From a virus (lineage: Duplodnaviria; Caudoviricetes): DNA of 44,442 bases. The notes under the pieces are model-generated. The model saw nothing but the letters and a program-made list of their open reading frames with translations. It had not been told where the DNA came from and searched no databases. Both the position numbers and the translations under genes were made by a program. The stretch covers positions 1 through 44,442 of IMG/VR virus record IMGVR_UViG_3300032332_002014; one strand, 5' to 3'. Each line of letters starts with the position of its first letter. Within the stretch, counting starts at the first letter, position 1. This document shows positions 1 to 44,442 of the stretch, piece after piece.

Positions 1-9
1 CATATGTAT

Positions 10-15
10 TATTTA
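10..15 (-). promoter_or_regulatory. T4-like late promoter core (TAAATA) ahead of an ATG at 3..1; the gene runs off the window
   Basis: The minus strand reads ...cttaaataatacatATG. The box and spacing match those at other late genes here. Confidence 0.5.
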
Positions 16-85
16 AGCTAGAACAGTGAGAAATCTAAGAGTATTTGGCGAAGGGCCCAACCTCTCTATATATGCACTTATTCAG

Positions 86-562
86 TTACTTTGAATAGTC
101 AACTGATCCGCCTGAAAAAAGTTTCAGATTTTTTTGAGACAAGAGAAGTTTATGAAGAGAATGTCTATTGGCAAAATTATTAAACTTTTGTCCGCCTATA
201 CGATTTTTTTCTATTGCCCTTACACAACCCATCTCTGTATCTGGTGAATCAAACGAAGAACACTTAATCCAAGGTATGGGCAGAACATTAAGAATTTTTT
301 GTAAATTTTTATCCGTAAAGTAAACATCTTTTGGTAGAGGGTAAACAATGAGCACTTTAAGGTATTTAGAATTGCATTTTTTATAACCTGAACAAAATTT
401 CTCTAAGCTATAATGATAAAAGAACTTTTGTACATCTTTAGAGTTTTTGTTAAAGGATAAGTTGTATTTACGAGTAATTGTATACGTTTCTTTTAGAGCT
501 TCTAAAAAGAAGGGATAATAATCTATAGCACAGACCCTAGAGTTAGGATATTCTTTATACAT
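86..562 (-). CDS. hypothetical protein (possible degenerate PIN/FEN-like domain)
   Basis: 158-aa ORF whose start overlaps the upstream gene's stop by 1 nt. Weak by-eye resemblance only (VCAID...ILNVLPIPWIK). Confidence 0.6.
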   Translation of the reverse strand: MYKEYPNSRVCAIDYYPFFLEALKETYTITRKYNLSFNKNSKDVQKFFYHYSLEKFCSGYKKCNSKYLKVLIVYPLPKDVYFTDKNLQKILNVLPIPWIKCSSFDSPDTEMGCVRAIEKNRIGGQKFNNFANRHSLHKLLLSQKNLKLFSGGSVDYSK

Positions 563-1176
563 TATTGCAGTAGTTTTTGTACTTGTTCAACAGACAGACC
601 TTCTTTAAGAGCCTCGTCTGTTAACTCGTGTAATTCTGCAAAAATATTATTAAATTTTTCTTCGAACTGCAATAACTTTTTATGATTATCTTTATTGTAG
701 TTAAGGGCATTAATGTTTTCTAAGACCGCAGTCTGATTTATGAGATCTAACTTTGAACCTAGATATTTCTTAACTTTCAAAACTGTTTTAGTTTCTGGAG
801 AGTAAGCTTGTAATTCTTGTTCCGTTATAGGTTCTTTAATTTTATCTCCTTTTTCGTTTATAATTCCAAGTTTATAAGCTTCAAAATCTTTATATTCCTT
901 ATTAAGCATTGAGAGGAGAAATTTGTTTTTAAAAGACTCGTTAAACATTTTATTATAATCGATGCCGTGAAGATGAATTTCACCGAAAGGGTTTAATCTA
1001 CAGCCTTTTCCGTATGATGTGGACCCGCAATATGAACATCTTTTAGGGTCTTCAGGATGAAAGTGAACACCTTTTGGTGCAAATCTACAACCCTTACCAT
1101 AGGATGTTGAGTTACAATACATACATCTCGAAACCGGCTTAAAAATAGAAACTTTCTTTTCGTCAATTAATTCCAT
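562..1176 (-). CDS. protein with tandem Cys/His zinc-finger-like repeats fused to a conserved T4-like phage domain
   Basis: Two copies of RCxYCxSTSYGKGCRxxP(x)G(x)xHxH at aa 17-70. The C-terminal AYKLGIINEKG motif is typical of a conserved hypothetical protein of T4-like phages. Confidence 0.7.
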   Translation of the reverse strand: MELIDEKKVSIFKPVSRCMYCNSTSYGKGCRFAPKGVHFHPEDPKRCSYCGSTSYGKGCRLNPFGEIHLHGIDYNKMFNESFKNKFLLSMLNKEYKDFEAYKLGIINEKGDKIKEPITEQELQAYSPETKTVLKVKKYLGSKLDLINQTAVLENINALNYNKDNHKKLLQFEEKFNNIFAELHELTDEALKEGLSVEQVQKLLQ

Positions 1177-1595
1177 TATGTATTATTTAAGAGGCTCTTA
1201 GGAGGAGTCCCTATACGAACATTAATAATTCCGTTGTAATAATCATCTCTACGAAGAACATCCCGAGCAATTTGTTCTTTAATTTCTTCATATCCGAGCT
1301 CCCATTTTGAACCACACACTTTAAGAATACGAAATTCAAAACTTTCTTTACCGTACTTTTTAATATCTTCGTTTAGTTCATTAGAAGATGAAGTATAAGT
1401 TTTCCAATCTGATTCTTTATGGTCAATCCTATTACGGGTTTTACCTTTCAAGGGCTTACGTTTAATTTTACGCACACACTGTTTTTTACCGATATATTTT
1501 TTACCGTTAGTTTTATTGGTTATTTCGTATATAAAACCGAACATATTCTCATGCAGGTATATTCCTTCGTTTATTAGCCAATGACCGGTATCCAT
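1176..1595 (-). CDS. GIY-YIG family nuclease (short, catalytic domain only)
   Basis: GFIYEITNKTNGKKYIGKK, ESDWKTYTSSS, GKESFEFRIL and YYN motifs. Confidence 0.85.
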   Translation of the reverse strand: MDTGHWLINEGIYLHENMFGFIYEITNKTNGKKYIGKKQCVRKIKRKPLKGKTRNRIDHKESDWKTYTSSSNELNEDIKKYGKESFEFRILKVCGSKWELGYEEIKEQIARDVLRRDDYYNGIINVRIGTPPKSLLNNT

Positions 1596-1604
1596 AAAGC
1601 AGAA

Positions 1605-1829
1605 TTAGCGTTTTTTCTTTTTACGCTTCTTTCTGCCTTTAATTAATCCTCTGCGAGTAACTATACCACCGTACAGACTTTTAGGTACGCGAGCATCTCC
1701 CGGTGCATAGGTGTCTCCAGAAAATTGAGTAGCTGTTGCTTGAACACCTGGACCAAAAGCTGAGCCAGCTCCACCAGCCATGTTTTCCTCTTCCAGTACC
1801 TGCTTTATTAAAGTTTCTAAATTAATCAT
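1605..1829 (-). CDS. small basic protein, candidate internal head/DNA-binding protein
   Basis: 74 aa with an N-terminal LIKQVLEEE, a Gly/Ala-rich middle and a C-terminal RRGLIKGRKKRKKKKR. ATGA-coupled to the upstream ORF. Confidence 0.6.
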   Translation of the reverse strand: MINLETLIKQVLEEENMAGGAGSAFGPGVQATATQFSGDTYAPGDARVPKSLYGGIVTRRGLIKGRKKRKKKKR

Positions 1830-1969
1830 CTGTTAACCTCTATACATTTATTTACTCTAGTACCATCTTTAAGCTTGGTACCAGCTTTGCGATAACCCTT
1901 CCAACATTTTGGATCCAGTCTGCGTTTCTTTTCTTTTTGTTCTTCAATATACTGTTTGAAGGTTTGCAT
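1826..1969 (-). CDS. unannotated 47-aa protein with a capsid-targeting-like N-terminus and CWxGY...C motif
   Basis: Manual translation: MQTFKQYIEEQKEKKRRLDPKCWKGYRKAGTKLKDGTRVNKCIEVNR*. TAAATA lies 5 nt upstream, and the stop overlaps the next ATG (ATGA). Confidence 0.8.
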   Translation of the reverse strand: MQTFKQYIEEQKEKKRRLDPKCWKGYRKAGTKLKDGTRVNKCIEVNR

Positions 1970-1974
1970 ATCAT

Positions 1975-1980
1975 TATTTA
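1975..1980 (-). promoter_or_regulatory. late promoter core TAAATA
   Basis: The minus strand reads cttaaataatgatATG. It heads the minus-strand gene cluster. Confidence 0.6.
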
Positions 1981-1982
1981 AG

Positions 1983-2010
1983 TTGTTTTATCAAAAAAAT
2001 AGTTTATTAT
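1983..2010 (+). promoter_or_regulatory. sigma70-like promoter for uvsY
   Basis: TTGTTT-16-TATTAT, with an overlapping TATAAT at 2008-2013, upstream of the ATG at 2025. Confidence 0.4.
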
Positions 2011-2024
2011 AATTGGATACAGAT

Positions 2025-2462
2025 ATGGAAGAACAAAAAACAGAAAAAAATTCTGAGAATTCAATAATATCTCTCATAGAAAAATATAACGAGGATATCA
2101 AGAAGTATGTAACGGTCGATGAATTCAACATGAAACAGATTCAAATGGATCTTCCAGCAACAAGACATTATTGGGTTGGTAGACTTATGTATCATAAGCA
2201 GGAAATTTTAAAACTTAAAAAACTACGTAAAGAAGCTATACAAAAAGTTTCTGACAGGATTCAATCAGAATCTCCAGTTGGTATATCTGATAGATCGTTA
2301 AATGAGGCAGCAAGTAATCACCCTATATTATCAAAAATAGATGGTCAAATTGCTGAACACGAACTTATTGTTGAATATCTTGGTAAAATTGAAGCTAATT
2401 TTAGATCTTTAAGTTTTGATATCAAAAATCTAATATCAATAGTTCAGTTAGAGACTACTTAG
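2025..2462 (+). CDS. uvsY: UvsY recombination mediator
   Basis: About 145 aa, helical, directly upstream of uvsW, ending in SFDIKNLI as in the UvsY family. The ATG at 2025 is preferred over the TTG at 2013. Confidence 0.75.
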   Translation: MEEQKTEKNSENSIISLIEKYNEDIKKYVTVDEFNMKQIQMDLPATRHYWVGRLMYHKQEILKLKKLRKEAIQKVSDRIQSESPVGISDRSLNEAASNHPILSKIDGQIAEHELIVEYLGKIEANFRSLSFDIKNLISIVQLETT

Positions 2463-2486
2463 AGGGTGTAAGCTTGAAACAACATA

Positions 2487-3935
2487 ATGGTAAATGTAAT
2501 TTTTGATTATGATTCTTCTCGCAAAAAAGGTATAATAGTTTCTGATTATTTACCCAATATACGAGAACATTTTTCTGTTGAAGATAAACAACAAGTCTTC
2601 AAGCGTCGCTATGCTGTCGGTTATAGGCCCCAGACAAGACAATACGCTATAACACCTCAGGGCAGGTTTGAACCTAGATTAATATTTTCTATTCTAGAAT
2701 TTTTACAAAAACAGGATATACAATTTGAAACCACACTGACCTCTAAATTTGCTGAAACATTTACAATACCACCCTTAAAAGAAGAGCTAGTTAAGTTAAA
2801 TCTCAACCCTAGAGATTATCAGGAAGAAGCAGTTCGAACTGCTTTAAAATTTAAATCTGGAGTAATTGTTTTACCAACTTCAGCCGGTAAAACACTTGTA
2901 ATAGCTTTACTTATCAAATCTATACAAGCTCAATACTCTAAAGCCAAAGCTTTAATTCTTGTACCCGATATTCAGCTTGTTGCACAGACTTATTCTGATT
3001 TTATTGAGTATGGAATTGCTGAAAATGAAATTACTAAATGGACAGGATCAACTGAACCAAATAAAGATGCTAAAATAGTAATTTCAAATGCACAAATCTT
3101 ACTCTCTGAGAAACAAGACCTCACTCTATTAAAAGATATAAACTTACTTGTTATTGACGAAGTACACAAAATTCGCTATGGAAACAAAATTAATAAAGTT
3201 GTTGACAAAATTCCTGCAGCTTTTCGCTATGGACTTACAGGAACTTTGCCAGACGATAAAATCGACCAATGGAACATATTTGGGAAGATAGGTAGAGTCA
3301 TTTACTTCAAACAGTCCGCTGACCTCAGAGAACAGAAATATATTTCCCAGGTTCATGTGGCTGCCTTAAAGTTAAATTATAATAATATTCCCCAATTTAC
3401 AATTCCTTCTATGGTTAACCCAACAGCAGGATATGAAGAAGAAATAACCTGGTTACAGACAAATTCTTTTAGAAACTCTATTATTACAAAATTAGTTAAT
3501 AAAGCAAATAAAAATACTCTTATAATGGTTGATAGGATTGCACATGGAGAAGAGCTATTAAGAGTCTTACAAGCTAATACTAATAAAGAAGTTCATTTCG
3601 TTCATGGAGCTGTAGACATTGAAGAACGAGAAATGATTCGCAAGCTTATGGAAGAACAAGACAACGTTGCTTGTATTGCTATATCAAAGATTTTTTCAAC
3701 CGGTATTAATATTAAAAACCTTCACAATATTATTTTTGCTGCTATCGGTAAAGCTCGTATTAAAATCATTCAGTCCATTGGCCGCTCTTTAAGAAAACAT
3801 TCTAGTAAAAAGTTGGCAACCATATTTGATATTTGGGATAACCTTCGTTATGGAAATAAACATATGGTTGAAAGACTAGCACTTTACGACAGAGAAGAAA
3901 TACCCTACTCTGTGACAGAATTAACAGAGCCTTGA
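2487..3935 (+). CDS. uvsW: UvsW SF2 DNA helicase
   Basis: PRDYQ, LPTSAGKT, DEVH, GLTGT, FSTGINI and QSIGRSLR motifs. Confidence 0.92.
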   Translation: MVNVIFDYDSSRKKGIIVSDYLPNIREHFSVEDKQQVFKRRYAVGYRPQTRQYAITPQGRFEPRLIFSILEFLQKQDIQFETTLTSKFAETFTIPPLKEELVKLNLNPRDYQEEAVRTALKFKSGVIVLPTSAGKTLVIALLIKSIQAQYSKAKALILVPDIQLVAQTYSDFIEYGIAENEITKWTGSTEPNKDAKIVISNAQILLSEKQDLTLLKDINLLVIDEVHKIRYGNKINKVVDKIPAAFRYGLTGTLPDDKIDQWNIFGKIGRVIYFKQSADLREQKYISQVHVAALKLNYNNIPQFTIPSMVNPTAGYEEEITWLQTNSFRNSIITKLVNKANKNTLIMVDRIAHGEELLRVLQANTNKEVHFVHGAVDIEEREMIRKLMEEQDNVACIAISKIFSTGINIKNLHNIIFAAIGKARIKIIQSIGRSLRKHSSKKLATIFDIWDNLRYGNKHMVERLALYDREEIPYSVTELTEP

Positions 3936-3959
3936 TTTTTGTTTACTTTGATATATTAT
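3932..3959 (+). promoter_or_regulatory. sigma70-like promoter for gp55
   Basis: TTGATT-16-TATTAT, followed 6 nt later by the ATG at 3966. Confidence 0.5.
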
Positions 3960-3965
3960 AACTTT

Positions 3966-4532
3966 ATGTTTCGCAGAAAAAAAATTAAAGACGAAGACTT
4001 TAAAAACGACCCTAATGCTGAAGAAGAGGATTTCGGATCTTTATGGGACGCACCTAAAGTAAAAAAGAAAAGAGTTCGTAGAACAAAAGAAGAACTTAAA
4101 CCGAACTATGTTGACCCCATAGAAATGGAGAATCTTATTATTCAGTACTATGAAAAAGGCGGTAAAGATATTCCTTCAGACTTAGCTGACATGATTCAAA
4201 AAATTGCTACGCGTCTCGGCTATGCACAAAACTTTATTAACTATTCATACAAGGAAGAAATGATCGGAGACGCTATTATTAAAATGATTACTGCTTTAAC
4301 ACGTCAGAGGTTTAAATGCAAATCAGGATATAACCCGTTCTCATATTTTACTAAAGTTGCTTATAGAGCTTTTCAAAATAGAATTAAAAAAGAAAAGAAA
4401 GAGCATGACACTATTCATCGATATCAAACCGAAGTCTATTCACTTCTTACCGAATCAGGTCAAATACCTGTTCAAAAAAATACTAAATTTGATACCGAGT
4501 ATGACGATTCTTTTCGTATTGAAAATCAGTAA
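3966..4532 (+). CDS. 55: late transcription sigma factor gp55
   Basis: NFINYSYKEEMIGDAI and NPFSYFT...AFQNRIKKEKK are gp55 signatures. The gene is adjacent to gp47. Confidence 0.88.
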   Translation: MFRRKKIKDEDFKNDPNAEEEDFGSLWDAPKVKKKRVRRTKEELKPNYVDPIEMENLIIQYYEKGGKDIPSDLADMIQKIATRLGYAQNFINYSYKEEMIGDAIIKMITALTRQRFKCKSGYNPFSYFTKVAYRAFQNRIKKEKKEHDTIHRYQTEVYSLLTESGQIPVQKNTKFDTEYDDSFRIENQ

Positions 4533-5593
4533 TGCATTTTAGTTCAAATAAAGTAGCTTGTATATCAGATATCCACCTTGGTGTTCATCAAAACTCTCAA
4601 GCTTGGCATAATATTGCTTTAGATTTTGCTCGTTGGCTGGATCAAGAGTTAAAATTAAGAGATATAAAAGACATTATTATAGCAGGAGATATCTTTCACA
4701 ATCGGCACGAAATCGGGGTTAACACTATTCATTGTGCCTATGAGTTCTTTGATATTCTAAGTAACTATAATATTGTAGCTATTACCGGTAATCACGATTG
4801 TTATTACAAAGATAAATCAGATATTAATTCTATCTCTATTCTCGATGGATATAAAAATGTCACTGTTTATAAAGAACTAATCACAGAGAATATTAACGAA
4901 AAAATATTTTGTTTTTGTCCTTGGGGTATACCTATAGAGGAGGTTACTACCTGTGATGTATTAATTGGTCATTTCGAAATTGTGAATTTTAAAATGAATA
5001 CTCATAAAGTGTGTGATCACGGTTTAGAGAGTAGTTCATTGCTTGATAAAACTAAGCTCGTTATTACAGGTCACTTTCATCTTCGCGAACATAGAAAGTA
5101 CCCGAAAGGTAAATCTATTTTATATCTAGGATCACCTTATGAGTTAGACTTTGGTGACAGGGATCAAGTGAAGGGTTTCACTATTCTTAATACTGATGAT
5201 CTAAGTGTTGAGTTAATAGAAAATAATGTAACCCCTAAACATAAAAAAATTAAGATTTCTGATCTTATTGACGGTAAAATTGCTTTAGAAAAAATTGGAG
5301 ATGAATTTACTAATAATTTTGTCAGTCTTTGCGTAGATAGAAGTGTTAATGAGCAAGTTCTTGGTGTAATGCTTTCTAAATTTAGTCAGTTTAAACCGAA
5401 ACATGTTAGAACGGATTTTAATATTTTTGAATCTGTACAATTATCAGCTACTGAACTCAATGAAGTTTCGATTGATATTGATACAGCTTTACACGAATTT
5501 GTAAATCTTTTAGATGTTAATGTACCGAAAAAAGATATACTAGATAAATGTATAGATCTATATAGAATATCACAAACAGTAAATGAGCATTAA
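4532..5593 (+). CDS. 47: recombination endonuclease subunit gp47 (Mre11/SbcD-like)
   Basis: Metallophosphoesterase motifs SDIHLG, GDIF, GNHD, GHFH and YLGSP. Confidence 0.92.
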   Translation: MHFSSNKVACISDIHLGVHQNSQAWHNIALDFARWLDQELKLRDIKDIIIAGDIFHNRHEIGVNTIHCAYEFFDILSNYNIVAITGNHDCYYKDKSDINSISILDGYKNVTVYKELITENINEKIFCFCPWGIPIEEVTTCDVLIGHFEIVNFKMNTHKVCDHGLESSSLLDKTKLVITGHFHLREHRKYPKGKSILYLGSPYELDFGDRDQVKGFTILNTDDLSVELIENNVTPKHKKIKISDLIDGKIALEKIGDEFTNNFVSLCVDRSVNEQVLGVMLSKFSQFKPKHVRTDFNIFESVQLSATELNEVSIDIDTALHEFVNLLDVNVPKKDILDKCIDLYRISQTVNEH

Positions 5594-6377
5594 AATTGGA
5601 GTAGGAATTATAACATGTGACAGACCTGATTATCTTAAAAAGCTAGTCAAGTCTCTTGACAGTATTTCTATAGATAAGCTCATTATTATTAATGACGGGG
5701 AAAAGCAATTAGATGGTGACAAAATAAAAATACATAATAATAATCCATCTAAGCAGGGTGTCGGTAAATCTAAGAATCAAGCATTAAGATACCTCAAAGA
5801 TTGTGATTATATTTTTCTTTTAGAAGATGATATTGTTATAAGAGATAAAACTGTTTTCGAAAAGTATATTGAAGCTTCAAAGTTATCTGGTATACAACAT
5901 TTTAATTTTGCTTTTCATGGTGTTGATAATTATCTACCTAATGGTCAACCAGCTGTTCGCTTAAGGTTAGATTACTCACCGACAATTTCAGTTTGTCTGT
6001 ACCCTAATGTATACGGCGCTTTTTCAATGTATACAAACAAATGTATTGAAGAAGTAGGCCCTATGGATGAGTTCTATTATAACGCTATGGAACATGTAGA
6101 TCATACGGCTAGTATTATTAAGGCAGGCATGCATCCTCCGTTTCGCTGGTTTGCAGATATTACAAATAGTAACAAATATATTGAAGAGATTGATAGAGCT
6201 CATTCAGGTTCTGAAATACGTAGAGATCAGAAGTGGATTGAGAACTTTCATAAGGCAGCAGATCATTTCGTAGAAAAATTTGGTTTTGATGTTCGTAACC
6301 CACATACTAAAACAGCTTCAAAAGAAGAAGTTGTAAATACCGTAAAACAAATAAAAAAACAATATGGACAAGAATAA
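5583..6377 (+). CDS. GT-A fold (GT2-like) glycosyltransferase
   Basis: GIITCDRPDYL, IIINDG, GVGKSKN, FLLEDD and EHVDH motifs. Confidence 0.8.
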   Translation: MSIKIGVGIITCDRPDYLKKLVKSLDSISIDKLIIINDGEKQLDGDKIKIHNNNPSKQGVGKSKNQALRYLKDCDYIFLLEDDIVIRDKTVFEKYIEASKLSGIQHFNFAFHGVDNYLPNGQPAVRLRLDYSPTISVCLYPNVYGAFSMYTNKCIEEVGPMDEFYYNAMEHVDHTASIIKAGMHPPFRWFADITNSNKYIEEIDRAHSGSEIRRDQKWIENFHKAADHFVEKFGFDVRNPHTKTASKEEVVNTVKQIKKQYGQE

Positions 6378-7140
6378 AATTGGTGTAGGTATAGTTACAT
6401 ATAATTCTGAAAGCTATTATAAAGTTTTATATGAATCTTTACCTTTTGATAAGATTCATACACTCGTTACCGTAAACGGAGGAGACAAATATAAAGATGA
6501 ATATAAAGGTAATTGGATACAGCATTCTGAAAATGTTTATCCATCTGTTTGTAGAAATGATTGTATAAACTTTCTTTTGCAAAGAAACTGTGAACATATC
6601 TTTATTATTGAAGATGATATGATATTAAAATCACCAGATATTTTTGACAAATATATCACAGCCTCAAAAGAATCAGGTCTCAAGTATTTTTCTTTTGTTT
6701 CTACATCTTGGGATTCCGGTATATCCGGTAAACGTATCCCTCGTTTAACCGTTGAGTATAGTAAAGATATTGGTATTTCTTTTTATCAAAATATGTGTAA
6801 TGAGTTTACATATCATCATAAAACTTGTTATGAAAAAGTTGGTTTATATGATACAAATTATCGAGACCCTTGGGATATAGATATGGCTTATAGAGAATCT
6901 CAGCAAGATTACTCCGCCCCTTTTTGGTGGTTTGCTGATGTTACTGGGTCAGATGATCTAATAATGAATAATCCTAATGCTGTATCCCGACTTCAGGGCG
7001 ATAGACCCGATGGTTCAAGAGAACAGCGTATTCAAAAAGAGTGGGAATATTTTATTAAAAAACACGGACGACATGTAACTCAAATACCAAATATTTCAAA
7101 AGAAGAAGTTATAGCTAAACTAAAAAAAATAAAATTATGA
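6364..7140 (+). CDS. GT-A fold (GT2-like) glycosyltransferase, paralog of the preceding gene
   Basis: GIVTYN, FIIEDD and VGLYD motifs. Shares KIGVGI, KYIxASKxSG, PFxWFAD and SKEEV with 5583..6377. Confidence 0.8.
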   Translation: MDKNKIGVGIVTYNSESYYKVLYESLPFDKIHTLVTVNGGDKYKDEYKGNWIQHSENVYPSVCRNDCINFLLQRNCEHIFIIEDDMILKSPDIFDKYITASKESGLKYFSFVSTSWDSGISGKRIPRLTVEYSKDIGISFYQNMCNEFTYHHKTCYEKVGLYDTNYRDPWDIDMAYRESQQDYSAPFWWFADVTGSDDLIMNNPNAVSRLQGDRPDGSREQRIQKEWEYFIKKHGRHVTQIPNISKEEVIAKLKKIKL

Positions 7141-7937
7141 AAATAATCATTGGAATTAATAATTTTAAAAAAGAGCAAGAGCTTAATCTCAGAGAAAAAA
7201 TGTGCATTGAGTCGCTTCATAAACTGAAACAAATATATCCAGATATTGAGCTTGTCAATCTTACTTTTGAAGATGAAAATTTTGCAGCACTAACTAACTT
7301 TACCAACATACATTGCCTTAAAAATATACCTATCAATATTACTGATAAAAAAATACCATTTGTTAACGAAATATTTGATAAACTCGCTAATATTTTTGCC
7401 GATTATTTTATTTTTATTAACAACGATATTTTAGTTTCTGATCGCTTTATTAAAAATATTTTAAAAAACCCTGAATACGACTGTTTTCCGGCAAGTAAAT
7501 TACACTTTATTAAATTAGATTCAATTGATGCTACTGATAGTATACCAGAATCTTTAAGTGTTCATGGCTTTGATGGTTTCGGCATTAAAAGTAATTGGTG
7601 GAAATTAAACTGCAATAATTTTAAACCTATGCTTTTAAGCCGGGCGTATTGGGATACTTATTTTTATAGTAAATGTCAACTCTACGGAAAATGTTTAACT
7701 CTTAACAAGCCTCCTGCGGTCATTTTTCATCTTGATCATAAAAGTACATCAATGGAAAACGACCCCGGTAATACCTTTAACGAACAGAACTTCGTACAAG
7801 ATAGCGATAATCTACCACAAAGATGGTTTCCTTATGTACAAAATATTTTGCTAAAACGCCCTGCACATCATAATATAAAATGGTACGTTCCCCTTATTAA
7901 CGAAACAGATTTAGAAAAAGAATATTTTAAAAAATGA
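7137..7937 (+). CDS. putative GT-A fold glycosyltransferase
   Basis: PFVNEIFD...FIFINNDI (DxD-like), GFDGF, YWD and FHLDH motifs, within the GT cluster. Confidence 0.55.
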   Translation: MKIIIGINNFKKEQELNLREKMCIESLHKLKQIYPDIELVNLTFEDENFAALTNFTNIHCLKNIPINITDKKIPFVNEIFDKLANIFADYFIFINNDILVSDRFIKNILKNPEYDCFPASKLHFIKLDSIDATDSIPESLSVHGFDGFGIKSNWWKLNCNNFKPMLLSRAYWDTYFYSKCQLYGKCLTLNKPPAVIFHLDHKSTSMENDPGNTFNEQNFVQDSDNLPQRWFPYVQNILLKRPAHHNIKWYVPLINETDLEKEYFKK

Positions 7938-8737
7938 ACATTACAGTCGCGCTTGCGCTTGATTATAAAAGAACAGACATAGCTCCGTTTTTAAACAGTT
8001 TTCAAAAATATTCATCAGGAGTGCTTTATTTAATTACTAATCAAATAAACATTCTTGAAAATAAAAAATATTCAAAAATAAAATTAGTTAACATTTTTGA
8101 TCTTATAAAACAGTTTAATATTAACATACATAATTTGACTGTCTTTAATCTAAAACCAGTAATTTTCTATCTTTTTTTAAAACAATACAAAACAAAAGTT
8201 GATATTAAAAAAGTAATACTAACTGACGTAGATCTTTTTTTTCAGTATGACCCTTTCGTATTACTTGATAAAATAAAAACAGAGACATTTTTAATCGCTG
8301 AAGAAGGAAAAAAGTTTTTTGAGTGTGATACTAATACAACGTGGTTTAACGCCGGGTATCACGAACAGTATGATAAAGTTAAAGATCAAAAAATTTTAAA
8401 TTGTGGTTTTACAGTAGGGTATTATGATGCAGTTCTTGACTATCAAAAACAAGTAGTAACAGAATTACAACATATTTTAGCTACCCGGCCTTATTTTGCA
8501 TATGATCAGGTTATTTTGAATGTTTTAACATATAGTACAAAAACTATAACCCCAACTATACTTCCTCACGGAAACCCCTACGTTGCACACATGCATTATC
8601 AGTCTCCTAATCTTCTTACACCGGAATATTTTACAAGTGAAATGCTCAACGAAGAAAAAAAACCGTACTGTGTTATTCACCAGTATAATGATAAAGAAAT
8701 AGCTAATAACTTTGTTCAAAAAAAATGGATATATTAA
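7934..8737 (+). CDS. putative GT-A fold glycosyltransferase
   Basis: VILTDVDLFFQYDPF, ILNCG, DQVILN and IHQY motifs. Confidence 0.7.
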   Translation: MNITVALALDYKRTDIAPFLNSFQKYSSGVLYLITNQINILENKKYSKIKLVNIFDLIKQFNINIHNLTVFNLKPVIFYLFLKQYKTKVDIKKVILTDVDLFFQYDPFVLLDKIKTETFLIAEEGKKFFECDTNTTWFNAGYHEQYDKVKDQKILNCGFTVGYYDAVLDYQKQVVTELQHILATRPYFAYDQVILNVLTYSTKTITPTILPHGNPYVAHMHYQSPNLLTPEYFTSEMLNEEKKPYCVIHQYNDKEIANNFVQKKWIY

Positions 8738-9474
8738 AAAAACAAAAAACACTCACTTTAGACGTATGGGGCGGTTTAGGTGATAATTTACAAGTGTCAA
8801 CTATACCGAGACGTTTTTATGAAAAATTTGGTTATAAGGGGGTGTATATTTCAAATAGTGTACCGTGGAGAAATAAAGAAATTAAAGAGTTAGTCTGGGA
8901 TTTAAACCCGTATATTGCAGGGTTTACAGACAAAAAAGGCGTTAATATTGCAGATGCAGGCCTAATTCAATACGACGGTACAACCCATTGGATAGCAAAT
9001 ATGGAAAAAATTTATCAGTTTACCGCTCCTTTTTCAAAAACTCCCGAAATATATTACGACATGTCCTCAAAAGATAACTTTAATGTTTGTAACAAAATTA
9101 TAGTTGATCTAACAGCAAGTAATGAAAATAATACAATGGATAAAACAAATTATCGTAAAAATATGAAGAAATACTTTGATCAACTTCAAGATAAAATTAC
9201 CATTGTTAGACTTAATAACATTAAAACAGATAAAACTTTTATTGACTATACAGATGAAATTATTAGCAGTAAAAACTACGAATTTATAGATATCAATAAT
9301 ATTTACGAGTATTGTCAAATTATTAAAAACTGCAAAAAATATATATGTAGTTTTTCAGGTAATCATTGCTTAGCTGCTGCTATCCGAAAAGACTTTACTT
9401 GTTTCGCTCCAAATATATACTACAATATGAAATATTTCATATTTGAATCTCAAATAACATATGCACTAATATGA
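8725..9474 (+). CDS. putative GT-B fold glycosyltransferase (GT9/GT11-like)
   Basis: N-terminal GGLGDNLQ, NPY, and C-terminal ICSFSGNHCLAAAI. Confidence 0.6.
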   Translation: MDILKKQKTLTLDVWGGLGDNLQVSTIPRRFYEKFGYKGVYISNSVPWRNKEIKELVWDLNPYIAGFTDKKGVNIADAGLIQYDGTTHWIANMEKIYQFTAPFSKTPEIYYDMSSKDNFNVCNKIIVDLTASNENNTMDKTNYRKNMKKYFDQLQDKITIVRLNNIKTDKTFIDYTDEIISSKNYEFIDINNIYEYCQIIKNCKKYICSFSGNHCLAAAIRKDFTCFAPNIYYNMKYFIFESQITYALI

Positions 9475-10340
9475 TTTCAATATATACACACCTTAGTCCA
9501 AATAAATTTTCATTTTTTTCTGAATTAGAACACTCAAACTACACTTTTTCTGATATACCTGAATATGCTATAGAGAGTTTTAAGCAAACAGAAAAACATC
9601 TTAAAACACCACCTATTATTTTAACAAATACAGACATAGATAAAAATTTTAAAAAAGAAATCGATGAATTTTATCAGTTATGTAAAAATGGTTTTCCTTC
9701 CTTTTATAAAGACCCATTTTGGCTAACAACCTTGTTACGTCTTTATGTAGTCTTTTTATATTGTGAAAAACATAATATTAATGAGTTTATACACTTAGAG
9801 TACGATAATTTAATATATTCTGATTTAAAAGAGCTTACTCACCTACCTCAATCACTGTATTTTACAAGAGTTGGACCCTTTTGTAGTTCAGCAGGTTTTG
9901 TTTTTTGTAACAGTTTAGAACATTTTAGGAAATTTATAGATAAAGTTAAAAGTCTTTTTATAAAAGGAGAAGAAACTGTTAAAAAATTTACTCAATATGG
10001 GCACTTATCTGAAATGATTTTAATCGATTTAATTTATACACATACAAAAGAGGTTATAGATTATCTGCCTATATTGCCTTTTTCACCTGGCAATGACAAT
10101 TTTGATAAATTAAATGTTTTATTTGATGGTGCATCGTATGGGCAATATTTAGGAGGCACTAATAACGGACATAATAAAGGCTGGCACGGACTACATCATT
10201 ATGTGGGCCAAGAAATTTCTAGAAATTCAATACAAATTATCTTTGAAGATAAACCATATATTTTTTTTAACAGTAAAAAAATACCAATTTTAAATCTCCA
10301 TATACACTCAAAAAAATTAAAAAATTTTGTAAATGATTAA
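9471..10340 (+). CDS. putative glycosyltransferase-like protein
   Basis: RL...HLEYDNL (DxD-like), SEM, FDGASYGQYLGG and NLHIHSK motifs, within the GT cluster. Confidence 0.5.
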   Translation: MISIYTHLSPNKFSFFSELEHSNYTFSDIPEYAIESFKQTEKHLKTPPIILTNTDIDKNFKKEIDEFYQLCKNGFPSFYKDPFWLTTLLRLYVVFLYCEKHNINEFIHLEYDNLIYSDLKELTHLPQSLYFTRVGPFCSSAGFVFCNSLEHFRKFIDKVKSLFIKGEETVKKFTQYGHLSEMILIDLIYTHTKEVIDYLPILPFSPGNDNFDKLNVLFDGASYGQYLGGTNNGHNKGWHGLHHYVGQEISRNSIQIIFEDKPYIFFNSKKIPILNLHIHSKKLKNFVND

Positions 10341-11112
10341 AGAAGAAATAATAACAGGTAATACCTTTAAAAATATTGCAGATGATTTTTTAGATGAAGA
10401 AAAGCCTTATATAGATATATCTAAAAAACCAAAAATTATTTTTTTAAAAACTGATTGGATTGAGCTTTTTAAACAAAAGGTGCTACCTCAGATAGACTAT
10501 TCTTTTAAACTTATAACACATAATGCTGATAGACCTGCTCCTTCAGGAAATATAGATTTATTAGAAGATTCTAGACTTATTAAATGGTACGGGATGAATT
10601 GTCAAATTCAGCATCCAAAACTTCAACCGATACCTATAGGAATAGCTAATGAAAAATGGCCTCACGGTAATAAAGATATTTTACTAGACGTTATAAACAC
10701 CAATATACCTAAAACAAATCTTTGTTATAGTAATTTTGAAATTACAACTAATTTTAATAAAAGAACTGAAGTACTCAACACAGTTAAAACAAAATCTTTT
10801 ATTGATATAGATATACAAAAACTATCTTTTAAAAAATATTTAAGTAAACTTAAAAGTTATAAGTTTGTTATATCTCCTCCTGGTAATAGTGTAGACTGTC
10901 ATAGAATTTGGGAAGCATTATATTTAGATGTTATACCTATAGTAGAAAAAAATATAGCTATGAATTATTTTTATGACCTACCTATTTTATTTGTGGATTC
11001 GTTTAATGAACTAACATATAATATGTTAGAAAAAGAATACACTAATTTTTTAAAAGTTAAAAAAGACAAAATCTTTTTACAGTATTATCAAAATTTATTA
11101 CACTATATATGA
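10333..11112 (+). CDS. exostosin/GT47-like glycosyltransferase domain protein
   Basis: SYKFVISPPGNSVDCHRIWEALYLDVIPIV motif, plus THNAD and PIPIGI. Confidence 0.75.
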   Translation: MIKEEIITGNTFKNIADDFLDEEKPYIDISKKPKIIFLKTDWIELFKQKVLPQIDYSFKLITHNADRPAPSGNIDLLEDSRLIKWYGMNCQIQHPKLQPIPIGIANEKWPHGNKDILLDVINTNIPKTNLCYSNFEITTNFNKRTEVLNTVKTKSFIDIDIQKLSFKKYLSKLKSYKFVISPPGNSVDCHRIWEALYLDVIPIVEKNIAMNYFYDLPILFVDSFNELTYNMLEKEYTNFLKVKKDKIFLQYYQNLLHYI

Positions 11113-11696
11113 ATACACCAACGCTATGGATAGGAGACGGTCCTTTTGCAAAAGACCCTTACGTAGAAAAAACTGTTACTAATTTAATTGACAAATATAA
11201 ATGCACTCATGCTGTTGAAACAGGTACTATGAAAGGTATTACAACAAAATGGTTATCAAAAAAATTTGAAAAGGTTTACACTATTGAGTTAGATGACTAT
11301 TATCATAACTATGCACAAGAGGCTTGCAAACCTTTTGAAAATATCTCCTTTATAAAAGGAGATTCTGTTTCTCAATTAACAAATATTTTACCTGAAATTG
11401 CAGATAAAAAATGTTTATTTTTTCTAGATGCACACTGTCATGCAGTATGTCCTACGCCCAGTGAACTTATTATTATTAAAAATATGAAAGTTTTTCCTGT
11501 GATAGTTATACATGATTTTTATGTGCCGGGAACAAACTTTGGTTGGGACTCATACCCTTCATTTGAATACAAGTGGGAAAATATCTCTAATTTAATTGAT
11601 GATATTTACGGTGCTAATAATTACGAGTACTTTTATAATACAGAAACTCATCCTGAAAGTTTTAATAGAGGGGTTGTCTTTATTGTACCAAAATAA
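11109..11696 (+). CDS. class I SAM-dependent methyltransferase
   Basis: VETGTMKG, VYTIE, GDS, FFLDAH and IVIHD motifs. Confidence 0.8.
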   Translation: MNTPTLWIGDGPFAKDPYVEKTVTNLIDKYKCTHAVETGTMKGITTKWLSKKFEKVYTIELDDYYHNYAQEACKPFENISFIKGDSVSQLTNILPEIADKKCLFFLDAHCHAVCPTPSELIIIKNMKVFPVIVIHDFYVPGTNFGWDSYPSFEYKWENISNLIDDIYGANNYEYFYNTETHPESFNRGVVFIVPK

Positions 11697-12379
11697 TGAA
11701 TGTTCAAATATATATTTGTCATTACCCACCTTTAATAGATAGGAAGCTATATCTAGATACAGTTTTACCTTCTTTAAACATACCGTATAGTTATTTTAGC
11801 TATTTTAATCGCAAAAATATTACACCCTACGAAAAATACTTTAGCACAGATAGTAAAGTTTTGGAGCATAAAAATAATTTTATGCCACATAAGTGTTACG
11901 AGCCTTTAAAATCTCCATCGATAAAAGCTACAAATCTAGAACATGTACGTATATACCGCGAAATTCAAACAAACAATTCAGATTACCATTTAATTTTGGA
12001 AGATGATGCAGTACTATCTGATAATTTTAAACAAAAGCTTTTTAACACTATTGAAAATTTACCTAATGATTGGGATGTTGTATATGTAAGTAGTGGTTGC
12101 GAAAACCGACCTGTTATACGGAGCCTCGATGGTTCTAATTTTGCAAAAATAGAAACAAAAACAAGTTGGACAGCAAATGGTTATTTAGTTAAAAAAGAAA
12201 CAGCTAAAAAATTTATCGATAATATAAGACCAATGATTTTACCTATCGATTTTGAACTTAATTTTTTACAAAATTATTTAAATATGAACGTTTACTGGCT
12301 TGTTGAACCTATAGTTTTTGAAGGTTCAAATCCTGTATCAGGATTAAACTACAAATACAACACAAGTCAAATTCGCTAA
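11696..12379 (+). CDS. GT25-family glycosyltransferase
   Basis: YICH...DR, H...LILEDDA, LPNDWDVVY, TANGYLV and PID motifs. Confidence 0.8.
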   Translation: MNVQIYICHYPPLIDRKLYLDTVLPSLNIPYSYFSYFNRKNITPYEKYFSTDSKVLEHKNNFMPHKCYEPLKSPSIKATNLEHVRIYREIQTNNSDYHLILEDDAVLSDNFKQKLFNTIENLPNDWDVVYVSSGCENRPVIRSLDGSNFAKIETKTSWTANGYLVKKETAKKFIDNIRPMILPIDFELNFLQNYLNMNVYWLVEPIVFEGSNPVSGLNYKYNTSQIR

Positions 12380-12382
12380 ATT

Positions 12383-13174
12383 ATGATGCAACTAACAACC
12401 CGTATTTATCCAGAAGAGTATTTAGAGGAGATTAAAAAAACCCTTGAGATTTGGACACACAAAATTAATACAAGCAATAACTTTGCTTTTATTAAATTCG
12501 GGGATGGTGAATTTTTTTGCATGATGGGTACGAGTGGCTCTAACTGCGATCAACACCCTTACACCCTTGATCTACAAAAGAAGCTTATCAATGCTTGGAA
12601 CTATTATTGTGATAATAAACAACACGATGTGTATATTGCTGAATGGGCTGACCAGCCAGGATCTTTTGAAATGCCACAAAATATTCTACCTCAAAAAAAT
12701 ATCAATAACCCTGTTTTTGCTTTTTATAAACAAATAACAGAAAACAAAAATCTTAATTTTAAATTAGTAAATTTTGAAATTTTATTACAAAATACACTTA
12801 CACAACAAAAGTATAATTTTTATAAAGCTATTAAAAACTCTAAACGTAAAAAAATATTTATAGGACCTGAAAGACTATCTCCTGTCCAGAAATTTTTAAA
12901 TGTAGATATACATATACAAGTACCTCTAATAAACACTTTTTCAAAATATAATGAAATTTTACTACACTGTAAACAAACCTTTACACAAAATGCAATTTAT
13001 ATTTTTAGTAGCGGCATGCCTACAAAAGCCTTAATATTTGAATTATTACAAGAAATAAAAGACATTACTTGTTTAGATGTAGGTAGCGGATTTGATGCAT
13101 TATTTGTAGGTGGTACAAGAGAGGGCCAGCTCGATAAAGCAATAGTTACATCTTTTTATAAAGATTTATTATGA
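12383..13174 (+). CDS. GT-D fold (DUF1792-like) glycosyltransferase
   Basis: FIKFGDGE, SSGMPTK and LDVGSGFD motifs. Confidence 0.7.
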   Translation: MMQLTTRIYPEEYLEEIKKTLEIWTHKINTSNNFAFIKFGDGEFFCMMGTSGSNCDQHPYTLDLQKKLINAWNYYCDNKQHDVYIAEWADQPGSFEMPQNILPQKNINNPVFAFYKQITENKNLNFKLVNFEILLQNTLTQQKYNFYKAIKNSKRKKIFIGPERLSPVQKFLNVDIHIQVPLINTFSKYNEILLHCKQTFTQNAIYIFSSGMPTKALIFELLQEIKDITCLDVGSGFDALFVGGTREGQLDKAIVTSFYKDLL

Positions 13175-13953
13175 GTAAAAATTTTGTATATATTTCAAAC
13201 TATCAAGGCCGTTTAGGGAATCATATATTTCAATTTGCTTGGGCAAAAGCCGTTTCCTTGAAGCTTAATAAAGAACTTTCAGTACCAGGTATAGCATGCG
13301 ATCCCGAAAAAGATGAAGGTTCTTTGTTTCTAAAAACTCATTTTTTAAGACATATTAAACCCTCTGATAAATGCATAAATGATTTCGTAGAAATAAATGA
13401 TAGTAACTCCGAACTACCTTTTACCAGACCTGATTTATTTGCAAATAAATCTATAAAGGGAACAGGCTTTTTTCAAAACTATCACTTGTTTAAAACTTAT
13501 AAAAACGAAATTAAACCTTATTTTGAGTTAAAAACATGCTCTAACATGAAAAATACTCTAGGCATACATATTAGATTAGATGACTTCCCTCAACAATTTC
13601 GTTGCCCGTTAGAATATTACATAAAATGTATTGAACAAACGTCTTGCGATCATATTCGTATTTTTACAGATGAACCTACACATCCTTTTATTACAACATT
13701 AAAATTAAAATTTAACAATCTAACGGTTGATAACTCTTATACGTGTACAGGTCAAAATAATTTTGCGGTTTTAAGTGAAATGTCTTCATGTGATGAAATT
13801 GCCATTTCGAAAAGTTCTTACTCATGGTGGGCTGCATATTTGAGCAATGCTCAAAAAGTCTATTTCCCTTCTACACCAAACAACACAGAATATTTTGCTG
13901 ATGAATTTTATTTTGTAGATAATGAGCAAAGATATATTAAAATAACTGTTTAG
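13171..13953 (+). CDS. GT11 alpha-1,2-fucosyltransferase-like protein
   Basis: GRLGNHIFQ, GFFQ, GIHIRLDD, IFTD and SSYSWWAAYL motifs. Confidence 0.85.
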   Translation: MSKNFVYISNYQGRLGNHIFQFAWAKAVSLKLNKELSVPGIACDPEKDEGSLFLKTHFLRHIKPSDKCINDFVEINDSNSELPFTRPDLFANKSIKGTGFFQNYHLFKTYKNEIKPYFELKTCSNMKNTLGIHIRLDDFPQQFRCPLEYYIKCIEQTSCDHIRIFTDEPTHPFITTLKLKFNNLTVDNSYTCTGQNNFAVLSEMSSCDEIAISKSSYSWWAAYLSNAQKVYFPSTPNNTEYFADEFYFVDNEQRYIKITV

Positions 13954-13961
13954 TTTTATAT

Positions 13962-14573
13962 ATGTTTTACTCGTTTTCTAAAATTTTACAAAATTTTAAC
14001 ATAACCCCGACGGGCGTTATACATGTTGGCGCACATAACGGCAGTGATGTGCATTTTTACTTAAAACAAAACATTTCCCACGGACATTTTTTTGAACCTA
14101 TACGTTCTAATTTCTTACAAGTAGTAGAAAATTGTAAAAATACAAATTACAAATGTTATAATGTTGCATTAGGATGTGAAATCGGGGAGGCTCAGATGTT
14201 TACAGAACAAGATAATCGAGGAGAATCTTGTTCAATACTTGAACCACAACTACATTTAAATCTGTTCCCGCATATAAAATTTACAGGGAAAGAAAAAGTG
14301 GTATTAAACACGCTAGATAATTACAAAATTACAGATTGCAATTTTTTAAACATGGATGTGCAAGGGTACGAACTAGAAGTCTTAAAGGGAAGTACAAAAA
14401 CACTTAATAATATACAAATTCTTTACACTGAAATTAATCGAGCTGAGGTTTACAAAAATTGTGCGCAATTACATCAGCTAGTAGACTTTTTAGCACCGTA
14501 CGGATTTCAGCTTATAGAAACAGATTGGTATCAAGACGGGTGTTGGGGAGACGGCCTTTTTATTAAAAAATAA
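13962..14573 (+). CDS. FkbM-family methyltransferase
   Basis: IHVGAHNG, FEP, TLD, MDVQGYELEVLKG and WGDGLF motifs. Confidence 0.88.
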   Translation: MFYSFSKILQNFNITPTGVIHVGAHNGSDVHFYLKQNISHGHFFEPIRSNFLQVVENCKNTNYKCYNVALGCEIGEAQMFTEQDNRGESCSILEPQLHLNLFPHIKFTGKEKVVLNTLDNYKITDCNFLNMDVQGYELEVLKGSTKTLNNIQILYTEINRAEVYKNCAQLHQLVDFLAPYGFQLIETDWYQDGCWGDGLFIKK

Positions 14574-14574
14574 A

Positions 14575-15411
14575 ATGATCACATTTACATCACTTGGATC
14601 TCACGGACGACTAGGCAATCAGTTTTTTCAATATGCCTTTTTGATAGGTGTTAGTAAGAAATATAATTTACAAATTTGCTTACCCGATTTAAACGCAAAA
14701 GTATCGAATAATCAAACATGCCTATTAAACAGTTTTAATATTGAATATAAACCACTCAATTTTAATGATATTAAATATTTTTGTCAAGAAATTGAATTAA
14801 AAAGTAATAGTATTTTTAATACATATAACCCACAAAATATAGAAAACATACATAGTGGTACAGATTTTCTAGGTTTATATCAGAGTTATAAATATTGGAT
14901 TGATTATAAAGATGAAGTTAAAAAGCAATTCACAGTTAAAAGTATAGAAATTTTAGATACTGCTAAAAACAAAATAAACGAATTAAAGAAACAATATAAC
15001 AAACCTATTATAGCAGTACATCTTCGCAGAGGAGATGTTACTCAGTATATTGATTATAATGAGTATAAAAAATATCTTAGCACTGTTTTAAAAAATATAA
15101 AAGATTCAAAAAATTGCTTTTATTATATATTTACAGGTGGATCTGCTGACCCTATTGAGGATAAAAAAGATATAGAATGGGTAAAGGAATTTTATAAAGA
15201 GTTACCTTACTTTGAAGTATGTCAAACAGGTAACCCGATATTAGACTTTGCTCTTATACAAGAATGTGATCAGATTGTACTTGGCTATATATCTACTTTT
15301 GCCTGGTGGGCCGCTTTTCTTTCTGAAAAACCTACTTATGTCCCACAACATTTTAATATTAATAGTGAGCTTAGGTTAAATTACTACCCAGAAACATTTA
15401 ATATATGTTAG
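14575..15411 (+). CDS. GT11 alpha-1,2-fucosyltransferase-like protein
   Basis: GRLGNQFFQY, GLYQSYKY, VHLRRGD and STFAWWAAFL motifs. Confidence 0.87.
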   Translation: MITFTSLGSHGRLGNQFFQYAFLIGVSKKYNLQICLPDLNAKVSNNQTCLLNSFNIEYKPLNFNDIKYFCQEIELKSNSIFNTYNPQNIENIHSGTDFLGLYQSYKYWIDYKDEVKKQFTVKSIEILDTAKNKINELKKQYNKPIIAVHLRRGDVTQYIDYNEYKKYLSTVLKNIKDSKNCFYYIFTGGSADPIEDKKDIEWVKEFYKELPYFEVCQTGNPILDFALIQECDQIVLGYISTFAWWAAFLSEKPTYVPQHFNINSELRLNYYPETFNIC

Positions 15412-16136
15412 CAACCTTTACACAAACATACGGTGATAATAGAAATATTATATATAGTGGTAAAAATCTTGATATAGGAGATATCTTTATACGTAAAAAT
15501 ATACCTATTAATTTCTACTCTTTTCATAATACACAAAATAAGGACAGTATTTTAAGTAACAACTATTTTAAAGAAATAAATTTTAATATAATTGAGTATA
15601 ATAATATTAATTTCCCGGAAACTCTTAAACAAACACTTCATTACTTAAAAAAACAAAATATTAAAAAGGTGTTGTTATTGCAAGATGATGTATTTTGTAG
15701 CATACAGGATACATCTTTACTAAAAGACTTTTTAGATGTTTTAAATACTGATTATGAATGTCTTAATTTAGAGCTAAGTTTTGATTTTATTAACAGTAAA
15801 CAAAATTTAATAAGAAACATTAATAAAATTAATAATACTTTTACAGTGCATGAAGTATTTACTCACGACTATAAACCTACAGGGTTTTTTCCTTTTGATG
15901 ATGGTCCCTGCTTAGCTTCTATAGATTTTCTTTTAAACGAAGTGTACGATGATCACTACTTTGCTCACGACAATATATGGGATGCAGAAAACTATTTAAA
16001 TAGAAAATTTTCTGAAAGAGAAAAAACCCTTAGACCTGTCTTAAATATGCCTGTTTATCGTAGATACAATATTGTAGGAAAAAACTACAATATAAGTCAC
16101 GTACATGAACTTGTTAACTGCTTAAGCAAAAAATAA
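15405..16136 (+). CDS. putative GT-A fold glycosyltransferase-like protein
   Basis: VLLLQDDVF (DxD-like) and IWDAE motifs, within the GT cluster. Confidence 0.5.
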   Translation: MLATFTQTYGDNRNIIYSGKNLDIGDIFIRKNIPINFYSFHNTQNKDSILSNNYFKEINFNIIEYNNINFPETLKQTLHYLKKQNIKKVLLLQDDVFCSIQDTSLLKDFLDVLNTDYECLNLELSFDFINSKQNLIRNINKINNTFTVHEVFTHDYKPTGFFPFDDGPCLASIDFLLNEVYDDHYFAHDNIWDAENYLNRKFSEREKTLRPVLNMPVYRRYNIVGKNYNISHVHELVNCLSKK

Positions 16137-16763
16137 TTCAGTAATATTATTATGCGACTTATTTTCAATAGCATTTTTAACTATAACACTAGGGTCAATA
16201 TACCAATCTTCAAAACAGTTACCGTTGTGAGTTACGTCACTAACAACAAGTTTGTAATTTAATTTTTTTAAAAACTCTCGAGATGCTTGTTGAACTTCAA
16301 CACCGAAACGATACAAATCGTGTTCAAATGTTAAAACTGAAAAACGATAGTCTTCGTGAGGTAGCTGATATAAAGCTTTTAAAGTATTGGTAGAAGGTTC
16401 TACGTCAAGAGATATATAATCAATCTGCTTAGGATATTTTAATGCTTTAAATAGTGTTTTGTAGTCAAATTTTGTAGCATCCGCCTCAATACACTTATTA
16501 ACACGTTTTTGATTATAGGCAGCTACCATACCACTATCAATATCAAAAGCTGTACCTGTCCACTCAAAATCTTTTTCAAGTAAATAAGTGTTATTGAGAT
16601 AACAAGGTTCATAGCTACCTACATCTATATAAACACCGTTTTTTTTACCGTTAAGCATTGTTAGTACAAACATATCCTGTAATGCTTGAGAATAGTTTTG
16701 TTTAATATTTTCAGAGCCGTCAAATTTAACTTTTAACCTTTTAAATAAATCTTTTGTAAACAT
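16122..16763 (-). CDS. FkbM/Methyltransf_21-like methyltransferase, inverted within the island
   Basis: YSQALQD, YIDVGS, NNTYLLE...WTG, IDYISLDVE, TFEHD and EDWY motifs. Confidence 0.8.
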   Translation of the reverse strand: MFTKDLFKRLKVKFDGSENIKQNYSQALQDMFVLTMLNGKKNGVYIDVGSYEPCYLNNTYLLEKDFEWTGTAFDIDSGMVAAYNQKRVNKCIEADATKFDYKTLFKALKYPKQIDYISLDVEPSTNTLKALYQLPHEDYRFSVLTFEHDLYRFGVEVQQASREFLKKLNYKLVVSDVTHNGNCFEDWYIDPSVIVKNAIENKSHNNITELFFA

Positions 16764-16771
16764 TGTTAATA

Positions 16772-16777
16772 TATTTA
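16772..16777 (-). promoter_or_regulatory. late promoter core TAAATA for the inverted methyltransferase
   Basis: The minus strand reads gctaaatatattaacaATG (8-nt gap). Confidence 0.5.
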
Positions 16778-16843
16778 GCTCATTATATGAAAAAGTAAAA
16801 TTTTTTACTGGAGTATATTTCGAAACAATATATTATAGATGAT

Positions 16844-17617
16844 ATGTTCGAAAGCGATTATGCAAATTATAGCTCTATTTGTCAGCAAGCTGTAGATAAT
16901 GACGAAATGTTTAAAACATTTAAAGATAATCCTGTTTATCGTTCGATTCTTGAACACGTTAATGTTGAACAAGCACAGGTTTATTTGTCCCTTATTAGCA
17001 CAAATGAACACTTTAATCAAATTCCTTGGGACAAAATTTTTATTAATGATACAATTGGCGGCCCTCAAATTAATAATTTTATTGTTAATAACAAGGAATA
17101 CAATGTTTCGCCATCCAATTTTAGGTACGTACATTTTGGTTTAGAGATACTTAAAAATTTAAAACAATGCAACAACAATACACCTAATATTATTGAAATA
17201 GGTGGAGGTTACGGCGGACAATGTTATATAATTCACCTGTTAGCACCACTCTACGGTATTAAAATTAAGAGTTACACTATTTTAGATCTGCCAAGTCCGG
17301 TTGCACTTGCAAATAAATTTATAAGCACTATTAGTCCTGATATTAATGCCAAAGCGTATGTGTATAGTAATGTTGATATAACATATCAAAGTATTAACTA
17401 TCTTGTTTCAAACTACGCATATAGTGAGCTTGATAAAAATACTAGAGATGTATATGCTGAAAAAGTTCTGTGTAAAACAGCAGCAGGCTATCTTGCATGG
17501 AATACCGCAGAATCTTTAGATAGTTTTTTTAGTACAGTTGTAACTAAAATTACTGAAGAGGTACCTAAAACCAGCCCAAACAATTTTATTGTAACGTATG
17601 CGTCTAGTCAGCTTTAA
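16844..17617 (+). CDS. putative sugar O-methyltransferase
   Basis: ILEHV, RY, IIEIGGGYGGQ, ILDLP and SNYAYSEL motifs. Confidence 0.75.
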   Translation: MFESDYANYSSICQQAVDNDEMFKTFKDNPVYRSILEHVNVEQAQVYLSLISTNEHFNQIPWDKIFINDTIGGPQINNFIVNNKEYNVSPSNFRYVHFGLEILKNLKQCNNNTPNIIEIGGGYGGQCYIIHLLAPLYGIKIKSYTILDLPSPVALANKFISTISPDINAKAYVYSNVDITYQSINYLVSNYAYSELDKNTRDVYAEKVLCKTAAGYLAWNTAESLDSFFSTVVTKITEEVPKTSPNNFIVTYASSQL

Positions 17618-19394
17618 AGCATTATCTATACGTAATTTTTTATCGGTAGGGGAAACACCCGTTGTAATTAATTTTCAAACCGGTGTAAACGTTATTACCG
17701 GAACCAATTACGATAAAGAGGATTCAAAAAACGGTGTCGGAAAGTCTACTATAGCTGATGCTTTGTACTTTGCTTTGTTCGGAACAACTATTAGAGAGCT
17801 TTCCAAAGACTTAATAGTCAATTCTTTCACAAAGAAAAAATGCGAAGTAGTACTAGATATTGATATTGAAAACGGAAACGGTTTGTCCCAGTACCGTATC
17901 ACAAGAACTATTAATCCTACTAAGTGTCATATGACTAAGAACGGGGAAGACGTAACCCGTTCCACGATGGCTAAGACGAATGAGTATATTCAAAAGCTCA
18001 TTATGTCTAATGGCAAAATCTTTCAAAATTCTGTTATTATGACTATCAATAACACTGTGCCCTTTATGGCTCAGTCTAAAATTGATAAAAGAAAATTTAT
18101 CGAAAGTATTCTTAGTCTTGAAATCTTCTCTGATATGTTGTCAAAAGCTCGAGAAGAGCACAACGTGCTTAAAAAAGACTACGAGGTACTTTTTACTAAA
18201 ATCGAGGGTATTGAAAAAGGTTACAAGTTTAATAAAGAACAGCTCGACGCTTTTGAAGAAAACAAAAGACAAAAAATTGAAGCACTTGTAAAACGTATTG
18301 AAGAGAATAAACAAAAGATTGAAGACCTTAAAAAAGAAATTAAAAAGCTTCCTGATGATGTCATTGAAAAGCTCAATACAAAAGAAGAACAAATTAATAA
18401 CGAGCTAAAACAAATACGAGAACTTTATAAGGCTGCTTATAATAACTTAGCTGATGTTAAGAGTAAGATTAGTCATGCTGAAGGTCAGCTAAAAGAAATC
18501 GACAAAGTCGGTGCTATTTGTACAACCTGCAAAAGAGCGTACTCTGAAGACGATCTTAAACATAAAGAAGCTAATAAAAAAGAACTTAATAATAAATTAA
18601 AAGATCTTAATAAAGTACTTGATATAGCTCAAAAAGCTCTCGATAAGATTAATACTGATCAGGCTAAAAAAGAAAAAGAACTTAAAGATATTCAGGATAA
18701 GAAAAATGTCGTAAGAGATGTTATAAACAGTAATAACAACACTAGTACAAAGATAACCCTTATTGAAGAAAATATTCAAAGTCTCTTAAAAGAAATTGAG
18801 CAGGTTAAAAATGAAACTAATAAAGCTCTAGAAGAGGTAGTAAAAGACTTAGAAGAGAAACTCAAAACAGGTAAACAAGAACTAGAAAAACTAGATCATG
18901 ATTGCTCAGTTCTCGAAGTAGTTAGGTTTGTTGTATCTGAAGAAGGAGTTAAATCATACATTGTTAAAAAAATCTTAGCTGTGCTTAATGGCAGAATGGC
19001 TTATTACCTAGATAAACTTCATGCTAATTGTTTGTGTCAGTTTAATGAATTCTTTGATGAGTTAATCACGGATGAAAAAAGTGAACAAAAGTCATACTTT
19101 AACTTCTCAGGTGGTGAAAGAAAAAGAATTGACCTAGCTTGTTTATTTTCATTCTTAGATATTCGTAGAATGCAAGGGGATGTACATTTCTCTACTATTT
19201 TTTACGATGAACTGTTAGACTCTTCTTTAGATGATAAAGGTGTAGAGCTTGTTTTAGACGTCTTAAGAGAGCGCGCCCAGATGTATAATGAAAACTGCTA
19301 CATTATTACACACCGTGGTACCACAATCACAGAAAAAATAGATAACACAGTTTTTCTGGAAAAGCGCAACAATTTCACTTATTTATTATCATAA
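17598..19394 (+). CDS. 46: recombination endonuclease ATPase subunit gp46 (Rad50/SbcC-like)
   Basis: RNFLSVG, NGVGKST, coiled coil with a CTTC zinc hook, FSGGE and DELLDSSLD. Confidence 0.95.
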   Translation: MRLVSFKALSIRNFLSVGETPVVINFQTGVNVITGTNYDKEDSKNGVGKSTIADALYFALFGTTIRELSKDLIVNSFTKKKCEVVLDIDIENGNGLSQYRITRTINPTKCHMTKNGEDVTRSTMAKTNEYIQKLIMSNGKIFQNSVIMTINNTVPFMAQSKIDKRKFIESILSLEIFSDMLSKAREEHNVLKKDYEVLFTKIEGIEKGYKFNKEQLDAFEENKRQKIEALVKRIEENKQKIEDLKKEIKKLPDDVIEKLNTKEEQINNELKQIRELYKAAYNNLADVKSKISHAEGQLKEIDKVGAICTTCKRAYSEDDLKHKEANKKELNNKLKDLNKVLDIAQKALDKINTDQAKKEKELKDIQDKKNVVRDVINSNNNTSTKITLIEENIQSLLKEIEQVKNETNKALEEVVKDLEEKLKTGKQELEKLDHDCSVLEVVRFVVSEEGVKSYIVKKILAVLNGRMAYYLDKLHANCLCQFNEFFDELITDEKSEQKSYFNFSGGERKRIDLACLFSFLDIRRMQGDVHFSTIFYDELLDSSLDDKGVELVLDVLRERAQMYNENCYIITHRGTTITEKIDNTVFLEKRNNFTYLLS

Positions 19395-19398
19395 CCTT

Positions 19399-20658
19399 AT
19401 GTCTCAGTTCATTGTTCAACAATCCGGTATCCCCAACTTAATGGGAGCTCCAATTGGGTTACCACCCTTTATTCCTACAACAACACAGGTACTACCTGTT
19501 AGAGGAGGAACCGAGTTACCACCACCTGAAATTCCTGGGCAAGGTCTTCCAAGAGCTATTAACTATCTTGCTGACTATGGAGGCTGTTCGTGGTATCGCT
19601 GCATGGCACCGAACTTAATGCTCAATCTATATCAGAAGGCCGTAATGCTAGAACTAACCACAATGGTTCTTGACCCGAGATTTTATGCTGGTGTTAAAGC
19701 AGTTAAAATTCAACGTCAAGCAACTCCTATTCAAAGAGACTTCGTTAAGATGCTTAAAGAGATTTCTCGTCAAATGCCTGATGGAGGGTTTAAGCTTATT
19801 TACGAAATTGATGATATTGTTTTTAGAGAAGATATACCAGATTTCAATAGAAATAAAGACGCTTTCGTTGCAGATGAAATCCGCAATTCGATTTTAGAAA
19901 TTCTCGATATGTGTGATGAAATTACAGTAACCTGTGATTTCATGAGAGATTATTTTAATGAAAAAACTGGCACTAAAAAAGCTACAGTTATTCCAAATTA
20001 CTTACTTAAGTGGTGGTTTGATAGATATTATAATCTCGGAGATCTGGTTAAAAACTTTGAGAAAAACAAAAAGAAACCAGTTGTATCTATTTTTGCTTCA
20101 GGTACACATGTTGATGTCACCAATCGCACAAATCAAAATGATGATTTTGCAAAAGTGGTTCCTGCTATTATTAAATCTCGTAAAGACTTTAAGTATCAGT
20201 TCTATGGCTGTTACCCTTTACCCTTAAAACCGTTTATTGATAGAGGAGAAATTATCTTTAAAGAGTGGACTCCTCTTCCTGAGTTCCCCGGAGCTATGGC
20301 TGAATCCGGTACACAATTAACTTTTGCTGCTCTACAAGACAATAACTTCAACCGCGCTAAGAGTAATATTAAGCTACTCGAAGCCGCCGCACTAGGTATT
20401 CCTTGTGTGTGCCCAGATATGTGTACATACAAGGATGCCTTCTTAAAATACAATACTGCAGATGAGTTTATTGATTGTATTAAAACTGCTACTAAGAATC
20501 AGTCTGTTTATGCTGATCTTTGTAAGAAGTCTAGAGCATATGCCGATAACTTCTGGTTGGAAGATGAAAAGAATCTTATGAAGCATCATGAGGCTTATTT
20601 TACCCCTTACGGATCCCCAGATCGGAAATATTTGCTTGAGACTAATCCCAAGTCATAA
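19399..20658 (+). CDS. GT-B fold glycosyltransferase adjacent to the DNA polymerase
   Basis: DYGGCSWYR, IQRQ, YEIDD, VIPNYL and FNRAKSNIKLLEAAALGIP motifs. Pro-rich N-terminus. Confidence 0.8.
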   Translation: MSQFIVQQSGIPNLMGAPIGLPPFIPTTTQVLPVRGGTELPPPEIPGQGLPRAINYLADYGGCSWYRCMAPNLMLNLYQKAVMLELTTMVLDPRFYAGVKAVKIQRQATPIQRDFVKMLKEISRQMPDGGFKLIYEIDDIVFREDIPDFNRNKDAFVADEIRNSILEILDMCDEITVTCDFMRDYFNEKTGTKKATVIPNYLLKWWFDRYYNLGDLVKNFEKNKKKPVVSIFASGTHVDVTNRTNQNDDFAKVVPAIIKSRKDFKYQFYGCYPLPLKPFIDRGEIIFKEWTPLPEFPGAMAESGTQLTFAALQDNNFNRAKSNIKLLEAAALGIPCVCPDMCTYKDAFLKYNTADEFIDCIKTATKNQSVYADLCKKSRAYADNFWLEDEKNLMKHHEAYFTPYGSPDRKYLLETNPKS

Positions 20659-20664
20659 TACAAT
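20636..20664 (+). promoter_or_regulatory. sigma70-like promoter for gp43
   Basis: TTGAGA-17-TACAAT, 8 nt before the GTG start. Confidence 0.55.
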
Positions 20665-20672
20665 AGGTCTTA

Positions 20673-23219
20673 GTGTATAGGAACGCATCATATAACCCAC
20701 GAGAGGGTACTGTATATCTTAGAACCTGGACTGAGGACGGAAACCGGATTGATACCGAGGTTCCCTTCACACCTTATCTTTTTACGGAACATAAGGACTC
20801 AAAAGATGCAGTATCTATTTTTAAGTCACCTCTTAAGAAGCATTACTTTAAAAATACGTTTGAACGTACTAAGTTTGTACAAGAAACTAAGAATCCAAGA
20901 TTGTTTGGTAACTTATCCGTTGATCAGCAATTCTTAGTTGACCGGTTTAAAGAAGAAGTTCATAAACCAGAATTCAGTCAGTTTCCACTCAAAGTCTTTT
21001 TTATTGACATTGAAACGTATTCCCCTGGGGCTTTCCCTATACCAAAGTACGCTAAAGATCCGGTCAATCTTATAACAGTACTTGATACACTTAGTGGTAA
21101 AATTCATACCTGGGGTCTGAGAGAAGACTACAAACCTAAACTTGACAACGTTACATATTATTGTTGTAAAACAGAAGGTGAGTTGTTTGAGAGGTTTGTT
21201 AATTTTTGGAAGAAGGATCCGCCTGACATCTTAACGGGCTGGAATACCGAACAGTTCGACATTCCCTATATTATTAACCGAGCTAAGAACTTGCTCGGAG
21301 AAGACTTCATTAAACAGCTCTCACCTGTCGGTCAGGTACATTACAGAGAAAACTTTGCTAAGTTTGGTAAGGAGATGGGTAGGTGGTATATTTCCGGTAT
21401 TAGCTGCTTGGACTACATGGAAATCTATAAAACCTACTCTAAAGGCGATAGAGAGTCCTTCTCTTTAAACTACATTTGTGAATATGAACTCGGTGAAGGT
21501 AAGCTAGCTATCAACGCTACTAACCTTTCTTCTCTATCTGAAACAGACTGGGAAAACTTTGTAGACTACAATATTCAAGACGTTGACTTGCTTCGTAAAC
21601 TCGAAGAAAAGCTCAACTACCTAAAAATTATTCGCTTGCTGTCTTATAAAGGTTGCACAAACTTTGAAAGAGCTTTAGGAAAGGTATCGATCGTAACTGG
21701 AGCTATGACACTTCAGGCACAAAAACAGGGGTATATTATCCCTACCTTCAAGAATGAAACTGATAGAGAATCTCTAGAGGGTGGTTACGTACGAGATCCT
21801 GAAAGAGGTCTTAAAGAGGCTATTGTATCTTTTGACGTTAACTCTCTATACCCAAACACTATTATTACTCTTAATATCGGTTCTGAAACTAAGCTAGGTA
21901 AAATTGTAACAGGGGATCCTGAATACGATAATGAAGTGGAAATTAAACTTGAATCTGGTGGCATGTTTAAAGTTACTACCGCTAAACTTAAAAAGTTCTT
22001 AACTGACGAAAATGTAGCATTGTCAAAAGCTGGCGTTTTATACTCACAAAAGTTTAAAGGTGTCTGTCCTAATTTGATTAATAGCATTTATGATGAGCGC
22101 GTATATGCACGTAACGAAATGCTTAAACTAAAAAAGACAAAGCAAAAAGATAAAGATACTATTGGGAAGATTCAGTACTTTGATACTCTACAATACACGC
22201 TAAAGATTCTTCTCAACTCCATCTACGGTACGTTTGCTAACAAGCATTCAGCGTTTATGGATATTGATAACGCCTCGTCTATTACTCTAACTGGTCAGGC
22301 TGTTGCTAAAGCAGGTGGTGCTATTATCGATGCTTGGGCTAAGGAAAAGTTTGGTGTTACAGAGTCTCTTATTTTAGCCGGAGATACTGACTCTCTATAT
22401 ACAACAATTCAGCCAATTCTAGATAAGCTTAAACTCCCACTTGTTAAAGACGGTAATGTAACTGCAGAAGCTCATAAGATTGTTGATGCAATGGAAAAGC
22501 ATCTCAATATTGAAATTATTAATTGGGCTAAATCTGATCTTAATTCTGCTGATCCTCGATTTGTCTTTAAACGAGAAGCTATCGCTGATGTAGGTTCATT
22601 CTTAATGAAGAAGCGTTATATTCTTCATATTTTGGATGAAGAGGGCGTTCCTATTAGTAAATTTAAATATGTAGGTGTTGAACTGGCTCGTTCAACAACC
22701 CCTAAGGAGGTAAAGGCCTTGATTAAGAAAACTATTGATACAGCTTTCTTAACTAAAGACGTCAAAAAGACTAATGAGATATTTCGAGAAGCTTACGATC
22801 ACTTTAAGACTCTAGATATATCAGAGGCAGCTTTTCGTAAAGCGGCTAAAGAACTTGAGAAATACTCTGCCGATGCTTCTTTACATAAATTCAATAAAGG
22901 TACACCGTGTCACGTTAAGGCAGCTCTAGCTTACAATTTTCTTCTCGAGAAAATGAATATACAGAAAAAGTATGAAAAGATTACCTCTGGACAGAAAATT
23001 AAGTTCTTTTATGCTATGAAGAACCCTTACGGTTTAGATGCCGTAGGATTTAGTAGCGAGTACCCAAAAGAGTTTCACGAGATTAAGATTGACTACGATA
23101 AGATGTTCGGTAAAATTGTTGTACCGCCTATCGAAGCTGTCTATGATGCAATTGGATGGAGAATACCTCGAATTGGTAAAGAAGTTCAAACAGATTTATT
23201 TGATTTATTTGGAGATTGA
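20673..23219 (+). CDS. 43: family B DNA polymerase gp43
   Basis: Exonuclease motifs DIET, GWN..FDIPY and YNIQD; polymerase motifs SFDVNSLYP, KILLNSIYG, GDTDS and KKRY. Confidence 0.97.
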   Translation: MYRNASYNPREGTVYLRTWTEDGNRIDTEVPFTPYLFTEHKDSKDAVSIFKSPLKKHYFKNTFERTKFVQETKNPRLFGNLSVDQQFLVDRFKEEVHKPEFSQFPLKVFFIDIETYSPGAFPIPKYAKDPVNLITVLDTLSGKIHTWGLREDYKPKLDNVTYYCCKTEGELFERFVNFWKKDPPDILTGWNTEQFDIPYIINRAKNLLGEDFIKQLSPVGQVHYRENFAKFGKEMGRWYISGISCLDYMEIYKTYSKGDRESFSLNYICEYELGEGKLAINATNLSSLSETDWENFVDYNIQDVDLLRKLEEKLNYLKIIRLLSYKGCTNFERALGKVSIVTGAMTLQAQKQGYIIPTFKNETDRESLEGGYVRDPERGLKEAIVSFDVNSLYPNTIITLNIGSETKLGKIVTGDPEYDNEVEIKLESGGMFKVTTAKLKKFLTDENVALSKAGVLYSQKFKGVCPNLINSIYDERVYARNEMLKLKKTKQKDKDTIGKIQYFDTLQYTLKILLNSIYGTFANKHSAFMDIDNASSITLTGQAVAKAGGAIIDAWAKEKFGVTESLILAGDTDSLYTTIQPILDKLKLPLVKDGNVTAEAHKIVDAMEKHLNIEIINWAKSDLNSADPRFVFKREAIADVGSFLMKKRYILHILDEEGVPISKFKYVGVELARSTTPKEVKALIKKTIDTAFLTKDVKKTNEIFREAYDHFKTLDISEAAFRKAAKELEKYSADASLHKFNKGTPCHVKAALAYNFLLEKMNIQKKYEKITSGQKIKFFYAMKNPYGLDAVGFSSEYPKEFHEIKIDYDKMFGKIVVPPIEAVYDAIGWRIPRIGKEVQTDLFDLFGD

Positions 23220-23227
23220 TTTATTAT
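23200..23227 (+). promoter_or_regulatory. sigma70-like promoter for the modification cassette
   Basis: TTGATT-16-TATTAT, 7 nt before the ATG at 23235. Confidence 0.45.
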
Positions 23228-23234
23228 TTTAACT

Positions 23235-24065
23235 ATGCTTATCTCACACGAAACACCCGTATCGTTACTTCCTTACTCCTGGAGCTATAATGACTATGAT
23301 TATTGTTTAGTACACTTACTTCCTGAGAATCAAAAGTACAAAGACTTTTATTTTAAATCCGTTGAGCATGGACGTAGAGTACTTTTAGATAATTCTATTT
23401 TTGAGCTAGGCACAGCATTTGATCCAGATCAGTTTGCATATTGGGTTAAAGAGCTTAAACCCTACGAGTACGTTATCCCGGATGTATTAGAAGATGTCAC
23501 TAATACTTGCATGTCTTTAAATAACTTCTTAACAAAGTATCCTGATTTACCTGGTCGTAAGATAGGTGTTGTTCAAGGTAAGTCATATCAAGATATTGTT
23601 GATTGTTATAAGTATGTAGCGCCAAGAGTAGATAAAGTAGCTATTTCTTTTGACTACTCTTATTATCTTGACAATTACGTTTATGGGGATCTTAACTTAC
23701 CAGGTTATATTAATAAGCTTGAAGAAAACAAGTGGTTTAAGTATGCTTTAGGCCGGGTCAAGCTGTTAAATGATCTTTACAATGATGACGTTCTAGATGT
23801 TGAAAAACCACATCATCTTCTTGGGTGTAGTGTTCCTTGGGAGTTTGCCCTTTATAAGGATAACGATCTTGCAGAGTATATTGAAACTATTGATACGTCT
23901 AACCCTATTGTTGCAGGTATCTTAGGTAAAAAATACGAACCTAAATACGGTCTATCAGAAAAGTGGTCGGTTAAGCTTATTGACTTTATTGATGCTGAAT
24001 TAACTGAGCAGCAAATTGCTGATTCATTTTATAACGTAACGCAATTTAGACAGTTTTGCCGATGA
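23235..24065 (+). CDS. dpdA: TGT-fold guanine transglycosylase-like protein (DpdA3-like)
   Basis: TIM-barrel TGT-like motif order: LLDNSIFELG, VIPDV, GVVQG, HHLLGC, TIDTSNP. Co-located with QueF and the formyltransferase. The subfamily call is by inference. Confidence 0.7.
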   Translation: MLISHETPVSLLPYSWSYNDYDYCLVHLLPENQKYKDFYFKSVEHGRRVLLDNSIFELGTAFDPDQFAYWVKELKPYEYVIPDVLEDVTNTCMSLNNFLTKYPDLPGRKIGVVQGKSYQDIVDCYKYVAPRVDKVAISFDYSYYLDNYVYGDLNLPGYINKLEENKWFKYALGRVKLLNDLYNDDVLDVEKPHHLLGCSVPWEFALYKDNDLAEYIETIDTSNPIVAGILGKKYEPKYGLSEKWSVKLIDFIDAELTEQQIADSFYNVTQFRQFCR

Positions 24066-24595
24066 GACCTTGGGTAACACTATTCAGTCAGACAGGTTCT
24101 GATATTTATAATGTATCTAAGGTTCTTAAAAAAGCTCCCGACATCATTGTAACGAATAAGTCTATTGAAAAGATTGAAACTATTAATCTGGACTTACTCG
24201 ATAAGTTTTTTGATCGTATTGTATTTTTACCTAATAAACCTACAATTGAGGAGTATTTAGTGGCTATACCTGATGATTCTTTAGTAACACTGCACGGTTG
24301 GTTACGAATAGTACCTCCTGAGATATGTGATAAGTTTGAAATTTATAATTTACATCCTGCACCTTTATCTAAGTATGAGTTTCTAAAAGGTAAAGATCCT
24401 CAAATAAAAACATTCAATATGAGATTAGAATACTCAGGTAATACAATACATAAATGTATACCTGAGTTAGATGCCGGTGAAATATTAGCAGAAAATTACT
24501 TTAAAGTTAAAGGTTATACTTTAGATCAAATATTTGAAGAGACTCATAGAGAAGCTTCAAAATTATGGTGTCAATTTTTAAAAGATAGATTATAA
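24056..24595 (+). CDS. dpdN: PurN-like formyltransferase (DpdN-like preQ1 formyltransferase)
   Basis: LFSQTGS, HGWLRIV, catalytic NLHP, GNTIH and ELDAGEI motifs. The start may be 24062. Confidence 0.75.
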   Translation: MPMRPWVTLFSQTGSDIYNVSKVLKKAPDIIVTNKSIEKIETINLDLLDKFFDRIVFLPNKPTIEEYLVAIPDDSLVTLHGWLRIVPPEICDKFEIYNLHPAPLSKYEFLKGKDPQIKTFNMRLEYSGNTIHKCIPELDAGEILAENYFKVKGYTLDQIFEETHREASKLWCQFLKDRL

Positions 24596-24604
24596 TAGAG
24601 AGAT

Positions 24605-25153
24605 ATGAGAGTATCATTTACAGGGGCTCAGAGTACTGGTAAGACTACTTTGTTAAATGAGTGTAAGTTAATTTACAAAGATTATAAATTTGTAGATGAA
24701 GTGACTCGTTATGTTCGTAAGTCTTATGATGTAAAGATTAATGAAGCGGGTGGATCTGAGACTCAATTGTATATTTTAGCTGAGCATATTAAGAATCATT
24801 TAAGAACTGAAGAAAATCTAATTTTAGATAGATGTATTCTAGACGGATATGTTTATACAAAGTATCAAGTCGATAATAGAAAAGTAAATCATAGTGTACT
24901 AGAAGCTTTTAATGCCGTATTTAGTACTTTGTTTAATAAACTGGATTTGGTTTTTTATACAGATCCTTCTGACGTTAAGTTAGTTGATGACGGTGAGAGA
25001 AGTACTGATAAAGACTTTAGAGCAGATATTATTGATATTTTTGAAGATTTAATTGGTTATAAAATGTCTCCTGAGAATAGAAAAAAGGTAGTAAGACTTA
25101 CAGGTTCTGTAGAAGAGAGAATGAAAACTATTAAAAAATATTTAAAACAATGA
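24605..25153 (+). CDS. P-loop nucleotide (dNMP-type/AAA_28-like) kinase
   Basis: FTGAQSTGKTT, LILDRCILD, DLVFY and DDGER motifs. Confidence 0.75.
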   Translation: MRVSFTGAQSTGKTTLLNECKLIYKDYKFVDEVTRYVRKSYDVKINEAGGSETQLYILAEHIKNHLRTEENLILDRCILDGYVYTKYQVDNRKVNHSVLEAFNAVFSTLFNKLDLVFYTDPSDVKLVDDGERSTDKDFRADIIDIFEDLIGYKMSPENRKKVVRLTGSVEERMKTIKKYLKQ

Positions 25154-26094
25154 GTACAAACCTATCAGATATTGCATCTAAAACGCTTGGTTCATCTGCA
25201 TCTTATGCAGTCTATACTGATCAATTTGACCCGTCACTTCTTAATCCTTTGCCTCGTAAGTTAGCACGAGACGGTTGGGACATTAAGGGAGATGAATTTG
25301 TTGGCTATGACACTTGGCACTGCCATGAAGCTACTTTTATTCTTAATAACGGTGCACCTATTGCCGGTACATTAAAGTATACCTATTCTTCTGACTCAGA
25401 ATTTATGGTTGAATCTAAATCAGCTAAACTTTACTTGAATACATTCGATATGTGTAAGATGGGCGCTACTGTTGATGACGCTATTCTTAACTATGAGCAG
25501 CAAGTTAAGACTGACCTTGAACAAGCTCTGAAGACAAGTGTTGATGTAAAATTCTTTAAATCCGGAGATGATATTAACGAGATATTTCCAATGACTAGTT
25601 ATATAGATCTTCAAAACTTCTTAGGTAAGAATATAGAAAATATTGAAATTACTGATTACAATGCTGAACGTAATCACCTAGAATTTGAAAAAGTTAATTT
25701 CTCTGGATATGGATACTCTATAAAAGATAATAAAGCTCTTTATGCTAATAGATTTTTTACAAATGCCCTAAGATCTCGATGCCGTCATACAAAACAGAAA
25801 GATACTGGTGCAGCCTACATTTCAATCAACACACTTGATTCTGTTATTAAACCAGAATCCCTCTTTAAACAGATTGTTTCCTTAAGAGAGGTTAACGAGT
25901 TTCATGAATTTTGTGCTGAAAAGCTTTATACCGAGATTATGAAATGCCCGGAGGTTGATTCGTGTTGTGTTACACTGCTTTACTCTCGCCGCGGCTCTCT
26001 CGATATTAACCCGACAAGAGCTACCTCATATGATTTACTACCGCCTGTGCTTATTAATTCAAAATATTACACTAAAAAAGCAATGGGCCAGTAG
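25150..26094 (+). CDS. queF: NADPH-dependent preQ0 nitrile reductase QueF (bimodular type)
   Basis: QueF motif VESKSAKLYLN, catalytic C-x6-D (CRHTKQKD), FHE and YSRRGSLDINP. Confidence 0.9.
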   Translation: MSTNLSDIASKTLGSSASYAVYTDQFDPSLLNPLPRKLARDGWDIKGDEFVGYDTWHCHEATFILNNGAPIAGTLKYTYSSDSEFMVESKSAKLYLNTFDMCKMGATVDDAILNYEQQVKTDLEQALKTSVDVKFFKSGDDINEIFPMTSYIDLQNFLGKNIENIEITDYNAERNHLEFEKVNFSGYGYSIKDNKALYANRFFTNALRSRCRHTKQKDTGAAYISINTLDSVIKPESLFKQIVSLREVNEFHEFCAEKLYTEIMKCPEVDSCCVTLLYSRRGSLDINPTRATSYDLLPPVLINSKYYTKKAMGQ

Positions 26095-26129
26095 AACTTT
26101 TAAAATAACAAATATAAATTATAAACATT

Positions 26130-26504
26130 ATGGCAAACACAGAAAATAAAATCGTAGTATTCTTCGACGCTGTCGGTAGAACAATCCTTGGTGAAAAAGT
26201 TGACGAAAAAACAACTGATAAAGTTCTTTCAATTAAGAACCCAGCTGTTGTTCATATTATGCCTAACCAGCAAACCGGTCAACTACAGCTTCAAATTCTT
26301 CCTTTGTTTTTCAAAGAGTTTTTGGCTGATAAAGACACCGGTACAGTTTGGAATTACAGCCGTGCAAATATTACCGAAGCTGTTGATGTTACTTTTGACT
26401 TCAAGCTTGAAGCTCAATACCGTCAAATCTTTGCAGCAGGTCCAGCACCAGCCCCTCAGCAGCCACAAGGCTCACCTGAAGTTATTCGCTTGTTCGATGA
26501 ATAG
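26130..26504 (+). CDS. hypothetical protein (small, beta-rich)
   Basis: 124-aa ORF with core-gene-like codon usage and a Pro/Gln-rich C-terminus. Confidence 0.7.
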   Translation: MANTENKIVVFFDAVGRTILGEKVDEKTTDKVLSIKNPAVVHIMPNQQTGQLQLQILPLFFKEFLADKDTGTVWNYSRANITEAVDVTFDFKLEAQYRQIFAAGPAPAPQQPQGSPEVIRLFDE

Positions 26505-27148
26505 TTAGTATATCTTTTTAAAAGCATTTTACTTTTATTTTTCACTAAACTACAAATAGGATCAATAGTGCATCCTAATGCTTTACTTGCTTCAGTAGCA
26601 GAGTTATAATATAAGATATTTCCAGTAACGGTATCTAACAATTTTATTTTCAAGCTGTGAGACGGTTTACAACCTTTTTTAGCTTTGCTGATTGCTAAAC
26701 AATGTTCAGGGCTCTTTTTAACCCCCTTCATCGCTTTACTGACACCTTCCCCTCTACGTTTTACTAACGCTTTAGAAGGCTTTGGATATTTTTTACCTAA
26801 ATTAGCTCCTCCATTGCCACCTGTACCTTGAAGCTTTATATTATAGCCATTTTTAATAGTATTAAATTTTTGAATATAAAATTCTTCTCTTTTTCGACAA
26901 TCATTAACACTTGTGTTTATTACTTCTAATACTTCAAATACAAAATTTTGCACTCCATATTTGTTAAAAGCATTAGTAAGTTTTTTATTATAGTATGTAT
27001 GTTTATGTTTTGCGTATTGATTAAATCTTACCCAAAAGCCTTTACCGCATTTTCGAAATGTACTGCCAATATAGACTTTGTTACTCAGTAAGTTTTTAAT
27101 TTGATAAACGCCATTATTGTATCTATAATTTTCGTTAATAAATTGCAT
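26456..27148 (-). mobile_element. free-standing GIY-YIG (Seg-like) homing endonuclease with NUMOD-type DNA-binding tail
   Basis: GVYQIKNLLSNKVYIGS, YGVQNFVFEVLE, RE..YI and NGYN motifs; KSPEHCLAISKAKKG (NUMOD3-like); YNSATEASKALG (NUMOD1/HTH-like). Lies antisense to its neighbours. Confidence 0.88.
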
Positions 27149-27206
27149 AATATTATTTATTCTACTATGAATAGTTTTTTAACTTCAGGACTAATGAATA
27201 GTAAGT
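26497..27206. repeat. short direct repeats flanking the homing endonuclease cassette
   Basis: ATGAATAGTTAGT at 26497-26509 and ATGAATAGTAAGT at 27194-27206, with a third ATGAATAGTT at 27167-27176. Confidence 0.6.
27154..27159 (-). promoter_or_regulatory. late promoter core TAAATA for the homing endonuclease
   Basis: The minus strand reads aataaataatattATG (5-nt gap). Confidence 0.55.
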
Positions 27207-27233
27207 TGCATTCCCTAAAGGTTCCTACACAAT
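27206..27233 (+). promoter_or_regulatory. sigma70-like promoter for uvsX
   Basis: TTGCAT-16-CACAAT, 6 nt before the ATG. Confidence 0.4.
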
Positions 27234-27239
27234 AGAGGT

Positions 27240-28346
27240 ATGGCAAAAAAAGACGATCCTCTTTCCGGGCTTAAAGATATCTTTAAAGCAGTAGACGACC
27301 TCAACCCTGATGCAGCAGTTCTAGACTCATCAACGTTATCAACCGCTGACGATTGGATTGATACAGGCTCTTATGCCCTCAATGCAATTATCAGCGGTTC
27401 GATGTATAAAGGTATACCTGTAGGTCGTATCTCAGGCTTTTCTGGTCCTTCAATGGCAGGCAAAACTCTTATCATGAATAAGATTATGGCCAATGCTCAG
27501 AAAAAAGGTTACGTGGCTGTTATTTGGGACTCTGAGGTAGCTGTTGATAAAAAAGGAGCACAAGCAGTTGGTATGGACCCGTCTAGAACCAAGTATTATC
27601 CAGTTGAGACTATTGAAGATTGCCGTAATCAGATTTGTACCTTTCTTGATAATGTCATTAAATCTGATAATCCTGATTTAAAATTTATCGTTTCGATTGA
27701 CTCTTTGGGTAACTTAGCTTCAGGTAAAGAATTAAGAGACGCAGCGTCAGGTAAAGATGCATCTGATGTCGGACAGCGCGCTAAAGCTATTAAGTCGATG
27801 ATGCGAGTCTTAACTTATAAAGCTGCTAAAGCTCGTGTACCGATTCTTTTTTCTAATCACGTCTATGACTCGATGGAAATGTTTCCGACATTGGTTAAGA
27901 CCCAATCAGGAGGTAAGGGCCCGATTTATTTGGCTTCCGTCCTTGTTCAGCTTTCTACTAAAAATGAAAAAGTATCTGATAACCCAAATGAAAGTTCAAT
28001 TGCTATTGCTCATAACATCTCTGGTGTCACTCTGGGCGCTCTTACTATTAAAAATCGCTTCGTACCAAACTATCTTAAGACTGAATTGTACCTTAACTTT
28101 AAGTCTGGACTCGACAAGCACACTGGTCTGTTTGAGATTGCTGAGGCGTTTGGTGTTATTGAAAAGCCCGGTCGTACCGTAATGTTTAATAACGAGTCGT
28201 TAGGTTACCGTAAAGATTTAGAGAAGAGTTCTGAGTTTTGGGGTAAGATTATGCCTAAGCTTGAAGAAGTTCTTCAAGATAAGCTTTGTTACGGTGGTGG
28301 TGATACATCAGTTGATATCGAGGCAGAAGTCGATAATATTGATTGA
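27240..28346 (+). CDS. uvsX: UvsX RecA-like recombinase
   Basis: IDTGSYALNAIISG, GPSMAGKT, DSE, IDSLGNL, NHVY, SGG and KNRF motifs. Confidence 0.95.
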   Translation: MAKKDDPLSGLKDIFKAVDDLNPDAAVLDSSTLSTADDWIDTGSYALNAIISGSMYKGIPVGRISGFSGPSMAGKTLIMNKIMANAQKKGYVAVIWDSEVAVDKKGAQAVGMDPSRTKYYPVETIEDCRNQICTFLDNVIKSDNPDLKFIVSIDSLGNLASGKELRDAASGKDASDVGQRAKAIKSMMRVLTYKAAKARVPILFSNHVYDSMEMFPTLVKTQSGGKGPIYLASVLVQLSTKNEKVSDNPNESSIAIAHNISGVTLGALTIKNRFVPNYLKTELYLNFKSGLDKHTGLFEIAEAFGVIEKPGRTVMFNNESLGYRKDLEKSSEFWGKIMPKLEEVLQDKLCYGGGDTSVDIEAEVDNID

Positions 28347-29680
28347 TGTCCTCTAAGCTCGATCTTGATTACTACGAGAATATAATCCTCTTCAACTCTT
28401 TACTGAGTCAAGAGTATCTCTCGTCAATTATAGAGTATACAGATCCTGCATACTTTAATGATCAGAATATCCGAACGATATTCAAAAGCATTGCTTCCTA
28501 CTTTCAGGAACGAGGCACTTGTCCTTCAATTACTGAATTAAAGGCTCGGCTTACTTCTGACGAAGAAAAGAAAGCATTTAATCACGTAGCTGCTAAGTTT
28601 AAAGAGCTTGATACTAAATTTAATAAAGAAGAGCTTCTTAATAATACAGAGCGATTCTTAAAAGAACGTTGTTTATATAAGACGATTGTTGATACCGCCG
28701 AAAAATACGCTCAAGGAAAGGCTGATCCTGCTGATACACTTGAGCAGTTTGAAAAGGCTTATAATATCACCTTGTCTGAAGATATGGGCTCGTGGTATTT
28801 TGAAGATATTGACGAACACATTAAAGAGCTAACAAAGGTTTATAGTCCGATACCTACTGGCTGGAAGTTCTTAGATGAAAGACTCGAAGGTGGTTTATTT
28901 CCTAAAACTCTTACTTGTCTTGTTGGCCAGGTTAACATTGGTAAAAGTATCTTTTTAGGCAACTTAGCAGCTAATATGGTAATGAAGGGTAAAAACACCC
29001 TTCTTATCTCTCTTGAAATGTCTGAGTTTATGTATGCTAAGCGAATTAGTGCACAACTCACTCAGATTCCTCATAATGAATTAAAAGTTTACACTGACGA
29101 ACTTAAACAACAAGTTGAACATATTAATAAGCAATTAGAATCAAAACTTATTATTAAAGAGTATCCACCGAAAACTATTTCTGTAAGACATATCGACGGT
29201 TATATTGGTAAATTAAAGCATAGAGGTTTCACGCCTGAAGTAGTTGTCATTGACTATATTAATCTTCTTAAACCTACCTCAAAAAATCTTAACTCTTATG
29301 CTGAAGTTAAAGAGATTGCTGAACAGCTTCGCGCACTATCTTTTAAATATAATATACCATTTGTAACGGCATCACAGTTAAACCGCGGAGCATTTAACAC
29401 TGTTTCGCCCGGAATGGAGGGTATTTCTGAAAGTATCGGTCTTGCTGCCACTTGCGATGTTATTGCATCGCTTTGGCAGGAAGAAGAAGATAGAGAGCTT
29501 GGACTCATTCACCTTGGTATGCAGAAAAACCGATTTGGTGTTAATTACGGTCACTGTACCTTTAAAGTTAAATACGAAACGTTAACTCTTTCAGAAGTTA
29601 ACCCTGATCATTTTGCCACCGAGAACACCCAACAAGCTGTTCAAGAAGCTCAAGACACTTTATCTAAATTAGCAGAGTAG
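28346..29680 (+). CDS. 41: replicative DnaB-like helicase gp41
   Basis: IPTGW, GQVNIGKS, SLEM, IKEYP, IDYINL, TASQLNR, SES and KNRFG motifs. The TTG at 28343 is an alternative start. Confidence 0.93.
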   Translation: MSSKLDLDYYENIILFNSLLSQEYLSSIIEYTDPAYFNDQNIRTIFKSIASYFQERGTCPSITELKARLTSDEEKKAFNHVAAKFKELDTKFNKEELLNNTERFLKERCLYKTIVDTAEKYAQGKADPADTLEQFEKAYNITLSEDMGSWYFEDIDEHIKELTKVYSPIPTGWKFLDERLEGGLFPKTLTCLVGQVNIGKSIFLGNLAANMVMKGKNTLLISLEMSEFMYAKRISAQLTQIPHNELKVYTDELKQQVEHINKQLESKLIIKEYPPKTISVRHIDGYIGKLKHRGFTPEVVVIDYINLLKPTSKNLNSYAEVKEIAEQLRALSFKYNIPFVTASQLNRGAFNTVSPGMEGISESIGLAATCDVIASLWQEEEDRELGLIHLGMQKNRFGVNYGHCTFKVKYETLTLSEVNPDHFATENTQQAVQEAQDTLSKLAE

Positions 29681-29728
29681 AAAAACCTTGATTAATAGCA
29701 TTTTGTGTAGTAAATACTCTACATATAA

Positions 29729-30037
29729 ATGTTTAACGAAAAGGTCCTTAATGACTTTAATTCCAGAAATGATCCGCTTAAGCAAGTCTGTACAAAAGAA
29801 TACATTCTTGGGGTATTTCGTTTTGGTTCTTTTTTATCCATTGTTCATAATAAACGCTTGAATCCTGCTGCAATATTTGTTACAATTTTAGAAAATAAGG
29901 AGATTAGAGATTTGTTTATTGAAGTCACCAATTCTGAAAATGCTCACGAAGCACTACTTGGCCTGTTGCAACTTTATCCACCGCTACTAAAATCGAAAAA
30001 CACTAAACGGCTGTTTAGAAAATCGATTAAAAAATGA
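29729..30037 (+). CDS. hypothetical protein (occupies the position of T4 gp33, but no motif support)
   Basis: 102-aa ORF preceded by TAAATA (29711-29716), upstream of the gp59-like gene and gp32. Confidence 0.55.
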   Translation: MFNEKVLNDFNSRNDPLKQVCTKEYILGVFRFGSFLSIVHNKRLNPAAIFVTILENKEIRDLFIEVTNSENAHEALLGLLQLYPPLLKSKNTKRLFRKSIKK

Positions 30038-30702
30038 CGGATCTCGAGCGCAGAATTTATAATAAACATTTAGCTGTTTCTCGTTCTCTTCGTGGTAAGG
30101 CTTTTAAACTAAAGCAAGACTTTACTAATTTTGAAAACGACCCGAAATATCTACATATTAAAAGGCTTACTACTTTCTTTGCAAAGTATCCCGATGTCTG
30201 TATGGATACCTATTTTGTAGCACCCTACAAGCTATACCCTGATACACCCTATTTTGATCTTTCCTATTTTGCATCCCCAAGAGCTATTAAATGTTATACA
30301 ATTTATAAGCAGCAATTATTTCAGCAATCACCTGATGCGCAAAGAGATGACATTAAAGAATCCTTACAATTTATTGTAAGATACTGCCTTCAAAATAATA
30401 TACAACTTCATGATTATGTCTTCCATAAAGAAAGGTCTATTGAACCTATTTGGACCTATCATATTAAACATAATAAAATTAATCCCTACGTTTTAATGGA
30501 GTTCCCTAATCTTTTTAATACAATATCTAGTATGCCTCAAGATGAAAGAGAATTTCTTCTTGGTAATTTTGGCAGAAATTATCACGAATACCGGACAAGA
30601 TATATGAATTCTAAAGAAGCAAAGCCGTTCCTCGAAAAAGCTTTTCTTCGCTTAAAACTTTTTGTAGATAAAAACTTGAAATCTACAAAATATCAACCAT
30701 AA
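30034..30702 (+). CDS. 59: helicase loader gp59-like protein
   Basis: 222-aa basic helical protein directly upstream of gp32, as in T4. Supported by size and position, with only loose motif similarity. Confidence 0.55.
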   Translation: MTDLERRIYNKHLAVSRSLRGKAFKLKQDFTNFENDPKYLHIKRLTTFFAKYPDVCMDTYFVAPYKLYPDTPYFDLSYFASPRAIKCYTIYKQQLFQQSPDAQRDDIKESLQFIVRYCLQNNIQLHDYVFHKERSIEPIWTYHIKHNKINPYVLMEFPNLFNTISSMPQDEREFLLGNFGRNYHEYRTRYMNSKEAKPFLEKAFLRLKLFVDKNLKSTKYQP

Positions 30703-30703
30703 T
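30676..30703 (+). promoter_or_regulatory. sigma70-like promoter for gp32
   Basis: TTGAAA-16-CATAAT, 9 nt before the ATG. Confidence 0.5.
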
Positions 30704-30712
30704 ATACACACT

Positions 30713-31615
30713 ATGACATTCACAAAAAATATGTTTAACGAAATTAAAGAATCTCTTTCCAGTAAAAAGGATTCTCCTTATAAAGAAATCATGAAATTTG
30801 AGCCTGGTAAGACTTACGTCGTACGTCTCGTTCCGAACGTAATCGACCCTAAGCGTACAATGTTCCATTATTACCACCACTCCTGGAATAGTCTTTGTAA
30901 TGGTCAGTTTGTTACTACCCTTTGCCCCTCAACTTACGGAGAGCAGTGCCCGATCGATCAGTATGTCTTAAAGACTTATAATACCGGTACTGTTGAAGAG
31001 AAAAATAAGATTAAGCCAATCACTCGTAAGGAGAACTGGTTTGTCAATGCTTATGTTATTTCCGATCCTACTAATCCTGAAAACGAAGGTAAGGTTAAAG
31101 TTATCCGTTACGGTAAAGAGTTAGCTAAAATTATTAACTCTGCGATCGACGGAGACGACTCTGATGAATTTGGAGTTAAGATCTTCGACGTTGCTGAAGG
31201 TTGTTCCCTTAAGATTAAGTCCGAGTCTCGTACAGGTACAGCTGGTGGACGCGCCTTTGTAACTTACACGTCATCGAAGTTTACCTCACCGTCAAAGCTC
31301 GAGGGCATAGATGCTAAGAGGGTTGATAATATTTACGAGTCTCTTATTGAACTCGATAAGATCATTAAGCCTAAGACTTATGCTGAACTTCAACGTATGA
31401 TGGATCAACACTTCTTCTGTGTCCAAGATATTGCATCAGTTGACGAAGAAGAGAAGGATGAACCAGCACCTGCTAAGGTTGCTGAAGCTAAGAAAAATGA
31501 CGCACTCGATTCTATCTTTGCAGGAATCAAGGAGTCTTCTAATAAAGAAGTAGAAGAGAAGCCTGCTGTTGATGACACTGACGCTAAACTTAAAGAACTC
31601 CTTGCAAGTCTCTAA
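30713..31615 (+). CDS. 32: single-stranded DNA-binding protein gp32
   Basis: VRLVP, H...CPSTYGEQCPI, NAYVISDPTNPENEGKVK..RYGK and YTSSKF motifs, with an acidic C-terminal region. Confidence 0.92.
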   Translation: MTFTKNMFNEIKESLSSKKDSPYKEIMKFEPGKTYVVRLVPNVIDPKRTMFHYYHHSWNSLCNGQFVTTLCPSTYGEQCPIDQYVLKTYNTGTVEEKNKIKPITRKENWFVNAYVISDPTNPENEGKVKVIRYGKELAKIINSAIDGDDSDEFGVKIFDVAEGCSLKIKSESRTGTAGGRAFVTYTSSKFTSPSKLEGIDAKRVDNIYESLIELDKIIKPKTYAELQRMMDQHFFCVQDIASVDEEEKDEPAPAKVAEAKKNDALDSIFAGIKESSNKEVEEKPAVDDTDAKLKELLASL

Positions 31616-31618
31616 TTT

Positions 31619-32284
31619 ATGTTAAGAAGCAAAAAAAAGTTACTACACGCTAACCACAATATAGTTCATACACCAGAAGAAATAGAAGAACTAATATCAA
31701 AAGGAGCTCAGGCATATGAACAATATTTAGACGCTCTTGGCTTCGATTGGCGTAACGACCCTAATAGTGCTGATACACCTCGTCGTGTAGCAAAAGCGTT
31801 TGTTACTGATTTGGCTATGGGGTGTTATTCAGCGCCCCCTAAAGTAACCGCCTTTGATAATGTTGATGGTTATGATGGGATGGTTTGTCAAAATAACATT
31901 AAGGTAGTTTCAATGTGTTCCCATCATCATGCTCCCTTCATGGGTGTAGCTCATGTAGCTTACCTACCCGCTAAGAACGGTAAGGTTATAGGTCTATCAA
32001 AACTTAATCGTATTGTTGATTGGTTTTCGCGTCGTCCTCAAGTTCAAGAGAACCTCACTATGCAGATCCATCAGTATATTGATATGGTCTGTGAAAAGAA
32101 TAAAGGGGTTGCCGTATTAATAGAGGCTAATCATACCTGCTGTTCTAATCGTGGTATTAAGCACGACTCAACTATGAGAACTGCTAGAATGTCGGGATCG
32201 TTTTTAGATGAAAAAGATAATTCACGGGCTGAGTTTTACAAGTTTGTGGAATTCGCTCAAAACGGTAAAGGGTCTGTTTCGTAA
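31619..32284 (+). CDS. folE: GTP cyclohydrolase I FolE
   Basis: DTPRRVAK, SMCSHHHAPF, GLSKLNR, RPQVQENLT and HTCCSNRG motifs. Confidence 0.95.
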   Translation: MLRSKKKLLHANHNIVHTPEEIEELISKGAQAYEQYLDALGFDWRNDPNSADTPRRVAKAFVTDLAMGCYSAPPKVTAFDNVDGYDGMVCQNNIKVVSMCSHHHAPFMGVAHVAYLPAKNGKVIGLSKLNRIVDWFSRRPQVQENLTMQIHQYIDMVCEKNKGVAVLIEANHTCCSNRGIKHDSTMRTARMSGSFLDEKDNSRAEFYKFVEFAQNGKGSVS

Positions 32285-32288
32285 ATCT

Positions 32289-32744
32289 ATGAGTGTTACA
32301 GAAGAACAACTTGCAACCGCTATTGTAGCTAAAATGGCTGGTATAACTCTTATGGATGTTGATAAAAACACCGTAACGCAATCCTCGACTGGTCCTGCTA
32401 CAAAAATTGACCCTAAGCAGTTTCTGCCTGGTGTTCAGCAAATGCAGCAAGATCGTCAAGCTGCTGCACTTGCTCAACTCAATAGAGAAGCTGAAATGAT
32501 GCATCCATTACCGCAAGCTCAGTACCAACACCCTCAGTTACATCAGCCTATGCCAACTGCAAATGTTCAAACAGTAAGCACACCACAAACTCAAACACTT
32601 ACAGGTCATGACCCAAACCAGCTTACTTTTGATTTCCTTGACGAAGCAACCACTAAAAAGTCATTAAAACAGTTGGATTTAATTGTAGACTATCTATACT
32701 CTATTAATAACAAATTAGATAAGGTGCTCTCGAAACGTGACTAA
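32289..32744 (+). CDS. hypothetical Gln/Pro-rich protein
   Basis: The ATG at 32289, just after the folE stop, is preferred over the overlapping start at 32208. Confidence 0.6.
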   Translation: MSVTEEQLATAIVAKMAGITLMDVDKNTVTQSSTGPATKIDPKQFLPGVQQMQQDRQAAALAQLNREAEMMHPLPQAQYQHPQLHQPMPTANVQTVSTPQTQTLTGHDPNQLTFDFLDEATTKKSLKQLDLIVDYLYSINNKLDKVLSKRD

Positions 32745-33474
32745 TATACTATCTCTAAAAAAAGAATCCTTCGTTCAGAAGTTTCTTTTACCTATTAGCA
32801 AACTAGCTGATAATATTTCTATTTCGTTTAACGATGAAGAGATATCTACTACCTGTGCTTCACCTGACGGTTCTATAGTATTATTAGCTACCTATAAGAC
32901 CGATACAGCTGTTAAAGGCATACCCCGTATTAATCTTCCTGATGTTAAGAAGTTTATTCGTCTTATTGACTGTGTTGATATAGATACGATAGCTCTCACT
33001 ATTAAAGACAACCATCTCAATTATGAGACGCCTTCTCAAAAATTTAATTACTTTCTCTTAGAGGATAGCTATATGCAGAGATGCCCTGTTAATCCTGATA
33101 AGATTAATAAGCTCAAATATGATACCGGTTTTATACTTTCTAGTAGCAAGTTTAATGATGTCCTAAAGGGAAGCTCTATTGCTACAGATTCTGATAAGCT
33201 TTATTTTTATACTAAGGACGACAAAGTCTATGCTGAATTAAATGATTACGAGAGACAGAACATTAATAATATTACCTACCTTGTATCAGATAAATTTGTT
33301 GGGGAGCAAATTAAAAATACCCTTCCTTTAAACTTAGAAAATATTAGACTTTTAGCAGGCATTAAATGTAACGAGTTTACTGTGAAGGTTAACAACGAAC
33401 TAAAGGTAACTCTCTTTCAAATTGAAGAGGAAGGAATAACAATTAAATTTATTATTTCAGCCCTTGTAAAATAA
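32737..33474 (+). CDS. 45: sliding clamp gp45-like protein
   Basis: 245 aa with a PCNA-like alternating pattern (INLPDVKKFI, LNLENIRLL, IKFIISAL). Confidence 0.7.
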   Translation: MTNILSLKKESFVQKFLLPISKLADNISISFNDEEISTTCASPDGSIVLLATYKTDTAVKGIPRINLPDVKKFIRLIDCVDIDTIALTIKDNHLNYETPSQKFNYFLLEDSYMQRCPVNPDKINKLKYDTGFILSSSKFNDVLKGSSIATDSDKLYFYTKDDKVYAELNDYERQNINNITYLVSDKFVGEQIKNTLPLNLENIRLLAGIKCNEFTVKVNNELKVTLFQIEEEGITIKFIISALVK

Positions 33475-33497
33475 ATTTTACCTCCATAAGTCTTATT

Positions 33498-33842
33498 ATG
33501 TCAAATAAACTATCCACACTAGGTTACACTTTAAAGCGTTTGAGAGATTCTGGTTACTACGCCCACAAACTCTTTACAGAATACAACGATGCTGATCCTC
33601 GTGCTTGGACTATTATTATTGACCCGGGTGTCAGTTCTGTTTTTTGTACATGTTTTGTGAATGAACCTTTTTATGGAGATTCTTATTTTGAAATTCAAGA
33701 CGGTGATAGAAATATCCCTGGCCGTTTAAAGATTCAAACATCCTCTTTTGAAGTTTTAATTGAACATTTAGTAAAATATAATATCAATAATAAAGCACCA
33801 GGTTATACACAGCGCCGACTATTATCACCAGAAAAAAAATAA
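33498..33842 (+). CDS. hypothetical protein
   Basis: 114-aa ORF in the co-oriented run. Confidence 0.65.
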   Translation: MSNKLSTLGYTLKRLRDSGYYAHKLFTEYNDADPRAWTIIIDPGVSSVFCTCFVNEPFYGDSYFEIQDGDRNIPGRLKIQTSSFEVLIEHLVKYNINNKAPGYTQRRLLSPEKK

Positions 33843-33853
33843 ATATTAACGGT

Positions 33854-34228
33854 ATGCCTGGTGAATATAAGCCAAAGAAAAAGCCTAAAAAGACTTATCG
33901 TAAAAGGAAGACCGATGCTTTAGGTCTTAGTGCTCTAGATGCTGAGCAATCTATTTTACCTGAAAAACATAAACTTCAAGTAGAGGAAGTTATTAAACAA
34001 GCTTTTCTCCGCTTTTATGATAATGCTACTCTTAAGCAGTATAAAGTAAAAGACTTAGAGCAACTTGATACTGTTATTACCGAATACCTAAATACCTTTA
34101 TGTTATTAGGTTATGACATAAATGGTGAAAAGGTTGTTATAATGCATGCAACGAACCCACATGATAGGGATGCTCTTGTAGAACATCTTCGTACAACCCT
34201 TCTTGGAATTATCAATCCACAAGGTTAA
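33854..34228 (+). CDS. hypothetical late protein with a basic N-terminus, upstream of the large terminase
   Basis: TAAATA at 33840-33845, 8 nt before the ATG. N-terminus KPKKKPKKTYRKRK. Confidence 0.6.
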   Translation: MPGEYKPKKKPKKTYRKRKTDALGLSALDAEQSILPEKHKLQVEEVIKQAFLRFYDNATLKQYKVKDLEQLDTVITEYLNTFMLLGYDINGEKVVIMHATNPHDRDALVEHLRTTLLGIINPQG

Positions 34229-34231
34229 ATA
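34226..34231 (+). promoter_or_regulatory. late promoter core TAAATA for the terminase
   Basis: ttaaataactttGTG (5-nt gap). Confidence 0.55.
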
Positions 34232-34236
34232 ACTTT

Positions 34237-36021
34237 GTGCCAAAAAGCGAAGAAGTATTTAAAGATCCCTACGACGATGTTATAATAGAAAACCCTATAG
34301 ATGAATCTCAGTACTATAGAGGTGATAAAAATGTTCCAAAAGAAGATGCACAATTTGAGTGGACCCCAAAGATGGTCAAAGAGCTCAAAAAATGCAAAGA
34401 AAATATTATACATTTTGCCGAGAATCATTTTTGGATTGTAAACCTCGATAGAGGTAAAATGAAGATTGAGCTTTATAAGGCTCAAAAGAAAGCTCTTAAA
34501 GCTCTTGCTGACAATAGGTTTGTTTGTGTCTTAGCCTCCCGTCAATGCGGTAAGACAACAATTACCACGATATACGCACTCTGGAATACCTGTTTCTTTG
34601 ACGACCAAAGAGTTATTATTGTTGCTAATAAAGAAAATACTGCCATTAATATTTTTAAGAGAATAAGAATGGCCTATGAAATGTTACCTAACTATCTCAA
34701 ACCTGGGGTTAAAGAATATGGCAAAACAGGCGTAACATTTGCTAACGGTTCTAGTATTGGTATTAGCACTACTACTTCAACAGCAGCCCGCGGTGATACA
34801 GCCTCTATTCTTTGTATTGACGAAGCTGCATTTATCGATCCTCACTTCATGGATGAGTTCTGGAAATCTGTTATACCGATTGTTTCGTCCGGTAAAAAGA
34901 CAAAAATTTTCATGGTGAGTACCCCGAATGGATCGGGTAATAAGTTTTACGAAATTTATTCTGGTGCTGAAAAACAGACCAATGGCTGGCATGCCGAGAG
35001 AATTGATTGGTGGGATGTTCCAGGTAGAGGTGAAAAGTGGCGTAAACAAATGGTAGCAGCTTTAGGTTCTGATGAAGCGTTTCAACAAGAGTTTGGTAAT
35101 ACGTTTCTCGATGCTGGTAACTCGGCAGTAGGTGCTTCAGTTATTGAGAGGTTTAAAGAAAATAAAAAGCCAGCTATTCATACAAGTGATGAAGGTGCAT
35201 ATAAGGTTTTTGAAGTCCCGGATATTAACAAACTTTATGCAATTGGAGTAGACGTTGGAGAAGGTATTGGAAGAGCGGCCTCTGTTGCCCAGGTAATGGA
35301 TGTAACTGATCTTACAGATATAAGACAAGTTGCCGTTTATGGCACTAACGTAGTTGAACCTTACCATTATGCTAACAAACTAGTCAATCTTTGTTCTCAA
35401 TGGGGTAACCCCCCTCTACTTGTAGAAAGAAATAATTGTGGTGCACAAATTATCGATGCACTTTTTCACAAACACATGTACGAAAGAATTGTATCATGTT
35501 CAAAATTAGCAAATACTGGATCCTTTTCTAATACAAGACACCTAGGAATTCTTTCACATAACAATTTACGTTTTGCAGGAGTAGCGAATATGCGCTACTG
35601 GGTAAACTTTTTGCAAACAGTTCATATTAACGACTTGGATACAATTAAAGAATTTGAAACTTTTATTCGCTATCCAAACGGCACATATAGAAAAAAGAAT
35701 GACTTATTTTATGATGATAGAATTATGTCTCTTGTTTGGGCTTTGTTTATTTTAGAACCAGAAATTTGTCAGCAACATTTTAACGTTGAAGAATTTGATG
35801 ATCAGAATAAACCTTTGAGAATCGCTAGTAATGATTACTATACTACTGATCCAAGTCTTTATAAAATAAAAGACTTAAATAATAGTAACAACATTACAAC
35901 ATTAGGTAATACAGATTTTGAACAAAAATACACCCCTCTAGTTACAGAAGAAGAACTAGAAAAAATGTATAGTAATTCAGATGTAGATGATTTAATGTCC
36001 CAGGGTTGGAAATTAATATAA
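34237..36021 (+). CDS. 17: terminase large subunit gp17
   Basis: ASRQCGKT, IVANK, CIDEAAF, STPNG, FQQEF, GVDVGEG, VERN and DDRIMS motifs. Confidence 0.96.
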   Translation: MPKSEEVFKDPYDDVIIENPIDESQYYRGDKNVPKEDAQFEWTPKMVKELKKCKENIIHFAENHFWIVNLDRGKMKIELYKAQKKALKALADNRFVCVLASRQCGKTTITTIYALWNTCFFDDQRVIIVANKENTAINIFKRIRMAYEMLPNYLKPGVKEYGKTGVTFANGSSIGISTTTSTAARGDTASILCIDEAAFIDPHFMDEFWKSVIPIVSSGKKTKIFMVSTPNGSGNKFYEIYSGAEKQTNGWHAERIDWWDVPGRGEKWRKQMVAALGSDEAFQQEFGNTFLDAGNSAVGASVIERFKENKKPAIHTSDEGAYKVFEVPDINKLYAIGVDVGEGIGRAASVAQVMDVTDLTDIRQVAVYGTNVVEPYHYANKLVNLCSQWGNPPLLVERNNCGAQIIDALFHKHMYERIVSCSKLANTGSFSNTRHLGILSHNNLRFAGVANMRYWVNFLQTVHINDLDTIKEFETFIRYPNGTYRKKNDLFYDDRIMSLVWALFILEPEICQQHFNVEEFDDQNKPLRIASNDYYTTDPSLYKIKDLNNSNNITTLGNTDFEQKYTPLVTEEELEKMYSNSDVDDLMSQGWKLI

Positions 36022-36022
36022 T

Positions 36023-36631
36023 ATGGCAGACAACGACCTTTGCGAAACACCACAAGCTACCCAGCAGTCAGTTCTTAATAGATCTGGCAAAGATAAGTTT
36101 TTGCTTATTTTAAATTTACCTCAAGTCTTAAGAAAACAATCAGCTACTAACTCTTTAATTAACATTAAACCTATAGAAATGAGTATATATGGTGCTGTAG
36201 TTCCTACTATTCAAGTACCACCAGTTGAGGTTCGTTTCGGTGGACAATCGTATAACGTCACTTCTTATTCTCGCCCCAACTACCAACCACTTAATGTAAA
36301 TATTGTTATTGATAATAGTTTTAAAAACTACTGGCTTCTTTGGAAGTGGCTATCTGTTTTAAATGATCCAAAAGAAAGTAGTTATACAGGCACAAAAGAC
36401 GGTTATGAAACACAGGCAGATAAAGAAACAAGAGGCAATCTAACTGAATACCAAACAAATATTTCTGTCGTAGGGTTAAACGAATATAACCAAAAAACTA
36501 TAGAGTTTATTTATTATAATGCTTTTATAACCACTTTAGGAGGGATTGATTATAACTATAGAACACCTGATATTTTAGAAACAACAGCTGAGTTTCAATA
36601 TAGTCAGTTTGATGTAAATCTTTTTACATAA
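36023..36631 (+). CDS. tail completion/tube terminator gp3-like protein
   Basis: Tube-fold pattern PTIQVPPV...YQPLNVNIVIDNSFKNYWLLWKWL...F.NAF.TTLGGI.Y. Confidence 0.65.
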   Translation: MADNDLCETPQATQQSVLNRSGKDKFLLILNLPQVLRKQSATNSLINIKPIEMSIYGAVVPTIQVPPVEVRFGGQSYNVTSYSRPNYQPLNVNIVIDNSFKNYWLLWKWLSVLNDPKESSYTGTKDGYETQADKETRGNLTEYQTNISVVGLNEYNQKTIEFIYYNAFITTLGGIDYNYRTPDILETTAEFQYSQFDVNLFT

Positions 36632-36656
36632 CAGAAAAAAATCATCCCAAAAAGAC

Positions 36657-36662
36657 TAAATA
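36657..36662 (+). promoter_or_regulatory. late promoter core TAAATA for the tail sheath
   Basis: ctaaataataatataacatATG. Confidence 0.6.
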
Positions 36663-36674
36663 ATAATATAACAT

Positions 36675-38834
36675 ATGGCACGTATAATTAATTCTCCAGG
36701 CGTTCAAATTACAGAAACAGATCTTTCTGTTACACAGCAATTTGGTGGTGGCACTAATGTCTTCGTTGCAGGTTTTGCCTCCCAAGGGCCAACAGACGAA
36801 GTTTTACAAGTTTCAACAGTTTCCGAGCTTGAACAAATTTTTGGTATACCTCAAACACCCGCTGAGAGATATTTTTATCAATCCGGTAAAGAAATTTTAA
36901 ATTCTACAGCAAACCTTTTAGTAACTAGACTTCCATATGGTTCTGGATCTGGTGAAGGTTTTGCACAACAATATAGTGCATTATTTTATCCAGTAGCATC
37001 TGCTACCGGTGGATTTGCAATCGGTAAACCAGTTACAAAAAACTTAACACAAAGCCAATATGATAACTTAATTCAAGGCAATATTACCTGGAATAATGTA
37101 CTAACACAAGGTGCAGCTATTTCTGGTACAGGCGCATTATCCGGAACTGTTATCGGTTATGCCCCTGATGCTGCAACCTATAACGGTACTACAGTTAACG
37201 CCGGTATTGTTATTTTAAATAGTGCCCAGACAAGTATTAACGAAAAATTTGAAGGTTATTATGTAACCATCACCGACAACACAGGTTTTGGTGCCAATAC
37301 TAACTTTGATGCTGTTAATACACTTTTTAGTCTTTCCGGTAGTGAAAGCTTTTATTCAGTACCTACTGGTCGTTTAAGTTTTGCTCTTTCAGCAACAAAA
37401 GACCAGCTCGGCTCTGGATCAATATCCGAAGCTATTGAATTTATACCAACTTACAACTTTAATGATTCATATTATAACGATTCTGTTGTAGTAAGTGTTT
37501 TCAAAGTTCGTAACTCAATTTACGAGCCTCAAGCTTTAACATACAGTCTTGCAGAGGCATTCATTGGCTCTCTTGACAGTCAAAAGAAAACAGTAGCAAA
37601 CGTAGGTGGAACACCTAGAACATTCTATATTGAAAATCTTGTTAATACAGGCTCCTCAAATATTAAAGTTTTAGTTAACCCAGCTATTTCTATAAACACT
37701 GATTGGACAAGTTTAAGTTCAATCAACCCCAGTAAATCAGTTACTATTACAACTGATAATAAAGCAGCTTACCCTGTTGGAACATATGTACCTACATACA
37801 CCCGGGCTACAAATAAAGAAATCGGTGCTACTATTGATAAAATTAATCGCGCTTTAACACACATCGAAACACCTGAAACTGTTCTTGTGGATGTAGTGGT
37901 TGATGCTGGTCTATCAACAATTCACGCTATGGCCTCTAGTGGGACATTTAGTGAAACAACAACAGTTTCAAACACCGATTTAGATAGTGGAACATCTGAA
38001 ATTGTAATAAGATGGAGAGCAGTTTTCAATGCATTTAATAGCTTTGTACAAAACACTCGTAAAGACTGTATGTTTATTGCAGATCCTTTAAGACCTGTAT
38101 TTGTTAAAGGTGAAGACGTTAAAACCCTATCATTACGCTCTAATACCTTTTCACAGCATATTTACTCCCCGCTTAAAAAGCACTTTGAATCGATTAATAC
38201 AAACTACACTGCCGCGTATGGTAACTGGCTTAAAGCTTATGACGCTTTTGCTGATAAAGCAGTCTGGGTACCATCTTCAGGTTATGTAGCTGCAGTATAT
38301 GCTCGTACAGATGCTGCAACACAGACATGGTTTGCACCAGCAGGTTTCAACCGCGGTACTATTAATAATATTGTTGATATTGCATTTAATCCAAATCAAA
38401 AGCAACGAGATTTCTTATATACAATTGCTATTAACCCAATTGCATTATTCTCAGGAGATGGTTTTGTAGTATTTGGTCAAAAAACATTACAAAATAAACC
38501 ATCAGCATTTGATCGTGTTAATGTTCGTAGATTGTTCTTGACTCTCGAAAGAGCAGTACAGAGAACACTTAAATACTTTGTATTTGAGCCAAATACTGAC
38601 TTTACAAGAACTCGTTTACGTAATACTATTTCACCGGTATTTGAACTAGCTCGTAACACTCAAGGTTTATATGATTACCTGATCGTTTGTGATGAACGCA
38701 ACAATCCACCTGATCTTATTGATCGTAATGAGTTAGCAGTTGATATTTATGTTAAACCAACCCGTGCAGCTGAGTTTATCTTAGTAAACTTTATTGCTAC
38801 ACGTACAAGTCAAAACTTCTTAGAGCTTATCTAA
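36675..38834 (+). CDS. 18: contractile tail sheath gp18
   Basis: SPGVQITETD, WFAPAGFNRG, FGQKTL, AFDRVNVRRL, FEPN and IYVKPTRAAEFI motifs. Confidence 0.96.
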   Translation: MARIINSPGVQITETDLSVTQQFGGGTNVFVAGFASQGPTDEVLQVSTVSELEQIFGIPQTPAERYFYQSGKEILNSTANLLVTRLPYGSGSGEGFAQQYSALFYPVASATGGFAIGKPVTKNLTQSQYDNLIQGNITWNNVLTQGAAISGTGALSGTVIGYAPDAATYNGTTVNAGIVILNSAQTSINEKFEGYYVTITDNTGFGANTNFDAVNTLFSLSGSESFYSVPTGRLSFALSATKDQLGSGSISEAIEFIPTYNFNDSYYNDSVVVSVFKVRNSIYEPQALTYSLAEAFIGSLDSQKKTVANVGGTPRTFYIENLVNTGSSNIKVLVNPAISINTDWTSLSSINPSKSVTITTDNKAAYPVGTYVPTYTRATNKEIGATIDKINRALTHIETPETVLVDVVVDAGLSTIHAMASSGTFSETTTVSNTDLDSGTSEIVIRWRAVFNAFNSFVQNTRKDCMFIADPLRPVFVKGEDVKTLSLRSNTFSQHIYSPLKKHFESINTNYTAAYGNWLKAYDAFADKAVWVPSSGYVAAVYARTDAATQTWFAPAGFNRGTINNIVDIAFNPNQKQRDFLYTIAINPIALFSGDGFVVFGQKTLQNKPSAFDRVNVRRLFLTLERAVQRTLKYFVFEPNTDFTRTRLRNTISPVFELARNTQGLYDYLIVCDERNNPPDLIDRNELAVDIYVKPTRAAEFILVNFIATRTSQNFLELI

Positions 38835-38840
38835 TAAATA
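38835..38840 (+). promoter_or_regulatory. late promoter core TAAATA for the tail tube
   Basis: aataaatatataaaagattATG. Confidence 0.6.
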
Positions 38841-38851
38841 TATAAAAGATT

Positions 38852-39445
38852 ATGTCACAAAATATATCAGACTTCTATACAGTAGCACAGCAAAGAGATT
38901 TTGCACGTCAATTTCAATTTCGTCTTGCATTACTCGCAAACACAAATTTTGGAGAATCAGAATTTGTATATGTTGAAACAGCTAACTTACCCGGCCGGTC
39001 TATAACAAATATACCAGTACCATTCATGGGCCTACAGTTTAACGTTCCAGGTACAGCTACATATCCAGGTTCTGATGCTTGGTCCGTTCAGTTCCGCTGT
39101 GATCAAAACTACAATATTCGAGCAGCTTTAGAAAACGCTACTATTAATACATTTGATGATGCTACATCTGACGGTGATTTTAATATAGCTCGTAACAGTT
39201 CGAGAATTATATTAAATCTCTTAGGTAAAGATCCTACTAGTACTGTTCGTCAATACACTCTATATGGTGCTTATGTTGTTTCTGTAGGTGAGTCTACCTA
39301 CAATTTAACTGATAGTGGCTCTATTGTAACTGTTCCAGCAACACTAGCTTATCAATATTGGAGAGTGACTGAGCTTGGTAGTAGTAAAGTACAACCACAA
39401 GCAACGGAGGTTAGCTCAACTACATACGGGGTACGCAACGGTTAA
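38852..39445 (+). CDS. 19: tail tube protein gp19
   Basis: Follows the sheath gene. ARQFQF, ANLPG, VPFMG, W.VQF and LAYQYW motifs. Confidence 0.85.
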   Translation: MSQNISDFYTVAQQRDFARQFQFRLALLANTNFGESEFVYVETANLPGRSITNIPVPFMGLQFNVPGTATYPGSDAWSVQFRCDQNYNIRAALENATINTFDDATSDGDFNIARNSSRIILNLLGKDPTSTVRQYTLYGAYVVSVGESTYNLTDSGSIVTVPATLAYQYWRVTELGSSKVQPQATEVSSTTYGVRNG

Positions 39446-39482
39446 AAATAAAATTTAGCTTATTAAATAATAATGCTAAATT

Positions 39483-40220
39483 ATGCCAGCTACAACCACT
39501 ATACCTGATCGTTTTAAAGCCGGTCAATACAATAGTCAAATACCGCATTTTTTAACAAATTTTTTATCTAAATTTGAAACCGCTATACCTAAAGGAGCTC
39601 AATGGGCACTCTTTTTTGAGGGCTTATCTGATATAGTAGATGTAGTTTTAACTACAATAAAAGAAAGAGAACCCGGTGGCTGGGATATTAATGCTCTAGC
39701 TAACAAAATTGGTAAGGATGAAGTAATACAAACAACAAAAGGTTGTTTATTTGCACAGGCTGTTGAAATACCTAGTGAAAGTATTGTTGCTAACCCTGAA
39801 GGTATTCAAATGAACGGTTTTTTGCGCACTACTACCGGTAATGGCCGCGGCGACTATTCTTCTGGCTTAAGAATAGCATTTTTAGAAACCAATTATAGCT
39901 TCGTAGATACTGTAATTAGACCCTGGGTAATTACTACCGGTCACTTAGGTCTTATAGCTAGACCACCCGAGCAACAATATCGCTGTAATATAGTTGTTTG
40001 TAAGCTTGGCGCCGTTGCAGGACCCATTTTAAATCGAAACGGAACAGTTAAAACAGAAGGTACCGGACCTGTAATTCTACAGAAATATACTTTTCATGAT
40101 GCTTGCCCTATTTCAATTACAGGTGAAGAGTATAACTACTCTCAAGCTACAGGCCCGGTAATTAGAGAAACATCATTCCTATACAATTACTATACTGTTT
40201 CTCATAATATTAACATTTAA
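39483..40220 (+). CDS. baseplate tail-tube initiator (gp54/gp48-like, tube fold)
   Basis: AQAVEIP, IAFLET and YTFHDACPISI..Y...F.YNYY motifs. TAAATA at 39464-39469. Confidence 0.6.
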   Translation: MPATTTIPDRFKAGQYNSQIPHFLTNFLSKFETAIPKGAQWALFFEGLSDIVDVVLTTIKEREPGGWDINALANKIGKDEVIQTTKGCLFAQAVEIPSESIVANPEGIQMNGFLRTTTGNGRGDYSSGLRIAFLETNYSFVDTVIRPWVITTGHLGLIARPPEQQYRCNIVVCKLGAVAGPILNRNGTVKTEGTGPVILQKYTFHDACPISITGEEYNYSQATGPVIRETSFLYNYYTVSHNINI

Positions 40221-40262
40221 GAAAAGTTTATTATTTGCAAAACTACACTTAAGTAAATTCAT

Positions 40263-41156
40263 ATGACAGAATTTACCACAAAAGTAGATTTGTTAAATAG
40301 TAGTGCTGTTATAAGTGAGTTAAAGGTAAAACATTTTAAAGTCTTATTAAAAACTCTTTTAGGTGATAAGCCAAATATAGAGGACGTTTTTACAAACGTT
40401 TTAAATATTTGCAAAGATACTACACGGTACAGTATTGATGAACTTAAAAAACTATCTGTTATAGATTTTTTACTTATTATTTTGTATTTAAGATGTGTTA
40501 GTATTGGAAATAACATTCAACTCGAACTTATAGATGAAACTAATACTAAAATAGTGTTAAATTTGTACAAGGTTATTGAAAACCTAAAACAACCTTTAAA
40601 TTTTAAGTTTAAACAAGTTATTGAAAATATAAAAATAGAATATCAAATTTTATCTATATATGATTTTGTCTTTTTAAATGTTCATAAAAATGAACTATTA
40701 GATTTTAAAAAATATATTAAAAAAATTATTTTTACTGAAAACGATCATATCGATGTACAAGGTTTAAATAATAATGAATTTTTAAATCTTTTCAAAGCTT
40801 TACCAGCAAATTATAGTGTTTTAATTTTTGAGCATATTTTAACACTATCTCAACAATTGCAGCAAATTAACTTATTAGAACATTTAACACATAAAAATCT
40901 TTCTTTGTATCTTAATCAAAATACTTTTGCTTTTATCTTACAAATTTTGTTTAGTAAAAATTTATTACCTTTATATGAAAACGTTTTTGCTTTAGCAAAA
41001 TTCGCTAATATTTCTCCTGAGTATATTGAAAATTGTACCCCCGGTGAATATACTATTTTTGTTAAATTACTTGAACGAATCTTAAAAGAACAAACTACTC
41101 AAAAACAAGCTAATAGTTTACCTCCAATAAATGAAAGTAATCCTAAATTTATGTAG
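40263..41156 (+). CDS. baseplate hub assembly protein, gp26-like N-terminus with gp51-like C-terminus
   Basis: ELKVKHFKVLL and D..IILYLRCVSIG are gp26-like. LYENVFAL...EYIENCTPGEYTIFVKLL is gp51-like. TAAGTA at 40250-40255. Confidence 0.55.
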   Translation: MTEFTTKVDLLNSSAVISELKVKHFKVLLKTLLGDKPNIEDVFTNVLNICKDTTRYSIDELKKLSVIDFLLIILYLRCVSIGNNIQLELIDETNTKIVLNLYKVIENLKQPLNFKFKQVIENIKIEYQILSIYDFVFLNVHKNELLDFKKYIKKIIFTENDHIDVQGLNNNEFLNLFKALPANYSVLIFEHILTLSQQLQQINLLEHLTHKNLSLYLNQNTFAFILQILFSKNLLPLYENVFALAKFANISPEYIENCTPGEYTIFVKLLERILKEQTTQKQANSLPPINESNPKFM

Positions 41157-41188
41157 CTTTTTAAAAATTCATCGCATAAATTATTTAA

Positions 41189-42007
41189 ATGGCTGATAAT
41201 ATTAATAATGTTTTAAATTTTTTAAAAGAGCTTAGTATTGCAACAAGCTTTAATATTACAGTTCCATCAACACAAGAAGAATTAACTTTTAAGCAATTAA
41301 ACACTGAACAGTTAAAACAATTACTTGAAACTATAGCAGATACTACAGCTTTTAATAGTAAATTTAATACTACTTTTTATAAAATTTTAAAAGAAAATTT
41401 ATTAACTTCAAACATAAACATAGATAATTTAACTATTTATGATGCTCAATATATTGCACTACAAATACGAATAAATAGTTTATCTGAAAAATATACAATT
41501 CATTTTACAGATGACGAGATTGAATCATATCAATTACCTGCTACTAAGCACGAGATAAATCTTAAAGAGGTAATTACTAATAAAAATTTAAATAGTATTA
41601 TAGACGAAACTATTTTAGATAATAGTGTTTATGTAACCTGTAAAGTACCTACAATAAAAGATGAGAACGATTTTATCAAATATTTTTCTGATAACATAAA
41701 CACACTTTTAAACAAAGAATTACAAAATGTAGTCGGAGAAATTTTTCTGTATGAAATAGCTAAATGCATTAAAAACGTGTCAATTAATGACATTAATACA
41801 GAATTTTCAACACTCACTTTTAAAAATAGGATTGAAGTTGTAAAACAACTACCAACTACCCTTACCGGTAAAATAATTTCTTATATCGAAAAATATAAAC
41901 AAGCCCTATATAATCTTTATCTTATTGATATTGAAGCACAAATACAAAGTAAAACCTATATTTTACAAAAAGAGTTACAATATAACGCTGCTCTATTCAA
42001 TTATTAA
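41189..42007 (+). CDS. baseplate hub subunit gp26-like protein
   Basis: ITVPSTQEELTFKQL, LTIYD.QYI.LQIR.NSL and KVPTI motifs. Confidence 0.6.
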   Translation: MADNINNVLNFLKELSIATSFNITVPSTQEELTFKQLNTEQLKQLLETIADTTAFNSKFNTTFYKILKENLLTSNINIDNLTIYDAQYIALQIRINSLSEKYTIHFTDDEIESYQLPATKHEINLKEVITNKNLNSIIDETILDNSVYVTCKVPTIKDENDFIKYFSDNINTLLNKELQNVVGEIFLYEIAKCIKNVSINDINTEFSTLTFKNRIEVVKQLPTTLTGKIISYIEKYKQALYNLYLIDIEAQIQSKTYILQKELQYNAALFNY

Positions 42008-42011
42008 AAAC

Positions 42012-42035
42012 AGTCACTTAAATATTTAAGTGACT
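42012..42035. promoter_or_regulatory. 24-bp perfect palindrome spanning the late promoter and the GTG start codon
   Basis: AGTCACTTAAAT|ATTTAAGTGACT, containing TAAATA (42019-42024) and GTG (42030-42032). Confidence 0.8.
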
Positions 42036-44270
42036 ACTAGTTTACCGAAACCTCTACAAAACGATTTTGATACTATAGTAATAGATCTATTATCTCGTTA
42101 TAGTCTTGATAATAAATCTGTACAAAAGTTTGTACAGATTGTAGCTCAGCAAGTACGGGATATACGTCGCTTACCTCGCACCTTACAGCCTTCTAAAAAT
42201 AGCACTAATAGTGCAAGAACTAACACTCCTGATAATAAAGAGACAAAAGATGGTACAGATAAACCCAATTTTTTGACTCGTCTTCAAAACGTTCAAAATA
42301 CTTTTAATAAAGGTGGATTATTAGGAGTATTTTTTGAATATCTTAAAAATAAACAAGCTGATGCTAAAGCTAAAATAACACCCGCGGAACCATTAAAATT
42401 TAAACAAGATGAAGATACAAAAGACGAAAACGGTAGCGAAGTTCGAACTACAGAACAAAAAAATGCAGTAACCGGAGAAATTATTACCCGACTAGATAAA
42501 CTACAAGAAAGTGTAATAACTCAACTTGATAAATTACAAGAAGCATTTGATAGTAAAGGCTTAATAAACATAGCCCAAAGTATTTTAACAACTCTAAAAA
42601 AGAATCCTAAAAAAGAATCAGAAAAAGAAAATGTTAAATATACTAAAGAACAAGAAGACACTGCAATACCTATTTCTACAGCTGCTAATAAAATAGTAGA
42701 AGATAGTGAACTACCTTCAGCTATTAGTAACACATTTACAACAGTTCCACAAAATACAAATTTTTCTACAGTTAATGCAACAGATACTCAAACAAATAAA
42801 ACAAATACTTTTACAACAGTTCCACAAAATACAAATTTTTCAACAGTTAATGCAACAAATGCTCAAACTGTAGCGCCTAATACTACCAATTTATCTCAAA
42901 TTAATACATCTCAAGCTCAAGCAGAAGATTATCTGCCAGATGAAATTGATGTTATAGTGGGTGGTATAAATGATTACGGTAAAAGAGATTTAAGAGAAGT
43001 GTTAAGCTCTGTTATAGAAGACTTAATACCTAAAGAAAAACAAAGCGTACCAGCAAAAGATAAAAAAGAGGCCACTGAAAGCGGAGAAGGTGGAGGTTTA
43101 ATAGGCCTACTTGCTAATTTAAGTCAAATGGGAGGAGTTGTAGGCCGTTTATTACCAATGTTAGGTAGTTTTGCAAGTACACTCGGGTCCGTAGCTGCAA
43201 TAGCAGGTACTGTAGTTGCAGGAGATATAATAGGTGGACAAATTGGTAAAGCTATAGGTTCTAATGAAAAATTTAGTGAATTTTTTTACGGCTCTCCAAC
43301 TGCCGGTAAAGAAGCTTATGAAAAATACGGAACCGGTATAGAAGGATTTGCTAATGCATCATATGATTTATTATTTGGTCAAGGTGCAGAATTACGTCAA
43401 GAAGCAAAAGAAAGTAAAGTTAGAGAAGAAAAACTTAAAATTGATCACGCAAAAAATTCTAGAGAAAAAATACAAAAAACTATTGCAACTAAAAGCCCGG
43501 AAGAAGTTAAAAAACTACAAGAAAAAACACAAAACAAATTACAAGAAACCCAAGAAAAGGTTAAACAGCTTCAAGAAGAATATGAAAAGGTAAAAGATCC
43601 TATGGAAGGCTGGAACCCGTTTCGTTCTAAAGAAAAAGATCAAGCTGAATTTGATGCAAAACAACGTTTGGAGAATGCACAACAACAAGTTGAACAACTG
43701 CAAAGCGCTTTAACTGAATTTAATAAAACAGGCACCGTTACTCCATCTACTACAGATACACAACCACCAACACAAGAATCACAGATTACTTCTGAAAATA
43801 CTACACCCACAGCAGTTGCACCCATACCTGAAGTAGCTGATGCTATGTTTAACCCTGAGGGTGGATTACTGGTATCATCACCAAAAGAAGGATCTTTGTT
43901 TCAGCTTAGTAAAAATGATGGTTTAGTTGCTGGACCATTAACATCTGTTACTCCAGAAACAACAAAAGTATCGTCATCAATACCTTCTTCAGTATCAGAA
44001 ACTCATATTACAAATAATAATGCTGATGAAAAAACCTTATACGAAATTGCAAATAATACAAAAGAGACAAACAAATCTCTAAATACACTCAGTAATGCTG
44101 TATTTCAATTAGCAAAAGTTTTTGATAATAAAACAATGAGTGGTGGTAGTAATAGTGTTCTTATCAATAACAACGGCAAAGTTCAAGAGTATACAAGTAC
44201 CGCTCAAATAGCTGCAAATAATGTAGATAGTATAAGAAGTATAAGACAGCAATTTTTAGCAGTTACTTAA
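42030..44270 (+). CDS. putative tape measure/baseplate hub protein (gp29-like)
   Basis: 746 aa, low complexity, with coiled coils and a Gly/Ala hydrophobic segment. Follows the gp26/gp51-like genes. Confidence 0.55.
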   Translation: MTTSLPKPLQNDFDTIVIDLLSRYSLDNKSVQKFVQIVAQQVRDIRRLPRTLQPSKNSTNSARTNTPDNKETKDGTDKPNFLTRLQNVQNTFNKGGLLGVFFEYLKNKQADAKAKITPAEPLKFKQDEDTKDENGSEVRTTEQKNAVTGEIITRLDKLQESVITQLDKLQEAFDSKGLINIAQSILTTLKKNPKKESEKENVKYTKEQEDTAIPISTAANKIVEDSELPSAISNTFTTVPQNTNFSTVNATDTQTNKTNTFTTVPQNTNFSTVNATNAQTVAPNTTNLSQINTSQAQAEDYLPDEIDVIVGGINDYGKRDLREVLSSVIEDLIPKEKQSVPAKDKKEATESGEGGGLIGLLANLSQMGGVVGRLLPMLGSFASTLGSVAAIAGTVVAGDIIGGQIGKAIGSNEKFSEFFYGSPTAGKEAYEKYGTGIEGFANASYDLLFGQGAELRQEAKESKVREEKLKIDHAKNSREKIQKTIATKSPEEVKKLQEKTQNKLQETQEKVKQLQEEYEKVKDPMEGWNPFRSKEKDQAEFDAKQRLENAQQQVEQLQSALTEFNKTGTVTPSTTDTQPPTQESQITSENTTPTAVAPIPEVADAMFNPEGGLLVSSPKEGSLFQLSKNDGLVAGPLTSVTPETTKVSSSIPSSVSETHITNNNADEKTLYEIANNTKETNKSLNTLSNAVFQLAKVFDNKTMSGGSNSVLINNNGKVQEYTSTAQIAANNVDSIRSIRQQFLAVT
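42729..42869 (+). repeat. in-frame tandem duplication, 75-nt (25-aa) period
   Basis: NTFTTVPQNTNFSTVNAT occurs twice, starting at 42729 and 42804, nearly identical at the DNA level. Confidence 0.9.
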
Positions 44271-44286
44271 CGGTATAAGTATTATT

Positions 44287-44442
44287 ATGGCATCTACGGC
44301 TTCTTTGTATGATATTGGCACAGCAGAATCTAGTAAATATGGAAAATCGTCTGCCGGGCTTGCTGTACCTAAAGCAAACAGCGGAGGTATTGATGTAATT
44401 TATGATTATACTTGGACATTAACACCACCAACAAGTCGTAAA
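44287..44442 (+). CDS. partial ORF running off the window (probable late structural gene)
   Basis: MASTASLYDIGTAESSKYG...YDYTWTLTPPTSRK stays open to the window end. TATAAGTA at 44274-44281. Confidence 0.6.
   Translation, partial: MASTASLYDIGTAESSKYGKSSAGLAVPKANSGGIDVIYDYTWTLTPPTSRK

Follow-up and report, generated by a model that had tools for sequence, protein, structure and literature searches.

In chloroviruses and Mimiviridae, soluble viral glycosyltransferases (GTs) and methyltransferases make a host-independent virion glycan. Among phages, Myrna, Che8 and Corndog are described as having glycosylated virions (PMC12363180), and the gene sets concerned (Che8 108-110, Corndog 35-38 and Myrna 234/238) encode soluble GTs plus a methyltransferase; the Che8 gp110-type enzyme has been named essential (Freeman et al., 2023, as cited in PMC12363180, PMC11256854 and PMC12619734). 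Hypervariable clusters of many small GTs are described in aquatic T4-like phages, including the host-recognition cluster of pelagimyophage (PMC7029224) and the clusters of cyanophages P-SSM2, S-SCSM1 and S-SCSM2R (PMC12801897, which gives 13 GTs for a cyanophage cluster), and for years these have been presumed to modify host LPS. In bacterial O-antigen and capsule loci, a fixed chromosomal slot of lower GC opens with conserved genes, and the distal genes are swapped. The locus described here resembles the mycobacteriophage sets in its soluble GTs and methyltransferases, the aquatic clusters in its many small, hypervariable GTs (both involve GT2, GT11, GT25, GT10 and GT8), and the bacterial loci in their organization, whereas the Wzx, Wzy, Wzz, ABC exporter and phosphoglycosyl transferase of the latter occur in none of its annotated alleles. 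The aquatic clusters lie among tail-fiber genes (VrlC to gp14) or are scattered; the present one does not have the pelagimyophage-type VrlC-gp14 position. It is fused to gp47 and gp46 within the replication block, its first gene and its polarity are fixed, and there is no fiber gene among the annotated slot families. Our literature search found no paper on a hypervariable gp46/gp47 glycosyltransferase slot in freshwater metagenomes.

The window, i.e., the whole 44,442-nt stretch analyzed (IMG/VR record IMGVR_UViG_3300032332_002014, a 21%-complete genome), carries 16 intact ORFs of 195-289 aa that fill positions 5583..17617 between the DNA-repair genes gp47 and gp46, 15 on the + strand and one (16122-16763) on the - strand. 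This agrees with the first-pass annotation, as does the mostly overlapping or abutting arrangement: from gp47 to gp46, 13 of the 17 junctions overlap, three have gaps of 1-8 nt and one has 80 nt. I1 overlaps gp47 by 11 nt and I16 overlaps gp46 by 20 nt. The GC content is 29.1% in the island vs. 31.8% in the left flank and 35.5% in the right flank. The features are as follows.

4532..5593, +, gp47 (SbcD/Mre11-like nuclease), left boundary (PHROG 100, E 1e-65)
5583..6377, +, I1, conserved first GT-A enzyme (PHROG 2456/1579 family)
6364..7140, +, I2, paralog of I1 (32% identity; PHROG 2456, E 1e-16)
7137..7937, +, I3, probable GT-A (nearest named ESM cluster GT2, score 0.93)
7934..8737, +, I4, GT-A (nucleotide-diphospho-sugar transferase), invariant D98-x-D100
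8725..9474, +, I5, invariant GLGDN start, resembling GT11/GT-B enzymes
9471..10340, +, I6, GT-A fold, GT8/GT24-like (AlphaFold2 pLDDT 94)
10333..11112, +, I7, RXYLT1/GT47-like GT (PF24785, E 1.6e-8, above cut-off)
11109..11696, +, I8, possible SAM methyltransferase, weak (PF00398, E 0.009; NCBIfam Erm-type, 8e-6)
11696..12379, +, I9, GT25 (PF01755, E 5e-15)
12383..13174, +, I10, GT-D-fold-like GT (PF08759, E 1.4e-5, 25.5 bits vs. cut-off 27)
13171..13953, +, I11, GT11, fucosyltransferase family (PF01531, E 4e-7; PHROG 2644, E 2e-22)
13962..14573, +, I12, FkbM methyltransferase (PF05050, E 5e-17; TIGR01444 above cut-off)
14575..15411, +, I13, GT11 (PF01531, E 6e-16)
15405..16136, +, I14, invariant Q93-D94-D95
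16122..16763, -, I15, inverted FkbM-like methyltransferase (via homolog L008, N-terminal FkbM domain, 29%, E 5e-19)
16844..17617, +, I16, NanM-type putative sugar O-methyltransferase (TIGR04371, E 3.5e-13, above cut-off)
17598..19394, +, gp46 (SbcC/Rad50-like), right boundary (PHROG 77, E 5e-104)
19399..20658, +, conserved GT-B, located after gp46 and before DNA polymerase (PHROG 7162, E 4e-20)
23235..26094, +, DNA-modification cassette outside the island (DpdA3, DpdN-like formyltransferase, kinase, QueF)
31619-32284, FolE, listed with the DNA-modification cassette

Nine of the 12 non-methyltransferase ORFs (I1, I2, I4, I6, I7, I9, I10, I11 and I13) have direct GT support, and I3 is a probable GT by indirect support, its score to the GT2 cluster resting on just 143 features in common and a Pfam GT match being absent. 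The earlier count of about 12 GT-like ORFs held for these and not for I5 and I14, for which Pfam, PDB-sequence profile searches and HHalign to the GT11 family gave no GT support: none of the 120 I5 homologs listed of 672, and none of the six I14 homologs, has a Pfam family, I5 had no match among PDB sequences, and its HHalign to GT11 gave just 8.9%. PDB-sequence profile searches with I4, I6, GT-B, I5, I14 and single I15 gave nothing useful. I4 itself scored E 0.034 and was assigned through homologs alone, two of 11 of which passed the PF03407 cut-off. The I6 model matched the UGGT catalytic domain (VIA Z 12.4, rmsd 3.2, 195 aligned); in BFVD giant-virus GTs rank top, and the PBCV-1 capsid GT gave Z 11.1, a score that cellular GTs equal. 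The likeness of the I1 (pLDDT 94) and I6 models to GTs of chloroviruses and Mimiviridae, whose hosts are eukaryotic, is at fold level only. The four proposed SAM methyltransferases were recovered with different support: I12 and I16 score above curated cut-offs, I8 has Pfam and NCBIfam scores far below cut-offs and a homolog matching RMNT_CmcI (E 0.004), and I15 was assigned through one homolog. From the family names GT11 and FkbM/NanM we infer that the product may contain fucose and O-methyl groups.

The maximum 19-residue hydropathy was 0.52-1.36 across the 16 island proteins, so that none has a membrane segment by this measure, which detected 15 of 229 proteins in a control (G002). No nucleotide-sugar enzyme, flippase or polymerase was matched in this island. 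Among 723 proteins of the island pool of related loci there was no membrane or export protein; five reached a hydropathy of at least 1.9 and belong to the epimerase and dehydroquinate-synthase families. These results support the earlier view that the island encodes soluble glycan-assembling enzymes, lacks transport functions and has its acceptor in the cytoplasm. The suggestion that the donors are host sugars fared less well: the record is 21% complete, sister alleles contain epimerases, aminotransferases and nucleotidyltransferases, and one of the complete relatives encodes a dehydratase/epimerase outside the slot.

Comparison of 41 intervals showed that the slot keeps its place between gp47 and gp46 throughout the clade and that the island is one allele of it, which ruled out the one-off insertion read from the single sequence. 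The intervals hold 0, 1 or 5-17 genes. The I1 family was found in 38/41, the I3 family in 18/41 and the I9 family in 7/41; filled slots begin with the I1 family in nearly all cases, I2 and I3 usually come next, and the remaining genes are exchanged among relatives. The slot holds 100-odd enzyme families, and its contents differ sharply even in close relatives and track core-gene kinship only loosely. An assembly artefact was ruled out by the same architecture in relatives and by a separate contig from another study's run, which spans 9736-17807 with 285 differences and thus confirms the distal gene order. No tRNA was found in the window, and sigma-70 promoter (92 vs. 98.8) and terminator (6 vs. 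7.6) scans were at chance level.

Virion protein, DNA and host surface glycan precursors had been named together as possible acceptors; the comparative evidence strongly lowers DNA and favors virion protein. With I1 at E<=10, 559 cultured-phage records were matched, 555 of them from myco(lici)bacterium phages (best E 6e-5 to 1e-4). The I1-family profile aligned end-to-end with the Myrna gp234 N-terminal domain (E 4.6e-24, positions 4-212), which is also homologous to I2, and matched ShiLan gp104 (9e-20) and the GT encoded after the major tail gene of Cronobacter phage ENT47670 (2e-25). Che8 gp108-110 were unmatched by I1; families of other alleles matched the Che8 gp108 N-terminus (1.5e-40), Che8 gp109/Corndog gp37 (3e-6) and the Corndog gp35 methyltransferase (1.5e-12). 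The Che8 gp110/Corndog gp38-type enzyme was matched by the I9 family alone, weakly (Che8 gp110, E 7e-5), and at E<=0.01 had no match in two complete relatives; no close clade-wide counterpart of it was seen. The slot clade differs from the mycobacteriophages in scale (up to 17 genes vs. 2-4) and in being T4-like myophages, probably of a Gram-negative host, with a predicted glycan. Counting against virion protein, the nearest homolog of I1 found in bacteria (42% over 216 aa, E 1e-51), from an Ignavibacteriales MAG, sits in a Wzz/Wzy/Wzx surface-polysaccharide locus. Myrna gp234 is more distant (26%), so I1 probably adds sugar to sugar and belongs to a family not bound to protein acceptors.

In two complete relatives, the late-promoter motif TAAATA shows 14- and 19-fold enrichment in front of genes, mostly structural ones. 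At -5..-25 it precedes all three inverted island genes (n=3 only, one of unknown family; shuffle rates 0.086, 0.127 and 0.060) vs. 20/487 island genes in forward orientation and 0-3% of the replication genes; I15 has it 14 nt upstream of its start. This late motif also precedes 24 of 62 distinct copies of the GT-B gene and is absent in the window's copy. At the head of the forward operon, which is coupled to gp47 in the replication block, no conserved late motif was found. The motif on the inverted genes speaks for virion protein, as does the likeness of the I6 fold to giant-virus GTs; its lack at the head of the forward operon and in most GT-B copies speaks against. Ser/Thr-rich structural proteins are present, as is usual in such phages.

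The GT-B after gp46 is present even in clade members with an empty slot and is likely part of the island's pathway. Its profile matched Bas62_0047 (E 2e-15) and Zuko gp5 (E 3e-22), and the I1 profile matched phi92-like Bas62_0048 (E 9e-6), itself matched at >=60% in at least 127 records. In phi92-like phages (Justusliebigvirus/Phapecoctavirus) the homologs of I1 and GT-B lie beside primase and DNA polymerase in a four-GT block with PHROG 2456 and 7162, the same conserved pair in a like replication-block position; that block is small and conserved, whereas the slot is hypervariable, and the homology is distant. Literature searches on Stephanstirmvirinae/phi92 GTs listed no functional study. This homology makes the acceptor question accessible in E. 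coli K-12.

We consider it reasonably probable that the island is an allele of a swappable cassette whose enzymes decorate phage structural proteins with a sugar chain that is particular to the strain and likely O-methylated. In the host cytoplasm, GT-B and/or I1 would start the chain by attaching sugars to Ser/Thr residues in proteins of the capsid, tail or fibers, I1-I3 would make the common core, the variable GTs (GT47-, GT25-, GT-D- and GT11-like) would extend and branch it, and the methyltransferases would cap the chain. The particle surface would thereby change as in bacterial O-serotype switching, which might help against non-host surface binding, grazers and proteases, or tune host attachment. 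A bolder version for this jumbo T4-like clade, in which a universal GT-B and I1-I3 provide the conserved core and up to ~14 horizontally swapped enzymes an O-antigen-scale outer chain of virion "serotypes," all in the cytoplasm, is offered tentatively and is rather doubtful.

It is unlikely that the set instead remodels the host surface by acting from the cytoplasmic side on precursors such as lipid-linked O-antigen, LPS core or those of glycoproteins, with host exporters displaying an altered glycan that blocks superinfection or grazing. Such a role has been proposed for the pelagimyophage and cyanophage clusters, and it would suit the I1 homolog within an O-antigen-type locus, the LPS-type families GT25, GT11, GT8 and GT10, and the probably middle timing of the operon by position; however, a lytic phage with 10-12 GTs would have to remake a surface, and not just adjust it, in the course of a single infection, the inverted genes carry the late motif, and families are shared with virion-glycosylation operons. 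Host flippases and polymerases are substrate-selective, which also counts against it. Still less probable is another cytoplasmic acceptor, e.g., host proteins such as defense or metabolic enzymes, or an oligosaccharide that is either free or linked to lipid; the product would be a decoy released at lysis or be active inside the cell. The all-soluble set without export is consistent with this, and the analysis turned up nothing that directly connects the set to a structural protein, but serotype-like swapping of a long outer set better suits an exposed, lasting surface, and in ENT47670, Corndog and Zuko homologs adjoin genes for the tail or head.

Sugars on DNA, with GT-B and I1 acting on a modified base and the island extending the chain, seem very improbable. 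In favor of this reading, the island lies amid replication genes, a likeness to GT-B enzymes is described for the DNA arabinosyl/hexosyl transferases of RB69, DLP3 and RL38J1 (PMC13326640), PHROG 842, a family of GT-A enzymes acting on DNA, shows a weak relationship to Myrna gp234 and Bas62_0048, and a GT comes after a DpdA3-like gene in G002. I1, a GT-A enzyme, was rejected as an RB69/DLP3-type arabinosyltransferase since those resemble GT-B enzymes. DNA is disfavored because no enzyme making a handle for DNA sugars was found: thymidylate synthase (PF00303), TET/JBP (PF12851, a search without a positive control among 14 control genomes) and C5-methyltransferase (PF00145) were matched in 0/5 records, including 0/2 complete ones. 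All five have a DpdA3-like gene, and the separate 7-deazaguanine cassette of the window has the gene order of immuto_2-6A (DpdA3 44%, DpdN 48%), and the prediction is that a formyl-capped base takes the place of all guanine. Moreover, reported DNA glycans are trisaccharides at most, and the phi92-like phages with I1 and GT-B homologs are given as restriction-sensitive (PMC8594841). Palindromes were not avoided in four records (mean O/E 0.97-1.04), which fits any DNA protection, including that by DpdA3, and does not discriminate between acceptors.

If the sugar chain does coat the virion, lake and sea phage particles would carry glycans as variable as bacterial O-antigens, with a bearing on attachment, grazing and persistence; if the virion-serotype version is also true, common laboratory E. 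coli phages of the phi92-like group would have overlooked glycosylated virions. Small soluble GTs and sugar methyltransferases can be drawn from the 100-odd slot families. The clade has no cultured member, the best gp46 match among cultured phages being 28%. One 5.6-kb contig of the clade was binned, possibly misbinned, in a Saprospiraceae MAG. In size (217-218 kb) and in ClpA/B, PhoH, UvsW, Hsp20 and core GTs, the clade fits the moraphage lineage of PMC12619734, to which it may belong.

The window is a 44-kb fragment of a T4-like phage (completeness 21%) that carries uvsY, uvsW, gp55, gp47, the island, gp46, a glycosyltransferase (GT) gene named GT-B here (19399-20658, +), the DNA polymerase gene, a 7-deazaguanine cassette, uvsX, gp41, gp32, clamp, terminase and tail genes. 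None of the cultured phages is close to it (top gp46 match 28%); two complete relatives have genomes of 217-218 kb. The clade may be that of the moraphages, a candidate placement, and the moraphage core is described as including four GT groups (PMC12619734). A 5.6-kb contig of the clade (L183: uvsW, gp55, gp47 and I1 at 84%) was binned with a Saprospiraceae MAG, which is a weak host hint or a misbinning. GIY-YIG endonuclease genes are located at 1176-1595 (-) and 26456-27148 (-), the latter between the deazaguanine cassette and uvsX with TAAATA at -11, and a heme oxygenase gene follows the DNA polymerase gene on its 3' side in four related loci (e.g., L110:15655-16233).

The island (5583-17617) consists of 16 intact ORFs, I1 to I16 from gp47 to gp46, with overlaps at 13 of 17 junctions and a GC content of 29% vs 32% and 35.5% in the flanks. 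It is real; a contig of another study spans 9736-17807 of the window at ∼96.5% identity. Its products are soluble: membrane segments are absent from all 16 ORFs, in agreement with the first-pass annotation, which had seen no obvious membrane protein. The same annotation had counted about 12 GT-like ORFs, nine of which have direct GT evidence. I1 and I2 matched PHROG 2456 (E 2e-23 and 1e-16, respectively), the predicted I1 structure (pLDDT 94) matches GT-A enzymes, that of I6 (pLDDT 94) reached Z 12.4 against GT-A enzymes, I4 is assigned via its homologs' match to PF03407, and I7, I9, I10, I11, and I13 complete the set. I3 is a probable GT, whereas I5 and I14 show motifs alone. As for the four proposed SAM methyltransferases, I12 and I16 are firm, I8 is weakly indicated and I15 indirectly.

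We compared the gp47-gp46 interval (the slot) in 41 cases with both boundaries, the window included, drawn from 143 related loci; loci lacking one end and many near-duplicates were removed by hand, and some near-identical pairs were kept. The slot is empty in 3 intervals, holds a lone I1-family gene in 11 and 5-17 genes in 27, with 101 gene families in total (I1 in 38 intervals, I3 in 18, I6 in 12). Phages with gp47 80-85% identical to that of the window have 1-5 of the 16 island genes in common with it, and one at 66% has nine. Gene content correlated weakly with gp47 identity over 300 large-island pairs, which are not independent (rho 0.32), and the median Jaccard index of these pairs was 0.06 at 78-97% gp47 identity and 0.14 at 55-72%. 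The island is one allele of a slot whose content is swapped; GT-B, 3' of gp46, is retained even in phages with an empty slot. A scan of 134 proteins, with one representative for most slot families and 12 proteins from outside the slot, found GT2, 6, 7, 8, 10, 11, 17, 25, 31, 34, 47, 61, and GT4-like families, along with many methyltransferases and nucleotide-sugar enzymes; many of the proteins gave no assignment, and none was a transporter. Since other alleles carry nucleotide-sugar enzymes, any reliance on host sugar donors would be allele-specific, the window record itself being incomplete. Two relatives have a LAGLIDADG homing endonuclease gene, preceded by TAAATA, between I1 and I2 (L030:11863-12654 and L020:11848-12630). 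A gene of the protein-modifying Skp1-type GlcNAc transferase family (PF11397, E 1e-37) adjoins GT-B or the polymerase gene in some members (L058:10391-11422, L119, and L134). Published work already describes both large GT clusters of T4-like phages from aquatic habitats and the glycosylation of phage virions, and the 13 GTs of S-SCSM2R are described as possibly the highest number for a marine phage (PMC12801897); on the gp47-gp46 slot we found no paper in a search whose coverage stopped short of subscription journals and preprint supplements.

The analysis supports the architecture of the island, the solubility of its products, the I1 and I6 folds, the swapping and the homologies directly, and from these we infer the acceptor, the order of addition, the sugars and the benefit of this system. 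GT-B and/or I1 would likely begin a glycan at Ser/Thr of structural proteins, I1-I3 would then build a common core, and the swapped GTs and methyltransferases would complete a strain-specific outer portion. I1 had no match to cultured phages at E 1e-5; with the limit set at E<=10, GTs of myco(lici)bacterium phages made up 555 of the 559 matches. Across the full domain, an I1-family profile of 56 sequences aligned to gp234 of Myrna (E 4.6e-24 at Z 50,000), to ShiLan gp104 and to GTs from phages of Cronobacter and Aeromonas; one of these GTs is encoded immediately 3' of the major tail gene. Myrna, Che8, and Corndog are reported to have glycosylated virions, and Che8 gp110 and Corndog gp38 are stated to be essential (PMC12363180). 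Myrna gp234 is not of the gp110 type but gp238 is, and no clade-wide gp110-type enzyme was found; other slot alleles have matches to the glycosylation genes Che8 gp108 and gp109 and Corndog gp35. The relative G002 carries a sulfotransferase (PF03567) and unassigned ORFs of 250-290 aa next to genes for a lectin-domain protein and a fibre-like protein (L150:17970 to L151:6451); they may form a second block for glycan tailoring, located among the structural genes.

TAAATA, which we take to be the gp55 late promoter from its likeness to T4 TATAAATA, shows 14- and 19-fold enrichment ahead of genes in the two complete relatives, and most of the genes that it marks are structural. In favor of a virion acceptor, TAAATA precedes all three inverted island genes, which require a promoter of their own (joint shuffle chance ∼7e-4). 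Of 12 GT-B copies listed for loci with a single-gene slot, 11 have it too; these copies are related and not independent. The window GT-B lacks it, and so do all but 20 of 487 forward island genes, the forward operon having no conserved late motif. An inverted HtrL/YibB-family gene lies between gp55 and gp47 in L036 (7803-8816, -) and related single-gene-slot loci, and 9 of its 18 distinct copies are preceded by TAAATA.

The sugars might instead be placed on the host surface, the published reading for similar clusters (PMC7029224; PMC12801897), which we consider rather unlikely here. The top bacterial I1 homolog (42% identity), one of two found in GTDB, the other being on a phage-like contig, sits amid Wzz, Wzy-like, and Wzx-like genes, so the I1 family also extends surface polysaccharides. 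This locus, the missing late motif in the forward operon and window GT-B, and the failure to find a clade-wide gp110 type speak against a virion acceptor. DNA is an unlikely acceptor, even though the slot position, the fold of GT-B and the pairing of a DpdA3-like gene with a GT gene in G002 point toward it. Known DNA glycosylation is described as requiring a hydroxylated pyrimidine (PMC13326640; bioRxiv 2023.12.21.572611), and enzymes making one were found in none of the five records searched, both complete ones included. Moreover, phi92-like coliphages carry adjacent homologs of I1 and GT-B near their primase and polymerase genes, as in Bas62, and are reported to be exceptionally restriction-sensitive despite putative glycosylation machinery (PMC8594841), which argues against DNA.

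L174:3595-6771 (Bas62): four-GT block beside primase and polymerase, with both conserved families in common with the clade

Bas62 offers a culturable proxy for the clade, in which we favor the virion as acceptor. The window DNA is predicted to carry a different modification.

23235-26094: DpdA3, DpdN-like formyltransferase, kinase, QueF
31619-32284: FolE

DpdA3 and DpdN are 44% and 48% identical to those of Flavobacterium phage immuto_2-6A, in identical gene order including kinase and QueF, and guanine in that phage is reported to be completely replaced by formyl-preQ1 (bioRxiv 2023.04.13.536721). Judged from these genes, guanine in the window phage would be wholly substituted by formyl-preQ1; none of QueC, QueD, and QueE turned up in the window (21% complete). 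G002 has QueD, QueE, and FolE, with QueF not seen, and a divergent DpdA3-like gene followed directly by a GT gene (PF13712) and a DUF366 gene (L149:4807-6796), possibly for a putative sugar-decorated 7-deazaguanine.
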